Made by a program: the position numbers and the translations under genes | In this document: piece after piece, positions 1 to 64,000 of the stretch | Position numbering within the stretch: the stretch's first letter is position 1 | Layout: each line of letters begins with the position of its first letter | Notes under the pieces: model-generated | Told to the model about the DNA's origin: nothing | What the model saw: the letters and a program-made list of their open reading frames with translations, nothing else | Database searches by the model: none | Assembly (NCBI GenBank): GCA_016188495.1 | Contig: JACPHU010000006.1 | Span: forward strand, 1,857 to 65,856 | Direction: 5' to 3' | DNA length: 64,000 nt | DNA from: Candidatus Uhrbacteria bacterium | Lineage (GTDB): Bacteria > Patescibacteriota > Patescibacteriia > UBA9934 > GWF2-40-263

Positions 1-2040
1 TCCGCCATGGGTCCTGGAGGACTTTCGCGTGAACGTGCTGGATTTGAAGTGCGCGACGTGCACCCAACCCACTATGGCCGCATCTGTCCTATTGCGACTC
101 CTGAGGGACCAAACATCGGATTGATCGGTCACTTAGCTTCTTACGCGATCATCAATGATTACGGATTTATCGAAACGCCTTATCGCAAGGTGATCAAAGA
201 AGAAAAGAACGGCAAAATACGTTCACGAGTCACCAACGACGTTGAGTTTATTAATGCTTTTAAAGAAGAGCGTTCCGTGACGGTTCCAGCCACTATTCCT
301 TTGGATAAAAATGGCTATTTCGTTGAGGAATTCGTAGGCGGACGCAAATATGGAGAGCCAAAAGTGGTTGGTCAGGAAGAAGTGGATTTCATGGATGTAT
401 CTTCCAAGCAAATCGTCTCTATCGGAACAGCGCTTATTCCATTTTTGGAACATGACGACGCTACGCGTGCGTTGATGGGTACCAACATGCAACGTCAGGC
501 GGTTCCAACCATTAAACCGGATGCTCCTATTTGTGGTACAGGTTCTGAAAAACGCGCAGCTCGAGATTCCGGACACGTGGTTGTAGCAGAACAGTCTGGA
601 GAAATTACGGCTGTCGAAGGCCATCACGTTGAGATTACGGATAAAGATGGAAATAAAACAGATTACGAACTCAAGAAATTTTTACGTTCCAATAATTCCA
701 CCTGTATCAATCAACGACCGGTGGTTCAAAAAAATCAGAAAGTTATCAAAGGCGACGTGATTGCCGACTCTTCCGCTGTTGATCAGGGAGAACTTGCCTT
801 GGGACAAAATTGTCTGGTCGCCTTCATGGCGTGGGACGGATATAACTACGAAGACGCCGTCATTATTTCTGAACGAATGGTTCAAGATGATCGTTTTACG
901 AGCGTTCATATTGAGCACTACACCATTGACGTGCGCGACACGAAATTGGGACCTGAGGTGGTGACTTCGGACATTCCAAACGTCTCTGAAGACAAGTTAA
1001 AAAACTTAGATGCCGAAGGTATTATTCGTGTCGGAGCTGAAGTGAAGTCCGGAGATATTCTCGTTGGAAAAATCACTCCAAAAGGTGAAACAGAACTTTC
1101 TGCAGAAGAAAAACTTCTTCGAGCCATTTTCGGTGAGAAAGCGCGTGATGTACGTGATTCTTCTTTATATCTTGAACACGGTGAACACGGTAAAGTCGTT
1201 GCTGTCACGATTTTTTCTCGAGAGGAAGGAGACAAGCTTTCCCCAGGAGTGATCAAATCTATTCAGGTCACCATTGCCGACTTACGCAAGGTTCAGGTAG
1301 GAGACAAAGTCGCCGGACGACACGGAAACAAGGGAGTTATTTCCCGCGTTGTGCCAGTTGCCGATATGCCGTTCATGTCCGATGGAACTCCCGTGGACGT
1401 AATTTTGACTCCGCTTGGAGTGGTGTCCCGTATGAACTTGGGACAGATTTTGGAAGTTCACTTGGGACTCGCGGCCAATGCCCTTGGATATAATGTGAAT
1501 ACTCCCGTGCTAAACGGAGTTCCTGAAGAATCGATTCATGACGAATTGGAACGAGCGGGATTTCCTCGCAGCGGACAACTCACATTGTTTGATGGTCGTT
1601 CCGGTGATGCGTTTGAAAATCCTGTAACGGTTGGATATATGTACATCTTGAAACTTTCTCACATGGTTGAGGACAAGATGCATCAACGTTCCATTGGTCC
1701 ATACTCTCTGATTACGCAACAGCCGTTGGGAGGAAAAGCCCAGTTCGGAGGTCAGCGATTCGGAGAAATGGAAGTGTGGGCACTGGAGGCGTATGGTGCA
1801 GCCCACATGCTTCAGGAAATTTTAACGATCAAGTCAGACGATGTTCCAGGTCGCTCAAAAGCGTATGAGGCGATTATCAAAGGCGAACCAATTAAAAAAG
1901 TAAACATTCCAGAATCCTTTAACGTGCTGGTCAGAGAATTGAAGGGATTGTGTATGGATGTAGAACTCTTAAAAGACGGGGAGAAAGTCGATCTTCCTGG
2001 AGAGAAAAAGACCGTGAGTAGCAAACCCGTTAAGTTATAA
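1..2040 (+). CDS. rpoB: DNA-directed RNA polymerase beta subunit, C-terminal ~680 aa (5' end lies outside the window)
   Basis: The ORF is open from base 1. Conserved RpoB C-terminal motifs are present ([70 protein letters not shown]). rpoC follows directly. Confidence 0.95.
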
Positions 2041-2077
2041 AAGAATGAGTTCTTTATAACTAAACGCATCATCAACT

Positions 2078-5000
2078 ATGTTTAAACAACAAGAATCTCT
2101 TAGATCTACTGACTTTGACTCCATCCGTCTTCGCCTTGCCAGTCCAGAGACCATCCGTTCTTGGTCTCATGGAGAAATCACCAAACCAGAGACCATCAAT
2201 TACCGAACACAGAAACCTGAAAAACAAGGGTTGTTTGCAGAAGAAATTTTCGGACCCTCCAAAGATTGGGAATGTTATTGTGGAAAGTATAAAAAGATCC
2301 GTTATAAAGGAATCGTTTGTGATAAGTGTGGCGTTGAAGTAACCCACTCGGTTGTTCGACGTGAGCGCATGGGGCATATCGAATTAGCCGCTCCTATTAC
2401 ACACATTTGGTTTTTGCGTGGTGTTCCTTCCAAAATCGGAACCATTCTTGATGTCTCTATTCAGAATTTGGAAAAGATCATTTACTTTGCCAGCTTTTTA
2501 GTCACAGACGTGAACGAAACAGCAAAAGAAGTCACGATTGAACAGGTAAAAACGGAACGAAAGAGCAAAGAGAAAATGATTGAAGGAGAATTCAAGCGCG
2601 ATATCGGACGTCTGGAGCAGAAGTTTGGAGCCGATACAGCTTCTATTAACAAAGAAACCAAGCGTCTTGAAGAAATTCGCGACACGAAGTTACAAGAGCT
2701 TGAAGAGGATTTCGAGGCGGTGATGCAAGACCTCAAAGAAATGAAGGTCATGTCTATTATTTCAGAACAGACCTATCATGAGTGGTCTCTCAAATATGGA
2801 CATATTTTTGAAGCAAACATCGGAGCAGAAGCCGTGAAGGACATGCTTACCCGCATCAATGTCGGAGAGACGATGAATCTTCTTGAAGAAGAACTCAAAA
2901 CAGCAACGAAAACCAAACGCAATCGTCTCTTGCGCCGAATCAAGTTGTTAAAATCTTTTTACATCAACACACTCAAGCCTGAATGGATGGTCTTAAACGT
3001 CTTGCCAGTGATTCCTCCAGATTTGCGCCCAATGGTTCCGCTTGATGGCGGACGTTTTGCGACCTCTGACCTTAACGATCTCTATCGTCGGGTCATCAAC
3101 CGCAACAATCGTTTGAAACGTTTGTACGATCTTCACGCTCCTGAAGTTATTTCTCGAAATGAGAAACGCATGTTGCAGGAGGCGGTGGACGCGCTTATTG
3201 ATAACTCCGCCAGACACAGTAAAACCGTGATCGCCGCCACAGGAAAGAAACGCCAACTGAAGTCCCTTGCTGACCAGTTGAAAGGAAAACAAGGACGATT
3301 CCGCCAAAACCTTTTGGGTAAACGTATCGATTATTCAGGACGATCCGTTATTGTAGTGGGACCAAACTTACGATTGGACCAATGTGGTATTCCAAAAAAG
3401 ATGGCATTGGAATTGTTCAAGCCATTCGTGATTTCTAAGCTTATTGAACGCGAATACGTTCATAACATTCGGTCCGCCAATCGTTTTATCGAAAGCGATC
3501 GTCCAGAAACCTGGGATATTTTGGAGGAAGTCACCAGCGATGCGTTTGTTCTCCTCAACCGTGCTCCAACGCTTCACCGATTGGGTATTCAGGCTTTTCG
3601 CCCTACCTTGATCGAAGGAAAAGCGATTAAGATTCATCCGTTGGTGTGTGACGCTTATAACGCGGACTTCGACGGAGACCAGATGGCCGTGCACGTTCCT
3701 CTCACAGAAGAAGCTCGGGCTGAGGCGCGTGAAATCATGCTTTCAACCAAAAACCTTTTGAAGCCAGCTTTCGGTGGACCAGTGGCTACGCCGGGAAAAG
3801 ATATCGCCTGGGGTATTTTCTTCTTGACCATGGAAGTGACAGACATGCCAGAAACAAAAGAAGGGCTCCTTGCGTTTTCTGATGAAACAGATGCCTTGTA
3901 TGCCGCTCAGGTTGGGAAGATCGGTTTGCGCGATTGGATTTTGGTACGACTTTCCACAAAAGAGATGATCATTACCACTCCGGGACGCATTTTGGTCAAT
4001 CAACAGTTCCCAGAGGAAATTCCTTTTAAGAACCAGGTGATGGGAAAGAAAGAGTTGGCAACGATCGTAAAGTACTATCTTGAGCTTCACGGATCTGAAA
4101 TGACAGCTTCCTTCCTTGATCGATTAAAAGAGATCGGATTCAAGTACTCCACGCGAGCAGGGTATTCATGGGGTATGGCAAACTTGCCAGACGTCAAAGA
4201 AAAAGCGGCTCTTATTACAGAAGGAGATACTCGTGTACGTGAAATCGAAGATTATTTTGCTCAAGGATTGTTGACAGCTTCCGAACGCCATTCGTCGATC
4301 GTGAAGACATGGAATGAAATTAAAGATCGCATTGCGGCCGAAGCAAAGAAAGCGCTTCCAAAAAATAACCCTGCCTATACGATGATTGAGTCCGGAGCCC
4401 GTGGATCTTGGGGACAGATGACGCAGATGGTGGGTATGAAAGGACTCGTGGCCAACCCTTCCGGAGAAATTATCGAATTGCCTGTGAAATCTTCCTTCAA
4501 AGAAGGATACGACGTGTTGGAATTCTTTATTTCTTCTCACGGTGTGCGTAAAGGATTGACCGATACGGCTTTGCGTACGGCAAACGCTGGATATCTCACT
4601 CGACGTCTCGTGGACGTGGCTCAAGACGTGATCGTGCGCCAAGAAGACTGTGGCGACGATGTAGGAGTGGTATTGACCCATGAAGAGTCAGAAGAAATTG
4701 GAGAACCATTGATCGTGCGTATTCTGGGACGTGTTGCCCTTTCAGAAATCAAAAAACCAGGAGGACGCAAAGCGATCGTGGAGCCTGGACAATTGATTAC
4801 GGAATCTCACGTGCGTGAAATTGAAGCGACAGGAAAAGAGTTATCCCAAGCGCATGTCCGTTCTGTGATGACGTGCAAGCTCCGTCGAGGCGTGTGTCAG
4901 AAATGTTATGGATACGATCTTGCCTATAACAAAATCGTGAAAATGGGAACGAGCGTGGGAATCATGGCTGCCCAATCCATCGGTGAACCTGGTACCCAGC

Positions 5001-6100
5001 TCACCATGCGTACCTTCCATACGGGAGGTGTGGCAGGAAAAGATATCACCCAAGGTCTTCCTCGTGTGGAAGAATTGTTCGAAGCTCGAAATCCAAAACA
5101 GAAAGCGATCATGTCAGAAGTTTCAGGAAAAGCGTCCCTTGAGTCTGCCCAGCGCGAGATTGTCCAAGCAGGAACAGGCAAGCAAATTCTGGATATGCGT
5201 CCTGGACAAAAAACCGTCAAGATTACCTATCAGGGAATTGAAGAAGATACGCAACTGTATGGCAAATCAGGCGAGTTGCTTGTTAAAGAAGGAGATAAAG
5301 TCAAAGAAGGACAAGTGATTGCGCGTAAATCCACAGGAAAAGAAATTTTGGCTCCGGGAACAGGAATTGTGGCAATCAAAAAGGAATCAACGGTCACGGT
5401 ATTGTACGAAGCGACGAAAATTCGCGAATACATTATTCCACCTGGATTCACTCTGTATGTAAAAGAGGGGGATGAAGTTCAGGCGGGTGATGCTCTTACG
5501 GACGGCCACCTTGATCTGCAAGTCCTCTTTAAGTACAAGGGACAGGATGCGGTTCAAAAGTATCTCTCAAAAGAAATTCAGTTTATTTATTCCAGCCAAG
5601 GACAGAAACTCAACAATAAACATATCGAGATTATCATCCGCCAGATGTTCTCTCGTATTCGTGTCGTGGATCCGGGAGATACAGATCTCTTGCCGGGCGA
5701 GATTATTGAGAAAGCGACGTTTGAAGATGCAAATGATTTTGTTGAAAAAGCACAGAAGTCAGCAACCTCTAAATCCTTGTTCTTAGGAATCACAAAAATT
5801 TCTCTTTCTACCGATTCTTGGCTTTCAAGCGCTTCCTTCCAAGAGACAGCCCGTGTACTGATCAATGCCGCTGTCACAGGAAAGGTGGATCGTCTTGAGG
5901 GGCTCAAGGAGAACGTCATCATCGGACGTCTCATTCCAGCGGGAACCGGTTTTGAGGATATGCAATATGAACTTATTGGAGACGTTGGAGAACACCGTTC
6001 AACGCGTGCCATACCCAAGGAGATTGCACAGGAAATTGATGAAACTTTTGTGAATAACAGAGCCGTTTCCGAAGGATTCGAATCTGAACGCGAACTGTAA
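2078..6100 (+). CDS. rpoC: DNA-directed RNA polymerase beta' subunit (1340 aa)
   Basis: The N-terminus has the RpoC zinc-finger region ([23 protein letters not shown]). The catalytic NADFDGD motif and typical beta' C-terminal blocks are present. It sits immediately downstream of rpoB. Confidence 0.97.
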
Positions 6101-6122
6101 ATAACCGAAACGGATTAAAAAG

Positions 6123-6181
6123 AAAACCACCCTACGTTTGTCTGCGCTGAGCAGATCGAACCGTCCAAGGGTGGTTTTTTG
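6123..6181 (+). terminator. rho-independent terminator after rpoC
   Basis: The stem aaaccaccct/agggtggttt encloses an inner hairpin and is followed by a T6 run. Confidence 0.6.
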
Positions 6182-6186
6182 TTGGA

Positions 6187-6936
6187 TTACAAGGGTTTAG
6201 AAATTTCCCAAGCCATTTGAAATAATGAAGCCATGGATTCTTTCATGTGACGATGGTTGATTCTCACAGCAAACGTATGAGTTCCAGAGAATAGTACAAG
6301 TGAATTTTTAAACATCCAAAAAGAGGATTCGACAAGTATTCCTGGTGGAAGTGTTCGGACTTGAATGTTGTATTCAAGAACATTTGGTCGAATAAATGAT
6401 TCTTGACCTGCAGGGATAAGTGATTTGGTATAAATTCCTTTACGTACTTTTTGTTTTGATAAGACGTTAAATAGTTCTTCTGTAATAATCGCTTGATAAT
6501 GTTGGGCACTAGGAGATTCAAACGTGAAAAGTTGATCTCCTTTTTCAAGTTCTTCAATAACTTTTACCATTAAATGTTCGAGTGTTTCATGCGTATCGTA
6601 GATTTCTGCGGTTGGTTTTTTATCTGCTTGATGGTATTCACTATGGAGTCTTCCGACAAGCTGTTCTATGACTTCTAGTTGAGCTTTACTCTGTTCAACC
6701 AGAACATGAGGGTCTTCAATCCAAAAGATTTTTTTGCCTTTACTTATGTGAGAGGTGACAAGGCCTTTGATTTTTAGACGATCTAAAATACTTGCAACCG
6801 TTGTGCGCGATGCTTTCGTTATATGAGCTATTTCCGCTACGCTGGCTTCTCCTAACCGAATCGAAGCAAGATAGACTCGTGTTTCAATCTCAGAAAGGCC
6901 AATGTGTTTTAAGAGAATTTTTAGAGGAGCTGGCAT
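6187..6936 (-). CDS. TrmB-family transcriptional regulator (N-terminal winged HTH, C-terminal effector domain)
   Basis: The N-terminus GLSEIETRVYLASIRLGEASVAEIAHITKASRTTVASILDRLKIKGLV matches the TrmB wHTH pattern. The 249-aa size is typical. Confidence 0.7.
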   Translation of the reverse strand: MPAPLKILLKHIGLSEIETRVYLASIRLGEASVAEIAHITKASRTTVASILDRLKIKGLVTSHISKGKKIFWIEDPHVLVEQSKAQLEVIEQLVGRLHSEYHQADKKPTAEIYDTHETLEHLMVKVIEELEKGDQLFTFESPSAQHYQAIITEELFNVLSKQKVRKGIYTKSLIPAGQESFIRPNVLEYNIQVRTLPPGILVESSFWMFKNSLVLFSGTHTFAVRINHRHMKESMASLFQMAWEISKPL

Positions 6937-7141
6937 AGGGTGATTGATATGATGACGAATAATTTCGTCACGTCTCTCTTAGAGAGAACCAAAATTTGTC
7001 TCTCAATTAAGAACAGAATACCATTTTTTATCCCATTCTCCCATTAAGAATAATGATTTTTCACACGGATCATTCTTTTTTCGGTAGTATGATTTTAGTT
7101 CTTTACAGATCAACGCTTATCCTTTTTTGGGAGAATAGGTT

Positions 7142-7762
7142 ATGGATCTTTTTATCTTATGGCGACACATGATGAAGATGTTGAATTGTTCTCAACATCA
7201 AGATCTATTTAGTGAACTCATGTTGCGTTATCAAGAATCTCAACGCCACTATCACACGATCACGCATTTGATGAGCTGCTTTTCTTACTGGCAGGAATGT
7301 GAACAGAGGTTCCAAGATTCATTCGCTGTTGCGTTAGCTCTTTTTTATCATGATGCGATTTATGACGTTTATCGATCAGATAACGAAGAGTTGAGCGCAA
7401 ATTTATGGCGTTCTCATGGGAGGAAGATGGGTTTATCAACGCTGTTTATTGAAAAAGTTGCGGGAATGGTTCTTGCGACGAAACTTCATAAGACGGAAGA
7501 TGCAGATACACAGATTTTTTTAGATATTGATTTATCGATTCTAGGGGAACAAGAGGAAGCATTTGATCAGTTTGAATGTGCCATTCGTTCTGAATATCAG
7601 TGGGTTCCAGAAGACATGTTTCGAAATCGGCGTGAACAGATTCTTCGAGAATTTCTTGAACGCGATCAGATTTTTTACACCCCTTCTTTTCATTCATTCG
7701 AACGACAAGCGCGTAAGAATCTATCGCGTCGCATTGTTGAGCTGGAGAGAACACCAGCATAA
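7142..7762 (+). CDS. HD-domain metal-dependent phosphohydrolase family protein
   Basis: An H...HD motif pair is present (HYHTITHL, then FYHDAIYD). A GGGAGAA RBS-like sequence sits 6 nt upstream of the ATG. Confidence 0.6.
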   Translation: MDLFILWRHMMKMLNCSQHQDLFSELMLRYQESQRHYHTITHLMSCFSYWQECEQRFQDSFAVALALFYHDAIYDVYRSDNEELSANLWRSHGRKMGLSTLFIEKVAGMVLATKLHKTEDADTQIFLDIDLSILGEQEEAFDQFECAIRSEYQWVPEDMFRNRREQILREFLERDQIFYTPSFHSFERQARKNLSRRIVELERTPA

Positions 7763-7859
7763 CGACAAAAACCGTTGACAAAATCGTTAAAATAGTCCAT
7801 TATTTAATGTTTTGTCGTTCTTTACATCGGTTGAAAAACTTTGCAATGAGAGGTGTTCC

Positions 7860-9011
7860 ATGTCTGACGAATTGTTTGATCGCGGCCTTGTGCCCATTTC
7901 GGGCGATCCGGTCACCAATGGCCATGTTGATTTGATCGCTCGGGCTTCCAGAAAATGCAAAACATTGCTTGTCTTGGTTGCCAACAATAAGACAAAGACT
8001 GATAAATATCTCTTTTCACTTGAAGAGCGTCTGGAGATCGCTCGACGAGCTCTTTCGCATCTGCCAAATGTAGAGGTGGTTGCCAGTAGCGGGCTTCTTG
8101 TGGATGTTTTTATGGAGCAGGGATGCGACCGGGTGTTCCGAGGGATCAGGAACGAGGAAGATCGCGCGTATGAACTTCATCTTGCTTCTCTTAACAACAC
8201 CCTGTTTCCTGGGTTAGGGGAGAAGTTTGAGTTTTTGTTGGCGCCTCCGGAACTGACACATGTTTCGAGTTCCTTGGTAAAAGAACTCGTCCTTCAGAGG
8301 GTCGATGTTTCTCGCTTCGTTCCTATCTTCATTAAAGCTCTGCTTGAGGTGAGGTTGCGAGGACAGACGATGATCGGGATTACTGGTGGAATTGCCAGCG
8401 GTAAGACGTGGGTTGGAAAACAGCTTGCTTATAGGCTCGGAGGAACTTACCTCAATTTTGATGATTTGATCAGGGAGCTCTATGAGGAATCCTCTCGTGG
8501 GGCTCAAATGGTTCGCAATGAATTGGCAAAACTCTTCGGATCAGATGTGTTGAGTGGTGACGGAATTCACGTTGATCGAGACGTTCTCAAGAGACGTATT
8601 TTCACTCATTCGTCTTCCGACGAAATGATGAAAAAGGTTGTTGAACTGACGTCTCCGCATGTGATGCGGCTCTACCGACAAAAACTGACCCAAGCAAAAG
8701 GGTTTGTGATCGTCGAGTGGGCGCAGATGGCGCAGATGGAAATGAGTTATCTCGTTAACCATCAAGTCATCGTCGTTGAGGCCGCTGATCGAGAAGTGTT
8801 TCTTCAGAAACGCGGTATCGATCAGGAAGCGTTTACTCGCGTTTCTTCTCATCAATGGGGTGCTCAACGACAGGTAGAAGCACTTCAAACAGTGATTGAT
8901 CGTGACGGGTATGGCAAGGTTTTGTCATATGAAAACCACTATGATCCCGTTCAATCAGATGAGGGTTTGGCAGGACTAGTAGATGCGATTAGAGGTCTTG
9001 TTGTTTTCTAA
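7860..9011 (+). CDS. coaDE: Bifunctional phosphopantetheine adenylyltransferase / dephospho-CoA kinase (CoaD-CoaE fusion)
   Basis: The N-terminal ~165 aa is PPAT (PISGDPVTNGHVDLI, RGIRNEEDRAYELHLASLN, SSSLVKEL). The C-terminal ~215 aa is DPCK with a Walker A (MIGITGGIASGKTW). The start at ATG 7860 follows a GAGAGG RBS. The ORF track starts 48 nt earlier. Confidence 0.85.
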   Translation: MSDELFDRGLVPISGDPVTNGHVDLIARASRKCKTLLVLVANNKTKTDKYLFSLEERLEIARRALSHLPNVEVVASSGLLVDVFMEQGCDRVFRGIRNEEDRAYELHLASLNNTLFPGLGEKFEFLLAPPELTHVSSSLVKELVLQRVDVSRFVPIFIKALLEVRLRGQTMIGITGGIASGKTWVGKQLAYRLGGTYLNFDDLIRELYEESSRGAQMVRNELAKLFGSDVLSGDGIHVDRDVLKRRIFTHSSSDEMMKKVVELTSPHVMRLYRQKLTQAKGFVIVEWAQMAQMEMSYLVNHQVIVVEAADREVFLQKRGIDQEAFTRVSSHQWGAQRQVEALQTVIDRDGYGKVLSYENHYDPVQSDEGLAGLVDAIRGLVVF

Positions 9012-9019
9012 TTTTTTCT

Positions 9020-9083
9020 CCCCGATGAAACGCATCGGGGATTTTGTTTTGAAAAATACTGCCGGATTGATCCGGCAGTATTT
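9020..9083. terminator. pair of hairpins serving as bidirectional terminators between convergent genes
   Basis: The hairpins ccccgatg..catcgggg and tactgccgg..ccggcagta are flanked by A and T runs. Confidence 0.6.
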
Positions 9084-9758
9084 TTATCCTACCTCCCTTT
9101 GTTCTTCTTGTGTTAAGTCATTCATTCGTTGTCTGAGGTTAATCAAACCCTGGTGGGTTTCTATTTGGTTCTCTAACGTTCGAATGTTTTTTCTTAAGCT
9201 TTTCTCCAAAAAAGATTCTTTTTCTTTTTTGGCTTGCTTTAAAGCATCTTTTGCTTCCTGGAGTTCTTGTTTTTCCCGTTGAATTTGTTTCTTATAAATA
9301 TCGAACGCTCTTTCTGACAAAGCAGACATTTCCGCTTCACGTTTAGGATTTTGTTCTCTCAAAGCTTCCGGTGTCCATTCACTTTCATATTTGGTTCTTA
9401 CCAAACGAAGCGCTGTGCCGCGTTCTTTATTTTCACTCTGTATTTGTTTGGCCCGCTCCAGTTTTGCTTGCGCAAGTCTTAATTTTGTTGTGTTTATTTC
9501 GGGTTCTTTTTTCAAAGCTTCTATCTCTTGTTCTATTTTTTGAATCAGTGCGTCTACATCAGGGTTTGCTTCTAATTGGGCTCGTACAATTTCTGCAGCT
9601 CCTATTTTAATTTTAGAATCTCTGACTCTGTTATCAAATTCTTTTGCTTTTTGAGGATAGATTCTATCGCTTTTGCCTTTTCCTCGGCTATATTCTGTCT
9701 CAGAACCCCCACTCTTTTCAGGATGAGAGGGTATTTCCGTATGTAAATTCATACACAT
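9084..9758 (-). CDS. hypothetical Lys/Glu-rich coiled-coil protein
   Basis: The ORF is 224 aa of charged heptad-like sequence with a terminator downstream. No recognizable enzymatic motif is present. Confidence 0.5.
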   Translation of the reverse strand: MCMNLHTEIPSHPEKSGGSETEYSRGKGKSDRIYPQKAKEFDNRVRDSKIKIGAAEIVRAQLEANPDVDALIQKIEQEIEALKKEPEINTTKLRLAQAKLERAKQIQSENKERGTALRLVRTKYESEWTPEALREQNPKREAEMSALSERAFDIYKKQIQREKQELQEAKDALKQAKKEKESFLEKSLRKNIRTLENQIETHQGLINLRQRMNDLTQEEQREVG

Positions 9759-9860
9759 TAGTGGATATGTTTAGATAACATTAGTATAAGCCATTTTTCT
9801 CTCGAGTAAAAATATTTAGACGTTTGATGAAAGAGTCTTGTTTTGTTACGCTTTCTTCAT

Positions 9861-10586
9861 ATGGCTCGACATTCACATTGGCACAATATTCAATTGACCA
9901 AGGGAAAAGCGGATGCCAAACGCGCACAATCCTTTGCGAAATTAGCAAAGTCTCTTACCGCTGCCGCAAAAGAAGGAGGAAGCGATCCTGCATTTAATGT
10001 GTCTTTACGGATGGCCATGGATGCCGCGCGTGCGGCGAACATGCCTAAGGACAATATTGATCGTGCGATTGCTTGCGCAACAGGGGAGGGTGCGGAAGGG
10101 GTTTCCATTGAAGAGATTTTGTATGAAGGATTTGGACCGGGCGGATCGGCCCTTCTGATACAATGTCTGACAGATAATCGAAATCGATCCGTCACAGAGG
10201 TCCGCACTATCATGAATAAAAATGGAGGAACGATGGCAAGTCCCGGGTCTGTGAAATGGCTTTTTGAGAAAAAGGGAGTGGTGATTATTCAAGATATTTT
10301 TTTGATTCCAGATCGTGAAGCATTTGAACTGGCTCTTATTGAGGCAGGAGCAGAAGATTTTATTCAAGTCAATTTCGGATTAGAGATAAGAACTCCTCTG
10401 ACTGATTTTAAATCCGTTCTTGATACCCTCGAGACATTTGGTATTTATCCCGGAGTCGCCGCTATCGAGCATCTTGCCAAAGATCCTGTCGAATTAGCCA
10501 AAGGCGATCGAGAGCTCCTTCATCGTCTGGTTGATAAGTTAGAAGAATTAGATGATGTAGAGACTGTTTTTACCAATGAAGAATAA
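9861..10586 (+). CDS. yebC: YebC/PmpR-family transcriptional regulator
   Basis: It starts with MARHSHWHNIQ..KGKADAKR, the canonical YebC N-terminus. The ORF track begins at an in-frame TTG at 9843. Confidence 0.9.
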   Translation: MARHSHWHNIQLTKGKADAKRAQSFAKLAKSLTAAAKEGGSDPAFNVSLRMAMDAARAANMPKDNIDRAIACATGEGAEGVSIEEILYEGFGPGGSALLIQCLTDNRNRSVTEVRTIMNKNGGTMASPGSVKWLFEKKGVVIIQDIFLIPDREAFELALIEAGAEDFIQVNFGLEIRTPLTDFKSVLDTLETFGIYPGVAAIEHLAKDPVELAKGDRELLHRLVDKLEELDDVETVFTNEE

Positions 10587-10750
10587 GAGACATCTCCAAA
10601 ACTCGCGATCTTGCCTTTCACGGGCGCCCGCCCGCCCGACTGAACGACGATCAATCCTGTTCAGTCGTTTGGGCGGGCAGCCTCCGCCAGAGGCGGATCT
10701 GCCTTCGGCATGACGTTCAAGGCAATCTCATCGAGTTTTGGAGATGTCTC
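10587..10750. repeat. MITE-like intergenic element (family B, copy 1) with perfect 19-bp terminal inverted repeats and a nested family-A GC hairpin
   Basis: The left TIR gagacatctccaaaactcg (10587-10605) is the exact reverse complement of the right TIR cgagttttggagatgtctc (10732-10750). The conserved shell cgcgatcttgcctttcacgggcgcc ... gttcaaggcaatctcatcga also occurs at 14499-14603. Confidence 0.75.
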
Positions 10751-10784
10751 TCAAGATAATTTTCTGTGAAGAACGATTAACACT

Positions 10785-11264
10785 ATGGAAGGACATCTTA
10801 TTTTAGGGCTTGATCCGGGATATGGACGTATGGGGTTTGGGGTCATTCATGTACAAGGAACGATGATTCAGCTCATTGATTACGGTGTGGCGACAACGAC
10901 CTCTGGTGATCGTTTTGAGAATAGATTGTTAAGTTTGGCAAACGACTTACAAGATTTATTCGTTCATCATCAGCCTCATGTGGTAGCGATTGAAAAACTT
11001 TTTTTTGGAAAAAGTTCTACTACAGCGATGAACGTGGCCCATGCTCGGGGAGTGGCTTTACTTATGGCCGCCCAAGCAGGAGTTCCTGTGTTTGAATTTA
11101 CCCCTGCACAAGTGAAGAAAGCGTTGACTGGAGATGGGAAAGCAGGGAAAGCGGCTATGCAGCAGATGATCAAGAAACTCTTGGATTTGTCCAATATTCC
11201 AAAACCTGACGATGCAGCAGATGCCCTAGCTATTGCGATTACCGCCAGTACAAAAAAATGGTAG
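10785..11264 (+). CDS. ruvC: Holliday junction resolvase RuvC
   Basis: It has the LGLDPGYGRMGFGV N-terminus and the C-terminal acidic DDAADALAIA motif typical of RuvC. Confidence 0.9.
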   Translation: MEGHLILGLDPGYGRMGFGVIHVQGTMIQLIDYGVATTTSGDRFENRLLSLANDLQDLFVHHQPHVVAIEKLFFGKSSTTAMNVAHARGVALLMAAQAGVPVFEFTPAQVKKALTGDGKAGKAAMQQMIKKLLDLSNIPKPDDAADALAIAITASTKKW

Positions 11265-11299
11265 GAATTCTCTTGATCGGAGCTATTGCACCAAAAGAG

Positions 11300-11456
11300 G
11301 AAATACGTTAGTATTTTGAGGCAAATTAGGACTGCTCCCGAATGAGATTGCAACGTTCGGACTGGCAGCCTCTGAAAACGACCTGAGTCGGTCGTTGAAG
11401 AGGTGTCAGGGTGCCTGAACGTTGCAAGATCGCTCATTAGTGAACAGTCCTGATCC
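11300..11456 (+). ncRNA. candidate rod-like structured RNA immediately upstream of tRNA-Gly (6S-like architecture, identity unconfirmed)
   Basis: A ~33-bp imperfect duplex forms between 11318-11350 and 11413-11450, interrupted by small internal loops. It encloses a 14-bp apical hairpin (cctctgaaaacgacc/ggtcgttgaagagg). There is no ORF. Confidence 0.3.
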
Positions 11457-11532
11457 GCGGGTGTCGTATAGTGGCTCATTATGTCAGCCTTCCAAGCTGA
11501 AGAGGAGGGTTCGATTCCCTTCACCCGCTCCA
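11457..11532 (+). tRNA. tRNA-Gly (anticodon TCC)
   Basis: The cloverleaf folds by hand: acceptor GCGGGTG/CACCCGC, anticodon loop CTTCCAA, T-loop GGTTCGATTCC, then discriminator T and CCA. Confidence 0.85.
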
Positions 11533-11534
11533 AC

Positions 11535-11563
11535 AAAAAACTGATGAAATTCATCAGTTTTTT
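11535..11563. terminator. bidirectional intrinsic terminator
   Basis: A perfect hairpin ctgatgaa/ttcatcag is flanked by an A6 and a T6 run. It terminates tRNA-Gly (+) and the kinase gene (-). Confidence 0.8.
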
Positions 11564-11575
11564 GTTGGAGTATTT

Positions 11576-13849
11576 TTATGAGATCAATTTTTGTGTGCCT
11601 ATTTTCGCCGCCATGCCTTCAGACGGGATACTGACGACAAACGTGGATCCTTCTCCTATTTTGGAGTTGAAGCGAATAGTGCCTCCGGTATGGTTTAAGA
11701 TGGATTTGACGAGATAGAGTCCAAGGCCTGTACCATCCACATCTATTTCTTTGGCATTATCCGCTCGGAAGAGTTTTTTAAAAATATGTTCCTGTTGCAT
11801 TTTGGGAATCCCTATTCCCGTATCTGTGACGCGAATAAAAAAGTCTTTTTCGTCTTTTCGAATTTCACATTCTATTTTTCCATCGTGAGGGGTATATTTT
11901 ACAGCATTCGAGAGGAGGTTTTGGAAGATGATCATCGTGAGTTTCGGATCAACAGAGACCAAAGGGATGGTTTCATCAAACATGGTTTGTATGACCAGAT
12001 GCTTTTCTTTGATGATTGGATCGAGTTCTTGAAGAATGGTCTGTGCTATGGAATTAAGATTCGTTGGCTGCGGTTCAACCGTAAAGGTTCCTAATTCAAT
12101 TTTTGATACGTCCAGAAGAGCATTGATGAGCAAGGTCATTCGTTGGGTGCTCGCGTAGATTTCTTGGATGGTTGTTTTTTGTTCTTCTCCCAAATTTCCT
12201 TTATCACCTGCAAGAAGCATTTCCGCATTCCATTTGATAGAAGTAAGAGGTGTGCGCATTTGATGGCTGGCTAAAGAGACAAATTGCGATTTTGCGCGAT
12301 CTATCTCATCTTCCTTTGTGATATCCATACATATTCCAAACATTTTTAGAGCCTCCCTTTGTTCGTTGCGTTGAATATGTCCTATGGCCCGTATCGTGAC
12401 CGTTTCTTGGTTTCGAAGGATTCTAAATTTTATATCCATTTTTTTTTGCGGTTGTTCTATCGCGTCTTGGACTTGATGCACCAGACGATCGCGATCATCC
12501 GGATGCAGGATAGAGATCCAAGTTTGAAAAACCCCTTTCTCTCCCTTTTTTAAGTCTATGCCAAAAAGTTCTTCCAATAAATTGTCGTTTAAGAGAGTGT
12601 CTGTCAGCACATTCCATTCCCATGTCGCGATATTGGCTGACGTTGTCGCTAAAATAAAATGCTCATTGAGCTCTTCAAATTTGTTCTGCTGGTATTTGAT
12701 TTCCGTTATATCTTCTTCTGAAGCAATAAACCCGATCATATTTTGGTTTTCGTCAAAGATCGGACTATTGTGCACGATCGCGTAATAGATTTCACCGTTT
12801 TTTTTTCGATTGGTGATTTCTGTCGTGCTTGGGATGCCGCCGGTTTTCATGCGCCAAAAATTTTCATAGAATTCAACAGGCATGAGTCCGCCCCAGAGCC
12901 TGGGTGTATTGCCGATCATTTCATCTAACGTAAATCCTGTAATCTTTTCGGCCGCCTTATTGGCATAGTAGATCGTTCCATGTATGTCCGTGATCATGGT
13001 ATGGCTGCTTGAACTATCCAACGCTGTTCGAAAAATATCATTTTCTGTCATGGGCAGCGTCTTTTTTTGCGCGTCGTCGTTTTTAGTGAGAGCTTTAAAA
13101 AAATCCGCATTTTTTATGGAAGGATAATGTTCTTCAAAAACGCATTGCGAAGGATTGATGTGATGTTGCATCAGTATGCGATAGGCGTGGTCGATGAATT
13201 TTTGCGGTCCGCTTATGAGAAAGAGGGAATGGGCAAGATTATGTATCTGTGAAAGATCTGAGAATTGGAATAAACTAGTAGAGACTGATGCGGTATTTCC
13301 TTTTTGATTGAAAAGTTCTATTTCTTCTTCGTAAGGGGTCCGGTTTTTATTACGGTCGTAATGATAGAAATGGATCGGTTCAGCATAGGTTGAAAGGGCG
13401 CGCGTGCGCATGATGCATAGGAAAGGCGCCATCGCCACGCCTCCGGAAAGAAGGACGAGAGGATATTGGAATTCTTTTTTAAGTTGGAAGGAAATTCCAA
13501 ATGGACCGATAATCGTGACAGGGCTTTCTGGAGCAAGAGCAAGAAGCGTCTGTTTAAATCCACTCTCGCTTTTTCGGAAAAGAATTTGAATCGTTGTTTG
13601 TCCGATTTTAGGAGGATTGATGATAGAAAAAGCGCGACGGGATCCTTTTGGATCGGGAGCTATCAAACGAGGAAGATCCAACCACACGTATTGTCCAGCC
13701 AGATAGCTTATCGGATGTTCTAATTTGAACGTCGCTTCAAACGTATCCTCGGCCACTTCGATGCATTTTTTGAATCGGGCCGCAACATGTCTGTTGTCGT
13801 GCGTAAGCGTTATCATAAAAAGAAAATAAAAATCCATTATTGTATCCAC
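11576..13849 (-). CDS. Cytoplasmic hybrid sensor histidine kinase: N-terminal FNR-like FAD/NAD(P)-binding oxidoreductase module, two PAS domains, HisKA and HATPase_c
   Basis: FNR-like motifs are AGQYVWLDL, RRAFSIINPP and LLSGGVAMAPF. Two PAS segments follow. The H-box is SHQMRTPLTSIKWNAEMLL and the G-boxes are DTGIGIP...GTGLGLYLV. No TM segment is present. The first codon is GTG, with an in-frame ATG at 13837. Confidence 0.85.
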   Translation of the reverse strand: MDTIMDFYFLFMITLTHDNRHVAARFKKCIEVAEDTFEATFKLEHPISYLAGQYVWLDLPRLIAPDPKGSRRAFSIINPPKIGQTTIQILFRKSESGFKQTLLALAPESPVTIIGPFGISFQLKKEFQYPLVLLSGGVAMAPFLCIMRTRALSTYAEPIHFYHYDRNKNRTPYEEEIELFNQKGNTASVSTSLFQFSDLSQIHNLAHSLFLISGPQKFIDHAYRILMQHHINPSQCVFEEHYPSIKNADFFKALTKNDDAQKKTLPMTENDIFRTALDSSSSHTMITDIHGTIYYANKAAEKITGFTLDEMIGNTPRLWGGLMPVEFYENFWRMKTGGIPSTTEITNRKKNGEIYYAIVHNSPIFDENQNMIGFIASEEDITEIKYQQNKFEELNEHFILATTSANIATWEWNVLTDTLLNDNLLEELFGIDLKKGEKGVFQTWISILHPDDRDRLVHQVQDAIEQPQKKMDIKFRILRNQETVTIRAIGHIQRNEQREALKMFGICMDITKEDEIDRAKSQFVSLASHQMRTPLTSIKWNAEMLLAGDKGNLGEEQKTTIQEIYASTQRMTLLINALLDVSKIELGTFTVEPQPTNLNSIAQTILQELDPIIKEKHLVIQTMFDETIPLVSVDPKLTMIIFQNLLSNAVKYTPHDGKIECEIRKDEKDFFIRVTDTGIGIPKMQQEHIFKKLFRADNAKEIDVDGTGLGLYLVKSILNHTGGTIRFNSKIGEGSTFVVSIPSEGMAAKIGTQKLIS

Positions 13850-13882
13850 TATAGCATTTTTATTTTTAACTCATCAGTTTTT

Positions 13883-14263
13883 ATGTCTCAACATTCGCTG
13901 CTGCTCCTTATTGAAGATGATTCTTTTATTCTTCAAATTTATAAAACGAAATTAGCCAAAGAGTCGTTTCAGGTATTGGTGGCCAAAGACGGGAAGGAAG
14001 CAATGACTATTCTTAAGGATCAAACGCCTTCTTTGGTGTTGCTTGATCTTATTATGCCGAACATGGACGGATTTGAAGTGCTGCAGAGAATGAAGCAAGA
14101 TGATCGGCTCAAGCATATTCCCGTCATCGTGTTATCTAATCTTAGTCAGGAGTCTGATAAGAAACGCGTTATGGATTTAGGGGCAAAAGCATTTCTTGTG
14201 AAATCGGACACAACGCTCGCTTCCATTGTCGATTTGATTAATGAATTCACGAAACCCACCTAG
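13883..14263 (+). CDS. single-domain response regulator (CheY-like receiver, no output domain)
   Basis: Receiver motifs are present: LLLIEDD, LVLLDLIMPNMDGFEVL and the conserved Lys region VLSNLS. It is divergent from the kinase gene. The start at ATG 13883 avoids overlap with the kinase ORF. Confidence 0.85.
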   Translation: MSQHSLLLLIEDDSFILQIYKTKLAKESFQVLVAKDGKEAMTILKDQTPSLVLLDLIMPNMDGFEVLQRMKQDDRLKHIPVIVLSNLSQESDKKRVMDLGAKAFLVKSDTTLASIVDLINEFTKPT

Positions 14264-14292
14264 TTTTTTTGAAGTTTTTTGATTTTGGTCCC

Positions 14293-14328
14293 AAAAAAAC
14301 TGATGGAATGTATTCCATCAGTTTTTTT
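14293..14328 (+). terminator. intrinsic terminator
   Basis: An A7 run precedes the hairpin ctgatggaatg/cattccatcag, and a T7 run follows it. Confidence 0.8.
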
Positions 14329-14406
14329 GTTTGTCTATTTTTTGAGAATACTAGGTTCTAGAATCTAGAGTCTAGTAACTAGATTCTAGTCCCGCCTTTG
14401 GCGGGC

Positions 14407-14484
14407 TGGTCGGGATGACAGGGCTCGAACCTGCGGCCTCTTGGTCCCAAACCAAGCGCTCTAAGCCTACTGAGCTACATCCCG
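14407..14484 (-). tRNA. tRNA-Pro (anticodon TGG)
   Basis: The reverse complement reads CGGGATGTAGCTCAGTAGG...CTTGGTTTGGGACCAAG...GGTTCGAGCCC...CATCCCGACCA. The acceptor stem is 7 bp, the anticodon loop is TTTGGGA, and the 3' end is CCA. Confidence 0.85.
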
Positions 14485-14491
14485 ATTCGTG

Positions 14492-14615
14492 GCTATCCTC
14501 AAATTCGCGATCTTGCCTTTCACGGGCGCCCAGGCACCCCGGAAGTCGTACGTTTGGGTACGTCTTCCGGGGCTGCCAGCCCGTTCAAGGCAATCTCATC
14601 GAATTGGAGAATAGC
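14492..14615. repeat. MITE-like element (family B, copy 2) abutting the tRNA-Pro 5' end
   Basis: The TIRs are imperfect: gctatcctcaaattcg versus cgaattggagaatagc (2 mismatches). The shell is the same as copy 1 (cgcgatcttgcctttcacgggcgcc ... gttcaaggcaatctcatcga). The inner hairpin differs (ccccggaagtcgtac/gtacgtcttccgggg). Confidence 0.7.
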
Positions 14616-14711
14616 CCACATGCGGGACGACTATAACAAGATTTTCTTTTTTGAGCAAGCCCAAGCGTCATTTTTGGGGGATTCTGGAAAGAGAGTATAA
14701 TTGATTCCAAT

Positions 14712-16544
14712 ATGGCAAGTCGGAGGATTCGATTTAAATTGATCGCGACATTCTTTTTTATTTCTCTTTTCTCTGTTTCCATTATTGGTATTTTAGTTTT
14801 TTTTGCCGATCGATCCAGTTTGTTATCCGAAACAGAAGTCTCTTTGCAGGTTATTGCCAATACCCAATCTCAGGACATTCAACATTTTTTTTCTCAGCTT
14901 GAAACACGGGCGATCGATTTTTCTTCGGATGGATTTATCCGAGAGTCGACAAAGACTCTGACTCAGGAATCAAATGAAAAGGTAAAGGAAGAATTGGTCC
15001 AACATTTACGCAATAATAAGTTGCCTCTGGATGCTTCTCTTTTTGTTATCGAAGTGTTTGATTTAAAAGGTTCTTTGCTTGCGACGACCGGATCTTATCA
15101 GGCAGCTTCTTTTGATGTTTCCAAACAGATACTTGAAAATCTTTCTCCGGACACGGCTGTTCTTTCCCCTTATCTTACACACGAATCTCCTCGGGGTCTC
15201 CAGAAGGTTCTTGTCGCTCTGGCGCCTATTGTCGATAAAGAAACAAATCAACGATTGGGGTATATTGCCAATCATTATTTTTTAGATTCCCTTACAGACA
15301 TTTTAAGGATGAAAAAAACGAATCCTTCCTTCGATCAATTACTTGGTTGGAAAACATTGGAATCCAATCTCGTGTCTTCAGGGGATGTGTTGATTGCCGT
15401 TTCCGATCCTGAAGACGAAAATTTTTTAAACAAAACAACAGACTTGCACGTCTTCGGAACGGTCTGCGGCAACACTGCCTCAGTACGCCAGTATATCAGT
15501 CATAATGGAAAGGAAGCGACCGGTATTGCCCATTGCGTAAATGCGAAAAACTACCTCATTGTCGAAGTTGAATCTCAAGAAATTTTTACGCGTTTGTTCG
15601 AGACGGTCAGAAACATGGTTGCCGTAGCCATAGTAACCGTTGTTCTTATGACGGTTCTGTCACTTTTTCCTGTTCGTAAGATCATCTATCCGTTGGAAGA
15701 ACTCCGCGGAGCCGTAAGGTATTTCGGGGAAGGGAAGGGATTGAGGAGTTTCGTTTATGATAAAAAAGATGAAATTGGAGAATTGTTCCAATCATTCAAA
15801 CAGATGACAGAGAATATTCAGATGGTTGAACAGCGACGTCGGGATTTTATTTCCATTGTTTCGCATCAGATGCGCACGCCATTGACGAGTATTCGTCTGT
15901 ATATGGAATTGTTGAGGAATTCTTTGAAACGGCCAAAGGTCGTCCAGAAAGAATTTATGGATAGTATCGACATTTCGGTCGATCAGATGACGCATCTGAT
16001 TAGTGATTTATTAAACGTATCGCGTATTGAAGCTGGAAAACTCCGTATCCATCCAGTTCTCGTAGACCTCTCCGAGATCATTGGACAGGTTCTTGAGGAG
16101 ATCTCTCCGTTGGCGCAACAAAGTCGCTGTACGATACATGTTACTTCAAAAAATCCTCTTGCTTCTGTGGTTCTTGATCGAGATTTTTTTCATCAAATTT
16201 TGCGTAATTTAATCGTTAACGCCATCAAATATAGTCGTGAAGATGTCTGTGAAGTTTCACTATTTGTCGATGAAATAAAAGAAAATAAACGTTCTTTCTT
16301 AAGGATTCGAGTTCAAGATGCAGGAATCGGCATTAAGCGCGAAGATCAAGCTCATATTTTTGAAAAATTTTTTCGTTCGGAAACGGCGAGGAAACGGAAC
16401 ACGGAAGGAACGGGTTTGGGGTTGTATGTGGCGAAAATGATCCTGGATCAGACAGGAGGTTTCATTTCATTTAAATCGGAGGAGGGAATCGGAACGGTGT
16501 TTACAGTCCTGATTCCAAAGACCGGCATGTCTTCTCAAAAATAG
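14712..16544 (+). CDS. membrane sensor histidine kinase (two TM helices, extracytoplasmic sensor domain, HAMP, HisKA, HATPase_c)
   Basis: TM1 is IATFFFISLFSVSIIGILVFF and TM2 is VAVAIVTVVLMTVLSLF. The H-box is SHQMRTPLTSIRLYMELL. The ATP-lid is DAGIGIK...GTGLGLYVA. Confidence 0.9.
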   Translation: MASRRIRFKLIATFFFISLFSVSIIGILVFFADRSSLLSETEVSLQVIANTQSQDIQHFFSQLETRAIDFSSDGFIRESTKTLTQESNEKVKEELVQHLRNNKLPLDASLFVIEVFDLKGSLLATTGSYQAASFDVSKQILENLSPDTAVLSPYLTHESPRGLQKVLVALAPIVDKETNQRLGYIANHYFLDSLTDILRMKKTNPSFDQLLGWKTLESNLVSSGDVLIAVSDPEDENFLNKTTDLHVFGTVCGNTASVRQYISHNGKEATGIAHCVNAKNYLIVEVESQEIFTRLFETVRNMVAVAIVTVVLMTVLSLFPVRKIIYPLEELRGAVRYFGEGKGLRSFVYDKKDEIGELFQSFKQMTENIQMVEQRRRDFISIVSHQMRTPLTSIRLYMELLRNSLKRPKVVQKEFMDSIDISVDQMTHLISDLLNVSRIEAGKLRIHPVLVDLSEIIGQVLEEISPLAQQSRCTIHVTSKNPLASVVLDRDFFHQILRNLIVNAIKYSREDVCEVSLFVDEIKENKRSFLRIRVQDAGIGIKREDQAHIFEKFFRSETARKRNTEGTGLGLYVAKMILDQTGGFISFKSEEGIGTVFTVLIPKTGMSSQK

Positions 16545-16622
16545 GACTTTCTCACTTGGTGCATAGCTTTGCCTGCCTACCGGCAGGTAGGCAGGCGCTC
16601 TGCATCCAATTGAGAAAGTCCT
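16543..16622. promoter_or_regulatory. nested palindrome between the kinase and regulator genes (17-bp outer stem plus GC-rich inner hairpin)
   Basis: The outer arms are aggactttctcacttgg and ccaattgagaaagtcct (1 mismatch). The inner hairpin is gcctgcctacc ggc aggtaggcaggc. It overlaps the kinase stop codon. Confidence 0.5.
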
Positions 16623-16640
16623 AAAGAATAAAATTTTTTT

Positions 16641-17036
16641 ATGAAACAGCAACGTCTTTTACTCGTGGAAGATGAAAAGTTGATCGCTCGCGCGTATCAG
16701 CTCGCTTTGGAAAAAGAAGGATACCTCGTAGATCTTGTCTATGACGGCCAACAGGCTCTTTCGGCCATGGATACATGCACCTATGATCTGATTCTTTTGG
16801 ATCTCATTCTTCCTCACATCGACGGATTCGAGCTGATGCAGCGAAAGAATACGCAAGGAGCCTGTAAGAACACACCAATCATCGTTCTTTCAAATCTCGG
16901 ACAAGAAACGGATATTGCCAAAGCGAAAGAGCTTGGTGCTGTTAATTATTTGGTAAAAGCAGATCATTCATTGAATGATGTTCTTCGGATCGTGAAGCGT
17001 ACGCTAGAAAAACATCAAGACCGTGGAAACGAATGA
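16641..17036 (+). CDS. single-domain response regulator (CheY-like receiver)
   Basis: Receiver motifs are LLLVEDEKLIARAY, ILLDLILPHIDGFELM and IIVLSNLGQETD. Its stop overlaps the pilB start (ATGA). Confidence 0.85.
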   Translation: MKQQRLLLVEDEKLIARAYQLALEKEGYLVDLVYDGQQALSAMDTCTYDLILLDLILPHIDGFELMQRKNTQGACKNTPIIVLSNLGQETDIAKAKELGAVNYLVKADHSLNDVLRIVKRTLEKHQDRGNE

Positions 17037-18742
17037 ATGCATCTATGACACTCACTTACCAAGCATTACAAGAGATTTTTGTGGATTCAGGAGCTGTTTC
17101 CCAAGAACAGTTCAATACATTACAAGCCACGAAAGAGGCGAAGGAATTGGGTTTAGAGAGAGTTCTTGTTTCTCGCGGATTTTTATCAGAAAAGGAAGTG
17201 GGACAGCTGATGAGTTTTTGGTATCGCGTGCCCTTTGTCGAACTTTCGAAAAAAGACATTCGTCCTCAAGACGTTGTGCTTTTGCCTGAAGCGTTTGCTC
17301 GCGCGCATCATGTGCTGGTGATCAGCCAGCAACCGGAACGAGTGATCGTGGCAAGTTCCACGCCGAAAGATACCGTATTACGCTCATCCTTAGAGAAATA
17401 TTTTCGTACAGAGGTTCAATTCCAGTATGCGACAGAACACGATCTGCGCCAGCATTTTTTCTTGTACCAAGAAGATCCCGATATCCGTATCCAATCCATT
17501 TTAAAAAGAAGTCCTGTCCCCCAAGAGCAGACGGATACGCGGGTGATCGATCTGATCGATGCGATTATCGATATGGGTTATCAACGCGGCGTTTCAGATA
17601 TCCATCTGGAACCAGAAGAAGCTTATCTGGTCATTCGGTATCGTCAGGACGGACTTCTTCATGATGTTGCCCGCATTCCAGAAGCCTTTCACGAGCGGAT
17701 CATGGCTCGATTAAAAGTCCTTTCGCGCTTGGCAACCGATGAGCATCGCAAAGCGCAGGACGGAAAGATTTCCCATAAAACCCCTTGGGGAAGCGATGTG
17801 GAAATTCGCTTGTCTATTCTTCCTACTACACAAAAGGAGAAGGCCGTTATGCGTCTGCTCTCTGAGCAGGCACAGGCGTATTCGCTGGTTGAGCTAGGTT
17901 TGCAAACGGGTGATTATCAGAAAATAGCAGATGCAATGGAGAAACCATGGGGAATGATTCTGGCAACCGGTCCCACGGGATGCGGAAAGACCACCACGCT
18001 TTATGCCATGCTTCAGGTGCTCAATCGACGGGAAGTCAATATCACCACCATCGAAGATCCGGTGGAGGTCGATCTGGAGGGAATCAATCAGATTCAAGTG
18101 GATGAAAAGACCGGACTCACCTTTGCAAAAGGATTGCGTTCTATCGTGCGGCAGGATCCGGATATCATCATGGTGGGAGAGATCCGGGACAGCGAAACGG
18201 CTAGTATCGCGATCAACGCGGCGATGACAGGACATCTGGTTCTTTCGACCCTCCATACCAATGACGCGGCAACGGCGTTCGTACGACTATTAGACATGGG
18301 AATCGAACCGTTCCTTCTCTCTTCGACCGTCAATGTTGTGGTCGCTCAGCGTTTGGTACGCAAAGTCTGTATGAATTGCATCGAATCCGTGACGTTTAAT
18401 GGGACCCAGAAAAAACTATTAGAAAAGACTCCCCAAATCCAGCCTCTGCTTCTTCGGCTTGCCCAGAAGGCAACCGTACGCGGGTTGAGGGTGTTTCACG
18501 GAAAAGGATGTAAGGTATGCCACGGGAGCGGATATAAGGGACGCATAGGGGTTTTTGAAACATTGGTTGTGACAGATGAAATCCGTGAAGCGGTGATGAC
18601 GAAAAAACACGCAGACGAAATTGAGCAAATAGCCATCAGAGAAGGGATGGATTCCATGCTTACGGATGGTTTGCGCAAAGCCTTATTAGGACAAACAACG
18701 CTTGAGGAGGTTTTACGTGTGGTTTATGAAGAAGTTTTATGA
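17033..18742 (+). CDS. pilB: type IV pilus assembly ATPase PilB/GspE family
   Basis: Walker A is GPTGCGKTTTLYAML. An Asp box, Walker B (IIMVGEIRD), a His box and a C-terminal tetracysteine motif (CMNC...CKVCHGSG) are present. Confidence 0.9.
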   Translation: MNASMTLTYQALQEIFVDSGAVSQEQFNTLQATKEAKELGLERVLVSRGFLSEKEVGQLMSFWYRVPFVELSKKDIRPQDVVLLPEAFARAHHVLVISQQPERVIVASSTPKDTVLRSSLEKYFRTEVQFQYATEHDLRQHFFLYQEDPDIRIQSILKRSPVPQEQTDTRVIDLIDAIIDMGYQRGVSDIHLEPEEAYLVIRYRQDGLLHDVARIPEAFHERIMARLKVLSRLATDEHRKAQDGKISHKTPWGSDVEIRLSILPTTQKEKAVMRLLSEQAQAYSLVELGLQTGDYQKIADAMEKPWGMILATGPTGCGKTTTLYAMLQVLNRREVNITTIEDPVEVDLEGINQIQVDEKTGLTFAKGLRSIVRQDPDIIMVGEIRDSETASIAINAAMTGHLVLSTLHTNDAATAFVRLLDMGIEPFLLSSTVNVVVAQRLVRKVCMNCIESVTFNGTQKKLLEKTPQIQPLLLRLAQKATVRGLRVFHGKGCKVCHGSGYKGRIGVFETLVVTDEIREAVMTKKHADEIEQIAIREGMDSMLTDGLRKALLGQTTLEEVLRVVYEEVL

Positions 18743-19825
18743 AAAAACATGATCAACCTTGGTATAAACGCCAGATCGATTTGTTTCCGGTGCCGCAGAC
18801 GCAGATCGTTTCCTTGGTAAAAAATTTTTCTATTATGCTCGAGGCGGGAATTGCTGTGCCGGAAGCGATTGAGGTTCTCGTTGACCAGTCGTCTGGTACG
18901 CTCAAGAGCGTCATGAAAACGGTTTCTGTGCGGCTTTCGTCAGGAGAGCGTCTTTGGGAGGCATTTTCTCATGCGCAACGAGTTTTTTCTCCGATTTTTT
19001 TAAGCGCGGTACAGGCAGGAGAGGCTTCTGGAACGCTCGCGGGAAATCTGTCTCATGTTGCCGCGCAGATGGAACAAGACTCGTCTCTTAGGCGTTCTAT
19101 TGAAGGGGCTCTTTTGTATCCCGGCGTCGTGGTGTCCGCCACGCTTATTCTCGGATTATTATTGGCAACATTCGTTTTGCCCGAACTCGCTTCCGTTTTC
19201 GCTTCGTTGAATATGCCCCTTCCTTGGAGCACAAAAACGCTTCTGTGGCTTGCCGGCATGTTTGCCCAAGACGGCTATTGGCTGACTCCGCTGCTTATTT
19301 TTTCTCTCTTCGGTTTGGTTGTTTTATGGCGCCAGCGCTTTTTGTCGCCTGTTACAGATGTTATCATTTTGCGTTTACCGGGATTAGGTCTTTTTTTTTC
19401 ACAATATCGCTCGGGCGCATTTTTGCCGAGGCATGGGCACGTTGCTTGAATCCGGAATTCCACTACAAGAAGCATTGCAGATTCAGGTCCAATCGATAGA
19501 GAATCATGCCTATCAACGGTCAGTGCTATCGATGGTTGACCAGGTTGCCTCCGGAGAAGGATTCGCGCAAGCGCTCGCCCGATATCCCCGTCTTTTTCCT
19601 CTTTTGATCCAGCGGATGGTTTTTGTCGGAGAACATTCAGGCAGACTCGACCAGCTCTTCTTTTTTCTCGCCCGATTTTATGAAGAAGATGTATCGTTGC
19701 GGGCAAAAAATCTTTCTTCGGTTATTGAGCCTCTCTTGCTAATGGTGATCGGTCTTGGGGTCGCGTTTGTCGCTTTTTCTATTTTTACGCCTATTTATTC
19801 CATTACCAGCGGTCTGGGCTTATGA
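18739..19825 (+). CDS. pilC: type IV pilus platform protein PilC/GspF, interrupted by a +1 frameshift inside a T9 homopolymer (19391-19399)
   Basis: The ORF-track pieces 18739-19449 and 19433-19825 are consecutive GspF domains. The upstream frame reads LPGLGLFF. The downstream frame, read back from 19433, gives FFFHNIARAHFCRGMGTLLESGIPLQEALQI. Joined, they give a canonical PilC junction. Confidence 0.8.
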
Positions 19826-20259
19826 GAGCTCAAGGAGGATTTACCATGATCGAACTTCTGATGAGTCTGGCGATCGCAGGCATTGTTTTGGCAGTTTCGC
19901 CTCTGACGTTTGGTTCTTTTCAGGAACAACACCAGATAGAGTTCGCTGTGCAGGCAAGCGCACAGGCATTGAGAAGAGCTCAGATACAGGCTCAAGCAGT
20001 GGCAAACGACCAAACATGGGGAGTCTTTTTTCAAAATGGAAGTGTGACGATTTTTCAGGGTTCAAGCTATGCAGCGCGCAACAGCGCTTTTGATGAGGAT
20101 CAACAGATTGCGCCGGAGGTGACCCTGGGAGGTGTTGCGGAGGTAGTCTACAGTAAACTGACCGGCGAACCTCAAACAACAGGAGTCATCACATTTGAAA
20201 CCCTGCATGAAACACGAACGTTGACGCTCCTTGAAAAAGGGGCTTTATCCTATGACTAA
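19822..20259 (+). CDS. prepilin-type minor pilin/pseudopilin (N-terminal methylation motif)
   Basis: The leader plus hydrophobic helix reads GGFTMIELLMSLAIAGIVLAV, with Gly-1, Phe+1 and Glu+5. Confidence 0.75.
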   Translation: MRAQGGFTMIELLMSLAIAGIVLAVSPLTFGSFQEQHQIEFAVQASAQALRRAQIQAQAVANDQTWGVFFQNGSVTIFQGSSYAARNSAFDEDQQIAPEVTLGGVAEVVYSKLTGEPQTTGVITFETLHETRTLTLLEKGALSYD

Positions 20260-21649
20260 TCAAGGATTTTCTCTTGTGGAGGTGATAGTGGCGATCGCCT
20301 TGCTAGGCATTGTTGCTCTTGGATTTGTCCGGTGGTTGGTTGTCGCCCAGGAGAACGTGGTTTTTTCCGGACAACGCACTCGCGCACTGTTTCTTGCAGA
20401 AGAAGGTTTAGAGGCCGTGCGGAATATGCGAGATGACGATTTTTCTTTGTTGACAAACGGAACTCACGGGTTGGCTGTAAGCGGTTGGCAATGGATTTTT
20501 TCCGGATCGTCCGATACAACAGATCTTTTTACGCGAGAAGTGACGGTTTTCCCTGTGGATGCGGATCGTAAAGAAGTGATGTCACAAATTACTTGGAATC
20601 AAACACCTTATCGTTTAGCTTCATTAGAACTCGTGACGTATCTCACCAACTGGCAGGCGGGCAATGCTCAGCCTATTCCGATTACGCCGGACGCAACGTT
20701 GAATCTTGCCGGCCCTGCGAATGGGACGGAAGTCGCTCTTTATACGGATGGAGGAACGACTTATATTTTGCTCGGACGCGTTTCTTCTAGCGAAAAGGAG
20801 TTTTATGTGATCAATGTGTCAGATCCTTCCAATCCGGTTGTTACAGCCGAACTTGAAATTGGAAGCGATGTGAATGGTGTGGCGGTTGTCGGGTCTTATG
20901 CGTTTCTTGCCACGTCAAGCAATACGGCTGAACTTCAGGTCGTCAATCTTACGAATCCTGCGAGCCCCACCTTTGCAGGAAGTTCGAATTTAGCTGGAAA
21001 CGCAGATGCAATCACTGTTGTCGGACAAGGATCAAATCTTTATGTAGGGCGCGCGTCCAATAGCAGCGGGCCAGAAATTTTTTCCCTTTCGATTGCCACA
21101 CCATCGTCTCCGAGCGTGCTTTCGAGTTTGGAAGTGGGGGATAGTGTTTGGAAAATGGTTTTGGATCAAAGCGCAAGTTTTGTGTACGCGGCAACAGGAA
21201 GCACGACAGCAGAATTACTTATTGTGAATACAACGACACCATCCTCGATTGTTCAAGAAGGTGCATTAAATATTTCTGGAACGACAGACGCAACCGCGAT
21301 CGCCGTTTTTTCAACATACACAGCACTTGGAATGGACGATGGAAATTTTTATGTGGTTGATACGTCCACACCCGCCTCTCCCTTCCTTGCAAGTAGCGCG
21401 CTTGATATTGGAATCAAAATAAACGATATGGCCATGGGGGTGGACGATGACTATCTTTTTGCTGGAAGCGGAACCGTTAATACGGAAGTGGCGGTCATCA
21501 ATGTCAGCGATCCCTCATCGCCGACCATCTATTTTTCTGTTGATCTTGCAGGTAATGAAGCGAAAGGATTGATTTGGGATCAGACATTGAATCGAGTTTT
21601 CGGAGGCGGAACGGGGAATACGGAAGAATTTTTCGTGCTTATTCCTTGA
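20231..21649 (+). CDS. prepilin-type minor pilin fused to a beta-propeller made of LVIVD repeats
   Basis: The N-terminus is NQG|FSLVEVIVAIALLGIV. Five repeats of the LVIVD type follow: YVINVSDPSNP, LQVVNLTNPASP, LLIVNTTTPSS, FYVVDTSTPASP and VAVINVSDPSSP. There is a TTG start at 20231 and an alternative ATG at 20252. Confidence 0.75.
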   Translation: MKKGLYPMTNQGFSLVEVIVAIALLGIVALGFVRWLVVAQENVVFSGQRTRALFLAEEGLEAVRNMRDDDFSLLTNGTHGLAVSGWQWIFSGSSDTTDLFTREVTVFPVDADRKEVMSQITWNQTPYRLASLELVTYLTNWQAGNAQPIPITPDATLNLAGPANGTEVALYTDGGTTYILLGRVSSSEKEFYVINVSDPSNPVVTAELEIGSDVNGVAVVGSYAFLATSSNTAELQVVNLTNPASPTFAGSSNLAGNADAITVVGQGSNLYVGRASNSSGPEIFSLSIATPSSPSVLSSLEVGDSVWKMVLDQSASFVYAATGSTTAELLIVNTTTPSSIVQEGALNISGTTDATAIAVFSTYTALGMDDGNFYVVDTSTPASPFLASSALDIGIKINDMAMGVDDDYLFAGSGTVNTEVAVINVSDPSSPTIYFSVDLAGNEAKGLIWDQTLNRVFGGGTGNTEEFFVLIP

Positions 21650-21650
21650 T

Positions 21651-22163
21651 ATGAGTATTTTTGAACATAACAAGGGATTTACTCTCGTGGAGCTTGTGGT
21701 GTATATCGGTTTGGCTTCGATCGTCTTTCTTGCCGTTATCGGCCAACAGATGACGTTTTTACAGATGAGAGTGAAGCATCAGACGATTGCCCAAGTGGAA
21801 CAGGAAGGACAGTTTGTGATGCAGCTCATCACGCAAACGCTCAGGAATGCGCAAGCGATCAATAGTCCGCCTGCTGGATCGAGTGCCAGCATCCTTTCCA
21901 TAGACGTGTTTGACGCAGTAGATGATCCTACGGTGTTTGATGTTTCCGGCGGACAGATTCGATTGACTCAAGGGAGTGCTGCAGCCGTTGAGATAACTTC
22001 CGGATTATTAAGCGTTGCGTCTTTTACTATTGAGAACGTATCCCGTCTTGATACTCCTGGGTCTGTACGAATCCAATTTACTCTTTCACGGATCAATGCC
22101 GGGGGGGTGATTCCGTATGCGTATGAAAAAACTTTTTATGGTACAGCGTCTTTACGGCCATAG
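21651..22163 (+). CDS. prepilin-type pseudopilin
   Basis: The N-terminus reads KGFTLVELVVYIGLASIVFLAVI. Confidence 0.7.
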   Translation: MSIFEHNKGFTLVELVVYIGLASIVFLAVIGQQMTFLQMRVKHQTIAQVEQEGQFVMQLITQTLRNAQAINSPPAGSSASILSIDVFDAVDDPTVFDVSGGQIRLTQGSAAAVEITSGLLSVASFTIENVSRLDTPGSVRIQFTLSRINAGGVIPYAYEKTFYGTASLRP

Positions 22164-22566
22164 AAGATGGAGAGGAACGAATCAGCAGGGATTCGTTGTA
22201 TTGTTGAGCATGCTTATGTTAACAGTTGTCGGGATGGCGCTATTGAGCTCTCTGCTGTTGTTTGGGATCATGGATGTGCAGTCAAGTTTTTCTCTTGAGC
22301 AATCAGGCCAGGCGCGCGCTCTTGCAAATGCCTGCGCAGAAGAAGCGTTGCAACAGATCAACGACGCCGTTTCTTTTTCAGGATCGAGCAGTCTTTCGTT
22401 AAGCACAGGAACCTGTAATTATACGGTTATCAGTTTATCCGGTTCTCAACGAGAGATTGAATCTGTAGGGACGGTAGGATCTAGCGTCCGCAAGGTATTG
22501 GTAACACTCGACCAGATTAACCCAAATATTCACGTTACCTCTTGGCAGGAAGTGAGCGATTTTTAA
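22117..22566 (+). CDS. PilX-like minor pilin (start uncertain)
   Basis: A hydrophobic N-terminal helix QQGFVVLLSMLMLTVVGMALL is followed by a PilX_N-like GQARALANACAEEAL segment. It overlaps the upstream gene by 47 nt, so the true start may be internal. Confidence 0.55.
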   Translation: MRMKKLFMVQRLYGHRRWRGTNQQGFVVLLSMLMLTVVGMALLSSLLLFGIMDVQSSFSLEQSGQARALANACAEEALQQINDAVSFSGSSSLSLSTGTCNYTVISLSGSQREIESVGTVGSSVRKVLVTLDQINPNIHVTSWQEVSDF

Positions 22567-22573
22567 ATCAGAT

Positions 22574-23524
22574 ATGCCTATTTTTCCTATCGGAATCGGT
22601 ATCGATCTCTCGGACACGTATGTACATGTGGCCAAGGTGTCTTATTTTGGTCGGATCATAGAGGTACAGGAAAGAGAAATCCCTTCGGGATGGGTGGTCG
22701 ATGAGAAGGTGGTTGAATCTGAAAAACTCAAGTTTTTCTTACAAAAGAATTGTTTTTCACAAGAACAGATTCTCAGATCGCGCGTGGCAATCCTTATTCC
22801 TGAATCGAGAATGTTCCGGTGTTCACTTCGACTCCCTAAAGACAAGAAAAAGCCGCTGAGAAGTGCTGTTGTAGATTTAGCCCAAAGAGAGATTCCGTTC
22901 CCTTTGTCGTCAGCTGATGTTCTTATGAATTTTTCTCAACAGAAAAATGAGATGTTCGCTGACGTGGAGGCTGTTGAAGGCGAGGTGATCAAGAATCTCG
23001 TTGCCGCTGTTCCGCAGGAACATAACCACCTGAAGGTGGTGGAACCCCGTTCCCGGGCATTGTTGGATATGGCGAACATGCGCGGTTTATTACCTAGTGG
23101 TTTTGTTGGGTTTGTTGATGCCAATGAAAGATGGGTCACGATCACGATATTCAACAAAGGACAGGTCGTGTATTCCCGCGCGATCCGTCAGCCGATTTCT
23201 TTTGATCAAAACCAAAAAAAGGTCCCTTCCGTTTTCGTTGATTTTTTAAACGATCTCTTAGACGAAATCGTGTTATACTATCAAGAGGATCATAAGATGA
23301 TTGACCGTTTTATTCTTTCAGGTCTTTTTTTTACCGATCAGCGTTTCCGAGGACCATTCAAGACAAGTCATGGGGAGGTGAGAATAGAATTTATCGACGA
23401 TCTTTTTTCTCTGAAAGAGAAAAAAATACCACATCTTTTTTTTGGCATGGCGGCTATAGGAGCTGCATTTTCCGCTACGCGGTTCACAACGTTTTCTCGT
23501 CCATGTAATTTTTTTCGTCTATGA
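22574..23524 (+). CDS. pilM: type IV pilus assembly protein PilM (actin-like ATPase fold)
   Basis: The N-terminus IGIGIDLSDTYVHVAKV is the PilM signature. The length is 316 aa. Confidence 0.7.
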   Translation: MPIFPIGIGIDLSDTYVHVAKVSYFGRIIEVQEREIPSGWVVDEKVVESEKLKFFLQKNCFSQEQILRSRVAILIPESRMFRCSLRLPKDKKKPLRSAVVDLAQREIPFPLSSADVLMNFSQQKNEMFADVEAVEGEVIKNLVAAVPQEHNHLKVVEPRSRALLDMANMRGLLPSGFVGFVDANERWVTITIFNKGQVVYSRAIRQPISFDQNQKKVPSVFVDFLNDLLDEIVLYYQEDHKMIDRFILSGLFFTDQRFRGPFKTSHGEVRIEFIDDLFSLKEKKIPHLFFGMAAIGAAFSATRFTTFSRPCNFFRL

Positions 23525-24060
23525 GTACGAACACTAATTTTAAGCAAGGTTTTACCCTTGTCGAGCTTCTTATCGTGATTGCGATCGTGGCTATTTTGGT
23601 CGCCGTGATCTTTGTGGCGTTGGATCCTGCCACGCGTTTTTCCCAAGCGCGCGATGCTGTCCGTCAAAATGACGTCGGTGAAATTCTTTCCGCAATCAAA
23701 CTTTACCAGGTCGATAACGGAGGCGATCATCTGGCCAGTATTGCTGCTCTGACGCCGGGAGACGTTTATATGGCAGTCAACGGTGCTGTTATGACAACAG
23801 GTTGCGATGATGGTAATCTCAGTTGTGATACAGATGTCACAACTGATACGGCTTGTGTGAATATTGCCGGTCTTGTGACAGGGGGGTATTTAGCATCCAT
23901 GCCTGTGAGTCCTTCGGGTGATGTCGCGTGGGATGATGGAAGCGGCGCTGCAGATGATGGAAGCGGATATACTCTTTCTATTGATGCCAATGGTATCGTA
24001 GCTGTTCGTGCGTGTGAGAGTGAATATGCAAATAATTCTGAAATTCAAATCTCACGATAA
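23521..24060 (+). CDS. type IV major pilin (paralog 1)
   Basis: The N-terminus reads KQG|FTLVELLIVIAIVAILVAV. Two Cys pairs lie in the C-terminal D-region. Confidence 0.85.
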   Translation: MSTNTNFKQGFTLVELLIVIAIVAILVAVIFVALDPATRFSQARDAVRQNDVGEILSAIKLYQVDNGGDHLASIAALTPGDVYMAVNGAVMTTGCDDGNLSCDTDVTTDTACVNIAGLVTGGYLASMPVSPSGDVAWDDGSGAADDGSGYTLSIDANGIVAVRACESEYANNSEIQISR

Positions 24061-24066
24061 GTTCGT

Positions 24067-24597
24067 ATGCCTTACGTTAAGAAATTAGGTTTCACGCTTG
24101 TTGAATTGCTGATCGTGATTGCCATCATTGGCGTTCTGGTTGCTGTGATTTTTGTGGCGCTGGATCCTGCTACGCGCCTTGCGCAAGCACGTGACGCGGT
24201 GCGTCAAAACGATGTTGGAGAAATCCTTTCAGCGATCAAGTTGTATCAGGTAGATCATGGAGGACAGTCGTTAGATACGATCGCAAATCTTTCTCAGCTT
24301 GATGTCTATATGGCCGTCGATGGTGGCGGGATGAATGAAGGGTGTGATGACAATAATGTTTCTTGTACGACTCCTGTAACGCACGATACGCATTGCGTAA
24401 ATATTCATGAATTAATTCAAGAAGGATATTTGGCTGATATGCCCGTGAGTCCTTCCGGAGAGGTGATATGGGATGTTGGGGATAACACAGGTGATAACGG
24501 ATCAGGGTATACGATTTCTCTTGATACTGAGGGAATCGTGACCGTTCGTGCTTGTGAAAATGAGGCAACAAGTGTCGAAATTCAAGCTTCGAGATAA
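24067..24597 (+). CDS. type IV major pilin (paralog 2, tandem duplicate, about 65% identical to paralog 1)
   Basis: It reads LG|FTLVELLIVIAIIGVLVAV. The block structure is shared with the previous gene (DAVRQNDVGEILSAIKLYQVD, MPVSPSG, VRACE). Confidence 0.85.
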   Translation: MPYVKKLGFTLVELLIVIAIIGVLVAVIFVALDPATRLAQARDAVRQNDVGEILSAIKLYQVDHGGQSLDTIANLSQLDVYMAVDGGGMNEGCDDNNVSCTTPVTHDTHCVNIHELIQEGYLADMPVSPSGEVIWDVGDNTGDNGSGYTISLDTEGIVTVRACENEATSVEIQASR

Positions 24598-24628
24598 AAA
24601 AGAAGGGTTCCAACAGTCCTTCTTTTTT
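24596..24628 (+). terminator. intrinsic terminator after the pilin genes
   Basis: The hairpin aagaagg/ccttctt is followed by a T6 run. Confidence 0.7.
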
Positions 24629-24683
24629 ATCATCAAGTCCTTGACCTTGGAGCGGCTTTTCAGTAAACTACTCCCGTATTTAT

Positions 24684-24705
24684 GGGCGTGTAGCTCAGGT
24701 GGTTA
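24684..24705 (+). other. 22-nt duplicate of the tRNA-Ile 5' end (pseudo-tRNA fragment) fused to a family-A hairpin
   Basis: gggcgtgtagctcaggtggtta is identical to the first 22 nt of the tRNA-Ile at 24805. It then diverges into cccgcccgactgaacgacg. Confidence 0.7.
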
Positions 24706-24753
24706 CCCGCCCGACTGAACGACGAGGACTCCTATTCAGTCGTTCGGGCGGGG
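24706..24753. repeat. family-A GC-rich hairpin repeat, copy 2
   Basis: It reads cccgcccgactgaacgacg-aggactcctat-tcagtcgttcgggcgggg. The same stem occurs at 10624-10678 and 56189-56233. Confidence 0.75.
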
Positions 24754-24804
24754 AGCGCTTTACAATACGGAAGAAAAAAGAAAAATAAACAAGATACTCA
24801 TTAA

Positions 24805-24881
24805 GGGCGTGTAGCTCAGGTGGTTAGAGCGCAACACTGATAATGTTGAGGTCGGAGGTTCGAGTCCTCCCACGCCCACCA
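24805..24881 (+). tRNA. tRNA-Ile (anticodon GAT)
   Basis: The acceptor stem is GGGCGTG/CACGCCC. The D-arm is AGCTCAGGTGGTTAGAGC, the anticodon loop is CTGATAA and the T-loop is GGTTCGAGTCC. The 3' end is A-CCA. Confidence 0.9.
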
Positions 24882-25016
24882 CCCTACACTCTGGCTGTGT
24901 TCATCAGGGCCAGAGTGTAGGGTGGTCACCCATAGCCTCCCAGGCGACGGGTGACGTAAATCGTCGCCAGAGTTTCGGGTGGCCTTCGGCCAGATAGAAT
25001 AGGAAAGATACATCTT

Positions 25017-25091
<75 letters not shown>

Positions 25092-25129
25092 GAAACACAG
25101 TCACCTTTTTGGTGACTGTGTTTCATTTT
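25092..25129 (+). terminator. intrinsic terminator after tRNA-Phe
   Basis: A 14-bp perfect stem gaaacacagtcacc/ggtgactgtgtttc has a T-rich loop and tail. Confidence 0.7.
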
Positions 25130-25165
25130 GATCAGAAGACAGATGTTTCCAACAAAGTTGGAAAC

Positions 25166-25199
25166 AAAAAAGAACCAGTGTTTGAATGGTTCTTTTTTG
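25166..25199. terminator. bidirectional terminator
   Basis: An A6 run precedes the hairpin gaacca/tggttc, and a T6 run follows. It terminates the minus-strand BNR gene ending at 25210. Confidence 0.65.
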
Positions 25200-25209
25200 T
25201 TCACGCGAA

Positions 25210-27228
25210 TTAGTAGAGCTCATCAATGCTGTCGGTTGTCTTTTTTGCATTTTCTGATGAGTAGTCTGTACTGCTATGAATCGTACTACCGATTTCGTAG
25301 CTTCCGTAAAATACGTCGTTGACTCCATCGATGCTGTTTGTCCAGTCTGTTCCAAATAAGGTTTCAGCGATTTCGCCATTGGCAATGGCGCGTAGCACGC
25401 CACCATAGGAGACAGCGTAGACCGTATTTGAGAGGAATTGAACCAGTTTTACTCCAGGTCGATGAGTCACGTTGCTTCCCAAGGGAATTTCAGACATTGC
25501 CGTACTAGAGAGAATGACGAGATCGTCGAAATCTGAAAACCAGGTATAAAAAATAGATTCGGTAGGGAATGCATGGCGTTTTCCGTCGGCTCCGTAGTAG
25601 TAGACAGGGGTACAAGGGTCATTCACATAGACATCTCCCTCGCAACCTATTTTAATCAAATCACCTCGCGACGCATGGTTTGAACCTGAACTTACGGTTA
25701 CGATTGTATTTTTTCCTGTTGTTTTATTTCCGTCATCGTCGGTACAGCGAGCGTAGAGTTCTTTGGTTCCATTTGAAGTAAATGTATGAGTGAGAGAGGC
25801 GATGTCCAAGAGAATCGTCATAGTCCCAACGTTTTCATCATCGATATACAGATCACACGATTCTATTGACCCATCGTCACTAATTCTTACAGAGTATGTG
25901 ACGCTTTCATTTTTAAGCGCCGTGGTAGGTAAGATCGCTTTTACCACAGGGGCACTGCTTGAGGCTGAATCAGCGTCTACGGTAAAATTAATGCTTACAG
26001 ATGTGCTTATATTTCCAACAAGGTCAATCGCATAGAGGGAAGCCGTGTGACTTCCATTTGTTAGAGTTATCGTAGGAGTGTAGGCCGTTGTTTTTCCAAT
26101 GTTCGCATAAGAAGCAGAGTCTAGCTTAAATGCATAACTTGCTATCGAAGATTCGTTATCGACTGCTGCCGTCCATGTGAAAGTAGGGGTTGTGTCCGTT
26201 AATGCGCTTGAGTCTCCTGTTACACTGAATGAAGTTGGTTTTTCTGGAGAAGTCGCATCGTAGCGGAAGATATCTCCATTAATACCCACGCCCCAACGCA
26301 CATCTGAAGAAACATAAGAAAGATCGAAAAGGGCTGTTGATTGAGAGGAAGAAATACTGGTCCAGGTTGTTCCGCCATCGGATGTTTGGAGTAATGTCCC
26401 GTTTAGTCCCGCCAGAATTCCATTTGATTTATCTCGAAAAGCAATGTCATTAATCGTTTCATTTGTTTCAAGACCAGATACGCTACTTACGCTCCATGTG
26501 CTTCCGCCATTGGTTGTTTTTAAAAGTGTTCTATTTTCTCCACCAATCCATCCATTTGATGAATCGACAAAAGACATAGCATTCAAGAGTTGTGTGGTTC
26601 CCGATGTAGAGGTCGTCCATGTTGTCCCCGTATCTGAACTTGAATAGATGGCACCACCTTCTCCAGCAATAATAATTTTTGTAGAACTGATTGCTCGTGC
26701 CGTGTATAAATCTGTTGTTGAGAGTTCTGCGATGGAAATATTTATTTGATTCCAACTGACACCGCCATCTGTTGTTTTAAGGACGGTTCCACTTTGACCT
26801 ACAGCAAATCCAATAGAGGAACTGGCCATCGTAATCGTATAAAGACTGGGTGAGGAATTAGTATTTGATGAAAGTAAAGAAGGAGAGATACTTTTCCATG
26901 TTTTTCCTCCATCTGTTGTTCGTCTGATGGTAGCGGAGTTTCCTACGGCTACAGCCGTACTCTCACTTAAGGCGTACACATCATTTAATTCAAAAGACGT
27001 TCCGCTTGATCCTTGGGACCAGGTTTTTCCGCTATCGTTGCTATAAAGAATCGTTCCTTCAGTTCCTACGGCGAAGAGCGTGTTTCCCGATAAGCTAATT
27101 CCTATAAGGGTGCTATTTACCGAAGAGTTATTGAGAGCCCATCCAGAAGCCCAAGTGATAGAAGGAAAAAAAAGAATGGTTACAAAGAGTGATAAAATAA
27201 AAAGAAAAGAACGATGGTATTTTTTCAT
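25210..27228 (-). CDS. secreted BNR/Asp-box repeat beta-propeller protein with C-terminal Ig-like/FN3-like domains
   Basis: It has a signal peptide (MKKYHRSFLFILSLFVTILFFPSITWA). At least six S-x-D-x-G-x-T-W Asp-box repeats follow (SNDSGKTWS, TTDGGKTWK, TTDGGVSWN, SSDTGTTWT, TTNGGSTWS, TSDGGTTWT). The distal part is Thr/Ser-rich beta-strand. Confidence 0.8.
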   Translation of the reverse strand: MKKYHRSFLFILSLFVTILFFPSITWASGWALNNSSVNSTLIGISLSGNTLFAVGTEGTILYSNDSGKTWSQGSSGTSFELNDVYALSESTAVAVGNSATIRRTTDGGKTWKSISPSLLSSNTNSSPSLYTITMASSSIGFAVGQSGTVLKTTDGGVSWNQINISIAELSTTDLYTARAISSTKIIIAGEGGAIYSSSDTGTTWTTSTSGTTQLLNAMSFVDSSNGWIGGENRTLLKTTNGGSTWSVSSVSGLETNETINDIAFRDKSNGILAGLNGTLLQTSDGGTTWTSISSSQSTALFDLSYVSSDVRWGVGINGDIFRYDATSPEKPTSFSVTGDSSALTDTTPTFTWTAAVDNESSIASYAFKLDSASYANIGKTTAYTPTITLTNGSHTASLYAIDLVGNISTSVSINFTVDADSASSSAPVVKAILPTTALKNESVTYSVRISDDGSIESCDLYIDDENVGTMTILLDIASLTHTFTSNGTKELYARCTDDDGNKTTGKNTIVTVSSGSNHASRGDLIKIGCEGDVYVNDPCTPVYYYGADGKRHAFPTESIFYTWFSDFDDLVILSSTAMSEIPLGSNVTHRPGVKLVQFLSNTVYAVSYGGVLRAIANGEIAETLFGTDWTNSIDGVNDVFYGSYEIGSTIHSSTDYSSENAKKTTDSIDELY

Positions 27229-27249
27229 AGAGTTTCTTTATTTTAACAT

Positions 27250-27283
27250 AAAAAAACACTCGCCTTGTGGCGAGTGTTTTTTG
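27250..27283. terminator. hairpin terminator downstream of the minus-strand 16S rRNA 3' end
   Basis: The stem is acactcgcc/ggcgagtgt, with an A7 run before and a T6 run after. No 23S/5S sequence follows on the minus strand. Confidence 0.65.
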
Positions 27284-27412
27284 CTCTTACTTATCTCCTA
27301 TATGATTGCAATGTTTATACCAGTTGTTCGGCCTAAATGCCCGAACGATTGATCAATGCAAGATTGATCTCGACCTAGAATCAATGTTCCAGACTTGCTG
27401 GAAAAAGTCCCT

Positions 27413-28910
<1,498 letters not shown>

Positions 28911-29188
28911 ATACCGTTCTGCGTGCAAGCACGTCAGAAGGTTCTGATGTTTTGACACAACTTAAATGTGTCTGGAATAAACGTTGCAATCACATAGTAG
29001 ACAAGATCCAGTAACCTCTATCTGTGATAGAATGGTTACACATCTGATCTCCATGTGATTTGGAGATATTTATTTGTAATGAGCGGGGGCATTGTATAAA
29101 AGGCCGTGGAACCTGTCAATAGCTCCTGGTAATGGATGGGGACAAATAAAAATCCGCACGTATGTTGTGCGGGAAGAGGAAGAATAAA

Positions 29189-30076
29189 TTAGCCTTTCTT
29201 GTCAGAATTGAGCAAGAATTTGAGCATGGCAGTAAAGTATCTGTATGAGATTTCGTAGTCCTCTTTGAATCGAGCCGTTTCTCTGAAGGGTTCCAGACAG
29301 GTGGTAAAGATTGGACAGCGCTTACAAGCATCATCGTTTTGTTCACTGCTACCCATATAAGCGCAAATGGGACACAGATCATAACGATAACTTACCCGAC
29401 CGCTTCTTCCATAATTATTGAGTTTTACGTTGAGTCCTTGAATGACCACTTCGAGATCTTTTCCAACAAGTCGTAACAGTTCTTTTTTGGTTTCATTTTT
29501 GAAATGAATACCGTCATCGATAATCGGAAGTTTAAACACTTTTAGACAACCGATGAATTCTGGATATAGGTCTTGATAGACCTCAATTGCCACTCTTTCC
29601 TCCTGGTCGATTTCATTTTTGTTATATGAATAGGCTTTAAACCCTTCATTCTTAAGAAATTTCCCAAAAGAGAACGCTTCTCCTTGCTGCTGTACATCAA
29701 GATAGACAGAACTTTTTAAGAACATCAACCTAATATCGGCTGGTTTTTGTCCAGTTGCCATCAGGTTTTTATGATGGTCGATACCGATGCGTGTTAGTTC
29801 ACTCATTAACATCCGCGAAACACCACAACCTCGAAAGTGAGGGTGAACGGCAAATCCACGAAATTTTAAGTAGTAAACCTGTTTTTGAAAAGACACCCAA
29901 CCAGCAACTCGACCATTTATTTCACAGATGAGCACCTCTTCATTTTCTGAGAGAAGAGAACTTTGTTCCCACACTCGTTTCCATTGTTGAGAAAAAACGT
30001 CCTGAAAGTGATGTCGTTTAAACTCAATCATTTCTTCTGGTAGATGTTCAGCGTTGGTAACTAGTCGTAGTTGCAT
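29189..30076 (-). CDS. GNAT-family N-acetyltransferase fused to a Cys-rich C-terminal domain resembling the distal half of thymidine kinase (assignment tentative)
   Basis: GNAT motif A is present (FAVHPHFRGCGVSRMLMSEL). The C-terminal part has IIDDGIHF, VVIQGLNVKLNN and a CPICA...CKRC zinc-ribbon-like segment. No P-loop is present. Confidence 0.6.
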   Translation of the reverse strand: MQLRLVTNAEHLPEEMIEFKRHHFQDVFSQQWKRVWEQSSLLSENEEVLICEINGRVAGWVSFQKQVYYLKFRGFAVHPHFRGCGVSRMLMSELTRIGIDHHKNLMATGQKPADIRLMFLKSSVYLDVQQQGEAFSFGKFLKNEGFKAYSYNKNEIDQEERVAIEVYQDLYPEFIGCLKVFKLPIIDDGIHFKNETKKELLRLVGKDLEVVIQGLNVKLNNYGRSGRVSYRYDLCPICAYMGSSEQNDDACKRCPIFTTCLEPFRETARFKEDYEISYRYFTAMLKFLLNSDKKG

Positions 30077-30219
30077 TGCATACTCCTCTCAATGAGAAAA
30101 GAACGATAAAGGTTCTCCAAATGTGCGATAACAAGACCTTTCTTTAAGAAAAAATAACAGATGTGTTTTAAATATGGAACAGATGTTTATAAACGTCTAT
30201 GAACATCCGAATTTTATCG

Positions 30220-30248
30220 TTGACTTTTGAGTCGATTTGACCTATCAT
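30220..30248 (+). promoter_or_regulatory. sigma70-like promoter upstream of the KH-domain gene
   Basis: TTGACT, a 17-nt spacer, then TATCAT. Confidence 0.5.
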
Positions 30249-30349
30249 TTTAAGTGTTCTGAAGCCGTGTCTGAGCAGGCTCCATGCTGCCCTGGTCGAC
30301 AGGCAAGACGGTTTCAAAACACTTGCTCGATTTAAACGTTGTAACAGCT

Positions 30350-30700
30350 ATGGCTGACAAGTATTTCGATCAGGAGTTTGTTGAGTACATTATTCGCGGA
30401 ATTGTGAATAATCCAAATGACGTTCGAACAGAACGTATTGTGGATGAACGCGGAGTTCTCATTACTCTCCACATCAACCCAGAAGACATGGGTTATGTCA
30501 TTGGTCGACAGGGTCAGACAGCTCGTGCCGTTCGAACATTGCTCAAGATTGTTGGCGCCAAGGAAAATGCCCGCGTCAATCTCAAGATCTATGAGCCAGA
30601 AGGTTCTCGCCGTCCACGTCGCGAAGATCGCGATGCAGCACCAGCGGCAGACTTCAGTAGTTCCGATGACGATGCGTCTGTAGATGATCTTGGAATTTAA
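30350..30700 (+). CDS. KH-domain RNA-binding protein (UPF0109/YlqC-like) with an acidic C-terminal tail
   Basis: The KH core is VIGRQGQTARAVRTLLKIVGAKE. The ATG at 30350 is preferred over the longer ORF-track start at 30284. Confidence 0.65.
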   Translation: MADKYFDQEFVEYIIRGIVNNPNDVRTERIVDERGVLITLHINPEDMGYVIGRQGQTARAVRTLLKIVGAKENARVNLKIYEPEGSRRPRREDRDAAPAADFSSSDDDASVDDLGI

Positions 30701-30713
30701 CTAGATCAAACAA

Positions 30714-30750
30714 AGAAAACCAGCTACTGTAAAGGTAGTTGGTTTTTTCT
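30714..30750 (+). terminator. intrinsic terminator
   Basis: The hairpin ccagctac/gtagttgg is followed by a T6 run. Confidence 0.6.
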
Positions 30751-30761
30751 TTTTTCTCTAT

Positions 30762-31883
30762 ATGTTTGCAACGAAACTTCAGCGTTTGGGATACCGTCAT
30801 CTTTGTAAACCGTTCTTTTTTCATCGGGATCCTGAATGGACTCACGATACGGTTTGTACAGTGGGAGAATATCTTGGTCGTTATAAAACCACTCGTGCAT
30901 TTGCTCGTAAGATGTGCGCCTACGAACATTCTTGTTTACAGCAAACTCTTTTGGGAATTTTTTTCCCTAACCCGATAGGTCTCACAGAAGGATTTGATAA
31001 AAATGCACGTCTCACTCGTATTCTTCCAGATGTTGGTTTTGGCTATGAAATGATTGGGTCTGTAACAGCAGAACCTTGTGAGGGAAATGCAAAACCTCGC
31101 TTATGGCGTTTGCCCAAGTCTCGGGCGCTTGTCGTCTATTATGGTTTAAAGAACGATGGAGCCGACGAGATCCATCATCGTTTAGAAAAAGAGCGGTTTC
31201 ATATTCCTGTGGGGGTGAGTATTGCCAAAACAAACGGTCCTCAGACGGTTGAGATGTCCGCTGGTATTCAAGATTATAAAAAGGGATTTACGACCATGTT
31301 GGATATCGGTCATTTTTTTGTGATCAATATTAGCTGTCCAAATGCCTTTGGTGGAGAACCTTTCAGTGATCCTGTGCGCCTGGACGCACTTCTTACTGAG
31401 CTGGATACGGTAGAGACAAAGAAACCTCTTTTGTTAAAGATCGCCGCTGATCTTTCTTTTGAAGAGCTTGATAGGTTAATTGCTGTCATGGATAATCATC
31501 GGGTACATGGAATGATTTTGGCTAATTTGACAAAAAAATACGACCGTCCTGAAATTGTGCAAACAGAATTACAATCTTTTATGAAAGGAGGTATCAGTGG
31601 TCGTCCTACATCTGAGCTTTCCAATAGCCTCATTGCTCATGCTTATTTGGAGGTAGGCGATCGTTATCTGATTATTGGAGCAGGAGGAATTTTTACCGCA
31701 GAAGATGCTTACGAGAAGATCTGCCAGGGTGCCTCGTTGGTGCAGTTAGCTACAGGAATGATTTTTGAAGGTCCTCAATTGATTGGGGAGTTAAACAAAG
31801 GGTTGGCAGAGCTGATGCAACGCGATGGATTTAAACATATTCAAGAGGCTGTTGGGAGCGCTCATAAAAAACAGTATGCCTAA
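30762..31883 (+). CDS. pyrD: dihydroorotate dehydrogenase (quinone), class 2
   Basis: The substrate-binding motif is NPIGLTEGFDKNARL, followed by the FGYEMIGSVTAEPCEGNAKPRLWRL block. The N-terminal extension is typical of class-2 enzymes. Confidence 0.85.
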   Translation: MFATKLQRLGYRHLCKPFFFHRDPEWTHDTVCTVGEYLGRYKTTRAFARKMCAYEHSCLQQTLLGIFFPNPIGLTEGFDKNARLTRILPDVGFGYEMIGSVTAEPCEGNAKPRLWRLPKSRALVVYYGLKNDGADEIHHRLEKERFHIPVGVSIAKTNGPQTVEMSAGIQDYKKGFTTMLDIGHFFVINISCPNAFGGEPFSDPVRLDALLTELDTVETKKPLLLKIAADLSFEELDRLIAVMDNHRVHGMILANLTKKYDRPEIVQTELQSFMKGGISGRPTSELSNSLIAHAYLEVGDRYLIIGAGGIFTAEDAYEKICQGASLVQLATGMIFEGPQLIGELNKGLAELMQRDGFKHIQEAVGSAHKKQYA

Positions 31884-32532
31884 ACAGAAGAAAAAACAGT
31901 TCGATCTCATCACTATTTTCCCAGGCGTTGTGGAACCTTATGTCCATGCCTCCATTCTTGGGCGAGCTCAAAAAACAGGGTTGATTGAGGTACACGCTCA
32001 TGATTTGCGAGACTGGACGACAGATAAACATCATACCGTTGACGACACTCCTTACGGAGGTGGGGCCGGAATGGTGATGAAAGTCGAGCCTTTTGAAAAA
32101 GCTCTCAAAAAGATTAAACGCCGATTAAAAAAAACGCGAGTCATTATCACATCTGCTTCAGGAAAGACATTTACCCAAGCAGATGCACAACGGCTTTCTC
32201 AATACGATCAAGTTATTTTTCTGTGCGGACGTTATGAGGGGATTGATCATCGGGTAGAGGAACATCTTGCAGACGAATCTTTTTCTATTGGAAATTATGT
32301 TCTTACCGGAGGAGAGCTTCCAGCCTTGGTAATGACCGATGCGATTGCGCGTCTTATTCCGGGGGTCATAGAAGCTCAGTCATTGGAAACAGAATCCCAT
32401 AGTGAAGAAGGATATCTGGAATATCCTCAGTATACGAAACCTGAGGAGTACAAAGGATGGAAGGTTCCGGAGGTATTGCTTTCAGGTAATCATAAAAAAA
32501 TAGAAGAATGGCGAAAGCAGCAGGGCAAATAA
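31876..32532 (+). CDS. trmD: tRNA (guanine37-N1)-methyltransferase
   Basis: TrmD blocks are present (FDLITIFPG, DDTPYGGGAGMVMKVEPF, GRYEGIDHRV, NYVLTGGELPALVMTDAIARLIPGV). It overlaps the pyrD stop by 8 nt. Confidence 0.9.
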   Translation: MPKQKKKQFDLITIFPGVVEPYVHASILGRAQKTGLIEVHAHDLRDWTTDKHHTVDDTPYGGGAGMVMKVEPFEKALKKIKRRLKKTRVIITSASGKTFTQADAQRLSQYDQVIFLCGRYEGIDHRVEEHLADESFSIGNYVLTGGELPALVMTDAIARLIPGVIEAQSLETESHSEEGYLEYPQYTKPEEYKGWKVPEVLLSGNHKKIEEWRKQQGK

Positions 32533-32581
32533 AAAAACGTTGTCACATGTGACAACGTTTTCGTTTTCGTCGGATACGAAA

Positions 32582-33112
32582 TTATCGAATGGGAATTCCG
32601 AAACTGATCGTTGGCTGCAGAACCACCCCTGCTTCAGGATGGCCAAAGATTCCAGAAGCTTGGATAGTTCCGCTCAATGTCATCCCATTGAAAAAAGCGA
32701 ACGTGGTACCTGGACCCACGGACCAGGAGACTGTCGTTGTTCCGTCGGACGCAGTGTCTTGACTGATGGACGGTACCAGATCAATCGCAAAAGGCCCCTT
32801 GGGCAGAAGCAATTCGAGCGTTCCTGTTGCGACAAAACCCCAGTTGCCAGCTCCGGGCGCTACTTCAAAGGTCACGCTCGGAATAAATGCCATATTCTCC
32901 CTGAGAGAAATATAGGCACTGGGTCCGGCATACACGTACTGTCCGATCCAGGAACCCTGTGCGATGAGACCTGTGAATCCTCCGTTCATCGAGAAGGTAA
33001 TCTGTGAATCCGTATCACTGGTCTCATGGGCAGAGACTGGGGTTGAAATCGTACTCAGACCGATCATCACAGCGAGCAAAAGAAATTTCATTCGCGTCGT
33101 CACTTCCATCAT
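32582..33112 (-). CDS. secreted hypothetical protein (signal peptide, Gly/Thr/Ser-rich beta-strand-like body)
   Basis: An AAGGAG RBS precedes MMEVTTRMKFLLLAVMIGLSTISTPVSA, which is an n-h-c signal peptide with an AxA site. The ORF track starts 22 codons earlier. Confidence 0.6.
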   Translation of the reverse strand: MMEVTTRMKFLLLAVMIGLSTISTPVSAHETSDTDSQITFSMNGGFTGLIAQGSWIGQYVYAGPSAYISLRENMAFIPSVTFEVAPGAGNWGFVATGTLELLLPKGPFAIDLVPSISQDTASDGTTTVSWSVGPGTTFAFFNGMTLSGTIQASGIFGHPEAGVVLQPTISFGIPIR

Positions 33113-33170
33113 TTCTTCATCACTCCTTTGTTGTTCATCTCCCTCTCCTTTATGATCAGGAGGTTCAGAT

Positions 33171-34214
33171 TTAAGCAACTTGATCTTTGTTCGTCAATAC
33201 AATCAACTGTCCGCAGGCGGCTGCGATGTCGTCTCCCATTGTGCGACGAGTCGTTACAATACATCCAGAACTGTGAAGAATACTCATGAAATATTCAATG
33301 GCAGATGGGGTGCTGCATTCAAATTCCATGCCTGTAAGGTTATAAGGAATAAGATTTATGCGGATGCGGCCGATTCTTCGCACAAATGTGGCGAGAGCTT
33401 TTGCATGCTCAGGGGTATCATTTACTCCTTTGAGCATAACGTATTCAAACGTAAGATGGTGTCTGCGATTTCCAAACACGGACAGATAATTTTTTGCCCA
33501 CACTTCCAGTTTTGGAAGAAACTCATCGTAAGAGGTTGGGACAATTTTTTTACGCGTTTCTGCTATGGCACTATGAAGTGAGACGGCAAGGCGTACATGT
33601 GGCCATTCTTTATCTGTGAGAATTTGTTCCAGTCGTGGAAGAACCCCTACGGTTGAAACCGTAATGCGGGTGCGGCCAATATCGGTGTAGGTTAGGATGG
33701 TATTAAGCGTCTTTTTTACTTCTTCGTAGTTAGCCAAAGGTTCACCCATCCCCATGAAAACGATATTGGAAATACGGCTTCCTAACGTTGGATTGTGTTG
33801 TAAATACTGTTGCCAAAATCGGTACTGATCGATGATTTCATCTGCTAAGAGGCTTCGGGTGAGTCCCATTTTTCCTGTAGCACAAAATCCACAGCGCATG
33901 GCGCATCCTACTTGAGAGGAAACACAGATTGTCCATGCATCACGGTTATTTTTCATGAGAACCGTTTCAATCTGTTTCCCGCCCTCAACATTCAAAAGAG
34001 CTTTGTGTGTATCGCCATTTTTACTCGTTTGAACCGTTTGAGGCACAACGGACATCCAAGGAATTTGGGTGAGACCCTCACGCATTATTTTTGAGAGGGA
34101 GGTTACTTCGCTCCAAGATTCGGCAGACGAAAAAAGACCTTGTTCGATTTGTTTCCATCGAAAGGCTGGTTCATGTGGAAAAAGCGCTTCAAATTGTTCT
34201 CGTCGAGATGTCAT
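33171..34214 (-). CDS. rlmN: 23S rRNA (adenine2503-C2)-methyltransferase, radical SAM
   Basis: The Cys cluster is CVSSQVGCAMRCGFCATG. The downstream motif is GMGEPLANY. Confidence 0.9.
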   Translation of the reverse strand: MTSRREQFEALFPHEPAFRWKQIEQGLFSSAESWSEVTSLSKIMREGLTQIPWMSVVPQTVQTSKNGDTHKALLNVEGGKQIETVLMKNNRDAWTICVSSQVGCAMRCGFCATGKMGLTRSLLADEIIDQYRFWQQYLQHNPTLGSRISNIVFMGMGEPLANYEEVKKTLNTILTYTDIGRTRITVSTVGVLPRLEQILTDKEWPHVRLAVSLHSAIAETRKKIVPTSYDEFLPKLEVWAKNYLSVFGNRRHHLTFEYVMLKGVNDTPEHAKALATFVRRIGRIRINLIPYNLTGMEFECSTPSAIEYFMSILHSSGCIVTTRRTMGDDIAAACGQLIVLTNKDQVA

Positions 34215-34229
34215 AATATTCGTATTCTA

Positions 34230-34262
34230 TCAAAAATGAGCCAATTGGCTCATTTTATTTTT
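34230..34262 (-). terminator. intrinsic terminator after rpsP (minus strand)
   Basis: The hairpin atgagcc/ggctcat has a T-run on the minus strand. Confidence 0.6.
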
Positions 34263-34658
34263 TTACTCGGTTTTTTCTTCAGGAGTGGCTTTTGTTGCTT
34301 CTTCCGCTGCTTTGGCTTTGGCAGCGGCTTCTTCGGCTTTTGCCGTTGCTTCCTTTGCTTTTGTTTCTAGTTTACCTTGGCGTTTCTTTGAAAGATGAGT
34401 CGCACCGCGCTTTTTGCCTTCAACGATTTTTTCGTCGATAAGAAGGTTCCAGACGGTATTTGTGACTTCAGCCCCTTGTTCAATCCAATGTTTCAAGCGA
34501 TCTTTTTTGATAACAAGTTCGCGTGGATTTTGTCGTGGATTGTAATGCCCTAAGATTTCAGTGGTTTTAGCCCAAGGATCGCGGTGTTTTGGCATCACCA
34601 CAATACGATAGACCGGGGCGCGTTTTGTTCCGATACGGGAAAGTCGAATAGATTGCAT
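34263..34658 (-). CDS. rpsP: 30S ribosomal protein S16 with a Lys/Ala/Glu-rich C-terminal extension
   Basis: The N-terminus is MQSIRLSRIGTKRAPVYRIVV. The tail is KAEEAAAKAKAAEE. Confidence 0.95.
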   Translation of the reverse strand: MQSIRLSRIGTKRAPVYRIVVMPKHRDPWAKTTEILGHYNPRQNPRELVIKKDRLKHWIEQGAEVTNTVWNLLIDEKIVEGKKRGATHLSKKRQGKLETKAKEATAKAEEAAAKAKAAEEATKATPEEKTE

Positions 34659-34840
34659 AATTTGATGAGTTTTGAAGGGATCTATTGTCTAAACATGAGC
34701 GTGTTTGACGGATGAACCGAAGAATAGAGGAATAAAGGGTATTGGTCAAGGTTTAGTCCTTATAATCTTCTATAGCTTGCCTCGTATCTATTACTGCCTG
34801 AGTCTGCTTGCCGTGAGCCTGTCGAACGGTCGAAGGCCGT

Positions 34841-34895
34841 ATATACACCCTTCGACTCCGGTTCGTCGCAACGTTCCTCCGCTCAGGGAATATAC
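34841..34895. repeat. family-C ~48-nt repeat unit, copy 1 (forward orientation)
   Basis: It reads tatacacccttcgactccggttcgtcgcaacgttcctccgctcagggaatata. The same unit is at 48757-48804 and inverted at 48704-48745 and 49931-49976. It is bounded by tataca on both sides. Confidence 0.7.
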
Positions 34896-35024
34896 AGTTG
34901 ATACCTCGTCAGCTCGCGTGTAAGTTTATTATTTTTTTGTCAAAATATATTATTAAAATTATCTTTTGTTCTATATTTTTACAATAAATTAAACTTAATT
35001 TAGCTAATTAGTTGTTTGTTACTC

Positions 35025-35053
35025 TTGACAAAGTTGTCAAAATCTGGTAAACT
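35025..35053 (+). promoter_or_regulatory. near-consensus sigma70 promoter facing a 1.45-kb ORF-poor region
   Basis: TTGACA, an exact 17-nt spacer, then TAAACT, embedded in an AT-rich tract. Confidence 0.55.
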
Positions 35054-35069
35054 CGTTTTTGTAAATGAT

Positions 35070-36530
35070 CAATTAAGGCATGCCCTTTATAGTCATGTCA
35101 TCTCAGAAATCCGGAGGAATACTCTGTCCGTCGTGGTAGTCCCTGAGGGGAGCCTACCAAGGAGGAGAGAGACAACCTTTCCATCGAACTTCGCAAGGGG
35201 GACGAAGGGAGGGGAGATCAAGTGGTGTAACTGGGCCTTGGCTCACTTACTCCACACACCCGATCTCCACGATCTACATTCGGGCTTGCCCAAATCACTG
35301 GATCACACTTCTCCGGATTTCTGGGATGAATAGAGAAACCAAAAAAGAAGGAACATAAAATGAGAGTTGCTGCCGGTTTTGCTTTTATTGTGTGTATGGG
35401 CGTCATTTTTGTTGTCCTTACTTCACAAATTCGCCACGCCCAGGAGAGGGCGGCGGAATGGATATGTGATATGAAAACCTCCGACCTTTCCACTGTCGAT
35501 GTGCAGGTGAAAGGGAGGAGGTGGCAGGTTACCGCCATGAGAAGTGAAAACGGGGAATGTGTCCTTGAGGCGCGTCCCTAAAAAAAGACGAAGGAGGCAA
35601 GAACATGAAGCCTTTTTACTAAGGCTCGGTCTACTCTACGCCTTCCCTGTCGGCTTGACAGGGCGGTCTGGTCACCCAGATTGACGTATAGTTTTCCAAA
35701 CCCGAGGTGGCGCGGGGGACATGGAGGGTTCATGTATCCATAATAGGAAGTCTCTGGGGGACGTAAGTCCAAGTCATCGACCAGAGATGGATTCATACAT
35801 TGATGACCCGGCGTATCATGCGTGGGTTCCAAAGCGGAGCGTGGGGAAAGCGGACTATAGGGACTGACAGAGGTTCTACCCTATGGAAAGCAAGTACGTA
35901 GCAATTCCCGTTTCAAGGAACTCTCTCGAGCAGCACACGAAAGTCTTGTTTGCTCGAGACGTCGGCGGGTGTGAAAAACACGCCTGAAGGGTCGCGCCAA
36001 AGCATGGGAGCTCTAACAGGGACCTGAGAGCTCAGAGGCCTGGCAAGCCATCAGTATCCCAACAGGCTTTCTCTTATTTGAGCCTGCTCCGCTTTGATGG
36101 GTGGAGAAATCGAATCAGAAAAAACAGGTCTTAAGAGTTGGACCTCCTACCTTGGGTAGGTTAATCCGAATTCTACTACGGGTCGTGGGGTGGAAAAGCC
36201 ACCATGGGAACGACCATTTTAACCCACGTTTAAGAAAACGGGGCGGGTAGATATCAGACGTACTGATATCCTCTGTCCATTGAGATAAAATGGACAGCTT
36301 ATCACAAAAAGATGAGCAACAGGTCAGATGACTCCTGAATGGAAAAGTCATCATCATGAATACGGAGATTCATGAAAGACTATAAATCGTGGTTTGGGTA
36401 ACTCCAGGCCATACTCGCACGAGGCCCCTGGCCCGACCTTCAACGAAGGCATCCGGGGGCCCGTTGTACTTACCCCGGTTCGCCAATACGTTGTCGGCCC
36501 GGGGTCCTCAATTGAACGCTTAACTCAGAC
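35070..36530 (+). other. ORF-poor, hairpin-dense region (candidate large structured RNA, long leader or decayed genes)
   Basis: No ORF exceeds 105 codons on either strand. Its GC is higher than its AT-rich surroundings. It has many local stems, such as ccgggggcccg...cggcccgggg near 36455-36515. A strong SD aaggagg is followed by the 5-codon mini-ORF ATG AAG CCT TTT TAC TAA at 35616. Confidence 0.3.
35360..35581 (+). CDS. possible small membrane-anchored protein (73 aa)
   Basis: GAAGGA lies 9 nt upstream of the ATG. An N-terminal hydrophobic helix VAAGFAFIVCMGVIFVVL is present. Confidence 0.3.
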   Translation: MRVAAGFAFIVCMGVIFVVLTSQIRHAQERAAEWICDMKTSDLSTVDVQVKGRRWQVTAMRSENGECVLEARP

Positions 36531-36566
36531 TTGAGAATTCGATTGAGGAAAACAACAGGAGGTCTT

Positions 36567-36833
36567 ATGTCTTATCCGACGGACTGGGGATTCATTGACG
36601 AGCTCGTCGATGAAAGGGACCTTTTGCGTCCCGAAGATTATGGATTGGATGAAGACGAGGATTCCACTGATGTTCAGTGGGGTCTCGGAGATTTCTCTGA
36701 TGTTGAATGGGATCGACATCAGGAAGAGACTCAGACGCGCCTGAAACAAAGGCGCGAATGGGAGGCGGGTTTGAAAAAACTCGCTCGAGACGAAGCCCGT
36801 GCTGAGGCTCGTCAGGCACGGGAAAATCGCTGA
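36567..36833 (+). CDS. hypothetical small acidic protein (88 aa)
   Basis: AGGAGG lies 6 nt before ATG 36567. It has a D/E-rich N-terminus, a K/R/E-rich C-terminus and a hairpin terminator at 36853-36878. Confidence 0.5.
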   Translation: MSYPTDWGFIDELVDERDLLRPEDYGLDEDEDSTDVQWGLGDFSDVEWDRHQEETQTRLKQRREWEAGLKKLARDEARAEARQARENR

Positions 36834-36881
36834 CCACCACGACCTCAAACGCGAGACGAGACTAAGGATCTCGTCTTCAAA

Positions 36882-36920
36882 CAAAAACACACCTGGATTC
36901 AGGTGTGTTTTTGTTTTTTT
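36882..36920. repeat. palindromic hairpin bracketing the HicAB module (copy 1)
   Basis: It reads aaaaacacacctg gatt caggtgtgttttt. It is nearly identical to 37416-37448. Confidence 0.7.
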
Positions 36921-37146
36921 AGAGTAGTTTTTTAAATTCTTCAGAAGTGATTCCGGCATCACGGATAAATCGGTACATCAATCCAACACCAATTTCTTTA
37001 TGTAATGGAATAGTGATTGGTCTACGGTTTGGATCGTCTTTGTGTTTAAGTCGTACATGACTTCCTTTTTGTCTTACGACTGTATAACCAATTTTTGTAA
37101 ATGCACGCACAACCTGTTTCCCTGAAATTCCTGCTAGATCAGTCAT
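36919..37146 (-). CDS. hicA: type II toxin-antitoxin system HicA-family toxin (YcfA-like)
   Basis: The HicA consensus GKQVVRAFTKIGYTVVRQKGSHVRLKH...IPLHKEIGVGLMYRFIRDAGITSEEF is present. Confidence 0.85.
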   Translation of the reverse strand: MTDLAGISGKQVVRAFTKIGYTVVRQKGSHVRLKHKDDPNRRPITIPLHKEIGVGLMYRFIRDAGITSEEFKKLL

Positions 37147-37148
37147 AT

Positions 37149-37379
37149 CTATGCGCGGATAAAATGGAGACTAATGTTGTGTTTGGATTTTTGGTGTGCG
37201 CGTTTTGGGGTATCTTCTAAACAAAGTTGAATGGCTTCTTGAATATTTTCAAGGGCTTTATCCATCGTTTTTCCTTGGCTGTAACATCCTTCAAAAACAG
37301 GACATTCCACCCAATATCCAACAGAATCATCCTTATGAACTATAACAGGATAGTCGTTTACAATATGTTTGCTTAGCAT
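37149..37379 (-). CDS. hicB: HicB-family antitoxin (UPF0150)
   Basis: NDYPVIVHKDDSVGYWVECPVFEGCYSQGKTMDKALENIQEAIQLCLED matches the HicB N-domain. It is separated from hicA by 2 nt. The ATG at 37379 is preferred over the GTG at 37397. Confidence 0.8.
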   Translation of the reverse strand: MLSKHIVNDYPVIVHKDDSVGYWVECPVFEGCYSQGKTMDKALENIQEAIQLCLEDTPKRAHQKSKHNISLHFIRA

Positions 37380-37415
37380 ATGCCTTAAAGATAACACACA
37401 ACGTTTATCAAAAAC

Positions 37416-37448
37416 AAAAACACACCTGAATTCAGGTGTGTTTTTTTT
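37416..37448. repeat. palindromic hairpin bracketing the HicAB module (copy 2)
   Basis: It reads aaaaacacacctg aatt caggtgtgtttttttt and contains GAATTC. Confidence 0.7.
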
Positions 37449-37734
37449 AAAATTCCAGTGGAATGTTTGCGTGTCTGGCGAGTTGTTTTACAAACCCTTC
37501 GAGTCTATCGTACTTGGCTCGCAAGGCAACCAATTCTGTATCCAGTTTTTGATGCAATACAACAAAACCATCTACATGTGTCATGATTTCCGTTTTTGTT
37601 TCTAAAAGAGTTTGTTGAAATTCATCTCTGGTGACCATTCTCTCTTTGAGAAACTCAACAATGTTTAAGATGTCATTCATGGTTTGTTCTTGGTTCATAC
37701 ATTCAAAGCTTAGCATGTTTCCAGTTATATTCAA
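37447..37734 (-). CDS. hypothetical coiled-coil protein (95 aa)
   Basis: It is an intact ORF between smc and the hicAB flank, with an alpha-helical charged sequence. Confidence 0.45.
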   Translation of the reverse strand: MNITGNMLSFECMNQEQTMNDILNIVEFLKERMVTRDEFQQTLLETKTEIMTHVDGFVVLHQKLDTELVALRAKYDRLEGFVKQLARHANIPLEF

Positions 37735-37770
37735 AAACCAATTTTTCTACTACTTTATGACTCTATTTTT

Positions 37771-40044
37771 TTATCTTCTCGCCGTTGCTCCGCTTGTCAC
37801 GTCTTCCAAGTGAATAGACAGAAGGTTTGAGATCCCTTCTTCACCCATGGTCACTCCGTACAGAACATCGGCTTGTTCCATAGTCGCACGGTTGTGAGTA
37901 ATGATGATGAACTGGGAGTTCTTGGAGAGTTCTTGAAGGATCGAGGCAAAACGGATGGTGTTGGATTCGTCCAGTGCCGCGTCTACTTCATCCAAGAGTA
38001 CAAATGGAGAGGGATTTACGGCCATGATCGCGCTGATGAGGGCGATAGAGGTCAACGCACGTTCTCCTCCAGAGAGAAGATTGAGTGCTTTGAGTTTTTT
38101 GCCGGGAGGCGTGGCTTGAATTTCTACACCGATGATTGGATCTTGATGTTTTTCAAGTTTTTCTTCTATGAGTTCCTCTTTTCCTCGAGCTTCCTCACCC
38201 GTGTCTGAGAACGCACGCTCTGCGGAAACTTCCGTTTCTGGTTCAGGGAGAAGTTCTTCGCGCGTAAGTTTTACCAAAGCGCAAGATCCTCCTCCGAAAA
38301 GCATTTTGAAATACCGTTCGAATTCTTTGTTGATTTTTTGAAAGATCGTCTTAGATTGCTTATCGATTTGTTCGTCTAATTCTTCGATTACCTGTTCGGT
38401 CGCTTTGATTCCTTTTTTTAAATCGTCGATCTGTCCATCTAAGAATTCGTAGCGTTCACGGGTCTCTTCATATTCTTTCATGATTTCCGGATCGATTCCC
38501 CCGATGATTTCAAGTTTATAACGCAGTCGTTGGATTTCGCTGTAGACATCGGCGGGTTGGGGCGAAGCCTGTTCCTGGGTTGGACGGTTGGATCGAATCA
38601 CGACCGCGCGTTCTTTCAGAAATTCATTCATTTCTCGGATGAGTCCTTGCTGGCGTTCCTCAAATCGCGCTAGGTTGATCTGCATGTCATTACGGCGATT
38701 TTCAAATAAATGGATTTGTCGTTGTTTTTCGCGCAACGCCCGTTGGGTTTCAATGAATTCCGTGCGTTCGGTTTTTTCCTGCTTGGCGTAAGCGTCTATC
38801 TGTGTTTCCAAGACTTTTTGTTCCTGTTCAGCGACTCGTTCTTGTTCTTTGAGATCTTTCAATTTTTGTACAAGGATAGGATCCGGTTTGATGTCTTCTG
38901 GATTGGGACGTTGAAGATTTTTAGAAAGCTTACCGGAGCGTTCCAAGAGGGCGTCGATTTTTTCAAGAATTTCAGAGAGTTCTTTTTTGTCTTTAAGTTG
39001 GCGTAATTCTTCTACGAGCCAATCGACTTCTTGCACGATTTTTAACAGCGGCAATGGAGCCCAATTGGATTGCGCCCGCACACGTGCGAGTTCGATGTTT
39101 TTTTCGGTTTGGAATTGTTCATTGCGGAGGTTGCTGTGCTTTTGCTGCGCTGCGCGATAGGCTTGCTGCAGCTTGATCAACCCCTCGTCTGGCGCCTGAT
39201 CGACCTGTTCGAGCTTATCGACGGCAGCTTCCAGCTCCGTGAGTGCTTTTCTTTCCAGTTTGATCGCATCGTTGCTTTGTTCAAACTGATGTTTTGCCTG
39301 TTCTAATTGATCGATTAATGTCCACCATTGGTCTCCATAATAGAGAGTTTCCAGTGTATGAAGTTGTGTTTGTACTTCTTCCCGCTGCTCAAGCCGGCTT
39401 ACTTGTCTTTTGAGCGAACGCAATCGCGGTTCGATTTCGCGCAATAACATCTCGACGTCGATTAAGTTTTCATGCGTGCGTTTGAGTTTTAAAATCGCTT
39501 CATGCCGTTTGATCTGAAAGGGCTTAACGCCTGTGGCATCATCAAAAAAAGCTTTGCGTTCCTCAGGGGTGGAGACCAAAATGTGATCAATCATGCCTTG
39601 ACCTACGACCGAATACGAACGTTGACCGACATTGGCTTGAGCTAAAAGCAAATGGATATCCTGTAGACGCGCGTGCGTTTCGTTGAGAAGATATTCAGAC
39701 GTTCCATCTCGAAACAAGCGGCGAGTAATCGTGACATGGGGATATTCAATCGGCATGGACGAGTCTTCGTTATTGAGACAGATGCTGACTTCTGCAAAAC
39801 CGGCTCGTCCTTTTCCTTCAGAACCCGAAAAGATGACATCTTCAGAATTTTTTCCACGCAGCAATTTGAGACTCTGTTCCCCCAAAACCCACCGGATGGC
39901 ATCAGCAAGATTGGATTTTCCCGACCCGTTGGGTCCCACAATCGCGGTAATGGGTGTTCGATCCTCGGTGGGTGGCAGGAAAGAAAGAGCTGTTTTTTTT
40001 GCAAAGGTTTTAAACCCCTGGAGTTCGATTTTCGTCAGATGCAT
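37771..40044 (-). CDS. smc: SMC-family ATPase, short form (757 aa) without a recognizable hinge domain
   Basis: The N-terminal Walker A is ITAIVGPNGSGKSNLADAIRWVLGEQS. The C-terminal signature is LSGGERALTSIALISAI with Walker B VLLDEVDAALD. The ~400-aa middle is pure coiled coil with no Gly-rich hinge and no CxxC hook. Confidence 0.8.
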   Translation of the reverse strand: MHLTKIELQGFKTFAKKTALSFLPPTEDRTPITAIVGPNGSGKSNLADAIRWVLGEQSLKLLRGKNSEDVIFSGSEGKGRAGFAEVSICLNNEDSSMPIEYPHVTITRRLFRDGTSEYLLNETHARLQDIHLLLAQANVGQRSYSVVGQGMIDHILVSTPEERKAFFDDATGVKPFQIKRHEAILKLKRTHENLIDVEMLLREIEPRLRSLKRQVSRLEQREEVQTQLHTLETLYYGDQWWTLIDQLEQAKHQFEQSNDAIKLERKALTELEAAVDKLEQVDQAPDEGLIKLQQAYRAAQQKHSNLRNEQFQTEKNIELARVRAQSNWAPLPLLKIVQEVDWLVEELRQLKDKKELSEILEKIDALLERSGKLSKNLQRPNPEDIKPDPILVQKLKDLKEQERVAEQEQKVLETQIDAYAKQEKTERTEFIETQRALREKQRQIHLFENRRNDMQINLARFEERQQGLIREMNEFLKERAVVIRSNRPTQEQASPQPADVYSEIQRLRYKLEIIGGIDPEIMKEYEETRERYEFLDGQIDDLKKGIKATEQVIEELDEQIDKQSKTIFQKINKEFERYFKMLFGGGSCALVKLTREELLPEPETEVSAERAFSDTGEEARGKEELIEEKLEKHQDPIIGVEIQATPPGKKLKALNLLSGGERALTSIALISAIMAVNPSPFVLLDEVDAALDESNTIRFASILQELSKNSQFIIITHNRATMEQADVLYGVTMGEEGISNLLSIHLEDVTSGATARR

Positions 40045-40112
40045 ACGCGTTGATTATAGCATGGGCGTTGACCATTTTTTGAGGCTAGGGTAGCTTACGA
40101 TGTTTTCTTCTT

Positions 40113-41078
40113 ATGGAATCGTATCTTCACCATCAAATCCACAACCATCTGTTAAACGCACGGCATCCCGTGTTTATTTCCGATGAACGGATCGACGGAG
40201 ACAGTTTAGGATCCGCACTGGCTTTGGCCGATTATTTGGCTCAACAAGGCAAAATCGTTCCTGTGTATGTTGCCTCACCCATCCCAGAGCAATACCAGCG
40301 TCTTCCGCGTATCCATCAGTGCACGACAGATTTGTCGATTTTCGAACATCCGAATATTGATGTGGTCGTCGTCTTCGATTGTTCTGATGCGTCTTTTATT
40401 CAAAAGATTTTGGAACGGGTTTCCTCCGATCCGATCGTTATCAACATTGATCATCATAAGACCAATAGCCGCTACGGACAGGTGAACCAGGTCATTGTGG
40501 ATGCTCCGGCGACAGCTGCGGTGATCCATCAGTTTTTTGAAACCAATCATATTCTTCCGTCTCGGGACGCTGCGACGTGTTTACTGACAGGATTATGTTT
40601 TGATACAACGGCCTTTTCTAATTCTGCCACAAATGAACGCGCTTTGGATGCCGCTTCTAAGCTTTTGTTACAAGGAGCGCGTATTCAAGACGTAATCCAA
40701 GCCATGTTTCATAATCGTTCGATTTCCGCTTTGCGCGTCTGGGGTTTGGCATTGGAACGATTAGAAGAGGATTCTAAGCAAGGGATGATTACCACCTATT
40801 TAACGCGTAAAGATATTGAGCAGAATCATGTAAGCGATGATGAAATAGATGGGCTTTCTAATTTCTTAAATCTTGTGACAGACATGGATACTCTTCAGGT
40901 CTTGCGTGAAACACCCGAGGGTCACGTGAAAGTTTCTTTGCGCTCCCTTACGAAGGATGTTTCTAAGATCGCTCAGGCTTATGGGGGAGGCGGACATATG
41001 CGCGCGGCCGGTTATGTTATTTCCAACGCCCGTTTAGTCTGCGATGCTCATCAGTGTTGGAGGGTGGAACATCAATAA
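40113..41078 (+). CDS. nrnA: DHH-DHHA1 phosphoesterase, NrnA-type bifunctional oligoribonuclease/pAp phosphatase
   Basis: Motifs are [32 protein letters not shown] and C-terminal GGGHMRAAG. Confidence 0.8.
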
Positions 41079-41101
41079 AAAACCGTGTAGACTTGGATCG
41101 T

Positions 41102-41722
41102 ATGAATAACCTTGATATTCGTTCTCAATTTGAGGACCCCACCGATTCTATTCTTATTCCAACCGTGATCGAAAAGACCCATGCAGGAGAAAGAGCGTAT
41201 GATATTTATTCCCGTCTGCTTAAAGATCGCATTATTTTTCTTGGAACAGAGATTGACGACACGGTCGCCAATCTGATTATCGCTCAAATGCTTTTTTTGG
41301 AGAGCCAAGATAAGACAAAAGATATTAAGTTGTATATTAATTCTCCTGGTGGGTCCGTCACGTCCGGTTTGGCCATTTACGATGCGATGCAATACGTAAA
41401 GCCCGACGTCTCAACCATTTGTGTGGGTATGGCCGCCTCTATGGGAGCTGTCTTATTGGCCGCAGGAGCCAAAGGGAAGCGTTTTGTTCTCCCAAATTCA
41501 GAAGTGATGATTCATCAAGTCTTGGGAGGAGTTCAGGGCCAAGCCACGGATATTAAGATTCACGCTGAGCGTATTCTTAAGATGAAGGATCAACTTAATA
41601 GTATTTTGGCTAAACATACAGGAAAGAAAAAAGCCATTGTTGAACAAGATACAGAGCGCGATTATTTCTTAGACGCTGCCGAGGCTGTGAAGTACGGACT
41701 CGTTGATAAGTTGATTAAGTAA
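41102..41722 (+). CDS. clpP: ATP-dependent Clp protease proteolytic subunit
   Basis: Motifs are [16 protein letters not shown], the catalytic Ser in [11 protein letters not shown], and the His in MIHQVLGG. Confidence 0.9.
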
Positions 41723-41796
41723 TTAAACGATAGATCACAAACCGTTTAAGAAAGGGTATATCGCGTGGATAAAAGGGGGACATGTAGCGTCAAAAT

Positions 41797-41827
41797 AAAA
41801 AATGGGCTTTTTAGCCCATTTTTTTTG
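41797..41827 (+). terminator. intrinsic terminator after clpP
   Basis: An A-run precedes the hairpin aatgggct/agcccatt, and a T8 run follows. Confidence 0.8.
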
Positions 41828-41842
41828 ATATAAATTGAAACT

Positions 41843-41871
41843 TGTCACGCTATTTTGAATGCGGTATGATG
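41843..41871 (+). promoter_or_regulatory. sigma70-like promoter with no downstream ORF
   Basis: TTGTCA, a 17-nt spacer, then TATGAT with an upstream TG. Confidence 0.45.
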
Positions 41872-41877
41872 ACTCAT

Positions 41878-42108
41878 GTCCAGATACTTGACATTTTTTT
41901 CAGATCTGTGTAGTCTTAACCGTTACCTGAGTTTTCTTTTCGCTCTCGGGTAAATATTGTATAGAGTGATCTGCGGGCACGACAAGCATGGGATTTCAAT
42001 GTGTGGATACATCAGGCTTTGCGCTCGATCTATCCTTACATGAAATTTCTTGCCTGCAGATCACTCTGTGGAATGAACAATGATTCGCCTTGTGCGGATC
42101 ATTTTTTA
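41878..42108 (+). ncRNA. candidate sRNA (~230 nt) delimited by a promoter and an intrinsic terminator in a 480-nt gap between convergent genes
   Basis: Internal 17-bp inverted repeats sit at 41963-41979 and 42050-42066. The terminator hairpin atgattcgc/gcggatcat is followed by a T6 run. Only a 31-codon ORF without an RBS is present. Confidence 0.35.
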
Positions 42109-42206
42109 TTTCTCAACATTCATCCAGTGAACATATCGATTTTACGACTGACGTGAGGCGAGTGCAAGCAAATTACTGTGGATAGATACAATCCATTCTC
42201 TCTTCT

Positions 42207-44111
42207 TTAAGATTCTTCTGGTTTTTTTTCCGTATCCGTTGGAACAGATGTTTCACTATTCTCTCCTGTTTCTTCTTCTACAACGGGTTCTACTCCAACC
42301 AGACAAATTTCTGGAAGAGGTCGATAGTGGGATTCAAATAGTGTCTCTTCTTTTTCTCCGTCGGGTCCAATGACGGTGTAGACAAACGATGTATCTGCTC
42401 CTATATGAGCGCTCTGACACTTTTGTTTTCCTGGTTCAAGATCTGTCGTTTCGATTCGTTTTGTTTCTCCTACCGGTATCCATCGTGAAACCACGGGAGG
42501 GGTGTAGGAACCCACACGTCCATCGGATGTTCCCCAGAGAGTGAATTCTAATTCTTGAGTATCGGTAAGGTTTTTTGCTTGAAAAAGAATATAGTGCCCT
42601 GTGTCGTTGGTAAATTTAAAATCTGGAGAAGGTTCGTAGATGGTTGCATCTGTTCCAGGATTTCCATTGCCGGGGTCATTGTAATAGGAGACAACTAAAG
42701 AATGGTTCCTGCGCTCTACCACAGGAAGTCCAGAGTTCATGACGGAGCGAAAGGTGGTGGTTCCAATTTGGCACAGACCGCCTCCCATTTCTGGTTCGAT
42801 TTTTTCTCCTTTAATGACCAGTTCTGGTAAGTAACCATTGGCTGAGGTAAACGGGGCGAGAGCCTTGATCAAGGAAAAAGTTTCTCCAGGAGCAATTAAA
42901 AGACCGTCAAGCAGACTGACTCCATTCTGGATATTTCCGCGTCGATTCACGGGGCTTCCTCGATAGCTTGAAGTTCCTGTTCCCAATATTTGTGTAATAC
43001 CCAGATTATTCACGTCTTGAGTTTTTACTTCTGGTTCTTCTATTTGAAGCGCGAGTTCTATGGGTTGTGAAGAGGCTGATTGAACCGCTTGCGTCAGGAG
43101 TTCTTTCATTATTGTTACATCCACTCTTTTCCCTTCTTTGCTTTCAACAAAATCAACAACACGTCCGTTTTCAATGTTCAGACGAGCGTTTTGTGCTGGA
43201 TGATCGGTTTGATCTGCGATTGGCTGGATCCAGGCCTCAAGCTGTTCTTCCGAAAGTTGAATCTGTTGTGCTCCTGGTTCAAGCATTTGCGAGAGTGTTT
43301 CGGCAGTGAGTTCCCATGTGGTTTCTTCTTGTGGCAAAACAACGGTATAAGGTGCGGTATTGAGTGCAGCAAGCGCTTCTGTTTTTTGACCGGAAGCTTT
43401 TCCTTTGGAAACCGTTGGCAACTGATTTTCCAAAGAGAGTTCGATCGTAGACGTGTCTAATAGAGAAAGATGTTGAGAGAGGGTTTCAAAAAACGCATTC
43501 CATTTAAAAACCCCTCCCGTTGTTCCTGCTTGAACCGTGACTTCCCATTGGTTATTTGGGCGGGTAAATAAAAATCCCGCGTTTTTCGCAAGGTGTTCAG
43601 CGTCAGGATAAAGAGAAGAAATATTTGTTTTGAGCCGGTCTTCTTGGAGAGAAAGAGGGATGGCTATCTCTGTTTTTTGAGTGAGCTGAATAAACATGTT
43701 CCAAGCATCTGCCAGGACGTTTCGTGCATGGGGACGCATGGCTGTTGAGAGTGCGGTATCTAAATCAAATATGACGTCTTCTCTGGCATCTGAAGAAGCA
43801 AGTGTTGCCAGATCAAGTGTTTTTTTATGATCCCGGAACGTCACTTGGATTCCTTGTGTCAATACCGTATCTATTTTTTCTTGAAGTTTTTGACGTACGT
43901 CTTCAGGATCCATACCACTGACATGCATTTGAGCAATGGATGTATTTGGAGGAATGCGCCCCTCAAATGATTGAGCCCACAGGTACAGACCCGTGGTAAA
44001 AAAAAGGATTCCGGATAAGACCGAAACCAACATGACTTTGGTGATAATCCAAAAAGTTCCCGAAAATGTATTCGAGGCGGCGTGTTTATCTTCAGGACGA
44101 TGTTCGTGCAT
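42207..44111 (-). CDS. VanW-family protein with N-terminal membrane anchor
   Basis: The TM helix is FWIITKVMLVSVLSGILFFTTGLYLW. The VanW core is GGGLCQIGTTTFRSVMNSGLPVVERRNHSLVVSYY. Confidence 0.75.
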   Translation of the reverse strand: MHEHRPEDKHAASNTFSGTFWIITKVMLVSVLSGILFFTTGLYLWAQSFEGRIPPNTSIAQMHVSGMDPEDVRQKLQEKIDTVLTQGIQVTFRDHKKTLDLATLASSDAREDVIFDLDTALSTAMRPHARNVLADAWNMFIQLTQKTEIAIPLSLQEDRLKTNISSLYPDAEHLAKNAGFLFTRPNNQWEVTVQAGTTGGVFKWNAFFETLSQHLSLLDTSTIELSLENQLPTVSKGKASGQKTEALAALNTAPYTVVLPQEETTWELTAETLSQMLEPGAQQIQLSEEQLEAWIQPIADQTDHPAQNARLNIENGRVVDFVESKEGKRVDVTIMKELLTQAVQSASSQPIELALQIEEPEVKTQDVNNLGITQILGTGTSSYRGSPVNRRGNIQNGVSLLDGLLIAPGETFSLIKALAPFTSANGYLPELVIKGEKIEPEMGGGLCQIGTTTFRSVMNSGLPVVERRNHSLVVSYYNDPGNGNPGTDATIYEPSPDFKFTNDTGHYILFQAKNLTDTQELEFTLWGTSDGRVGSYTPPVVSRWIPVGETKRIETTDLEPGKQKCQSAHIGADTSFVYTVIGPDGEKEETLFESHYRPLPEICLVGVEPVVEEETGENSETSVPTDTEKKPEES

Positions 44112-44133
44112 ATACTGAGGACGGAAGGGGATA

Positions 44134-44529
44134 TTAAAGATCTTCTATTTCTAAGACAGAAATTTTTTTGTCTTTTTCTTTCTTTTTCATTTTGATTGTC
44201 AGGATTCCTTGTTTGAGCGTTGCTTGCACGTTATCCGCATCTACTTGACTAGGAAGAATAATCGTACGGGAGAAAGATCCCCAGTGACATTCTTGCACAT
44301 GGATTTGGTCAGATGACCGTTGTTCATATTCATGACTGCGAATGCCACGAATCGTCAGTGTGTCGTCTAAAAGACTAATATCCAGATTTTGGGTTTTTAC
44401 GCCGGCAATGGCTGAGCGGACGATCAGTTCCTCTCGTGTTTCAATCACATCAACCGAAAGCTTGCCTTCTTGTGTAGAAAGCCAATCGCTCAAACCTAAA
44501 GAAAGATCCTTCTGAGACATAGATGGCAT
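44134..44529 (-). CDS. Hsp20/alpha-crystallin family small heat-shock protein
   Basis: An ACD-like region (LTIRGIRS...GSFSRTIILP...GILTI) is present. The length is 131 aa. Confidence 0.7.
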   Translation of the reverse strand: MPSMSQKDLSLGLSDWLSTQEGKLSVDVIETREELIVRSAIAGVKTQNLDISLLDDTLTIRGIRSHEYEQRSSDQIHVQECHWGSFSRTIILPSQVDADNVQATLKQGILTIKMKKKEKDKKISVLEIEDL

Positions 44530-45320
44530 TATTGTACCTTATCAAGTTTAGATTCTACTAATGTTTCCATTGTCGCGGAGATACTCCAGAGCAATTCGAA
44601 GAGTTGTTGATAGGTTTCTCGTAAGGTTCGGCTTTCTACCGCCCAATGGATCCCTTCTCCTGTGGTGGTGAAAAAAGCGACGGTATCATCCCAAAAAGAG
44701 ATGCTTGTACGAAAGGTTAATTCAGGAGGAAGGAATCGTGCCTCACGAAGTTCTCGTCCATGAACCGCCCGATTATACTTTTTTATTTCATGTTCGCGTA
44801 TGCGTAAACTTTTGAGTTTTACACCAGCTTTCACCCTTCGACGGGAATAATGATATTTTTCCCCGATGATTTCTTGAAAATCTTTTGCGGAAACGATTTC
44901 ATAAACGATCTTATTTTTGCACGCAAGACTCATGTTGAAGAGTTCTGTTACTCGTTCTCGCTGAAAGACACGAAGCTTGGGTGTCAGAGGCGAATCGGTT
45001 TTAAGTTTTTCCAGCAATGGAAGGATTCCAGCTACTCCGTTGGCTTGCTCTTTTAAGATCATGCGAAACACATCAGGATCACTCGCTTCAAAAAGACTGC
45101 GAGTTTTTTGTTTTGTGACCTCAACGACTCCTCGTTCAACCAATCGATTCATGGACGATTGGACCGTGCTTACAGGTAACCGAAGTCTTCTTGAGAGTGG
45201 GGTCAGGCTTGTTTTGCCTTGTGCCAAGAGTCCCAAATAGACCTCCTGGTCCTTTGGATTAAAGCCAAAAGAGGTAAGAACCTCGGTGATTTCTTTTTGT
45301 TCTGTGAAGCTAAGATTCAT
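44529..45320 (-). CDS. TrmB-family transcriptional regulator, translationally coupled to the hsp20 gene
   Basis: The N-terminal wHTH is KDQEVYLGLLAQGKTSLTPLSRRLRLPVSTVQSSMNRLVERGVV. Its stop overlaps the hsp20 start by 1 nt. Confidence 0.7.
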   Translation of the reverse strand: MNLSFTEQKEITEVLTSFGFNPKDQEVYLGLLAQGKTSLTPLSRRLRLPVSTVQSSMNRLVERGVVEVTKQKTRSLFEASDPDVFRMILKEQANGVAGILPLLEKLKTDSPLTPKLRVFQRERVTELFNMSLACKNKIVYEIVSAKDFQEIIGEKYHYSRRRVKAGVKLKSLRIREHEIKKYNRAVHGRELREARFLPPELTFRTSISFWDDTVAFFTTTGEGIHWAVESRTLRETYQQLFELLWSISATMETLVESKLDKVQ

Positions 45321-45507
45321 ATCTACGAGATTTTTCGTAAATAAATTTAACGATCATTTTGCTAAATGATAACACTTTTTAATTTTCTGTCTACTTTATC
45401 ACGAATATTTATAGAGAAAAAAACAAGATATCGGCATGATGGTCTTGCAAGTGAGGAGATTGCAACAAACAGATTTCAAACGTTCATTCAAAAATAAGGA
45501 GACCATC

Positions 45508-45753
45508 ATGAAAGTGATTACTGAAGGTCGGGCACAGAAGGGTTGGGCTAAAGAGTTTGTCTGTACGGGCGAGGGCAATGGCGGCGGAGGATGCGCCGCC
45601 GTGCTCTTGGTCGAATTTAATGACCTCTATATTACCCATCGGTACTGTTACAACGAACACGATACATTCACCACATTTCGGTGTGTGGCGTGTGGAGTAG
45701 AAACAGATATTAAACACTATACAGGCCCCTCTGTTACGCGGGGTCGGTCATAA
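45508..45753 (+). CDS. hypothetical small Cys-rich protein (82 aa)
   Basis: AAGGAG lies 7 nt before the ATG. It has a Gly-rich loop CTGEGNGGGGCAAV and C-terminal CVACG. Confidence 0.5.
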   Translation: MKVITEGRAQKGWAKEFVCTGEGNGGGGCAAVLLVEFNDLYITHRYCYNEHDTFTTFRCVACGVETDIKHYTGPSVTRGRS

Positions 45754-45764
45754 AGGAGAATGAT

Positions 45765-46184
45765 ATGTCGAAGGTGATCGATACGGTTGACGGAGTGTTG
45801 GTGTGCGATGGCCGTGTGCTCTTGATCGAGCGAACAAAGCCTCCGTTTGAAGACAAGTATGTCTTCCCAGGAGGTCATGTGGAAGAAGGGGAATCGTTCA
45901 CAGAGGCGGCGGTACGAGAGCTTCAGGAAGAGGTCGGGGTGGAAGTCTCCGCATCTGACCTCAATTATCTGATGAAGCTTGATGCCCCAGGTCGCGATCC
46001 TCGGCCAGGCGAACGTGTCGCTCATGTGTTCTGGATGCGAGTTTGTGCGAGCGTATTTGAAACTGCCGCAGCCGGATCTGACGCACGGGCGATTCACATT
46101 CTTTCTTTGAGCGAGATCTCTGCTGAAATGATGGGGTTTGATCACTATCTGGCTATTGAACGATTGCGGGAGGTGCTACTGTGA
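45765..46184 (+). CDS. NUDIX hydrolase
   Basis: The Nudix box is GGHVEEGESFTEAAVRELQEEVGV. An AAAGGAG RBS is present. Confidence 0.85.
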   Translation: MSKVIDTVDGVLVCDGRVLLIERTKPPFEDKYVFPGGHVEEGESFTEAAVRELQEEVGVEVSASDLNYLMKLDAPGRDPRPGERVAHVFWMRVCASVFETAAAGSDARAIHILSLSEISAEMMGFDHYLAIERLREVLL

Positions 46185-46420
46185 TGGTCCATAGCCGTCC
46201 TGAACTTCCTACGTGGAGTCTCACTCTGCACTGCACCAATCCGTGGTGTTGGATCCGAATGATTGTAGAACAGAAAGATGTTCGCTTTGGTTCTTACCCG
46301 GATGATAAACCTCTTAAAGGACAAGGCTTTTACTTTCACTGTCCTAACTGTAGGAAAGTGTTCGCTGTCCATGAAAGCATGCTCTTTACTCCTCATGTCG
46401 AGAAACTTCTGAGCGAATAA
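46181..46420 (+). CDS. hypothetical zinc-ribbon protein (79 aa)
   Basis: It overlaps the nudix stop in an ATGA arrangement. Cys pairs are CTNPWC and CPNC. Confidence 0.45.
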   Translation: MMVHSRPELPTWSLTLHCTNPWCWIRMIVEQKDVRFGSYPDDKPLKGQGFYFHCPNCRKVFAVHESMLFTPHVEKLLSE

Positions 46421-46427
46421 AAAACGC

Positions 46428-46457
46428 AAAACCCAGGAACGCATCCTGGGTTTTTTG
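46428..46457. terminator. bidirectional intrinsic terminator
   Basis: The hairpin cccagga/tcctggg is followed by a T6 run. It lies between convergent genes. Confidence 0.75.
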
Positions 46458-47168
46458 TTATTTCAATTGATATCTTCTTAACCATTCGTAGAGCGGGCCG
46501 ATCGTAAATCCGACCACGGCTGCCCAGAGAATTTCTTCCAAGGGGATTCCGCCGATGACAAAAGAAGAGAGAATATCGAATTTCCAAAAAGATGCCGCCT
46601 CAAGAGGAAATAAACGTACAAAGAATAGTTGTTCAACGATAAATATCAGCGCCGCCATAAAGAATCCTGAGAGAAGGGCGTTCATCGTGAGGTCGTGACG
46701 ATCTGCAATGACATACATCCCCACAAGCAGACCGCCCACAATGACCGCTTGAATGCTGATGAGATGAAAAACAGAAATCATCAATAAAGACACGAAGATC
46801 CATAAACCCAATACGAGAATAAGGTGTCCAACCCAATGTCCAAGATGTTTGATCTCATAACGGCTTCCACGGAATTTGTGGACATGTTTTCCAATCAATA
46901 CCTGATAGATCACGGCGGAGATTCCAAAAAAAGAAAAGGTGAAGAGCAGATCCTCAATGCCGATTGCTGAGATCGTGTCTGAAATGATATTTCGAAAATC
47001 ATGGATCGCAATCAGGAGAATTCCCGGTGAAAGAATAAGTCCCACAATACTCATGATGAACTGTTCTTTGCGCGTTTCATTTGAAAACAGAAAAAACAAA
47101 AGCCACAGAACAAAAAAGATTAACGACACTAAAAGAAAAGGAGTCATAGTGAGGGTATTGTACCTCAA
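46458..47168 (-). CDS. lycopene cyclase domain-containing integral membrane protein (two domain repeats)
   Basis: It has 6-7 TM helices and the conserved PLEE-x-LW motif (GIPLEEILWAAVVGF). Confidence 0.6.
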   Translation of the reverse strand: MRYNTLTMTPFLLVSLIFFVLWLLFFLFSNETRKEQFIMSIVGLILSPGILLIAIHDFRNIISDTISAIGIEDLLFTFSFFGISAVIYQVLIGKHVHKFRGSRYEIKHLGHWVGHLILVLGLWIFVSLLMISVFHLISIQAVIVGGLLVGMYVIADRHDLTMNALLSGFFMAALIFIVEQLFFVRLFPLEAASFWKFDILSSFVIGGIPLEEILWAAVVGFTIGPLYEWLRRYQLK

Positions 47169-47280
47169 AATGAAACGATTTTGGATAATCGACGATTGAC
47201 ATAGGCCTAGAATCTGGTAGAGTCTCGCGAGGGTTTTTATTCAGAACCCTCCACATTCTAACCTTCAGCTGTTTGAGGAG

Positions 47281-47529
47281 TTGTGTATGACAGTGGGGTC
47301 CAAAAGCTCGCCAGAATGGATTAAGGAGGTGTTGGGGTGGATTGAGGAAGAGCTTATTTCTCCTTCTCCTCAGTCTCTTTCCTCTACCTCTTCTTGCCAG
47401 AGGAATGTACAGCGTATCCCTGTGGAAGAGCAGGGACGTTCTTCTGTGGAATCTGGACAGGTTTTTTCTGATGGATTCCAACAGCTTTCTGTTCAAAGGT
47501 CGAAAGTGGGTGCCATGAACACCTACTGA
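47281..47529 (+). CDS. hypothetical small protein (82 aa)
   Basis: A GAGGAG RBS lies 8 nt before the ATG. A terminator follows at 47544-47580. Confidence 0.4.
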   Translation: MCMTVGSKSSPEWIKEVLGWIEEELISPSPQSLSSTSSCQRNVQRIPVEEQGRSSVESGQVFSDGFQQLSVQRSKVGAMNTY

Positions 47530-47543
47530 CCTTGTTCGTTCTT

Positions 47544-47580
47544 GCCGCCATATCCGATTGCTTCGGAATGGCGGTTTTTT
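47544..47580 (+). terminator. intrinsic terminator
   Basis: The hairpin gccgccat...atggcgg is followed by a T6 run. Confidence 0.7.
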
Positions 47581-47650
47581 ATATGAGTCCTATTTGAAAT
47601 AAAAAAACCTGCATCAGTATTGATACAGGATTTGTGTCTGGGTATCGTTT

Positions 47651-48043
47651 CTATTTTTTTACCATGCAGGAGGGTTCATCTGCTGCGCAGCTCCATCGGA
47701 ACTTCCAGCCAGGATTTTTTCTCCTTATTTCCTGAAACACGAACGCGTTATCGGTTTTGCTTTGAGTGCAGAGGAAACCATTGTCACTTTTCCATTCGTT
47801 TCCGTCCGGCAATCGAACGCGCTTGCCTTTCTCGCACCACACCTGAGAGGTCGTGGTGATAAGCGCCTGTATCCACACAGGCTTTGAGTCCTGTCCTCGC
47901 GGAACCGCTACGATGAGATCCGGAAGTTTTAGGGCGTCCTCATAGCTTCGCACGATCAACGTCTTATTTGCCGCGCAAGACGTCGCACAGATGAAGAAAG
48001 ACAGACACATGAGCTGGACCAAGCGACATTTGAGATCATTCAT
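47651..48043 (-). CDS. putative lipoprotein
   Basis: MNDLKCRLVQLMCLSFFICATSC|AAN is a lipobox-like signal. The ORF track starts 10 codons earlier. Confidence 0.5.
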   Translation of the reverse strand: MNDLKCRLVQLMCLSFFICATSCAANKTLIVRSYEDALKLPDLIVAVPRGQDSKPVWIQALITTTSQVWCEKGKRVRLPDGNEWKSDNGFLCTQSKTDNAFVFQEIRRKNPGWKFRWSCAADEPSCMVKK

Positions 48044-48118
48044 CCGTTCACTCCTCCTATCCACAAAAGACAATCCAACGTAAGAGCTTTTAAGAAGCTA
48101 ACATAAAGGCTCAATAAA

Positions 48119-48607
48119 TCAAGACTCCCAGATACGTCCTATTCTTCGCTCCTTTTTTTTCTGTTGTTCTTTTTGTCGGTCTTGTTGTTCTCTTTTTTTC
48201 ATTCCTTTTGATTTTTTTGTTTCTACGCGTTCTTTTTCTGGCGTTAGGGCATCACGAACCAAATGGTTAAGCCGATCCATGGCTTCCTGTTTATTTTGGC
48301 GCTGTGATCGTTCGCTTTGGCACGTGAAAATGAGCTCGTCTGCACGCGTGAGCTGACTCGCTACTTTTTGTCGTAAGAGGTTTTTTTGCTCTTCAGAGAG
48401 CGTTTTGGATGTATCAATACACCATCGTATCTCCATGTTATTGGAAGTAGTGTTGATGGCCTGTCCGCCTGGTCCTCCTCCACGTATTGCTTTTACCTGG
48501 ATCTCTTCTGTTGGAATTTCTCCTTTTTCCCAATCAAATTCTTTTGTAGATCGTTTGCACTCCTGAGTTATTTCTGGAGGCGGACCTTCTCTAAATTCTT
48601 TTGACAT
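48119..48607 (-). CDS. arfB: alternative ribosome-rescue factor ArfB (peptidyl-tRNA hydrolase with GGQ motif)
   Basis: The GGQ motif is RGGGPGGQAINTTSNNMEIR. It has a basic C-terminal tail and is 162 aa. Confidence 0.85.
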   Translation of the reverse strand: MSKEFREGPPPEITQECKRSTKEFDWEKGEIPTEEIQVKAIRGGGPGGQAINTTSNNMEIRWCIDTSKTLSEEQKNLLRQKVASQLTRADELIFTCQSERSQRQNKQEAMDRLNHLVRDALTPEKERVETKKSKGMKKREQQDRQKEQQKKKERRIGRIWES

Positions 48608-48703
48608 AGTGCATTTATCATAACATAGGAAAAAATATTCTTGGCAATTCTCGCTATTTCCGGCAAGCTGGAAGGACTATCAACTCATAATGAGTTTTAT
48701 CCT

Positions 48704-48804
48704 CATATTCCCTGAGCGAGGAGTCCTCGACGAGTCGAAGGGTGCAGACGTGTTTACCCCTTCGACTCCGGTTCGTCGAACGAACCTCCGCTCAGGGGGT
48801 ATAC
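48704..48804. repeat. family-C repeat pair (inverted unit followed by forward unit, forming a ~100-bp imperfect palindrome) upstream of ribE
   Basis: It reads atattccctgagcgaggagtcctcgacgagtcgaagggtg, then ccccttcgactccggttcgtcgaacgaacctccgctcagggggtatac. Confidence 0.7.
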
Positions 48805-48880
48805 TTTTTGATACCTCCTCAGTTTGTTGCGGGGAGTGTTGTTGCCAATTTAAAGATTACGTGCAGTCAAAATGAGATTT

Positions 48881-49507
48881 ATGTATACAGGCATTATCCA
48901 AGCATTGTGTCCGGTTCTCTCTCTTGTAAGCAAACCCGGCCTTACATCCTTTACTGTGGAGTTTCCACAGAACCTTCTGTTAGGACTCCAAACCGGCGCG
49001 AGCGTGGCCATTGACGGGGTTTGTTTTACCGCGACCCTGATCCAAGATGATCAAGTGAGCTTTGATGCCATGCAGGAGACGCTCCAAAAGACAACGATTG
49101 GAGTATTGAAGCAGGGGGATGTGGTGAATATCGAACGATCTGCAAAAATGGGAGACGAGATCGGTGGACATCCTATGAGCGGTCATGTTTCCACCATGGC
49201 AGAAATCATTGACGTACAGGTATCAGAGAATAATAAGATGATGACGTTTCAGGTTGATCCAGCTTGGATGAGATTTATTTTCTCCAAAGGATTTATCGGG
49301 CTCGACGGTGCAAGCCTTACGGTTGTCGATGCTGATAAAGAGAAAGGGACATTTAAGATTTGGTTTATTCCAGAGACTTTGCGTATGACGAGATTTGGAA
49401 ATAAACAGGTGAGGGATCAGGTGAACGTTGAAATAGATTCACAGACGCAGGTTATTGTAGAAACGGTAGAGAGGGTGATGGAGAATAAGTTAAAAAAAGA
49501 TTTATAG
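48881..49507 (+). CDS. ribE: riboflavin synthase (alpha subunit)
   Basis: It has the MYTGIIQ N-terminus and an internal duplicated barrel (SVAIDGVCFT / GLDGASLTVVD). Confidence 0.85.
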   Translation: MYTGIIQALCPVLSLVSKPGLTSFTVEFPQNLLLGLQTGASVAIDGVCFTATLIQDDQVSFDAMQETLQKTTIGVLKQGDVVNIERSAKMGDEIGGHPMSGHVSTMAEIIDVQVSENNKMMTFQVDPAWMRFIFSKGFIGLDGASLTVVDADKEKGTFKIWFIPETLRMTRFGNKQVRDQVNVEIDSQTQVIVETVERVMENKLKKDL

Positions 49508-49514
49508 TATAGAT

Positions 49515-49916
49515 ATGTCTAAAAATATCGCCATCGTTTTAGGTTCCTTCCACAAACAAGAGGTTACTCAAATGCTTGAGTGTGCTCGCGTGACCGCTCG
49601 GGAACAGGGACTTACGATTGTTGAGGAGGTCTGGGTTCATGGGTCCATGGAGAAACCTCTCGCGTTGAAACGTCTGTTAATGCGAGATGATGTTGATGGC
49701 GCTGTTGCATTGGGAATTATTGAACGAGGACAAACCAAACACGGTCTTGTCATGGGTGAGGTTGTCTATGACGCCATCGTCCGTCTCCAGTTAGAATTCA
49801 TGAAACCGATCGGTCTGGGCATTTTAGGCCCGGAGATTCTTCCAGAACAAATTCCTCCGCGTTTAGATCCTTATGCAAGAGAGGCTGTGATCGCCACAGC
49901 CCAGATGCTTAAATAG
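49515..49916 (+). CDS. ribH: 6,7-dimethyl-8-ribityllumazine synthase family protein (short, 133 aa)
   Basis: Motifs are IAIVLGSFHKQEVTQMLECA, VHGSMEKPLALKRL and AVALGIIERGQTKHG. Confidence 0.7.
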   Translation: MSKNIAIVLGSFHKQEVTQMLECARVTAREQGLTIVEEVWVHGSMEKPLALKRLLMRDDVDGAVALGIIERGQTKHGLVMGEVVYDAIVRLQLEFMKPIGLGILGPEILPEQIPPRLDPYAREAVIATAQMLK

Positions 49917-49930
49917 GATTCCTGATAATA

Positions 49931-49976
49931 ATATTCCCTGAGCGAAGCGACCCAAGGGAGCGGAGTCGAAGGGGCA
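49931..49976. repeat. family-C repeat unit, copy 3 (inverted orientation), downstream of ribH
   Basis: It reads aatattccctgagcgaagcgacccaagggagcggagtcgaaggggcataa. Confidence 0.65.
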
Positions 49977-50054
49977 TAAACGGAAGTTTTGCTTCCGTTT
50001 TTATAATCCACTTGTAACAAAAAATCCTCACGTCACACACATGAGGATGAAGAG

Positions 50055-51146
50055 TCAGTGGAGCCAGGTTTGAAGATCGTGATAGGTCACGAAGACCGTC
50101 ACAGCAAACAGGATCAACACACTCGCGATGACACAACCGTCCACTATCGCTTCCGGGAGGGCGTAGCGTCTACCAAACAGGGCAGGGATGGTCAAAAGGA
50201 TTCGTCCTCCGTCCAGCACCGGAATCGGCAACAAATTGAAGAAAATGAGGGAAAGAGACAGTCCCCATCCGTATAGAAGCAGATCCGCGATCCCTTTTTC
50301 CGCTTCCTTCATGCCGATGCGGACGATTTCCACAGGCCCTCCTACTGTATTTTTGGAATCTTTTCGGAACAGGTCCGAGATAATTTCTGGAAGCTGCTGC
50401 GTGACGATCACCATGGTGCCAAGTGTAAATAGGCTGGCGGCGGGGACCGTCCATACGCTCGTCACCTTCCACGCCTGATCTTGTTTCATCGCAAAAGCGA
50501 TGTTCGTACCCTTGGGCACACGAATGATGATCGGCTCCGGTTCGTTTTCTCTCCGGAACTGTATAGCGAGCTCGGCAGAAGACACCTGTTCCAGAAGACG
50601 GAGAGTTTCTTTGGAAGTTGTGCAGGAATGATCGTTTACATGTTCCAGAACGTCTCCTGGGCGGATTCCTTGTGTGTAAAGCCACGAAACTTCTTTCATT
50701 TCCGAGACAAATACTTTCGGATCTGTGACCTGCACCATGTTCCGAAGTTCCGGGTGCTGTTCCAGAACCGCCTCGGCGTCGTGACGACCTCCAAGGGAGA
50801 GAAAGATCGTCATGATCATAATGGCACCGACCAGATTTCCCACGACCCCGCTAATCAAAATAACGATCTGTTTGAAGGCGGATGCCTCGACAAAAGCACC
50901 TGTCGGGTCTTCTCCCTGTTCCAGTTCCATTCGGTGCATCCCTTTCAGCGTGACAAATCCTCCCAGCCAAAAGAGCCGCAGAACCCACCGAGTGTTTCGC
51001 CCTTGGTATGACCAAAGAGCGGGACCCATCCCAAGGGAAAATTCTTTGACCTGGACGCCGCAGATTCGTGCGGCAAGAAAATGTCCGAGTTCATGGATGA
51101 AAATCAGGCAGGCCAACAAGGCCAGAATCGCGATAAAATCGTTCAT
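50055..51146 (-). CDS. rseP: RIP metalloprotease RseP (site-2 protease, M50 family)
   Basis: It has HELGHFLAAR (HExxH), a PDZ-like middle, and a C-terminal LDGG motif. An AAGGTGG RBS precedes ATG 51146. The ORF track extends 62 codons further upstream. Confidence 0.85.
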   Translation of the reverse strand: MNDFIAILALLACLIFIHELGHFLAARICGVQVKEFSLGMGPALWSYQGRNTRWVLRLFWLGGFVTLKGMHRMELEQGEDPTGAFVEASAFKQIVILISGVVGNLVGAIMIMTIFLSLGGRHDAEAVLEQHPELRNMVQVTDPKVFVSEMKEVSWLYTQGIRPGDVLEHVNDHSCTTSKETLRLLEQVSSAELAIQFRRENEPEPIIIRVPKGTNIAFAMKQDQAWKVTSVWTVPAASLFTLGTMVIVTQQLPEIISDLFRKDSKNTVGGPVEIVRIGMKEAEKGIADLLLYGWGLSLSLIFFNLLPIPVLDGGRILLTIPALFGRRYALPEAIVDGCVIASVLILFAVTVFVTYHDLQTWLH

Positions 51147-51338
51147 TGTGAGCCACCTTTTTGTTTTGTAGGTGTATAAAGGACGAAGAAGAACCTTGGT
51201 GAGATTGTATGAAATTCGCTGTCCTGTCAATGGACTTGACAGAGGGTTAAGAGGAGAGTAACTTAGTGTGTGTAAGACACTATAAAGCGTTTTACCCCAT
51301 AAAATAAGGAGACTTTTGGGTAACTTTGACACGTTCTA

Positions 51339-51367
51339 TTGACAAAAACACTGAAATCGGGTATAGT
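51339..51367 (+). promoter_or_regulatory. consensus sigma70 promoter driving the GC-rich island
   Basis: TTGACA, an exact 17-nt spacer, then TATAGT, followed by a ~160-nt leader. Confidence 0.55.
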
Positions 51368-51530
51368 GCTCTCTTCGTTCATTGGCAAAGTCTGGCTTGC
51401 CACGCCTTAAATACTCTTACATCAAAGTATTTAGAGCGCGGTAAGTCAGTAATAAAAAAAGTAGTTGATAGTCACCGGCATGGTTGTTGGTGGCTCAGAA
51501 ATCCAATCCCGAAAGGGAAGGAGAAAGCAA

Positions 51531-52613
51531 ATGTTGAATGAACAGTTCAAGGTCGCTCTGGTTGCCGAAGGTGTCAACGAGGAGAATCTCAAGCTCCTCG
51601 AGTCTCAGGAGCTGTGTGATGTCAGCGATTTCGCGACCCTGCAGCCTGCGGATCTGACTGTCGTCGGAATGAAGCTCGGTGGGATCAATAAGGTCTTCAG
51701 GGTTGTTCGAAGACTGGCGGCTCCCGTGGCCTCCACTCCGGCTCCGGAAGTTCAGATTCCCGTGACTCAGGTGACCCCGGTGTCCCTTCCTCCGGTCGTT
51801 CCGGTTCAGGTGGCTCCCGTGGCCCATGCTCCGGTTTCCTCCGGTGGGGGAGATCTGGGTACGCTGTTTTCGACGCTGATTCCGCCCCAGACCCCGCAGG
51901 AAGCGGCCGAAAGGCTCTGTCGTGCCCCGAGTGACGCAAAGAGCCAGGAGTACTGGAGGCAGTTCTTCGGTCAGGAGACCCTGATCGTCTCCTCGACTCC
52001 GGGCTCCATCGATCGCGACAAGACCATGGAAGCGGTCGAAATCTGGGTGACCTCCGGTGAGGCTCCTTCGGAGCTCGATGGAGTGCCTCTGCTGAGCATC
52101 AGCGAGTTCCTCCAGTCCACCTTCGGTGCGTGCCCCTTCACCGGGGACCGTATCATCCGAGGTGGGATGTCGCTGAAGACCAACGTTCACTACGGGTTCT
52201 TGCTCGGGAATGATGTTTCGCTCTCGGCGATCCAGAATAGCCCCGGAATGAACTTCGTGGCGTTCGCCGCCGAAACCGGCAAGATCACCCGCGACCTTCA
52301 GACCTGGAAGACGCGGATGCTCGAGCTTCGCAGCATGGTCCAGGGCAAGGATATCTCCAGCCCCACGGCCATCAAGGCGGCCGTCGCCGGATCCGCGTGG
52401 GATGAAGTCGCGACCGACTACATCCGTGACGCCAATTCCGGTGGTGTCGTCGCCATGCGCGCTCGGGCACGGCTGGTGACCCAGGCCAAGCGACGGACCG
52501 TTCGGGCCCGCAACGACCTGTCGGGAATCGGAGAGGCTCTGACCTCCGGTTTCGACAAGGTCACCCGCCAGGACGGCTCCGTCCCCCGTCGGGATTTCGA
52601 ATCCCGCGGCTGA
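51531..52613 (+). CDS. island gene A: hypothetical protein (small N-terminal domain, Pro/Val-rich linker, unknown C-terminal domain)
   Basis: A GGAAGGAG RBS precedes ATG 51531. Its GC3 is much higher than the backbone. The linker is APVASTPAPEVQIPVTQVTPVSLPPVVPVQVAPVAHAPV. A terminator follows at 52728-52752. Confidence 0.65.
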   Translation: MLNEQFKVALVAEGVNEENLKLLESQELCDVSDFATLQPADLTVVGMKLGGINKVFRVVRRLAAPVASTPAPEVQIPVTQVTPVSLPPVVPVQVAPVAHAPVSSGGGDLGTLFSTLIPPQTPQEAAERLCRAPSDAKSQEYWRQFFGQETLIVSSTPGSIDRDKTMEAVEIWVTSGEAPSELDGVPLLSISEFLQSTFGACPFTGDRIIRGGMSLKTNVHYGFLLGNDVSLSAIQNSPGMNFVAFAAETGKITRDLQTWKTRMLELRSMVQGKDISSPTAIKAAVAGSAWDEVATDYIRDANSGGVVAMRARARLVTQAKRRTVRARNDLSGIGEALTSGFDKVTRQDGSVPRRDFESRG

Positions 52614-52727
52614 TAGATCGATCAACTCCGTCGGTTCCGACCATGACGGCGCAAGGGTAGCACTCAGTGCCCGGTGTCTGGTTGGACCTTCGGCCATTAC
52701 TCTATTACCCCTACGAAGGGAGTCCCC

Positions 52728-52752
52728 TGGACTCCCTTTTTCACTAGGCGAT
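52728..52752 (+). terminator. intrinsic terminator after island gene A
   Basis: The hairpin gggagtcc/ggactccc is followed by a T6 run. Confidence 0.7.
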
Positions 52753-52856
52753 TTATTTTCAAAATGAATCGTGTAGCGAAAGCATGTAGGCTTTCAATCA
52801 GTATTTTAGATCGGTCCTTTTGGATCGATTGTGTTCACAACAAAGGAGAGAATTCA

Positions 52857-54014
52857 ATGTCCAAACCCAATGAACTCAGACATGACAACCTAGTAATCGG
52901 GGTGAATTTTCCGGTCAAGTCGACTAACGCCGGGACAGGGTTGGTGGGTGGCTTCCCCTGGCCGGTACACAATGCGGCCGACTATAAGGACCGTGTTCCT
53001 GCCGCGTGGTTATCGGCCATGGGGCCTCGTCATGTGATCTTTTTCCTGGGTGCACCTGACCCGACCCGTCATTTTGATGAACAGGGTCTTGCCGAGCACG
53101 AGGTGGAACTGGATCAGAACGGCTGTCCCCGCGATCGTGAGATGTGGTTTGATTTTCAGGGGATGAATACCCTTGATCGTCACGTTGCTGTTGTGCTCGG
53201 TGTCCAGGGACTCAATGCTCTGACCGGACTTCCGACTTCTTCGGAACACAAGAGAGGACTGTACAACGGTCCCGGGTGTCCGAAACCCGAGCAGTATCCG
53301 GATGTTTGTCCGGTGCACGGTACCCCGTTCGAAGATCATCGGCGGATGTGTTCGGACTGTGGGTTCGAGTGGCCGTATCAGAATTACGTCACCAACTCCG
53401 TGACCGATCCAATGTTCCGCTTCTGGTGGGATGGGTGGCGCGGGGCGGACGGCAAGATCCAGCAATTCGCCATGCGTCCGGCTTCGGCTGGTGTCGGCGT
53501 GGCCCAGCAGGTGCTGGGCGAGGATCGTGCGCTGGGACTGAGTCTGGCTGTGTTTCTCAAGAAGCGACCCAAGCCGGCTCCGGTTTCCTCCTATCGTCAC
53601 TCCGATTTCCTCGAGTCTGACATCGTTTCCAAAGGGTTTTTGGGAGGTGGTGGAAAGAAGGTCTATTCTTTTGGAATGGGCGGAGAAGAGGAGGAAGAGG
53701 TGTATCGTTCGCCCACCCTCGGAACCACACGCGAGGCCACTCGTGGAGACACTACTCGAGGTGGTGTCCTGGGCGGCCGTCCTTCCGTTTCTCGGATCGG
53801 TGCTCCGTCTCGGATGGAGTTCGTCGCCGGTCGAACGGTCTTTCAGAAACTCTATTCCGATAATTCCACCCTGGACGAGTGGAGGGATGAACCCGAGGTG
53901 ACCTTCACCTTGATTCCCGTGGACATGGCGTGGGCGGCCGAGGTAACCAAGTACGGTCCCACCACGCGACAAGTTGCCACCGGACCGTTCGCGGGTCTCA
54001 AGAGCGTCGGCTGA
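52857..54014 (+). CDS. island gene B: hypothetical protein (Cys/His cluster, Gly-rich low-complexity segment)
   Basis: An AAAGGAGAG RBS precedes ATG 52857. It contains CPVHGTPF...CSDCGFEW and FWWDGWRGADG, which match no recognized family. It is GC-rich. Confidence 0.6.
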   Translation: MSKPNELRHDNLVIGVNFPVKSTNAGTGLVGGFPWPVHNAADYKDRVPAAWLSAMGPRHVIFFLGAPDPTRHFDEQGLAEHEVELDQNGCPRDREMWFDFQGMNTLDRHVAVVLGVQGLNALTGLPTSSEHKRGLYNGPGCPKPEQYPDVCPVHGTPFEDHRRMCSDCGFEWPYQNYVTNSVTDPMFRFWWDGWRGADGKIQQFAMRPASAGVGVAQQVLGEDRALGLSLAVFLKKRPKPAPVSSYRHSDFLESDIVSKGFLGGGGKKVYSFGMGGEEEEEVYRSPTLGTTREATRGDTTRGGVLGGRPSVSRIGAPSRMEFVAGRTVFQKLYSDNSTLDEWRDEPEVTFTLIPVDMAWAAEVTKYGPTTRQVATGPFAGLKSVG

Positions 54015-54164
54015 TTTCCGACGTAACACGGTCAAGATCGATTCCCACGGAGTCGGCCCTTGACCCTTTTCTTGGGAAGAGAAGAGGAGTAATCCTTTGG
54101 CTCTTCTGAAGAGAAGAAATTTGCTTTCGACCTTTACAAATGAAGTTGAGATAAGGAGGTTTAG

Positions 54165-55004
54165 ATGAAAGGCAATAACACAGAGGCGACCTACTATCCT
54201 GGTAAGTCAGTGGCGAAAACCCCGCATTATGAGCTGTTTTACTGTGAGACCGAGAACGGTCGGCAGTGTCTCATGCAGATCGCTAAAGCACCGGAACACA
54301 ACGGGGTACTCGATCGGTTCGCATATGTGCTGCGCGAGCTCAAGCATAAGGCAGACGAGCTCGAAGAAGAACATGAAGAGAAGAAAAAGGATCCTGCTAA
54401 TGGGATTCCTGCTCACGTGTTCTTGAATTACGATCTTGGTTTCCCCCAGGTCGTCGACAGTTTCATCAGTTCCGAACAGGGTGGATGTCGAATCAATATC
54501 TTGGCCTTTAGGGAAGTTGAGCGCGTGTCTGACATGCACCCTCTGGCAAAGTATATTCGAGTGGCCAATGAGCGGTGCGATCTGCGAACCAGTATCTGGA
54601 TCATGGGCAGGACGCTCAAGTTGATCGATCTGGTGCATATGATGGGATTTTCTCTTCAGGAGATGAAGACAGGTAATATTCTCATTCAGCCTGAAGAACA
54701 TCACGTTGTGCTGTTTAATCCTGGCATTCAAATGTGTCCGGGAGAAGTTCCTTTGGAACAGCGGCGCAAGGAGATTGCTCAGGCGACCACGTCGGTTATT
54801 CAGTTGTTGGGCGGCAATATTCTTACACGAGAATTCCCCCAAGATCTCAAGTCGGAGATTGGGTGTAAGGAATATACGGATCATCTCCTCATGCTGGCCG
54901 CCGGAGGAGAATACGACGCCCATGCGGCGTATCGTCGTTTCTATCAGCTTATTGATCGGTTTTGGGAGCGGAAGTTTCATCGTGCTCAGTTTTTGGCACG
55001 CTGA
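54165..55004 (+). CDS. island gene C: protein-kinase-fold-like protein lacking the catalytic Asp residues (possible pseudokinase or atypical nucleotide-binding enzyme)
   Basis: A TAAGGAGG RBS is present. CLMQIAK resembles the beta3 Lys segment. HMMGFSLQEMKTGNILIQPEEHHVVLFNPG resembles the catalytic loop plus DFG region, with D replaced by Q and by N. Confidence 0.55.
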   Translation: MKGNNTEATYYPGKSVAKTPHYELFYCETENGRQCLMQIAKAPEHNGVLDRFAYVLRELKHKADELEEEHEEKKKDPANGIPAHVFLNYDLGFPQVVDSFISSEQGGCRINILAFREVERVSDMHPLAKYIRVANERCDLRTSIWIMGRTLKLIDLVHMMGFSLQEMKTGNILIQPEEHHVVLFNPGIQMCPGEVPLEQRRKEIAQATTSVIQLLGGNILTREFPQDLKSEIGCKEYTDHLLMLAAGGEYDAHAAYRRFYQLIDRFWERKFHRAQFLAR

Positions 55005-55040
55005 AAATAGACGAAACATGAACGAAAAGGGAGAGAAAAA

Positions 55041-56180
55041 ATGGGAAATCGTACCCCGTCTCGTGATACGTATGAAGAGGCAAAATCGACATATGTTCCG
55101 GATTCTGGACCTGCTACAGCTCGCGCTGAACAACAAGCGCGAAGGACAGGAAAACTTCATCCGCTGGTTGATCCGGCGGAATTCGGAGTGATCCGCCCTT
55201 CGCATATGCGAATGAAACAGCTTCTAAACGGGCTTTGGTCTGTGAATGTAGGAACACCATTGCCACGTCAGCGGCGCGTAGATACGACGGCCAGTATGGG
55301 TAATAACGTCGATGTGGTTCTTGGTGTCTTGCAGGATGCGTACGAGCTGGCTATGCAGGTTCTGCCTGTTGGGTATGACCTGCAGGAAGCCAATGAGATC
55401 TTCGGAGATATACAAGATAGGTTTGTGCTTTGCCGTTCGCAGTTTGAGATGCTCTCTGAGCGGATCGTGGAGCAGCTGACCTTGATGGTTCCTGAGCGTG
55501 ATGGCGGAGATGTTCCAGAAGACCCTCACTACGGGTTGTTTGGAGCAGCCTACTTGACCGATGCCTATATTAATCGCATCGGTCTTAAGGGTTACGACTT
55601 CACCGTCTCTGATGCAGAGGCTCGATACGAGTTGGAGGCACGACATCTTCGTCGAATTTTCGGAGATCAGGTCTTCGATAAGACGAAGGAAAACGGTTAC
55701 GATATTGATCCTCGGCATCTTCCCAGCACCAAAGAGGTGGTTCGTGAGCTTGCCAAACGATCTCATTATTTCTTCCTTCAGATCAAGTCCTCTTCACAGG
55801 CGACTCGTTTCTGGACGGATGTGTTCGGTTCTGAACGGGTCGTGCTGGTACCAGATGCCAAATATGTCCCTCATATTGAAGCCGTGATCATGGGTCTGAC
55901 CGAAGGGACCCTGAGTCTGTCGGACGTCACTCCGTTTCTCATGAAGAATGGCGTCGATCGCAATGACGCTCAACGAATCGTCCGGGCTGTGGGACATATT
56001 CCGATCGGCGCGCAGGCTGCTTTGCCCAACGTTGCCCGGCGTCCCAAAGCAGGTGACCTGTTTCGAGAGAAGCCTGTCGGTACGCAGACCAGTCCTTGGC
56101 CGCTGACCCCCGAGGAAATCGCCGCGTTTAATCTCGACTCTTCGGCAGAGCAGGACGAAGGCGAGATCAGCTGGGTCTGA
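55041..56180 (+). CDS. island gene D: hypothetical protein (379 aa)
   Basis: An AAAAGGGAGAG RBS is present. It is GC-rich and has no recognizable motif. Confidence 0.6.
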   Translation: MGNRTPSRDTYEEAKSTYVPDSGPATARAEQQARRTGKLHPLVDPAEFGVIRPSHMRMKQLLNGLWSVNVGTPLPRQRRVDTTASMGNNVDVVLGVLQDAYELAMQVLPVGYDLQEANEIFGDIQDRFVLCRSQFEMLSERIVEQLTLMVPERDGGDVPEDPHYGLFGAAYLTDAYINRIGLKGYDFTVSDAEARYELEARHLRRIFGDQVFDKTKENGYDIDPRHLPSTKEVVRELAKRSHYFFLQIKSSSQATRFWTDVFGSERVVLVPDAKYVPHIEAVIMGLTEGTLSLSDVTPFLMKNGVDRNDAQRIVRAVGHIPIGAQAALPNVARRPKAGDLFREKPVGTQTSPWPLTPEEIAAFNLDSSAEQDEGEISWV

Positions 56181-56188
56181 GGTAACAA

Positions 56189-56233
56189 CCCGCCCGACTG
56201 AACGACGAGGAGTTCTGTTCAGTCGTTCGGGCA
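56189..56233. repeat. family-A GC-rich hairpin repeat, copy 3, directly after island gene D
   Basis: It reads cccgcccgactgaacgacg-aggagttctg-ttcagtcgttcgggca. Confidence 0.7.
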
Positions 56234-56238
56234 AGCGC

Positions 56239-56286
56239 GGTCGAAGTGATTCCATAGGGAGTCATTTCGACCTTTTTTTGAAGAGA
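56239..56286 (+). terminator. intrinsic terminator
   Basis: The hairpin ggtcgaa...ttcgacc is followed by a T7 run. Confidence 0.65.
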
Positions 56287-56408
56287 GAAAAGAATAGAGA
56301 ATAGTCTTTTTACTCTCTTGAAAAGAAGGAAGTGTTGAATCGATACGGCCTTCGATAGGCTCAGGCAATAATGAGGTTTTTCAACATTTTTCATTGAGGA
56401 GATGATCC

Positions 56409-57785
56409 ATGGTCAGTAATGTTATTGTCCCCACCGACCATGGTCCTGGGGACGGTGGCAAGGGCGGAGTCGTTCATCGACTTTGTTGCGATCGTCGAGT
56501 CCATACCGTTTTGAAAGAAGGGATGTTTTGCGGTAATCATGGGATCTGTACGGCTACAGGGCAGCGTTATGCCTTTAGTTTGTGGGGATGCGGAACGTTG
56601 GGAGGCGTGAGGACTCACTTTACTCAGCGATTTGTTGCCTCGGCCGTTGGGCTCCTTAATGAAGCGCGAGATTTGCGATATTTATTTGGAATTCATGATC
56701 CCTTTGAGTTGCTTACGATAGACGAACGCACCCTGTTTGCCACGTCTTATCACGGCTTCATGTCGCGTCTGAAGGAACTTGCTCTGGGGAAGAATCCGCG
56801 CGGGACCGTTGGCACAGGAGCAGGCGCTGGTTATCGCGATGCGCAGCGAGTTCCGGAACTGGCTCTTTATGCTCGAGATTTGTCACGACCGGATTTGAGA
56901 GATCGTCTCGCTGCTGTTCGTGAACAGGTTATTCGTGATCTGGAGCCGATCATTCAGAATGGGTTTCTTCCGGAGGATCAGGAAGCAGCCGATCAAGAGA
57001 TCAGTCATCTGTATGATGATGGATTTCTCGAGTATGTTGTGGATCAATTCCGGCAGGTAGCACGTCTGGTCAAAGTCGTGGGGCCTGAATATCTGGGTCA
57101 AGAGATTCTTTCCAAAGACGGCGTTGTCGTCGTGGAAAAGTCTCACGGCATTCTGACGGACCATTATCAGGGTTTCCATCCGCACACCAGTGCGATTCGG
57201 ACATTGCCGTCTTTCACGCGCTCAATGCTCGAAGAGGCTGAGTACCGCGGACGGATCACGGATATTGCGGTGCATCGGGCGTATCAAATCCGTCACGGTG
57301 CAGGACCCATGCCAACGCATGATCCTGCCATGGGCGAGCACTTGTTGCCTGGCAGCAACAAGGATGAAAATCGCTACCAGGGCAAGGTCCGCGTGGGACC
57401 GCTTGATCTGGTGATGCTACGCTACGCCCTTGCCTGTGCGGGCCCTATGAACGGCCTCGCCCTCACTTGGTTTGATCAGGTTCAGCTCAACGGCGAGTGG
57501 AACATTTGTCACCGTTACCGTGGGGCAGATGATCCACGATTCTTTACACCAGAGGGCGAGATCAAGGTTCGACAGGGGGATGACGAAGATCAGCTTGCTC
57601 ACCAAGAAGCTCTTGGCAAAGCGTTGCTGGAAGTCACTCCTGAGATCACGACCTACCCAATCTCCAAGAACGCTTCGCGCGAAGAGCTGTACAAACTGTG
57701 TACGGACATCCTTCAGGAACATCTTGGAATCCCCGTAAGAATGATTTCGTTTGGCCCTACCGAACGAGACAAACTTTGCAAATAA
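56409..57785 (+). CDS. island gene E: highly divergent adenylosuccinate synthetase (PurA)-family protein
   Basis: It aligns by eye to PurA landmarks. VIVPTDHGPGDGGKGGVVHRL corresponds to VVLGTQWGDEGKGKIVDLL. GTVGTGAGAGYRDAQRV corresponds to GTTGRGIGPAYEDKVAR. EKSHGILTDHYQGFHPHTSA corresponds to [21 protein letters not shown]. The C-terminal ISFGPTERD corresponds to ISTGPDRTE. Several catalytic positions are altered. Confidence 0.7.
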   Translation: MVSNVIVPTDHGPGDGGKGGVVHRLCCDRRVHTVLKEGMFCGNHGICTATGQRYAFSLWGCGTLGGVRTHFTQRFVASAVGLLNEARDLRYLFGIHDPFELLTIDERTLFATSYHGFMSRLKELALGKNPRGTVGTGAGAGYRDAQRVPELALYARDLSRPDLRDRLAAVREQVIRDLEPIIQNGFLPEDQEAADQEISHLYDDGFLEYVVDQFRQVARLVKVVGPEYLGQEILSKDGVVVVEKSHGILTDHYQGFHPHTSAIRTLPSFTRSMLEEAEYRGRITDIAVHRAYQIRHGAGPMPTHDPAMGEHLLPGSNKDENRYQGKVRVGPLDLVMLRYALACAGPMNGLALTWFDQVQLNGEWNICHRYRGADDPRFFTPEGEIKVRQGDDEDQLAHQEALGKALLEVTPEITTYPISKNASREELYKLCTDILQEHLGIPVRMISFGPTERDKLCK

Positions 57786-57789
57786 AAAC

Positions 57790-57830
57790 GACCCGAGCAG
57801 TCACGACGACCGCTCGGGTTTTTCTTTTTT
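57790..57830 (+). terminator. intrinsic terminator ending the island
   Basis: The hairpin cccgagc/gctcggg is followed by a T5 run, then an AT-rich tract. Confidence 0.7.
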
Positions 57831-57859
57831 CTTCATCCCTTTACTACTCTACTACTTTG

Positions 57860-59743
57860 CTACTCACTACCTTTTTCTTTGGATACTTTCGGCAGAAAAA
57901 CATTTCTTACAAATAATTTCGTTGCTGTCTGTCGATATCCGGAATCCCAGAACATGCTTTGCCCATCAATCTGATCGGCATGGGGTGTTTGGATGCCTCC
58001 ATACGAAGGAAAAAAGCGTTCATATCCTTTGTGCATCAAACGGTATTGCAGGGTGTCGCGTTCTAATTCTTCCAAGTAGAGACCTCTGGCTTGGCGGCCA
58101 TGAATGGCGTTTGTCGGATCATCCGTCAAATAAGGCACCAGCAGTTTTTTACGCATGTCTTGTATGGCCCGCGTGTTACCTTCCCAAGCTGCTCCAAAAA
58201 GAACATGCGTCCAGGAACGTTCGCCCATGAACGGTTCAGATGTTTTTAGATCATTGCGAATCGTGAGCGTGTCTCCAGAGGTTTCAAGCCAAAATTGCAC
58301 AGCATCTCCTTCGATTCGTTCGTGAATAAATATGCGTTTCAGAAGATTTCGTATCTCTTCTTTTTGTTCCATCGGCGTTCCGGGTTTAACAAACACCGCG
58401 ACATCGATGTCGGAGTTTTGTGAACCGTATTTAAGCCTTGATCCAAATAAGAGAATAATAGGATAAACATATTTGGACAGTTCAGGATCTTTTTCTATGG
58501 CATGCGCGATATCGTTTATCTCGCGCAATTCTTTTTTCATCAGTTTGAGATTTTCAGAAAATGGTCCCTCGAGTGTGGGTAGAGAGATGTCTAACACACG
58601 AAGTTCTTTTTCATCCACCACATCTAGGCGATAGAGCCGGCGGAATGTTTTAGAAAGAGACTCTCGCAGATCAAAGGTTTCCTGTTCCTTCCAAAGATTT
58701 ATGAGGGTTCCATGGAACTGTTCGTACATTCTTTTTGCTTTTTCTGTATCCGTGTGCGCGATTTCTTCGATGGCTTTTCGGATTCCTTCAACGAGCGCTT
58801 TCTGGGTTTCAAGATGTACGTCTGGCGCAAGAAAGGCCTTTGCTGTTTCTTCACCAAACGTTTGGGTGACGACGACTGTTTTGATTCCCTCGCTCACTGC
58901 TTCGATAGATTTTCGTTTTTTTTCCTGTCTCATCCATGCCGTACGTTTTTTTGTTTCATATTCTTCTGTATCAATTTGCGCAAAGTCTCGTCCTAGACGC
59001 GCTTGGATTGATTCTAAGGTGATGGGTTTGATTTCCGGGATTTCTTTTTTTAGTGATTGAGTCTCTTGGGGAAAAAATCCTAGATCTGCCAACACAGGGA
59101 GTGTCTCTGTAATACTTTGTTTTAAGATGTTGTCTTCCGTCGTCTCTTTGAGGTCTGACACTTCCTGTGTTGTCATGAGACCTTTTTCAACAAGTTTTGG
59201 AATCAGGTGCGCCGCTTTCACGACCCGCGGAAGATCTCCGGTGCGCAGTTCTACTTCCATCACGTCACCATCCACAAAATTCGCACGAACATCCTGGATA
59301 CTCAACAATCGTTTCCACGTGTTCATGTAGACGTCTTTGAATCGTTCCATGGCGGGACGAAGAGTATCTGATGCAGGTTTCCAACTTGAATCAGGAAGAA
59401 ATTCAAAAGGGAGATACAAAAGGATTCGTCTATATTCAGGATAGGTTTCAAGAAGATCACTTACTGAAGTATAGAGATCCTCGATTTGGCCTTCTGTCAG
59501 GCAATGCTGTTCGACGGCTTCTTGAAGCGAAACATCGGGTCGTGGAAGACGATCTATCACAACCGTTAGCCGTTCATTGAGAACTCTGCGCGATTCTAAT
59601 TCCCCTAGAAATTCTTTGTTGTGTGAGAGCTCTTTAGCCCAGGTGTTTTCAAGCCCTGTTGGACGCAAAAAGGTCTCAATCGCCGGAGAAACCACAGGGA
59701 TTTTAGGTTCCATTTCAGCTCTTTGTTCTAAATTTTCTTTCAT
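57860..59743 (-). CDS. large hypothetical protein with a C-terminal Pol-beta-superfamily nucleotidyltransferase domain
   Basis: The NTase signature is LLFGSRLKYGSQNSDIDVAVFV (GS...DxD). Codon usage is backbone-like. The N-terminal ~430 aa is helical and of unknown function. Confidence 0.7.
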   Translation of the reverse strand: MKENLEQRAEMEPKIPVVSPAIETFLRPTGLENTWAKELSHNKEFLGELESRRVLNERLTVVIDRLPRPDVSLQEAVEQHCLTEGQIEDLYTSVSDLLETYPEYRRILLYLPFEFLPDSSWKPASDTLRPAMERFKDVYMNTWKRLLSIQDVRANFVDGDVMEVELRTGDLPRVVKAAHLIPKLVEKGLMTTQEVSDLKETTEDNILKQSITETLPVLADLGFFPQETQSLKKEIPEIKPITLESIQARLGRDFAQIDTEEYETKKRTAWMRQEKKRKSIEAVSEGIKTVVVTQTFGEETAKAFLAPDVHLETQKALVEGIRKAIEEIAHTDTEKAKRMYEQFHGTLINLWKEQETFDLRESLSKTFRRLYRLDVVDEKELRVLDISLPTLEGPFSENLKLMKKELREINDIAHAIEKDPELSKYVYPIILLFGSRLKYGSQNSDIDVAVFVKPGTPMEQKEEIRNLLKRIFIHERIEGDAVQFWLETSGDTLTIRNDLKTSEPFMGERSWTHVLFGAAWEGNTRAIQDMRKKLLVPYLTDDPTNAIHGRQARGLYLEELERDTLQYRLMHKGYERFFPSYGGIQTPHADQIDGQSMFWDSGYRQTATKLFVRNVFLPKVSKEKGSE

Positions 59744-59959
59744 AAGTACCTTAAAAATACTCTAAATACGGATCTTTTTCAATAAAAACACCCCGAAACA
59801 CGTCGGGGTTTTTCTATTGACAAAATGGCTATTTTATGGTACTTTATATCGTCTTTTGGGAGGTTTTTGGATCGATTGGTCCTTTAACTCTCTTTATGAC
59901 GCAATAAGTTTTTCGTTTTCGTTTCAGTTTTTTCAACGCACAATCTGGAGGAAGTACCC

Positions 59960-60890
59960 ATGGATCCACGAGAACTCACAGACAACGAACGCCGTCTCGC
60001 CGTACCCGAAGAGAAGCGAACCGGGATTATCCTGCTCATCAAGCAGGTATTGCTCCTGGATACTCTGGAGCAAGCAGCTTCTTTCTTCGTTGCTCTGCGC
60101 GGTCGCGCCGAAGGGCGAGTTGTGCTGACCTTCGGAGAACTTCGCACCTTGGCCAACACCGCCAAGATCGTTCAGGCGGGTGCGAAAGCGGGTATCGAGG
60201 ATGTGGAGAGCCAGGCAGTGGATTTTGCCGACGTCCTGGCCTCTATCGCTGATCCCAACATGCCCATCTGCGAGAAATGTCACCGCTATGCGGTTGACGT
60301 GGAAGGCAGTGTTGTCACCCTTATCAAGGGAGTTCGTTGCCCCCGGTCTTTACGAGATCAGTGACCTGGTTCGCGACGCTCTGGAACAGGAGGGACTCAA
60401 GACCGAGGAAGGGGAGATTAATGTGGCTCACTTCCTCATGTATCTGGCCCATGATCCTTCCGTCGCTTCCCGTTTCCGAGGCAAGGACGAGGTGCTCGTA
60501 TCATTGGGTAGGCCGAGTATGTTCGGAGCCTATGATCTGACCTCGGTTCGCGCCGAAGTGAGGAAGGGGTGGAAGCCCACCTTTGGCAACGAGACGCCGC
60601 CTCCCGTTCAGAAGAAGGCGAGTTCCGGTGCTCCTCTTTCTCTGACTCGGGAACAGATAAAGATTTTGAGGAAGATCCTCGGTGAGCTAATCTATGATCC
60701 CTCTGCCATCAGAATGGTCGTCGAAGACGCAGGTCTTATCGTATGGAGGATTGAGATAAGCGGAGTGCCAGAAATAATTTGGGAGAACATCATCAAGGAG
60801 GCAGACAAAGAGGTGCGTCTGCGTGCTTTGATCGAGACGCTCAGTGAGCGTTACCCCGCCAATCAGACGCTGAAGTCTTTTCTCAACTGA
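59960..60890 (+). CDS. GC-rich hypothetical protein with a C-terminal effector-associated-domain-like (EAD-like) module, interrupted by a frameshift in a C5 homopolymer (60340-60344)
   Basis: A GGAGGAAG RBS is present. The upstream frame ends ...LIKGVRCP. The downstream frame continues GLYEISDLVRDALEQEGL with no start codon. The C-terminal part SLTREQIKILRKILGELIYDPSAIRMVVEDAGLIVWRIEISGVPEIIWENIIKEADKEVRLRALIETLSERYPAN fits the EAD-style pattern. Confidence 0.5.
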
Positions 60891-60909
60891 GGGAGACTTC
60901 ACGATACGA

Positions 60910-60938
60910 GCAGGATCTACGAAGATCCTGCTTTTTTA
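60910..60938. terminator. bidirectional intrinsic terminator
   Basis: The hairpin gcaggatct/agatcctgc is followed by a T6 run. It lies between convergent genes. Confidence 0.7.
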
Positions 60939-62011
60939 TTCTCACATTTTTTTACGATTTTTCCTTTGGTCAAAATGCCTGATTTGTAGAGTTCAAGAAG
61001 TCCTAACAATGCGGCTAAAATGGTTGGGCCGGCGATGGAGCCGACGGCACCGAACGAGGCGAGGCCTCCCAGGACGCTCAAAAGGACCAGAAAGGAATTC
61101 ATGTGCGCTTTGCCGCCGATCAGGTGCGGACCCACGACGTTGTCGATGGTACTGACAAAGACAAGAGACCAAATCAAAAGACCAAGAGCGGCTCCTGTTG
61201 AACCGGTAAAAAAGAGATAGGCAATGGCGGGGATCAATACGATCGATGTTCCCAGAAGTGGGACAAGACCAACCAGTGCTGTGAGGGCTCCCCAAATAAG
61301 CGAACCGGGAACTCCGAAGATGGTCATTCCAAGTCCGGCGATGAATCCTTGGATGATCGCCACAAGCATGACGCCAAACACCACAGAGCGAATGGTGTTC
61401 ACGATACGTTTGAGGAGTTTTTCATCCGCTCCATCTTCTAACGGTGAGAGAGCGAGAACGTCTTTATAGAGTTTGTCTCGATTCACCAGAATGTAATAGA
61501 GCGATAAGAAGAAAATAAACGCGTGCAAAATGAGTTTGGTCGTGCTTGAAAAAAGATTACCGACATTTTCAAACGCCCAGGAGGCGATAGATTTCCCCAT
61601 CTGCGCTAGATCGATTTCCATCAGTTCTTTTTGTACAGGAGCAGGAAGGGCTTGAATCAACGGGGAAGTCGCGGGATTGAGTTTTTCAAGCCAGCTTGTG
61701 TCATCAAAAGATGTCTTAATCAGATCAGAGGCTTGTGTGACCATGAGAAAAAGGGTGATAAGCAATGGAATGAAGATTAAGAAAAATGTTCCAAGCACAA
61801 GCAGGATCGCTGAAAAACGAGGACGTTTCAGCCAGACTCGAAGTTTCCGGTCAATCGGTGACAAAATAACGGCTACCACTCCGGCAATCAGCAGAACTAA
61901 GATAAATGGCTGAATGACTCGCCAAAATAAATAAAGCACGACGGCGGTTACCAGAAGAAAAAACCATTTTTCAATCGTCATGTGCTCAGGAAGTTGTTTT
62001 GTCATAGTCAT
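60917..62011 (-). CDS. AI-2E family transporter (PerM-like permease)
   Basis: It has eight hydrophobic helices. The family-typical N-terminus is FLLVTAVVLYLFWRVIQPFILVLLIAGVVAVILSP. C-terminal GxxxG-rich helices are present. Confidence 0.75.
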   Translation of the reverse strand: MTMTKQLPEHMTIEKWFFLLVTAVVLYLFWRVIQPFILVLLIAGVVAVILSPIDRKLRVWLKRPRFSAILLVLGTFFLIFIPLLITLFLMVTQASDLIKTSFDDTSWLEKLNPATSPLIQALPAPVQKELMEIDLAQMGKSIASWAFENVGNLFSSTTKLILHAFIFFLSLYYILVNRDKLYKDVLALSPLEDGADEKLLKRIVNTIRSVVFGVMLVAIIQGFIAGLGMTIFGVPGSLIWGALTALVGLVPLLGTSIVLIPAIAYLFFTGSTGAALGLLIWSLVFVSTIDNVVGPHLIGGKAHMNSFLVLLSVLGGLASFGAVGSIAGPTILAALLGLLELYKSGILTKGKIVKKCENKKAGSS

Positions 62012-62037
62012 TCTAGTTTACCTTTTTTAAAGGAATC

Positions 62038-62064
62038 AAAAAACCCGTACGTGTGTACGGGTTT
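62038..62064 (-). terminator. intrinsic terminator (minus strand)
   Basis: The hairpin cccgtacg/tgtacggg has a T5 run on the minus strand. Confidence 0.6.
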
Positions 62065-62075
62065 GCGTAGGAACT

Positions 62076-63758
62076 TTAAGGTTGTGTACTTGCACCCATA
62101 AGGTGTGATTGTGTGTTGGTACAGGAATTTTGCCAGAGCATCTGAATCTGCGCGCACATGTTTTCAATCTCGGTAGACGTAGTTTGGGTTGTCTGGATTT
62201 TTTCCCCTCGCAACCAAGCGAACGTCTGTTCTCGAGTTTCAAACGGTCCGTATACCTGATTGGTGCCAGAGTCGACGAACACCGTTGCCACCACCCTGGC
62301 ATAATCAGCTGGTGTGATGGAGAGCATCCAGAAGAGATGATCCTGACCGTCTGGGGTCACTGGACGCGGTTCAATAATGCGATAGGTTCCGCTGGAGTTT
62401 GCTCCTTCCCCTTCATGCCAGACGTAGTTGGGAAGAGCTTTCACGTACGAGATCACCTTTTTGGGTCCTTGCAGATTGCTCGGACGCCCTTCTTTGTCAT
62501 AGCGATAGACTTGTCGCTTGCCGGTTTTGCTGTTGATCAGATACACCCGCATGAGGGAGAACGCCTCCCCGTCGGGTTCTACGGTGGCAAGATAACTGTA
62601 ACTGCCATTTTCCATGGGAAGGAAGAACGGCATTTGCTCTTTTCCCGGAAGATCCGGAATTTCGATTTTCCCCGGACGTCGGATAAACCCGTACCACATT
62701 TGTTCCAAGAAGCTTTCGCCGACATCGTATCGTTCTGAGTAGATGTAGGTTTCCGCTAATTTTTCAGGGAACAGTCGTTGTGTACGAGACAGACGATCAT
62801 CGGATGCTGCTTTTGTGGGAGACAGATTTTCTACCGAGCCGTCTGCATGGAAGATCGCCACCCCGCCCCATTGCGGGATCATCAGACCCCACCAAAAACG
62901 ATAAGAGATATACGGAACCACACCAAGGATTTCCTGGACAGATCCATCTGTCTTATACACCGGGGCATAATAGATTTCAGGATAACTGTTGAGAAATCCA
63001 ACCTTTCGTATCAATTGGCGGTAGACGTCGTCTAGAACCTCCATTCCCTCGCCCCATTGGAACGGGGCGCTGGAGAGCGTCTTTACTCGTTGGGCAGCTT
63101 CGTCTGTCCCGCCATCATCGTAGTACATAAACCCTGTGTTGTGTTCAAACAGAGCATTGTACAAACCTTGGGGAACCAGAGGGGCGATATAGGCCACGCC
63201 CGTGCTGCTTCCAATAGGTCTGGTTTTTCCTGGGGTGAACTGGGAAGTTTGTGTGCGGCGCACGATTTCTTCTGCTGCCACTTGCGCAGGAGTGTAACGG
63301 ACAAGTGCATTTGAAACACGAGGAAGTGTATCGATTTCCTCAAATTGGGCATCTTTGTGGATCTGCACCCAACGCGCACCGCCTGAAAAGGCAATGACGA
63401 GAGCTGCGGCTAGCACAGAAGCCAATATCGAACTTCCGACGATAGGACTGAAGTAACCTCTCCACCCTTCTTCGGGAAAGATATATCTACGCAGAAAGCG
63501 GAAGGCCACATACAGCGTGAGCAACCCTGCAATCCACATCGGGGCTTTGAGAAAAGCGATTTCAAACACCCAGTGGTGCACCCATACCGGAGCTATTTGA
63601 TAGATCAGGAACAGACACACGCTCAACGGGATCATCATCCCTACATAATTAGCGAACAGAAATCGCATGAGACGATGAAACGTCGTTTTTTGCGTGTAGT
63701 GCTTCTCGACGTCTTTCTTGATACGTCTCATGATTTGCCACAGATCAAACGGACTCAT
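62076..63758 (-). CDS. hypothetical integral membrane protein with a large C-terminal soluble domain (560 aa)
   Basis: It is a long uninterrupted ORF with N-terminal TM helices (MMIPLSVCLFLIY, WIAGLLTLYVAF, ILASVLAAALVIAF). A terminator follows downstream. Confidence 0.6.
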   Translation of the reverse strand: MSPFDLWQIMRRIKKDVEKHYTQKTTFHRLMRFLFANYVGMMIPLSVCLFLIYQIAPVWVHHWVFEIAFLKAPMWIAGLLTLYVAFRFLRRYIFPEEGWRGYFSPIVGSSILASVLAAALVIAFSGGARWVQIHKDAQFEEIDTLPRVSNALVRYTPAQVAAEEIVRRTQTSQFTPGKTRPIGSSTGVAYIAPLVPQGLYNALFEHNTGFMYYDDGGTDEAAQRVKTLSSAPFQWGEGMEVLDDVYRQLIRKVGFLNSYPEIYYAPVYKTDGSVQEILGVVPYISYRFWWGLMIPQWGGVAIFHADGSVENLSPTKAASDDRLSRTQRLFPEKLAETYIYSERYDVGESFLEQMWYGFIRRPGKIEIPDLPGKEQMPFFLPMENGSYSYLATVEPDGEAFSLMRVYLINSKTGKRQVYRYDKEGRPSNLQGPKKVISYVKALPNYVWHEGEGANSSGTYRIIEPRPVTPDGQDHLFWMLSITPADYARVVATVFVDSGTNQVYGPFETREQTFAWLRGEKIQTTQTTSTEIENMCAQIQMLWQNSCTNTQSHLMGASTQP

Positions 63759-64000
63759 GGTTCTCCTCCCTCAGTTGATTGAGCATGTTGATTCGTTTAG
63801 ACATGTCCGGATGACTCAAGAGAAGTTCATCCATTCTGTTTCTCTGCAGATGGTCCAAAAGGGTTTTCTTTCTTTTGGGTTCATTGGTTTCATGCCAAGT
63901 CCTCATTTTTTTGAAGGCACTAATCATCGGTTCAACATCTTCTGTGAGATACGCACTGTAGGCATCGGCGGCATATTCTCGCAGTTGGGTAATGCCTGCG
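63745..64000 (-). CDS. 3' end of a minus-strand gene continuing beyond the window (hypothetical)
   Basis: The reading frame is open from the window edge to the stop at 63745. It overlaps the downstream gene start by 14 nt. Confidence 0.35.
   Translation of the reverse strand, partial: AGITQLREYAADAYSAYLTEDVEPMISAFKKMRTWHETNEPKRKKTLLDHLQRNRMDELLLSHPDMSKRINMLNQLREENHESV

Follow-up and report, generated by a model that had tools for sequence, protein, structure and literature searches.

An intact tRNA-Ile(GAT) gene, called by both ARAGORN and Rfam (74.7 bits), occupies positions 24805 to 24881 on the plus strand of the window, by which we mean the whole 64-kb stretch of DNA that was analysed, from a Candidatus Uhrbacteria (Patescibacteria) genome. 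A block of 121 bp (24684–24804), made up of a partial copy of the tRNA (the stub), a palindrome and a 46-bp spacer, adjoins this gene on its upstream side. A promoter scan found a sigma-70-like promoter (TTGACC-17-TAAACT) at 24641–24669 on the plus strand, which we read as the ancestral promoter of the tRNA-Ile/tRNA-Phe transcription unit and which now lies upstream of the stub. Between the promoter and the block is the native tRNA leader, actcccgtatttat (24670–24683, plus strand).

Structure of the block and its absence from relatives

The 22-mer GGGCGTGTAGCTCAGGTGGTTA occurs exactly twice in the window, at 24684–24705 and 24805–24826, compared with 0.00 copies expected from shuffled sequence, and its second occurrence is the 5′ end of the intact tRNA-Ile. 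The duplication was already recognized in the first-pass annotation, which described an abrupt switch from the duplicate into a hairpin fused to it, in a segment running to 24760. We place the boundaries differently. The first part of the stub (24684–24705, plus strand) comprises the 5′ strands of acceptor and D-stem together with the D-loop, and the hairpin itself is confined to 47 nt at 24706–24752 on the same strand. Directly 3′ of the hairpin, the tRNA sequence resumes as gagcgc (24753–24758, plus strand), which corresponds to tRNA positions 22–27, that is, the 3′ half of the D-stem plus position 26 and the base that opens the anticodon stem; the segment as first drawn overshoots the end of the stub by 2 nt. 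When the hairpin was deleted in silico, the stub matched tRNA-Ile at 28 of 28 positions, followed by 10 of 46 beyond that point. The apparent switch is therefore an insertion within a 28-nt stub, without target duplication. The insertion point is precisely where loop meets stem, after the final D-loop base and before G22, with the D-stem strands GCTC and GAGC on either side. The duplicated part of the tRNA is its 5′ end (positions 1–27), 99 bp separate the two repeats, and the intact tRNA-Ile 100 bp downstream of the stub serves as an empty-site paralogue for the insertion.

The remainder of the block is an A-rich spacer of 46 bp (24759–24804, plus strand). The promoter scan found promoter-like hexamers within it (TTTACA-16-AAAAAT, and also TACAAT). 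We note that a short in-frame open reading frame (ORF) ends at the TAG of the tRNA and that the spacer shows a GGAAGAA…AAAAGAAA resemblance; both are low-complexity features and are unproven as remnants of a GIY-YIG gene.

The block is missing from two related, syntenic metagenome contigs (L160 and L217), in which promoter and leader run straight into an intact tRNA-Ile of identical sequence, with no stub, hairpin or spacer between them. The promoter has its counterpart in both, at an equal distance from the tRNA start. In L160, which has a 16S sequence 97.9% identical over 753 nt, the promoter, tRNA-Ile and tRNA-Phe are shared and the leader is near-identical; in L217, the leader is identical and a neighbouring pilin-like protein is 87% identical. 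These empty sites indicate that the block is lineage-specific, and from them we infer a gain in the lineage of the window, but loss from both relatives through recombination between the 28-nt repeats, which would reverse the direction of the event, could also have occurred. In L186, a more distant relative, the tRNA-Ile is preceded by a pseudo-tRNA-Ile that differs from the stub and is longer. A search for the syntenic locus by way of P0261 landed on a paralogous pilin cluster.

A dispersed GC-rich palindrome

The palindrome inserted in the stub, which we call HP, has the layout CCCGCCC-GACT-GAACGAC-loop-GTCGTTC-GGGCGGG. Its hairpin arm, CCCGCCCGACTGAACGACG, has three exact matches in the window (10631, 24706 and 56189), all on the plus strand, where 0.03 would be expected. 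Recurrence near 10624 and 56189 had been noted from the outset; the coordinates given then for the third copy (56189–56233) hold, and those of the first are corrected here to 10631–10677. Copy 1 (plus strand) occupies the apex of a long-hairpin repeat (165 nt) located between yebC and ruvC and has extra CCCG repeats directly 5′ of it. Copy 3 (plus strand), which has a stop codon on one side and an intrinsic terminator on the other, is truncated at the end of its 3′ arm, after which comes aagcgc. Copy 2, in the stub, folds both as DNA (−15.4 kcal/mol, z −4.6) and as RNA (−25.5 kcal/mol, z −4.3). Across the family, the stem is bistable and can pair almost completely in two alternative registers (97.9% and 93.4%, respectively). 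Each register has one compensatory change, and covariation did not separate the two, as there is too little variation among copies, most of which were seeded with the 5′ arm.

HP did not correspond to a known RNA family in our searches. Nothing in Rfam 15 overlapped any of the three copies at the gathering threshold. At E ≤ 10, copy 2 had no match, and the sole match of copy 1, to mir-341, scored 15 bits against a 90-bit cutoff and was taken as chance. A match of the long hairpin upstream of tRNA-Pro to SRP RNA (19 bits, E 0.76) was gone when the search range was changed. The first-pass annotation had also considered that the family might be a ubiquitous terminator unconnected with rearrangement. 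We rejected an intrinsic terminator, as no T-run follows the stem (GGGCGGGgagcgcttta), a terminator scan made no call and the palindrome may face either way with respect to the tRNA.

The exact HP 19-mer was present at 63 loci from reference genomes, about 45 of them with the full palindrome. Most copies were retrieved with this exact seed, so the sample is biased. The loci belong to metagenome-assembled genomes (MAGs) labelled Patescibacteria, Bacteroidota, Ignavibacteriales and others, and many are at contig ends. Several copies are found per MAG, and the three copies in the 64-kb window are all intergenic or in a leader. A 36-nt non-coding palindrome is near-identical, and the HP core identical, between phyla, although the phylum labels of MAG contigs carrying HP can be wrong. 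Among 2.9 million viral contigs, the exact 19-mer was found in one, without the 3′ arm and outside any palindrome context; with this bare 19-mer as the single match, we rejected phages as a vector.

HP was met in both orientations relative to the tRNA (L024 and L049 carry the same HP in opposite orientations), at unrelated intergenic sites, inside decaying pseudo-tRNAs and nested within other palindromes. More broadly, palindromes with CCCGCCC…GGGCGGG termini are multi-copy, occur in either orientation and nest in one another. In dead tRNA copies they are tolerated in the D-arm as well as in the anticodon and T-loops, and they favour loops or loop–stem junctions of other stem-loops. The flanks of HP were more complementary to each other than those of controls (mean best stem 4.72 versus 3.90 ± 0.18; 0 of 500 controls at or above the observed value), and by this measure, as well as by the position of copy 1, HP sits in the apices of stem-loops. 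Insertion was exact, with 0 duplicated bases, in the window and at five further loci where each stub could be compared with its intact tRNA (L024, L043, L055, L059 and L201). This family thus behaves as mobile or rapidly turning-over DNA, and the tie to rearrangement proposed in the first-pass annotation is borne out in that HP is a dispersed repeat associated with rearranged tRNA loci. This analysis identified no enzyme that would mobilize the palindromes.

HP shares features with several known repeats. A miniature inverted-repeat element of the MITE type was rejected, as target-site duplications were lacking at the same six loci. REP and BIME elements are short, imperfect extragenic palindromes (about 20–40 nt) with an asymmetric bulge, present in many copies without target-site duplication; REPs have a conserved flanking tetranucleotide of the GTAG type, are species-specific and are accompanied by a genomic RAYT (Y1 transposase) gene. 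IS200/IS605 elements insert 3′ of a fixed tetra- or pentanucleotide in a strand-specific manner, with distinct left and right ends and with TnpA/TnpB nearby. HP resembles REP/BIME and IS200/IS605-derived palindromes in being short, imperfect, asymmetrically bulged, extragenic and multi-copy, with no target duplication, and a single-stranded hairpin is a plausible substrate for both. However, the flanks of HP vary (the 5′ flank often ends in TA) and include no conserved GTAG-type tetranucleotide, HP occupies the same D-loop site in either orientation, and the HP core is identical across phyla, whereas REPs are species-specific. No Y1 (HUH) transposase was seen among the window ORFs or at HP loci, and neither TnpA nor TnpB was seen among the scanned window ORFs.

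GC clusters of fungal mitochondria (yeast GC42; Neurospora) are, like HP, GC-rich hairpin repeats of 30–50 bp in an AT-richer genome (PMC4478555). Both are multi-copy and intergenic, show presence/absence polymorphism, lie near tRNA genes, combine a conserved stem with a variable loop, and merge or nest with each other (PMC4478555). Yeast GC clusters duplicate an AG target (PMC4478555), whereas HP insertion is exact. HP is also unlike the fungal clusters in being bacterial, in crossing phyla, in its register-shifted stem and in its location inside tRNA stubs by GIY-YIG genes.

tRNA stubs and GIY-YIG genes at other loci

Of the 39 tRNAs at the HP-seeded loci and in the window, 19 have a partial copy of their own sequence close by, in most cases a 5′ stub lying 50–350 nt upstream. 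Stubs with a palindrome in the D-arm and no ORF, as in the window, were found at other loci (Ile and Val at L011; Val and Ile at L021; Pro at L043; L045; Thr at L056; Ile at L201). Versions accompanied by a GIY-YIG ORF were also found (L024, L049, L055, L059, L027, L043, and two at L061). The layout of such cassettes in Patescibacteria is a tRNA 5′ stub with a CCCGCCC…GGGCGGG palindrome in its D-arm, then a GIY-YIG ORF of about 79 aa, then the intact tRNA. Stub, palindrome and GIY-YIG gene also occur together in a Bacteroidales MAG and in a 'Gammaproteobacteria' MAG. The ORFs match Pfam PF01541 (E 1e-10 to 1e-14) and consist of a bare 79-aa catalytic domain of the UPF0213 type, and their stop codon is usually the tRNA's own T8A9G10.

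The same layout was found in loci chosen by GIY-YIG protein identity alone, independently of HP sequence, where it was present in eight of nine distinct loci. In these eight, the palindrome is located between tRNA positions 9 and 10, 13 and 14, or 21 and 22. Orthologous cassettes differ in the palindrome or its position (L187 versus L206; L194 versus L212), which points to independent insertion, and palindromes turn over independently of the cassette. Some of the cassettes themselves are found at the same locus in diverged lineages, at EF-Ts…tRNA-Thr (L187 and L206) and at ftsH…tRNA-Ile (L194 and L212), with the GIY-YIG protein about 70% conserved. This pattern looks like long residence rather than frequent homing.

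A close counterpart of these cassettes is phage T4 SegB, a free-standing GIY-YIG homing endonuclease gene at tRNA genes that is present in some relatives and absent from others (PMC2330249). Both are small genes among or beside tRNA genes, with presence/absence polymorphism (PMC2330249). However, SegB has a DNA-binding region and lies between intact phage tRNA genes, whereas the cassette protein is the bare UPF0213-type domain and is chromosomal. Unlike SegB, the cassettes take their stop codon from the tRNA and come with both a tRNA 5′ stub and a palindrome. The block in the window differs from a GIY-YIG homing cassette in that it contains no nuclease ORF, and the whole 64-kb window gave no GIY-YIG gene (best tblastn E 0.3; no match to the GIY-YIG HMM). 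A full-text literature search returned no account of the HP palindrome or of the stub/GIY-YIG/tRNA layout.

Origin of the block and its implications

On balance, we are inclined to read 24684–24804 as a derived selfish-DNA scar in the tRNA-Ile/tRNA-Phe leader, an ORF-less version of the GIY-YIG layout. In such a scenario, the 5′ end of the tRNA would have been partly replaced or duplicated by a block that set fresh positions 1–27 before the rest of the gene, preceded by the 46-bp spacer with its own promoter-like hexamers. The tRNA would have remained intact, and the old 5′ end would have been left as the 28-nt stub on the ancestral promoter. The 47-bp GC-rich quasi-palindrome would have been inserted into this stub, between the last D-loop base and the D-stem 3′ strand. 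The window copy may then be a cassette whose nuclease gene was lost or was never present, and GIY-YIG nucleases acting on tRNA-gene DNA, followed by repair, may have created and spread these arrangements. Given that an anchored PSSM test found no significant similarity between the spacer and GIY-YIG gene 3′ ends (p = 0.14), the derivation of the spacer from such a cassette is suggested by analogy only. The effect on the host is likely neutral, with the 121-nt longer 5′ leader either removed by RNase P or bypassed by transcription from the spacer promoter.

It is possible, but in our view rather unlikely, that two unrelated events produced the locus, namely a local tandem duplication of the tRNA 5′ region by replication slippage and a later chance insertion of a mobile palindrome into the dead copy, with no role for GIY-YIG cassettes. 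Plain tandem duplications that include the leader do occur (Ile at L011, with 22 nt of leader duplicated; L056; Val at L011, with four 52-nt units), the window is without a GIY-YIG gene, and the different palindromes of orthologous stubs fit independent insertion. However, whereas the two 28-nt repeats match perfectly, the 46-bp spacer is not a copy of the native leader (no significant similarity to the promoter-leader, p about 0.11), which argues against a simple tandem duplication of local sequence. The tight linkage of stub and palindrome to GIY-YIG ORFs in the HP-independent loci also speaks against two unrelated events.

We consider it improbable that the hairpin is a selected element of the pre-tRNA leader, kept by the host for processing or stabilization, as an attenuator or as a protein-binding site. 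The stability of the RNA hairpin, its place in a leader downstream of a conserved promoter, and the nearly full pairing of both registers, with one compensatory change each, could be expected of such an element. In Neurospora mitochondria, GC-rich palindromes flanking tRNA genes were once proposed as processing signals (Yin et al. 1981, as reported in PMC4478555). However, close relatives with the same tRNA and the same promoter have no hairpin. HP is also found in both orientations relative to tRNAs, at unrelated intergenic sites, in decaying pseudo-tRNAs and nested in other palindromes, which speaks against this reading.

The partial tRNA duplication was initially taken as the footprint of site-specific integration at a tRNA gene or of a repeat-mediated rearrangement. 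A rearrangement or insertion is supported by the empty sites in relatives, but an attL/attR footprint of a genomic island or prophage, or its remnant after excision, is very improbable. Integrating elements are known to leave partial tRNA genes behind, and like those fragments the stub lies beside an intact tRNA and is missing in relatives (PMC9897764). Here, however, it is the 5′ and not the 3′ end of the tRNA that is duplicated, and the block measures 121 bp where such elements span kilobases. Between the repeats are 99 bp of sequence without coding capacity, and the exact HP 19-mer is essentially absent from viral contigs. The integrase sought elsewhere in the window was not found either: the 34 scanned window ORFs, each of at least 149 aa, included no integrase, recombinase, transposase or GIY-YIG protein in Pfam or NCBIfam searches. 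Finally, a second tRNA, degenerate or with the hairpin as a D-loop intron, would suit the position of the hairpin between the D-stem strands but is scarcely credible, as the stub has no anticodon arm or T arm past position 27 and neither ARAGORN at relaxed threshold (with or without the hairpin) nor Rfam at E ≤ 10 found anything, and an assembly artefact of this record is equally so, the region being reproduced without a single difference in two independent Logan assemblies (L064 and L065).

Extending the reading of the block as a scar of selfish DNA, we tentatively raise the possibility that HP-type palindromes and 79-aa UPF0213-type GIY-YIG nucleases are the components of one so far unrecognised mobile system shared between Patescibacteria, Bacteroidota and Ignavibacteriota. 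Such a system would attack loop/stem junctions of tRNA genes and of other hairpins resembling structured RNA, and would regenerate the essential tRNA. The cassette would bring a promoter together with either a fresh 5′ part or an entire tRNA, and its nuclease ORF would take its stop codon from the universal U8-A9-G10 of the tRNA. The palindrome at the cleavage site would neutralize the displaced tRNA stub, and the window would hold a miniature derivative without the nuclease.

tRNA genes are classic landing pads of mobile DNA, for which the known logic is an integrase and duplication of the tRNA 3′ end. The window locus mirrors this logic, with the 5′ end duplicated, no kilobase cargo and a tiny palindrome marking the D-arm. 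In ultra-small CPR genomes, this layout recurs at many tRNA species, and the start of the tRNA is often fused to a minimal predicted GIY-YIG nuclease. If the link between the window copy and the GIY-YIG cassettes is real, it would represent a novel strategy by which selfish DNA exploits essential RNA genes and yet leaves the host alive. It would also account for many otherwise unannotated 'GIY-YIG nuclease family protein' genes in these genomes, as well as for contig breaks in MAGs and pseudo-tRNA calls, and would offer a bare-domain nuclease whose target may be structure-specific. Additionally, a 36-nt non-coding palindrome that is near-identical between phyla provides a direct marker of horizontal exchange.

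Anatomy of the block upstream of tRNA-Ile

Intact tRNA-Ile(GAT) (24805-24881) and tRNA-Phe (25017-25091) genes were called by ARAGORN and Rfam in the window, a segment of Candidatus Uhrbacteria (Patescibacteria) chromosome whose genes include rpoB, rpoC, pilB, smc and 16S. The encoded RpoC shares 100% identity with an NCBI protein assigned to Candidatus Uhrbacteria. As the first-pass annotation noted, the 5' end of tRNA-Ile is duplicated: the 22-mer GGGCGTGTAGCTCAGGTGGTTA occurs exactly twice in the window, at 24684-24705 and at the start of tRNA-Ile, with no occurrence expected by chance. Directly 3' of the upstream 22-mer lies copy 2 (24706-24752) of HP, a 47-nt GC-rich palindrome. The annotation reported an abrupt switch from the tRNA duplicate into the hairpin, but it missed a return to tRNA sequence afterwards: gagcgc (24753-24758), directly 3' of the palindrome, equals tRNA-Ile positions 22-27. 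When copy 2 was removed in silico, the stub matched tRNA-Ile at 28 of 28 positions, and beyond that at 10 of 46. The segment 24684-24758 is therefore a 28-nt tRNA stub with a precise, duplication-free palindrome insertion, which separates the final D-loop base from G22, where the D-stem 3' strand begins. With the A-rich spacer that separates it from the intact gene (46 bp, 24759-24804), the block measures 121 bp (palindrome, 47 bp; duplicated sequence, 28 nt; spacer, 46 bp). The stub region was identical across two independent Logan assemblies.

The most likely effect of the block is simply a longer pre-tRNA leader, or else an additional promoter; a promoter scan returned one candidate within it (TTTACA-16-AAAAAT). 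We also observed TTTACAA(T/G) directly 3' of the stub in three ORF-less arrangements, namely the window (24759-24766) and two comparison loci (L021, ~1515; L043, ~3815; L-numbers denote other reference-genome or metagenome loci). This could be a -10-like TACAAT element imported with the block, or coincidence.

Two related loci carry the site without the block. L160, retrieved by a metagenome scan for the tRNA-Ile core, has a 16S 97.9% identical to that of the window over 753 nt and shares its TTGACC-17-TAAACT promoter, tRNA-Ile and tRNA-Phe; its leader, ccgtatttat, abuts the intact tRNA-Ile directly. L217, retrieved via a homologue (87% identity) of the upstream pilin-like gene, has the same leader as the window, actcccgtatttat, also directly abutting the intact tRNA. 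Since the leader is joined straight to the tRNA in both, the 121-bp block is lineage-specific. The simpler explanation is that the window lineage gained it, although L160 and L217 might instead have lost it through recombination between the 28-nt repeats. In the more distant, syntenic L186 (2100-2450), a nearly full-length pseudo-tRNA-Ile of the window sequence type, with three other small palindromes in its acceptor stem and T-loop, precedes an intact tRNA-Ile of different sequence. This difference suggests that a foreign or paralogous copy took the place of the original gene, and it therefore seems that tRNA-Ile has undergone more than one replacement or duplication at this locus.

Other readings of the block were examined as well. 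The spacer has no significant similarity to the native leader (p ~0.11), and thus the block is not a simple tandem duplication of local sequence. Site-specific integration, one of the origins proposed by the annotation, is rejected by duplication of the tRNA 5' end, by repeats just 99 bp apart, and by a scan of 34 ORFs across the 64-kb window in which none encoded an integrase, a transposase or a GIY-YIG protein. No second tRNA was detected by ARAGORN at a relaxed threshold, with the palindrome kept or deleted, or by Rfam at E<=10, and an intrinsic terminator is rejected by a stem without a following T-run and a terminator scan that gave no call.

Several features of the surroundings were also recorded. 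The spacer between tRNA-Ile and tRNA-Phe (24882-25016) is 135 nt, with a similar length in L160 and just 16 nt in L217; its extra DNA consists of hairpins. A palindrome with a 14-bp stem starts just after the tRNA-Ile 3' end, and its L160 counterpart has the same structure in other sequence. A gene for a 672-aa BNR/PKD-domain protein (25210-27228) lies between the tRNA-Phe terminator and the 16S rRNA gene (27415-28910, minus strand), after which there is no 23S gene; the BNR/PKD gene is missing from L160, where the 16S gene comes after tRNA-Phe within ~250 bp. A perfect palindrome at 16571-16596 (GCCTGCCTACC-GGCA-GGTAGGCAGGC) resembles a CCTGCC-type palindrome in a tRNA-Thr stub of L056.

The HP palindrome family and its insertion sites

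The window contains exactly three copies of the HP 5' arm, CCCGCCCGACTGAACGACG (10631, 24706 and 56189; 0.03 expected). Across 185,579 reference genomes, the exact HP 19-mer was found at 63 loci, ~45 of them with the full palindrome; the others had just the 19-mer, in GC-rich DNA that looked coding, as chance matches would. By MAG label, full copies belonged to Patescibacteria (~20 loci), Bacteroidota (~15), Ignavibacteriales (8) and a few others, and while such labels can be wrong, several Bacteroidota and Ignavibacteriales bins each gave many HP contigs. Many full copies were at contig ends, as a multi-copy repeat would be. The family was absent from 2.9 million viral contigs, where a single 19-mer match lacked the 3' arm, and no Rfam family matched HP.

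Canonical HP is a 36-mer, CCCGCCC-GACT-GAACGAC-GTCA-GTCGTTC-GGGCGGG, and the window subfamily has a loop 11 nt larger. Sister families share the CCCGCCC/GGGCGGG termini and interleaved design (e.g. CCCGCCC-GAAC-GTACC-GTTC-GGTAC-GGGCGGG), and members are nested within one another. Two folding registers are available to HP. One gives a 14-bp stem and leaves GACT bulged on the 5' side; in the other the stem is 13-15 bp and the bulge is GTTC, on the 3' side. The minimum-energy folds of the three window copies were divided between them. Pairing over 20 distinct members was 97.9% and 93.4% for the two registers, with one compensatory change in each (L187, L201), a comparison limited by little variation among members and a seed-biased sample.

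Comparison of stubs with adjacent intact tRNAs gave exact insertion, neither duplicating nor deleting a base, in the window, L024, L043, L055, L059 and L201. The D-loop site holds HP in both orientations about equally often, and the orthologous Val(tac) cassettes of L024 and L049 carry an identical palindrome in opposite orientation. Over 43 non-redundant copies, HP flanks were more mutually complementary than mismatched controls (mean best stem 4.72 vs 3.90±0.18; reached by 0 of 500 controls), and HP therefore tends to be located in the loop or at the loop/stem junction of another stem-loop. Hosts comprised tRNA D-loops, anticodon loops and T-loops, other palindromes and terminator-like hairpins; no intact tRNA carried a palindrome among the copies examined.

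Copy 1 (10631-10677) lies at the apex of a 165-nt long hairpin. Such very stable hairpins represent a second repeat family, with copies at 10588-10750 and 14490-14615 (minus strand; z -9.9 and -11.7) whose arms share the exact 22-mer CCCGTGAAAGGCAAGATCGCGA, and a partial copy at ~11400-11440. One copy lies immediately upstream of tRNA-Pro, and the copy between yebC and ruvC bears at its apex HP copy 1 together with two small palindromes. Sequence related to these hairpins also occurs beside HP in L019, L039, L042, L050 and L057. A match to large SRP RNA was weak (19 bits, E 0.76) and not reproducible.

Copy 3 (56189-56233) has a truncated 3' arm followed by aagcgc, almost identical to the tRNA-derived gagcgc after copy 2 (56228-56239 compared with 24748-24758), which suggests that one of these copies derived from a tRNA-embedded copy plus flanking bases. 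It also marks the right edge of a GC-richer stretch (51465-56180; GC 0.54 vs ~0.45) with four ORFs of 279-446 aa lacking Pfam matches, which may be the "island" of the first-pass annotation.

A recurrent stub–GIY-YIG–tRNA layout

Among 39 tRNAs from HP-seeded loci and the window, 19 had a nearby self-fragment, mostly a 5' stub 50-350 nt upstream. Short ORF-less versions like that of the window occurred in L011 (Ile and Val), L021 (Val and Ile), L043 (Pro), L045, L056 (Thr) and L201 (Ile). Longer versions have a ~79-aa ORF between stub and tRNA, with matches to GIY-YIG in Pfam (E 1e-10 to 1e-14) and to the UPF0213 structures 1YWL and 1ZG2. In these cassettes the end of the stub is usually close to the anticodon stem or loop, and 3-30 nt separate it from the ORF start. 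For at least 12 of 16 ORFs, the stop is provided by T8-A9-G10 of the intact tRNA. These ORFs have no stop of their own and read through the first seven tRNA bases to the conserved T8-A9-G10 (L024, L043, L049, L055, L057, L059, L187, L194, L201, L206, L212 and L216).

Retrieval by protein was used to avoid HP seed bias. We found 316 homologues at E<1e-5, annotated at the fullest as "GIY-YIG nuclease family protein" or "putative endonuclease". The full layout was present in eight of nine distinct loci retrieved by protein identity alone, with a CCCGCCC…GGGCGGG palindrome at stub tRNA position 9|10, 13|14 or 21|22; the ninth, L202, had neither stub nor palindrome. Orthologous cassettes differ in palindrome or its position (L187 vs L206; L194 vs L212), and palindromes therefore turn over independently of the cassette. 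The layout is also seen in bins without a CPR label. In L057, a tRNA-Asn stub bearing two small palindromes precedes GIY-YIG and the tRNA; in L058 (Bacteroidales bin), HP occupies the T-loop of a 3' fragment of tRNA-Arg, and a GIY-YIG remnant comes next.

Downstream of the intact gene, a decayed 3' piece of the same tRNA is present in L021, L024, L055 (starting exactly at tRNA position 22), L056 and L059. Decayed 3' tRNA fragments downstream of intact tRNAs in L024, L039, L055 and L059 read T-stem–TTCGAAC–[30-150-nt insert]–GAATC–T-stem–acceptor, which points to another insertion class, in the T-loop. L056 (5120-5580, minus strand) has a tRNA-Thr between 13-bp inverted repeats (TCCCGCACCTTTC / GAAAGGTGCGGGA) inside another tRNA gene, whose 5' and 3' parts lie on either side, and several tandem Thr stubs, each with a different palindrome.

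Origin of the block and relation to known systems

The window block is a derived arrangement, a tRNA 5' stub into which a palindrome of a dispersed family has been precisely inserted, and is one case of a recurrent architecture at tRNA genes. We infer that it is the ORF-less form of a GIY-YIG cassette. The nuclease would act on tRNA-gene DNA, with repair leaving the stub while the tRNA is regenerated, and palindromes may colonise or protect the stub. Against this origin, the 64-kb window contains no GIY-YIG gene, the spacer does not significantly resemble the ends of GIY-YIG genes (p = 0.14), and some cassettes give the impression of long residence and not of active homing.

Bacterial REP/RAYT and IS200/IS605-type hairpin elements are among the comparators. 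The closest parallels come from fungal mitochondria, whose mobile GC-rich palindromic clusters include those that flank Neurospora tRNA genes (PMC4478555). Others are free-standing GIY-YIG homing endonucleases, such as T4 SegB in a tRNA cluster (PMC2330249), and tRNA fragments left behind by integrating elements (PMC9897764). None of these fits as a family, because neither a target duplication nor the GTAG/RAYT pair of REP/RAYT was found for the window and HP, and the window has neither the integrase and 3'-end tRNA duplication of integrating elements nor the nuclease ORF of homing cassettes. Full-text literature searches turned up no description of this palindrome or of the stub/GIY-YIG/tRNA layout. 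The finding is related both to mobile palindromic repeats and to selfish cassettes associated with tRNA genes.

Follow-up and report, generated by a model that had tools for sequence, protein, structure and literature searches.

Two separable structured RNAs, of ~238 nt and ~940 nt, between rpsP and smc in a clade of Candidatus Uhrbacteria

The window analysed here, the whole stretch of 64,000 nucleotides from a Candidatus Uhrbacteria bacterium, carries beside rpsP two separable structured RNAs that were previously undescribed: module A (~238 nt, 35095..35332, + strand) and module B (~940 nt, 35609..36549, + strand). We lean towards the view that B functions on its own as an RNA, either as an RNP scaffold or as a sensor, comparable in size to OLE, GOLLD and ROOL, and that it would engage the ribosome in its linker. 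A sequence-only reading of the region had put forward, as one of three possibilities, a large non-coding RNA in ~1.45 kb of hairpin-dense sequence behind a perfect promoter. The large structured non-coding RNA and the genuine promoter were borne out, but the single 1.45-kb RNA was rejected, because the two modules occur independently of each other in relatives and the spacer between them is variable and coding. B is found without A in L006, L026 and L029 and A without B in L038, and in L022 only the base of the closing stem of A (P1) is kept. In related Uhrbacteria genomes and in metagenome contigs, A and B have homologs at this site, likewise between rpsP and smc.

Module B is a conserved, structured, non-coding RNA

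Module B, as delimited by folding, covariation and homologs, is conserved, structured and non-coding, belongs to the + strand and is independent of the genes downstream of it. Its family comprises nine distinct full-length sequences and one partial sequence, plus one doubtful divergent relative (L030). The many stable stems described earlier were confirmed by folding z-scores of -7.2 (35580-36560, module B) and -6.3 (35060-35360, module A), with 0 shuffles as stable, and the GC content was indeed higher inside the region (0.48-0.54) than in the flanks (0.36-0.44). The structure of B holds 121 pairs in 24 helices, with 91.9% paired. Double changes were found in 54 of the 121 pairs, compared to 27.3±3.1 in shuffles (0/500) and 9-16 when the alignment was slid, controls which, for B as for A, do not fully remove the phylogenetic signal of a family that is one Uhrbacteria clade. 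G-U cells exceeded A-C cells by 134:15 in B and by 60:15 in A, and therefore both RNAs are placed on the + strand.

No codon periodicity was detected in B, mismatches being even over the codon positions (p=0.34-0.89), and 2-5 of the 18-28 indels per pair were divisible by 3. These data bear on the suggestion that the region is a decayed block of pseudogenes, or else an assembly or frameshift artefact, for which the few ORFs and a GC content richer than that of the flanks could be adduced. However, the homologs are equally ORF-poor in nine independent assemblies, compensatory base-pair changes are abundant and the local ORFs have no Pfam match. With no periodicity, indels mostly not in threes and strong compensatory covariation, decay is effectively refuted, and we regard this whole explanation as extremely improbable. 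A recoded or frameshifted gene was also rejected, since the three stop codons are scattered over all six frames and there is no periodicity. The earlier statement that no ORF exceeds 105 codons held for the + strand, where the longest ORF within 35025-36530 has 105 aa (35016-35333), and failed on the - strand by one spurious ORF of 106 aa (35218-35538).

B is laid out as a ~730-nt 5' domain, a short linker with a mini-ORF, a compact 3' domain and a terminal CCUCAA...UUGAGG hairpin. The 5' domain contains long invariant unpaired stretches, and invariant stretches reach 26 nt. According to the alignments and the covariance model R1, its most conserved core lies at 35803..36052 (+ strand) and includes a long-range helix, CCGGCGU/ACGUCGG, a hairpin with a loop of GNRA type (GCAA or GUAA) in seven homologs, and the invariant GAAGGGUCGCGCCAAAGCAUGGGAGC. 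R1, built on this core, scored 153 bits in the window and 171-217 bits in eight relatives, with exactly one copy per genome and no further match in 463 kb of related loci. By eye, we also noticed a possible contact between two loops, CCACC of the first hairpin and GGUGG of the second, in which L006 carries one compensated change. The B-like RNA of L030 was not accepted as a full family member: R1 did not match its core, and its link to B consists only of weak nhmmer matches (E about 1e-3), short common motifs and an FPSWF mini-ORF; we therefore regard its distant relationship to B as doubtful.

A search of 34600-37000 with Rfam 15 (4227 models, among them RNase P, tmRNA, SRP, 6S, group I/II introns, OLE, GOLLD, ROOL, HEARO, raiA and riboswitches) gave no match at the gathering threshold, for module A or any other part, and at E<=10 only chance or terminator fragments, the weak matches at 36888..36920 being terminator portions of sRNA models. 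This agrees with the earlier impression by eye that the region does not resemble RNase P, tmRNA, SRP or group I/II introns. No family was found either in the homologs L004-L006 and L020-L029, or in L021 at E<=5, and ARAGORN reported neither tRNA nor tmRNA in 34000-38000. In the literature on structured or large RNAs, leader peptides, integrons, GOLLD and ROOL in CPR/Patescibacteria/Uhrbacteria, we found no description of B. With blastn, the region gave no match in phage and plasmid collections, nor did viral contigs contain the cores of A and B when scanned for exact patterns; a phage or plasmid element is accordingly without support from these scans. The only stretches of A or B complementary to the 16S rRNA of the window were chance 9-10-mers.

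The predicted transcription unit and module A

A sigma-70-type promoter lies at 35024..35053 on the + strand, with CTTGACA as -35, a 17-nt spacer and TGgTAAACT as extended -10; rpsP (start 34658) diverges from it. In a consensus scan it was the top site of the region, with a score of 10/12 plus TG. The TTGACA-17-TAAACT promoter pointed out earlier is therefore present (35025-35053), and it is also conserved: the 30-mer CTTGACAAAGTnGTCAAAAnnTGGTAnAnT is kept with <=6 substitutions, on the A/B strand, in ~14 distinct related loci (L020, L021, L022, L004, L005, L006, L026, L029, L030, L033, L035-37, L038/39 and L040). A promoter-like match in L011 stands in another gene context and was judged to be a generic strong promoter. 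As read from the sequence, this promoter appears to drive one unit composed of A, a 73-aa gene, B, an 88-aa acidic gene and an intrinsic terminator at 36888..36920 (+ strand; CACACCUG-GAUU-CAGGUGUG followed by U5GU7). We consider it somewhat probable that this unit is specific to one Candidatus Uhrbacteria clade and that the region under study is its promoter-proximal part.

Module A is a multi-branched RNA of five helices, defined by folding and covariation (MFE -117.6 kcal/mol). Its closing stem P1, of ~22-25 bp, joins 35095-35118 with 35308-35332 and encloses P2 (35122-35171), which bears the invariant GGAGGAGAGAGAC, P3 (35180-35208), P4 (35213-35268) and P5 (35271-35304), all on the + strand. 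In five sequences, 92% of the cells of 88 pairs were paired and 29 of these pairs showed double changes, compared to 14.8±2.5 in shuffles (0/500) and 3-9 when slid; in nine sequences, 31 of 77 pairs were compensatory. A retron msr-msd was considered on account of the long closing inverted repeat and discarded, as there is no reverse transcriptase gene immediately downstream; the genes adjoining A are orphans of 62-119 aa without Pfam match. The module would sit near the 5' end of the transcript, where P1 is long enough for an RNase III-type processing site, and cleavage in its 22-25-bp stem would free A from the common transcript.

Between A and B lies ORF73 (35360..35581, + strand), which is, judging from its homolog at the same position in L037 (an 80-aa ORF; 34% over 38 aa, E=4e-7), a real gene. 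Its 73-aa product has a hydrophobic N-terminal helix and two conserved Cys. The slot itself is variable, since L020 carries an unrelated 119-aa ORF in place of ORF73. ORF73, ORF88 and eight neighbouring ORFs of relatives belong to no Pfam family, and exact-protein look-ups of ORF73 and ORF88 returned the same contig only.

ORF88 (36567..36833, + strand), the acidic-protein gene, is as the sequence-only reading described it and is annotated at NCBI as hypothetical protein HYV70_01675 of Candidatus Uhrbacteria bacterium. Its SD, AGGAGG at 36557-36562, is free in the predicted fold. Apart from itself, no homolog was found in a set of 5.8 billion proteins; the closest relative, L020, has a homologous ORF of 71 aa after B (52% over 50 aa, E=1e-9). 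In six other full-length relatives, the ORFs downstream of B are unrelated to ORF88; L022 and L029 have no ORF there but an intrinsic terminator immediately behind B, and a terminator without ORF also follows the divergent B-like RNA of L030. Altogether, 7/9 full-length loci have an SD-led ORF that begins some 15-110 nt beyond B. The proposal that the region is a long leader for the acidic-protein gene was thus not upheld: because the downstream genes differ and two full-length relatives have none, B is not a dedicated leader for this gene. At its other end, B abuts an upstream ORF or a palindrome, and the sole conserved promoter lies 0.55-2.9 kb upstream.

Mini-ORFs and the 3' part of module B

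The SD-led mini-ORF MKPFY, to which attention had been drawn as a possible leader peptide, exists at 35591..35622 on the + strand (AAGGAGG at 35591-35597, a 7-nt spacer, and ATG AAG CCT TTT TAC TAA at 35605-35622), ~10 nt away from where it had been placed. Its 3' part folds into B's first hairpin (35609-35626), the loop of which contains the stop codon. When the homologs were checked, only the three closest relatives proved to have retained it and its SD, that is, the window, L037 and L020, where it reads GTG AAG CCT TTT TAT TAA with a GTG start. It is missing from the other six B homologs, in which this border coincides with the stop of an upstream ORF or with the end of another tiny ORF.

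Unlike MKPFY, the mini-ORF in the linker of B is, according to the alignments, conserved across the whole family. In the window it occupies 36364..36401 (+ strand), with GGAG at 36364-36367, 4 nt, and ATG..TAA at 36372-36401, encoding MKDYKSWFG*. An SD, a start, 9-11 codons and a stop stand at the aligned place in 9/9 full-length homologs, and the frame withstands a 3-nt indel, ATG/GTG starts and TAA/TAG/TGA stops. The peptides found elsewhere are MKDYKMWFG, MANFPSWFG, MTYPLLFYDH, MTFPLLFYES, MTYPLLFYGH, MAYPLLFYES, MTYRLLYYDQ and MHFRPLLFYEF. Changes in the core codons are synonymous or Y/F, except for one Pro-to-Arg (L029), and over the mini-ORF as a whole the variable sites are not strongly skewed toward third positions. 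In the six-sequence consensus the mini-ORF region is unpaired. In the window's subgroup its final codons form a hairpin arm, and peptide conservation could therefore be partly RNA-level.

The consensus folds give the 3' domain (36402..36504, + strand) several hairpins. It contains repeated GGCCCC / CCGGGG / CCCCGG / CCGGGG segments for which more than one pairing is possible: CCCCGG can take either flanking CCGGGG, and its partner differs between the two consensus folds (2:3 vs 1:2). Since these segments do not vary, covariation cannot decide the pairing of the 3' domain. The terminal hairpin (36505..36549, + strand; UCCUCAAUUGAAC...GAUUGAGGA) shows compensatory changes in helices 23-24. It belongs to a family of 41-45-nt palindromes, CCTCAAC-n6-CTCGAG-loop-CTCGAG-n6-GTTGAGG, which recur every ~0.6-0.9 kb after small same-strand orphan ORFs (L021, L026, L025) and also precede B in four relatives. 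In L005, an insertion of 527 nt, made up of an ORF plus palindrome, lies between 10-nt direct repeats.

Interpretation of module B

As a kind, and not by homology, B falls among the large ornate non-coding RNAs, being longer than 500 nt, rich in covarying helices and non-coding. With OLE, GOLLD and ROOL it shares the size class (0.6-0.9 kb), many covarying helices, long invariant unpaired stretches, a narrow phylogenetic range, a position among or co-transcribed with small, often membrane, protein genes, and a context that does not reveal function. It differs from them in matching none of their Rfam models even at E<=10, in its CPR host, and in having neither an oapA/oapB-type partner gene nor a prophage or tRNA context; a conserved SD-led mini-ORF such as that of B is not known from OLE, GOLLD or ROOL. 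In tmRNA, too, a structured and largely non-coding RNA carries a short coding segment in an accessible single strand between folded domains, which implies ribosome engagement. B is nevertheless no tmRNA, because ARAGORN and Rfam revealed no tRNA-like domain and its mini-ORF has its own SD and ATG; moreover, its peptide is not like a degradation tag and its length is more than twice that of tmRNA. Dual-function sRNAs (Staphylococcus RNAIII/hld, SgrS/SgrT, SR1/SR1P) are likewise structured RNAs that also encode a short peptide, but their peptides have 26-43 aa, the RNAs 200-500 nt, and there is no homology.

The resemblance to leader-peptide attenuators (trp/phe/his; erm/cat/msr), with their SD-led ORFs of ~5-20 codons rich in particular residues and the GC-rich segments with alternative pairing that follow, leads to an alternative that we consider unlikely, namely that B, if not as a whole then in its last ~200 nt, works in cis as a leader-peptide switch for whichever gene follows, ORF88 in the window. 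Translation of the mini-ORF, or stalling on it, would then remodel the GGCCCC/CCGGGG/CCCCGG/CCGGGG segments, setting expression or read-through, a mechanism to which we give the same low probability. Such a switch would account for an SD-led short ORF in every homolog, for last codons and a stop within a hairpin that the ribosome would melt (in the window's subgroup), for the two partners of CCCCGG and for the SD-led ORFs that begin shortly after B in most full-length loci. What it leaves unexplained is the absence of a conserved, signal-related regulated gene, the downstream ORFs being unrelated orphans or, in three relatives counting the divergent L030, absent. Nor do the 3' hairpins have a terminator U-run, and the downstream SD is not masked; the linker around the mini-ORF is unpaired in six homologs, with no competing helix, and the ~730-nt conserved domain in front of it, with its 26-nt invariant stretches, far exceeds what an attenuator needs. 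If the mini-ORF were the essence of B, the module would be an mRNA for an aromatic-rich micro-peptide of 9-12 aa (a signal, a toxin or a modified-peptide precursor, for example), with unusually elaborate 5' and 3' untranslated regions that would control stability or translation. We think this quite unlikely. The conservation of SD, start, frame and stop over nine sequences, the in-frame indel and the conservative changes in the YPLLFY core are what such an mRNA would show, and the L030 relative has MKLHIFPSWFFQP, with FPSWF in common with L025; however, the ..SWFG and ..PLLFYxx subgroups have only a loose aromatic pattern in common, the mini-ORF is less well conserved than the rest of the RNA, and the neighbourhood has no conserved gene for a modifying enzyme, an exporter or a receptor, all ORFs of the island lacking a Pfam match.

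The palindromes raise a different issue, whether the region could be a non-coding cassette of an integron-like, attC-bounded array, in which palindromes and folds act in DNA recombination and not as RNA. The attC R''/R' consensus is RYYYAAC/GTTRRRY, and the CCTCAAC/GTTGAGG arms match it 6/7 each. As in integrons, where non-coding units are known, ...CAAC/GTTG... arms stand at the 3' end of small gene units and a single promoter heads an array of orphan genes, and the position of the palindrome behind and before B, its recurrence after orphan ORFs and the repeat-flanked L005 insertion would fit cassettes. We nevertheless hold this to be very unlikely. The 10 kb downstream in the window and the 16-kb loci L030, L033 and L038 yielded no integrase gene, and there was no Phage_integrase-type Pfam match among the called genes of L001 (12 kb) and of these three loci (16 kb each). 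The palindromes are shorter (41-45 nt) than those of attC sites, and their R-L spacers are symmetric, unlike the typical asymmetric spacers of attC, with no extrahelical-base pattern established. The strong asymmetry of G-U over A-C and the presence of helices far from the palindrome argue for selection on RNA, and B looks vertically inherited because it is single-copy and always between rpsP and smc.

Returning to the reading of B as a stand-alone RNA, the conserved strong promoter would transcribe two independent structured RNAs interleaved with small, fast-evolving genes, and B would be the main conserved product of the unit. Its 5' domain, with many invariant unpaired nucleotides as in partner-binding or catalytic RNAs, would be followed by a short accessible linker in which a ribosome would engage the aromatic-rich ORF of 9-12 codons, and the 3' domain with the terminal hairpin would close the molecule. 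An RNA that engages the ribosome in this manner would be a dual-function or ribosome-coupled RNA and not the leader of one gene. B may act in trans; no partner protein was identified for it. As a more far-reaching and only tentative proposal, B may represent a new class of large RNA (~0.9 kb) in CPR bacteria, whose 5' domain binds a partner or is catalytic and is coupled to the translational state through the ribosome on the mini-ORF, while A would be a second new RNA, cleaved at its stem from the same transcript.

CPR bacteria have very small genomes and their non-coding RNAs are almost unexplored. Newly found large bacterial RNAs are rare, and few bacterial RNA classes above 500 nt are known (rRNAs, RNase P, tmRNA, self-splicing introns, OLE, GOLLD, ROOL and the IscB/HEARO RNAs). 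The study of several of these classes opened up unforeseen biology, for instance catalysis, RNA-guided nucleases and cages built of RNA only. That this clade has retained ~0.9 kb of non-coding sequence, with unpaired stretches that do not vary, behind a conserved strong promoter beside rpsP, argues for an important function. The array of orphan genes punctuated by palindromes may represent a novel type of variable gene-cassette locus in CPR. If our tentative proposal is true, B would combine an ornate RNA with a ribosome sensor resembling tmRNA or a leader. The conserved mini-ORF embedded in B offers a concrete, testable tie between a large structured RNA and the ribosome.

Two conserved folded RNAs on the plus strand

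The sequence-only reading had placed a perfect promoter before 1.45 kb of ORF-poor, hairpin-dense DNA. This promoter was confirmed: the region's top consensus match (35025-35053) is TTGACA, separated by 17 nt from a TAAACT box that TG precedes. Its sequence, CTTGACAAAGTnGTCAAAAnnTGGTAnAnT, is conserved in about 14 distinct related loci (Uhrbacteria genomes and metagenome contigs, denoted by L handles), where it shares the strand of A and B and is always opposite rpsP; in the window and in L022 the rpsP start is about 370 nt away. The higher GC content than in the flanks was confirmed (0.48-0.54 inside versus 0.36-0.44), as were the stable stems, predicted folding being far stabler than for shuffled sequence (z = -6.3 at 35060-35360 and z = -7.2 at 35580-36560). 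From the promoter to 36530, the limit of 105 codons held on the plus strand (longest ORF 105 aa), but one minus-strand ORF exceeds it with 106 aa.

The adjoining RlmN protein shares 74-76% identity with proteins from Candidatus Uhrbacteria / Parcubacteria MAGs. Nucleotide searches of the syntenic loci revealed two separately conserved blocks, A (35095-35332) and B (about 35609-36549). A metagenome scan with a 21-base invariant stretch of B yielded ten contigs, and further loci were gathered via S16 homologs. Full-length B occurs in nine distinct loci (window, L020, L026, L022, L004, L006, L021, L029 and L025), with a partial copy in L037 and a doubtful, divergent relative in L030. The nine members of A are the window, L020, L035-37, L004, L005, L021, L040, L030 and L038. 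A is absent beside B in L006, L026 and L029, and B is absent beside A in L038. Wherever the locus sequence is long enough, B is flanked by rpsP and smc, both of them on the other strand.

In comparisons resting on one narrow clade and a modest number of sequences, B showed 121 consensus pairs, 91.9% paired over nine sequences. Both sides had changed in 54 pairs. Shuffling of columns gave 27.3±3.1 such pairs (0/500) and sliding the partners by 1-3 columns gave 9-16; sliding also lowered the covariation score from 0.405 to 0.06-0.09. For A, 29 of 88 pairs (92% paired) were doubly changed, versus 14.8±2.5 in shuffles and 3-9 after sliding; in the nine-sequence set, 31 out of 77 were compensatory. 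Since there are far more G-U than A-C cells (134:15 in B, 60:15 in A), the folded strand is the plus strand. These results show that A and B are conserved folded RNAs, so that the earlier proposal of a large non-coding RNA was right as to structure but wrong as to number. By eye, the region had not been matched to RNase P, tmRNA, SRP or group I/II intron cores. Rfam 15 gave no family match in it either, whether hits were cut at the gathering thresholds or admitted up to E<=10; ARAGORN found no tRNA or tmRNA there.

Anatomy of A and B and their mini-ORFs

The closing stem of A (about 22-25 bp, 35095-35118 with 35308-35332, plus strand) encloses four hairpin arms, one of which carries the invariant GGAGGAGAGAGAC. 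A starts about 20 nt past the -10 box in L035-37 and about 45 nt past it in the window; in L022 its interior is missing and the stem base alone is left, as a hairpin. A purine motif, GG(A/G)GAGAGA(C), is invariant in A (window 35165-35177). Outside the window it lies in L022 (about 11070-11058, minus strand) and in the L026, L029 and L030 leaders, and in relatives that lack A (CAUUGGGGAGAGAGACCUAAUG) it stands close to where the island transcript would begin at its 5' end; it may be a common binding site for a protein or the ribosome. Between promoter and A, L004 (8521-9315, minus strand) and L005 (8370-9153, minus strand) share a stretch of about 0.7-0.8 kb with 69% identity, not present in the window and without an ORF over about 100 aa, which is a candidate for a leader or for a further, third structured RNA.

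B opens with a hairpin (35609-35626, plus strand) and a 5' domain of about 730 nt with at least 19 helices, including the long-range CCGGCGU/ACGUCGG; in seven homologs one of its hairpins has a GNRA-type loop, GCAA or GUAA. Several unpaired stretches are invariant, the longest being GAAGGGUCGCGCCAAAGCAUGGGAGC. A short linker leads to a 3' domain of about 100 nt built from GGCCCC/CCGGGG/CCCCGG/CCGGGG segments, and a terminal hairpin (36505-36549, plus strand; UCCUCAA...UUGAGGA) ends the RNA. The core covariance model scored 153-217 bits in the nine members and matched nothing further in 463 kb of related DNA, which indicates one copy of B per genome.

The AAGGAGG-led mini-ORF MKPFY, previously described as having the architecture of a regulatory leader peptide, does exist at the 5' border of B, although at 35591-35622, about 10 nt earlier than had been reported. 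Together with its SD it is kept in L020, where the start is GTG and TAT replaces TAC, and in L037, but it is absent from the other six B homologs; this border holds the stop of the upstream gene in L026 and L025 and the end of another tiny ORF in L022 and L006.

A second mini-ORF lies in the linker (GGAG, 4 nt, ATG; 36372-36401, plus strand; MKDYKSWFG in the window). Every full-length B homolog has it, with SD, start, 9-11 codons and stop at the aligned position, and the frame is kept despite a 3-nt indel, ATG or GTG starts and the use of all three stop codons. The peptides of the relatives are MKDYKMWFG and MANFPSWFG on the one hand and, on the other, MTYPLLFYDH, MTFPLLFYES, MTYPLLFYGH, MAYPLLFYES, MTYRLLYYDQ and MHFRPLLFYEF. 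Within the YPLLFY core, substitutions are synonymous or exchange Tyr and Phe, except for one Pro-to-Arg in L029. The mini-ORF falls in an unpaired stretch in six homologs, and at the corresponding position the divergent L030 RNA carries MKLHIFPSWFFQP. The linker mini-ORF is conserved and accessible, with two caveats. Over its whole length the variable sites are without strong third-position bias. In the window's subgroup its last codons and stop make a hairpin, so part of the conservation may be at the RNA level.

The transcription unit and the wider locus

In the window, the predicted plus-strand unit comprises, in this order, promoter, A, ORF73, B, ORF88 and a terminator (36888-36920). ORF73, of 73 aa, is a real gene, and L037 has a homologous one (E=4e-7). 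ORF88 (36567-36833; NCBI 'hypothetical protein HYV70_01675 [Candidatus Uhrbacteria bacterium]') encodes the acidic protein for whose gene the region had been suspected to be a long cis-regulatory leader. A leader dedicated to this gene is not supported: small ORFs follow seven full-length B copies, but only that of L020 matches ORF88, and the six other tested ORFs have no Pfam family. In L022 and L029, as for the L030 RNA, an intrinsic terminator directly follows the terminal hairpin, with no ORF. Variable insertions separate the promoter from B, so that their distance ranges over 0.55-2.9 kb. Since B occurs without A, A without B, and the downstream genes differ, B is the promoter's most constant predicted product and independent of any particular downstream gene.

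The terminal hairpin of B is an instance of a palindrome of 41-45 nt (CCTCAAC-n6-CTCGAG-loop-CTCGAG-n6-GTTGAGG) that is repeated every 0.6-0.9 kb or so in L021, L026, L025, L006 and L005, shortly after small same-strand orphan ORFs. Besides the window copy (36505-36549), copies lie at 8040, 10187, 11075, 11653, 12229, 13041 and 13764 in L021, at 7438, 8279, 9085 and 11337 in L026, and at 9790, 11233 and 11856 in L025; L006, L005, L004, L022 and L029 also carry it, the array region being that between rpsP and smc. In four genomes it additionally occurs upstream of B.

Several other features of the locus were observed. Relative to L004 (8521-8530), L005 has a 527-nt insertion (7843-8370, minus strand) of a 136-aa ORF and a degenerate palindrome, exactly at the 5' edge of the A closing stem and flanked by the 10-nt direct repeat TTCTTTCCAG, as if a cassette had been gained or lost. 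A GC-rich mini-element of the window (34796-34890), located between rpsP and the promoter, contains GTGAGCCTGTCGAACGGTCGAAGG; its exact 24-mer (34813-34836) recurs in L029 (1603-1626), inserted within the B terminal hairpin, and both Logan contigs of the locus begin inside the element, at about 34864, which suggests a multi-copy MITE-like repeat. Near-identical bidirectional terminator palindromes (36884-36920 and 37416-37445; AAAAACACACCTG..CAGGTGTGTTTTT) bracket a hicA/hicB toxin-antitoxin pair (36919-37397, minus strand), which looks like an inserted cassette since the closest relative, L020, lacks it. A 95-aa ORF (37447-37734, minus strand; MNDILNIVEFLKERMVTRDEF...) has counterparts in the L004 (111 aa) and L021 (83 aa) islands, on the strand opposite A and B, and is the sole island protein seen in several subclades. 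The window holds a complete 16S rRNA gene (27415-28910, minus strand) and no 23S or 5S match in its 64 kb, so the rRNA genes appear unlinked, a common arrangement in CPR genomes. The relatives L004 (13352-13456), L005 (14163-14265) and L021 (3809-3914) have SAM-I riboswitches a few kb away from rlmN/rpsP, with none at threshold in the window. Just downstream of rlmN, the related Uhrbacteria genome L033 encodes a 573-aa protein with Vault, MVP-shoulder and Band_7 Pfam matches (10019-11740).

Interpretation of B

We consider it somewhat probable that B is a stand-alone, ribosome-coupled RNA. The unit would be transcribed from the conserved promoter, A might be released through its long stem, and B would have a function of its own as RNA, its 5' domain binding a partner or being catalytic, while a ribosome engages the linker mini-ORF. 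B could instead be a leader-peptide switch for whichever gene follows; it shares an SD-led short ORF with leader-peptide attenuators but has no conserved regulated gene, and we regard this as rather unlikely. Still less probable is a micro-peptide mRNA with ornate UTRs.

A DNA-level cassette element has slightly lower odds again. The locus resembles an integron cassette array in its single promoter, orphan genes and per-unit palindrome with ..CAAC/GTTG.. arms; however, no integrase is listed within 12-16 kb around four such loci, B is syntenic and single-copy, and the asymmetry between G-U and A-C cells points to selection acting on an RNA. The palindromes are therefore treated as RNA or DNA elements of unit ends, not as proven attC sites. 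The pseudogene, put forward earlier as a decayed gene block, is scarcely credible: substitutions between B homologs are even over the three codon positions (p = 0.34-0.89), without periodicity, of the 18-28 indels in each pair only 2-5 have a length divisible by three, and stop codons of all three kinds occur throughout every frame, which excludes a decayed or frameshifted gene.

B is like OLE, GOLLD and ROOL in size and architecture, but their Rfam models do not match. Its internal coding stretch recalls dual-function sRNAs such as RNAIII and also tmRNA, but it is without the tRNA-like domain of the latter. All homology-defining features that were tested (Rfam models, tRNA-like domain, conserved regulated gene, integrase and reverse transcriptase) came out negative, and B belongs neither to any of these classes nor to the leader-peptide attenuators. 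No description of B was found in the literature. Judged from sequence comparison, we rate B as a probable large, ornate non-coding RNA of CPR bacteria with a conserved, translated-looking mini-ORF.

Follow-up and report, generated by a model that had tools for sequence, protein, structure and literature searches.

The window, a 64,000-nucleotide stretch of DNA from Candidatus Uhrbacteria, contains a run of five genes, A to E, on the forward strand, facing a sixth, F, on the reverse strand. Gene A (51531-52613, 360 aa) encodes a protein with a SAM-like N-terminal domain, a Pro/Val-rich linker, a C-terminal domain and a basic tail with an SGIG motif; gene B (52857-54014, 385 aa) encodes a beta-rich protein into which a zinc-ribbon-like C-x2-H...C-x2-C segment is inserted and which has a disordered linker rich in Gly. 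Gene C (54165-55004, 279 aa), for a predicted pseudokinase of the protein-kinase fold, opens a conserved core that continues with gene D (55041-56180, 379 aa), for a vWA-like protein bearing a motif of the MIDAS type, and gene E (56409-57785, 458 aa), for a PurA-superfamily enzyme. Gene F (57860-59743, 627 aa), convergent with E, encodes a predicted nucleotidyltransferase of the Pol-beta superfamily, its N-terminal region long and its C-terminal region helical. The initial annotation had described A to E as co-directional genes with strong ribosome-binding sites, and both the ORF calls, identical on the public contig, and strong Shine-Dalgarno sequences 5' of each gene (GGAAGGAGA, AAAGGAGAG, TAAGGAGGT, AAGGGAGAG and TGAGGAGAT) agree with it. 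It was also right about the bipartite character of A, a small N-terminal domain followed by a Pro/Val linker, and about the Cys/His cluster of B, whose four residues (C151, H154, C165 and C168) are invariant; the predicted model of B is of low confidence (pLDDT 54).

Signals and neighbours of the locus

The textbook promoter previously placed ahead of gene A (TTGACA-17-TATAGT, 51339-51367, forward strand) does match the sigma-70 consensus at 11 of 12 positions, and would leave a leader of about 160 nt, but the region holds 6 promoter-like sites against 6.4 in shuffles, that is, no excess; as read from sequence, it is a match to the consensus and no more. The leader matched no Rfam family, and no RNA element was detected across the locus. 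The terminators proposed after A, D and E all correspond to strong hairpins, the first two on the forward strand. That 3' of A (52715-52745; hairpin about 52715-52740) has the form GGGAGUC-CCCUG-GACUCCC followed by UUUUU (-19.5 kcal/mol, z -4.0), and 0 of 200 shuffles folded equally well. Between D and E, a 15-bp stem followed by U7 occupies 56239-56279 (hairpin 56239-56272; -25.9 kcal/mol, z -5.3); this hairpin had been assigned to a repeat family, but its arm has 3 matches in the window against 2.4 expected, so that the hairpin is real and no family is shown. The third, between the convergent E and F (57790-57819; -20.4 kcal/mol on the forward strand and -25.4 on the reverse), has U-runs on both sides and would therefore terminate F as well. 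The window neighbours of the module are RseP, RibE/RibH, an AI-2E transporter and a protein with an effector-associated domain (EAD1), whose gene lies just downstream at 60180-60890; no NAD gene adjoins the module in this window.

A conserved Patescibacteria module with a mobile core

In this locus, Candidatus Uhrbacteria carries its version of a conserved but uncharacterised gene module of Patescibacteria. Genes C-D-E-F keep their synteny in 50 species of Patescibacteria belonging to several classes; the 50 genome loci all come from Patescibacteria-type MAGs (a few records are mislabelled), with Saccharimonadia, Falkow-, Wildermuth-, Peri- and Nomurabacteria, Paceibacterota, Minisyncoccia and Nanosyncoccus among the groups represented. 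In the same order and orientation, C is found in 49 of these loci, E in 48 and F in 42, and clustering yielded exactly five conserved families, including that of a SAM-like/linker protein, X, in 37-46 loci. D, initially taken for an orphan, has at least 835 homologues, the 120 best listed being 54-95% (mostly 54-63%) identical; those bearing a source name are from Patescibacteria. Within the module it ranks among the best-conserved proteins.

The unit of five genes first proposed is too narrow, since the convergent F belongs to the conserved module. Its orthologues, 29-50% identical, keep the same position and orientation in the 42 loci, with G434, S435, D445 and D447 invariant, and F matches Polbeta (2.4e-5) and, in PDB profile searches, HI0073 and GLD-2. 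By these matches, F is a module member predicted to be an intact nucleotidyltransferase of the Pol-beta type, akin to MNT and GLD-2. Gene A, whose only database relatives are itself and one fragment, is probably a divergent positional counterpart of X. The X-family HMM matches its residues 6-72 (E 2e-5 when six sequences were searched), hhalign of A against X gives E 0.002 at 14% probability, and its C-terminus is 27% identical over 198 aa to the X variant of one locus (L005); by sequence, the equivalence of A and X is weak. In two related Uhrbacteria-like genomes (L057 and L058), an X-like gene lies immediately upstream of B, and the X-like gene and B are positional counterparts of A and B at the same backbone position. 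B is lineage-specific and accessory to the X-like gene.

The C-D-E core is also found beyond Patescibacteria, in large phages and on megaplasmids. Gene D is present on at least 490 viral stretches, and about 200 Bixzunavirus mycobacteriophages are among the viral contigs. In 82 viral loci we found E in 76, D in 69 and C in 58, in the order C-D-E, with variable flanks and no fourth conserved gene beside them; the three genes are also present on 5 of 5 megaplasmid loci from Actinobacteria and Proteobacteria analysed with HMMs. F, absent from the phage collection, and X were found in neither phages nor plasmids, so the core works without them, and D and E form an obligate pair in loci without C, too. 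Only C-D-E, or D-E, constitutes the part that is mobile in evolution, and to it Patescibacteria would have added the convergent F and X; in the window, X would be the divergent A, shifted upstream, and the lineage adds B. Among the closest known counterparts are gp270 ('kinase'), gp271 (hypothetical) and gp273 ('PurA-like adenylosuccinate synthetase') of the Bixzunaviruses Bxz1/I3, known from genome annotation only, which are homologous to C, D and E, respectively, and arranged alike (PHROGs 3043, 2971 and 1211). They share largely the same derived E active-site signature and the loss of the HRD Asp in C, but differ in the lack of F, X/A and B, in small inserted ORFs and in a shorter D (about 310-340 aa), and are only about 25-30% identical to the window proteins.

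The initial annotation had argued from strongly G/C third positions for recent horizontal acquisition. The backbone has a mean GC3 of 0.421 (sd 0.072, n=37). A, at 0.745 the highest of the locus, and B, at 0.622, are clear outliers (z about 4.5 and 2.8), but C (0.550), D (0.524) and E (0.514) are only modestly raised (z 1.3-1.8 for the three). Moreover, an elevated GC3 in C, D, E and X, though not F, recurs lineage after lineage among Patescibacteria loci, for example 0.79 in D and 0.80 in X against 0.44 in the flanks of locus L007, and 0.91-0.92 against about 0.5 for the X-like genes of L057 and L058. Because the rise recurs across lineages, it is no sign of recent transfer; it is a property of the module, possibly reflecting expression-linked codon bias.

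A recently acquired island, for instance a defence island whose kinase-like protein and PurA-like ligase would make or alter a nucleotide signal, is very unlikely in our estimation. Its composition differs from that of the backbone, the cassette is mobile in phages and plasmids, an EAD1 gene is close by, and there are weak PADLOC matches of C to the kinase system PD-T4-6 (0.007) and of F to PDC-S09. Yet no PADLOC family is significant, the GC3 excess is found in many lineages, and synteny across about 50 species, with D and E about 35-62% identical, is far above usual defence-island conservation; X-like and B genes hold the same backbone position in relatives. Defence systems are, besides, rarely carried by lytic jumbo phages. 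Nothing favours a role in defence or the signal-generating one once suggested; the genes around the module point towards NAD/ADP-ribose metabolism instead. Relatives thus do show a conserved syntenic context, but the families concerned are not ordinary housekeeping ones.

The proteins of the core

As first annotated, E is a divergent member of the PurA family: it matches PF00709 over its full length (5e-28), with the GDxGKG P-loop and the PurA fold over its whole length. In common with PurA (PF00709; TIGR00184; EC 6.3.4.4), it retains Asp13, Lys16, His41, the guanine-specificity Asp333 and Ser414. In contrast, N38, T129, R131, R143, Q224, V273, T300, T301, R303, R305 and K331 are changed in 37 of 37 CPR members examined, and phage homologues have most of the same changes. 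Ligands of the IMP 5'-phosphate and base are replaced (N38Q, T129V/I, R131T, R143E, Q224H, V273H), as are those of aspartate (T300Y/W, T301Q, R303 deleted, R305V), and K331 becomes W. The old aspartate pocket is now aromatic or hydrophobic, and the rebuilt pocket is strongly conserved (H224, H273, Y/W300, Q301). Residue by residue, this comparison shows that E keeps all that PurA needs for GTP binding and gamma-phosphate transfer to a substrate oxygen, and has lost the residues holding the IMP 5'-phosphate and both aspartate carboxylates. The first half-reaction, from GTP gamma-phosphate to substrate oxygen, is probably common to both; E differs further in being always paired with a vWA-like protein.

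It is most improbable that E is a housekeeping adenylosuccinate synthetase acting on IMP, aspartate and GTP, or a PurZ-type enzyme for diaminopurine DNA, with unrelated neighbours. Besides the full-length PF00709 match, names point that way: the best PHROG, phrog_1211, is annotated as PurZ-type, and RefSeq (PGAP) calls the plasmid homologues 'adenylosuccinate synthetase'. The equivalog models, however, score far under their cut-offs (TIGR00184: 65.8 bits against 395.6, or one sixth), and the loss of aspartate (T300, T301, R303, R305) and IMP-phosphate (N38, T129, R143) ligands is family-wide. In PurZ, as summarised in a preprint, Ser replaces Asp13 and aspartate is still used (bioRxiv 10.1101/2025.10.22.683976). 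E, which shares with PurZ/PurZ0 of the phage 2-aminoadenine pathway the condition of a phage-borne divergent PurA paralogue, keeps Asp13 instead of this Ser hallmark and has no aspartate site. Its partners are the pseudokinase and the vWA-like protein rather than DatZ/MazZ, a domain search of A to F finding no DatZ- or MazZ-type domain, and it co-occurs strictly with D, and usually with C, in three unrelated kinds of replicon.

C had been described as a kinase fold without its catalytic Asp, and this holds. Its family profile matches CK2 catalytic-loop regions (2e-8), and C matches phrog_3043 'kinase' (1.2e-5) and, by hhalign, phage I3 gp270 (probability 98.8%, E 1e-16). The HRD Asp and VAIK Lys are not conserved in the family, and the window protein has Asn at the DFG-Asp position; by these residues, C is a predicted pseudokinase. 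One metagenomic protein (P0184), from a single short contig, is a C-D fusion.

For D, searches of its sequence against Pfam and PDB gave no match, and hhalign aligned it with phage I3 gp271 (probability 96%, E 2.6e-9). The family has an invariant Met-Gly start, a C-terminal W-L/V and a MIDAS-type motif (VDTTASMG in D, consensus DTTGSM). Foldseek of the low-confidence model (pLDDT 56) returned integrin beta-I, NorD and VWF-A domains at the top, as weak matches (E at least 0.03). Mainly from the motif and these fold matches, D is likely to be vWA-like. A vWA/MIDAS protein adjoining a kinase-fold protein and an NTPase recalls the TerY-P triad and MoxR-vWA (NorQ-NorD) systems; C-D-E differs in lacking PP2C phosphatase and AAA+ MoxR, and in that its kinase has no catalytic Asp and its NTPase is PurA-type.

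PurA is an established member of the SIMIBI/BioD-like class of P-loop NTPases, and E might accordingly be a GTP-driven switch and not a ligase, standing in the AAA+ place of a remodelling or metal-insertion system analogous to NorQ-NorD or CbbQ-CbbO, with the vWA MIDAS engaging a target protein. The obligate D-E pairing even without C, NorD (NorQD complex) among the best matches of the D model, and the disappearance of both small-molecule substrate sites of PurA from E would fit. We nevertheless hold this for decidedly unlikely: E keeps Asp13 and His41, residues that PurA uses to deprotonate its substrate and to transfer the phosphoryl group rather than for plain hydrolysis, its rebuilt, conserved pocket (H224, H273, Y/W300, Q301) hints at a new ligand and not at the absence of one, and no conserved candidate client protein adjoins the cassette in phages.

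A possible link to NAD and ADP-ribose

Neither the protein-family libraries searched nor any paper that we found describes or explains the C-D-E system, and the earlier suspicion of an uncharacterised system, with a kinase-like protein and a highly divergent PurA relative at its centre, stands. Its neighbours elsewhere point to NAD. An NrtR gene divergently adjoins the cassette on megaplasmids of four alphaproteobacterial lineages (Agrobacterium/Allorhizobium, Rhizobium leguminosarum, Rhodovulum, Acetobacter), and a NUDIX hydrolase gene follows E in the same operon in two actinobacterial genera, Rhodococcus and Tsukamurella. PncA, PncB, NadD, NadE, NrtR and ADP-ribosylglycohydrolase flank the module in Saccharimonadia (phylogenetically non-independent loci), and PncA adjoins it in Falkowbacteria. 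In phages NAD genes are only occasional neighbours: NAMPT lies 3' of E in 4 viral loci, and Rhizobium phage TM30 has genes for a PRTase and a cytidylyltransferase upstream. NrtR-family regulators can also control non-NAD genes, and no shared operator was found in the NrtR-C intergenic regions.

From sequence and gene context, we lean, by a little, towards an undescribed GTP-dependent enzyme system tied to NAD/ADP-ribose and encoded, here, by the Candidatus Uhrbacteria version of the module. GTP would activate an oxygen of a non-IMP substrate on E, which would then be coupled to a neutral nucleophile; C and D would be partners without catalytic activity of their own, binding or gating either the substrate or the enzyme, and the pathway may serve NAD/ADP-ribose homeostasis within an NrtR-type regulon. 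The version that we favour is speculative: ADP-ribose would be re-used in a reaction driven by GTP, such as ADP-ribose + nicotinamide + GTP -> NAD+ + GDP + Pi. If true, it would mean NAD salvage in Patescibacteria, and in phages a counter to NAD-depleting immunity. A vWA protein and a pseudokinase have no obvious part in a small-molecule pathway.

The substrate could instead be a macromolecule, E activating a base lactam oxygen in RNA, as TiaS/TilS do, or a protein-borne group, F adding a nucleotide, and the abundant X/A being substrate or scaffold. The lost 5'-phosphate clamp (R143, T129) would fit an internal nucleotide, F is predicted to be an intact nucleotidyltransferase, GC3 is highest in X and A, and a polynucleotide kinase, Thg1 and an RNA-repair HAD are occasionally near the cassette in phages. 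This explanation appears unlikely, as the core works without F and X in phages and plasmids, the genes that recur beside it are those for NrtR, NUDIX and NAD salvage and not those for RNA modification, and the locus has no detected RNA element.

The NAD/ADP-ribose reading would set C-D-E beside the phage NAD+ reconstitution pathways NARP1 (Adps + Namat), NARP2 (NadV + NMNAT) and NARP3 (PnuC + NadR-like) (bioRxiv 10.1101/2024.02.11.579819; PMC13464706). The protein families are entirely different. Both are autonomous small cassettes in phage accessory regions with a NAD/ADP-ribose link, suggested for C-D-E by context only; the proposed roles are alike, and NAMPT or NMNAT-like genes sometimes adjoin C-D-E.

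The locus and its conservation in Patescibacteria

The five co-directional genes A to E reported in the initial annotation were recovered on the forward strand at window positions 51531-52613 (A), 52857-54014 (B), 54165-55004 (C), 55041-56180 (D) and 56409-57785 (E), with the same gene calls on a public metagenomic contig, and each of them is preceded by a strong Shine-Dalgarno sequence. Proteins A and B are 100% identical to those of a Candidatus Uhrbacteria MAG, which places the organism in the Patescibacteria (CPR). Gene F, on the minus strand (57860-59743, 627 aa), abuts E convergently, with no gene of the SAM-like/linker family X in between. Terminator-type hairpins with U-runs are present 3' of A, D and E, as claimed: at about 52715-52740 (forward strand, -19.5 kcal/mol), at 56239-56272 (forward strand, -25.9 kcal/mol) and at 57790-57819, the last being bidirectional and common to E and the convergent F. 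The hairpin after D had also been assigned to a repeat family, but copies of its arms are no more numerous in the window than expected by chance. As for the promoter TTGACA-17-TATAGT (51339-51367), it matches the consensus at 11 of 12 positions, but promoter-like sites are no commoner in the region than in shuffled sequences. A leader of about 160 nt (51368-51530) separates this match from gene A, and an Rfam scan of 51200-60300, leader included, revealed no RNA element. Gene A, with a promoter in front and a terminator behind, is arranged as would suit a first gene with high expression.

Protein D, initially described as an orphan, has 835 homologues; every one with a named source comes from Patescibacteria, and identity to D is mostly 54-63% among those listed. 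A pattern scan restricted to one genome per species yielded 50 loci, from Saccharimonadia, Falkow-, Wildermuth-, Peri- and Nomurabacteria, Paceibacterota, Minisyncoccia and Nanosyncoccus. C lies directly 5' of D in 49/50 loci and E directly 3' of D in 48/50, while a convergent, downstream F homologue is found in 42/50, the gaps corresponding mostly to contig ends. Unsupervised clustering of all ORFs of the 50 loci delivered exactly five families present in 37 to 46 loci, namely C, D, E, F and X, and no sixth conserved family, every other cluster being found in at most 10 of the 50. The A-E unit first proposed was thus too small: the conserved module takes in F, and X is also one of its families. 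Between classes, D and E are kept at roughly 35-62% identity. Much of bacterial diversity lies in Patescibacteria, whose metabolism is minimal; a five-gene module preserved from class to class probably plays a central part in their life, and it has no assigned function.

Composition had been the argument for a recent horizontal acquisition of A-E. The contrast in GC at third codon positions (GC3) is strong for A and B (0.745 and 0.622, outliers with respect to 37 backbone ORFs at 0.421 ± 0.072), whereas C, D and E are just modestly raised (0.550, 0.524 and 0.514). Among the 50 loci, C, D, E and above all X, but not F, exceed their flanks in GC and GC3 in most lineages: the GC3 of D and X is, respectively, 0.79 and 0.80 versus 0.44 for the flanks in one locus (L007), 0.68 and 0.77 versus 0.38 in a second (L017), and 0.62 and 0.69 versus 0.28 in a third (L040). 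As the same genes show this bias in many genomes, it is a property of the genes, and composition is no sign of recent transfer; we infer that the raised GC3 would reflect expression-linked codon bias. Ribosomal and EF-Tu genes, sought as a GC3 yardstick for high expression, were absent from the sequence examined.

With the module syntenic in relatives and the raised GC3 of the same genes recurring across lineages, recent acquisition is not supported. A recent defence or signalling island, which a compositional contrast might have favored, conflicts with the synteny of the module, with its degree of conservation, and with the lack of any significant match in PADLOC-DB 2.0, where the best scores (0.004-0.03) concerned generic kinase and NTase models only. 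More broadly, A, B and D had no match in Pfam, NCBIfam, PHROGs or PADLOC, where C, E and F gave generic kinase, PurA and NTase signals only. Of the proposal that this is the best candidate for an undescribed system in the window, a real system devoid of assigned function persists, but it is a widespread conserved module and not a private, recent import.

Several other genes of the window were noted. Directly beyond F, 60180-60890 (forward strand, GC3 0.63) encodes a 236-aa protein with a C-terminal Effector-associated domain 1 (EAD1, PF19955, 4e-11), an adaptor domain typical of NTP-dependent conflict systems; this gene is not conserved beside the module in other genomes. A 560-aa ORF without Pfam match (62076-63758, minus strand, GC3 0.53) adjoins an AI-2E family transporter gene (60917-62011). 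Elsewhere, a co-directional gene run at 17033-24597 (forward strand), in which the product of 20231-21649 has a prepilin-like N-terminus (GFSLVEVIVAIALLG), suggests, from translations alone, a type IV pilus or competence cluster; such clusters are common in Patescibacteria.

The active site of the PurA-superfamily protein E

E is, as proposed, a very divergent member of the PurA family, matching PF00709 (5.3e-28, residues 14-453) over its full length. It fails both PurA equivalog cut-offs, with 65.8 bits against 395.55 for TIGR00184 and 63.2 against 402 for NF002223, that is, one sixth of the cut-off. Residues were compared, in E. coli PurA numbering, through an alignment to an E. coli sequence that agrees with the PDB alignment over residues 4-354. 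The GDxGKG P-loop, Asp13, Lys16, His41, Asp333 and Ser414 are kept among the 37 Patescibacteria members (D13, K16 and H41 in 36 or 37 of the 37). The IMP ligands are replaced in these members (N38Q, T129V/I, R131T, R143E/D, Q224H and V273H), including the 5'-phosphate ligands N38, T129 and R143; position 38 is C in the window protein versus Q in the family. The aspartate ligands are replaced in all 37 (T300Y/W, T301Q, R303 deleted, R305V/I), and K331 has become W. In phage members, most of the derived pocket recurs, namely N38Q, loss of T129, R131 and R143, V273H, T301Q, deletion of R303 and loss of K331, with position 300 aromatic or His (W/H) and position 305 hydrophobic (F/I); unlike the Patescibacteria proteins, they retain Gln224.

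Given the kept GTP-binding and catalytic residues and the lost ligands, E should bind GTP and transfer its gamma-phosphate; the acceptor should not be IMP, and aspartate should not be used. We propose that E would activate with GTP an oxygen of a non-IMP substrate, and couple a neutral, possibly aromatic, nucleophile, since the former aspartate pocket is now made of Y/W, Q and V.

The more conventional readings are that E is a housekeeping PurA, or a PurZ. E does share with PurA the fold, the P-loop and Asp13/Lys16/His41, but it lacks the aspartate residues and the IMP ligands of that enzyme. The hallmark of PurZ, as described in a preprint (bioRxiv 10.1101/2025.10.22.683976), is a Ser replacing Asp13 together with a retained aspartate site, whereas E keeps Asp at position 13 and has no aspartate site. 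Moreover, the DatZ/MazZ-type hydrolases (dATP/dGTP) that partner PurZ are not at the locus of E, no HD or MazG-type domain being detected by Pfam in A-F and the flanking genes. Active-site residues and model scores thus contradict both readings, and the public labels 'adenylosuccinate synthetase' and 'PurZ-type' are contradicted by the active site as deduced from sequence. Where purine biosynthesis is scored in metabolic reconstructions of Patescibacteria and phages, the mislabelling of E has consequences. PGAP calls the E homologues of four RefSeq plasmids (L144, L145, L146 and L149) 'adenylosuccinate synthetase', with a purine-biosynthesis GO term, and the D homologue of Rhodovulum (L150) is annotated 'TonB-dependent receptor'; these plasmid labels are probably mis-annotations.

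Proteins encoded around E

The initial description of C as a kinase fold devoid of catalytic Asp was correct: the HRD Asp is absent, and the DFG-type position of the window protein is Asn (LFNPG). The family profile matches CK2 at 2.3e-8, and a phage C homologue exceeds the Pfam Pkinase threshold (35.6 versus 31.7). The HRD position reads V-G-R-like in Patescibacteria members and H-G-A in phage I3, the VAIK Lys is not conserved, and most members have a DFG-like Asp, from which the window protein differs. Judged by these motifs, C is a pseudokinase.

In D, a MIDAS-like motif, DTT(G/A)SM (D81, T83 and S85), and a second motif, FTVSD (D191), have invariant residues in 20/20 sequences; the phage-type motif is LDVTGSM. 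The metal motif is therefore DxTxS, as opposed to DxSxS in vWA domains. The Met-Gly start is invariant and a C-terminal W-L is conserved. Profile searches found neither a Pfam VWA match nor a PDB sequence match, and the low-confidence AF2 model (pLDDT 55.8) matches folds of the vWA type only, and weakly, with integrin beta-I, NorD and VWF-A1 as top Foldseek matches (E >= 0.03), so that these vWA-like fold matches are only indicative. A metagenomic C-D fusion of 679 aa (P0184), with a C part of the Saccharibacteria pseudokinase type, is encoded on a single 3.9-kb Logan contig and, if real, supports a physical C-D complex. C and D would together make up a sub-complex with an adaptor or regulatory role. 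The N-terminal Gly of D, which is invariant, was also considered as the nucleophile in place of aspartate; the idea was dropped, as this terminus is buried in the C-D fusion.

A MoxR-vWA-like, GTP-driven remodelling system is a possible reading of a cassette that includes a vWA-like protein. In the TerY-P triad and in MoxR-vWA systems, the vWA gene is adjoined by a PP2C phosphatase and an active kinase, or by an AAA+ MoxR ATPase; searches of the locus in this window and of the genes conserved beside the module detected neither a PP2C nor an AAA+ MoxR domain.

F, a protein of the Pol-beta nucleotidyltransferase superfamily, has an intact G-S ... D-x-D motif (G434, S435, D445 and D447, invariant in 21 sequences). 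It matches Polbeta (2.4e-5) and NTP_transf_2 (0.003), both under the Pfam cut-offs, as well as HI0073 and GLD-2 in PDB profile searches, and its nucleotidyltransferase motif is of the MNT/GLD-2 type.

X, of about 330-430 aa, usually lies between E and F in the 50 loci, and consists of a SAM-like N-terminal domain (PDB profile searches gave a weak SAM-domain match only), a Pro/Ala-rich linker and a C-terminal domain. Gene A encodes the same architecture, and the X HMM matches its N-terminal domain; its database relatives are A itself and one fragment. As hhalign gave low probabilities for A against two X forms (14% and 3%), the equivalence of A and X rests on architecture and position. B has five relatives only. 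In two related Uhrbacteria-like genomes (L057 and L058), B is immediately preceded by an X-family gene, at an unchanged backbone position (VanW, TrmB, NUDIX, RibE ... AI-2E transporter, M50 protease), in loci without D, E and F. In these relatives the GC3 is 0.91-0.92 for the X-like gene and 0.80-0.82 for B, versus about 0.5 for the neighbors. This pairing suggests that A and B are relatives or accessories of X restricted to the lineage, which in this window adjoin C-D-E-F. The Cys/His cluster noticed in B is a conserved Cys/His ribbon in a beta-rich protein; its AF2 model (pLDDT 54) is uninformative, with generic beta-sandwich matches, and profile searches gave no PDB match.

In L057, the X-like gene is followed by tandem B paralogues (L057:10001-11155 and L057:11288-12280) that are 54% identical over the N-terminal 220 aa, the three genes having a GC3 of 0.74-0.92 versus about 0.5 for their neighbors. 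In L058, a 521-aa protein encoded directly after the B homologue (L058:11241-12806) has a Cys-rich N-terminal region and, near its C-terminus, a C-like kinase region (A2 HMM, E 5e-4; Pkinase, 0.011); possibly this is a C that was fused or expanded, at a locus where D, E and F are absent.

Phage and megaplasmid cassettes and their NAD-related neighbors

Among annotated proteins, E is closest to the 'PurA-like' proteins found in about 200 Bixzunavirus (cluster C1) mycobacteriophages (E 1e-27, with 27% identity across 95% of the length), and Rhizobium phages also have relatives. In phage I3 the neighboring gene products, gp270 (annotated 'kinase') and gp271 (hypothetical), are by profile comparison homologous to C (E 1e-16, probability 98.8%) and to D (E 2.6e-9, probability 96%), respectively; phage C, D and E belong to PHROGs 3043, 2971 and 1211. 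In IMG/VR, D is encoded by at least 490 stretches, and many of these lie on contigs of 100-440 kb. Of 82 viral loci, 76 have E, 69 have D and 58 have C, in the order C-D-E, at times as D-E alone or with small insertions. No fourth conserved phage gene emerged from clustering or from a Pfam census covering 86 flanking proteins, and F has no homologue in the phage collection. The cassette is also present on 21 plasmid records, from Rhodococcus, Tsukamurella, Agrobacterium/Allorhizobium, Rhizobium, Acetobacter, Rhodovulum, Methylorubrum and Variovorax. Six plasmid loci analyzed with HMMs have the full C-D-E order; in Methylorubrum only E is matched by HMM, adjoining a tblastn match to D, and the Rhodovulum cassette looks degraded. 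The three genes are thus adjacent, co-directional and in the same order in Patescibacteria, phages and megaplasmids.

Two IMG/VR contigs catalogued as viral, 3300042731_008311 (L060) and 3300028454_000294 (L061), with D and E 41-51% identical, were discarded as phage evidence: their C-D-E is of the Patescibacteria type (L061 also has X and F), which gives them the look of Patescibacteria DNA; fragments of Patescibacteria genomes, or contigs bearing a prophage, are more probable here than free phages.

NAD-related genes recur around the cassette. In Saccharimonadia, the genes around the module encode PncA, PncB, a large NUDIX protein, NrtR, NadE, NadD and an ADP-ribosylglycohydrolase, and PncA adjoins it in one Falkowbacteria genome. 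In four alphaproteobacterial lineages (Agrobacterium/Allorhizobium, R. leguminosarum, Rhodovulum and Acetobacter), the divergent neighbor of C carries an NrtR winged-helix domain (E 2e-15 to 4e-23), with no operator palindrome shared by the NrtR-C intergenic regions; Rodionov and co-workers reportedly found in 2008 that NrtR regulators control NAD synthesis and salvage genes and respond to ADP-ribose. In Rhodococcus and Tsukamurella, a NUDIX hydrolase gene follows E in the same operon, overlapping its stop codon in Tsukamurella (NUDIX calls are from Pfam scans, a Nudix-box regular expression being too strict). NAMPT follows E in four viral loci, and a ComF-like PRTase and a cytidylyltransferase are encoded upstream of the cassette in Rhizobium phage TM30. 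The flanks are otherwise variable in phages, Pfam detected no NrtR or NAD-salvage gene near the locus of this window, and a macromolecule-modifying system is a possible alternative to an NAD-related one.

Our tentative proposal, which we consider plausible but rather unlikely to be right as a whole, is that C-D-E is an unrecognized three-protein system, in which a PurA-type GTP-dependent enzyme aided by C and D would catalyze an NAD/ADP-ribose reaction outside current maps. The pathway would serve NAD/ADP-ribose homeostasis, and in Patescibacteria F and the X/A protein, taken as abundant, would extend the system. One possibility is that a single enzyme rebuilds NAD+ from ADP-ribose and nicotinamide, through the speculative reaction ADP-ribose + nicotinamide + GTP -> NAD+ + GDP + Pi. 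The NAD-reconstitution pathways NARP1, NARP2 and NARP3 use proteins unrelated to C-D-E (bioRxiv 10.1101/2024.02.11.579819; PMC13464706). Such a reaction, if true, would be a fourth, mechanistically new route, shared by ultra-small symbiotic bacteria and phages, which phages would use against NAD-depleting immunity; should the NAD/ADP-ribose link hold, it would bring a new enzyme chemistry to the conflict between phages and bacteria over NAD. A literature search of incomplete coverage found no functional study of the cassette, and 'PurA-like' only in genome announcements. As the cassette is present in about 200 well-studied, tractable mycobacteriophages (Bxz1/I3) and on megaplasmids of culturable hosts (Rhodococcus, Agrobacterium and Rhizobium), its role is testable outside uncultured organisms.

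Directly 5' of the D-E pair of Rhizobium phage RHph_TM30, gp016 (L063:7417-8208) encodes a protein with a Pro-rich linker and a long Met/Gly-rich tail which, without a significant HMM match, resembles the Met/Gly-rich segment of Patescibacteria X.
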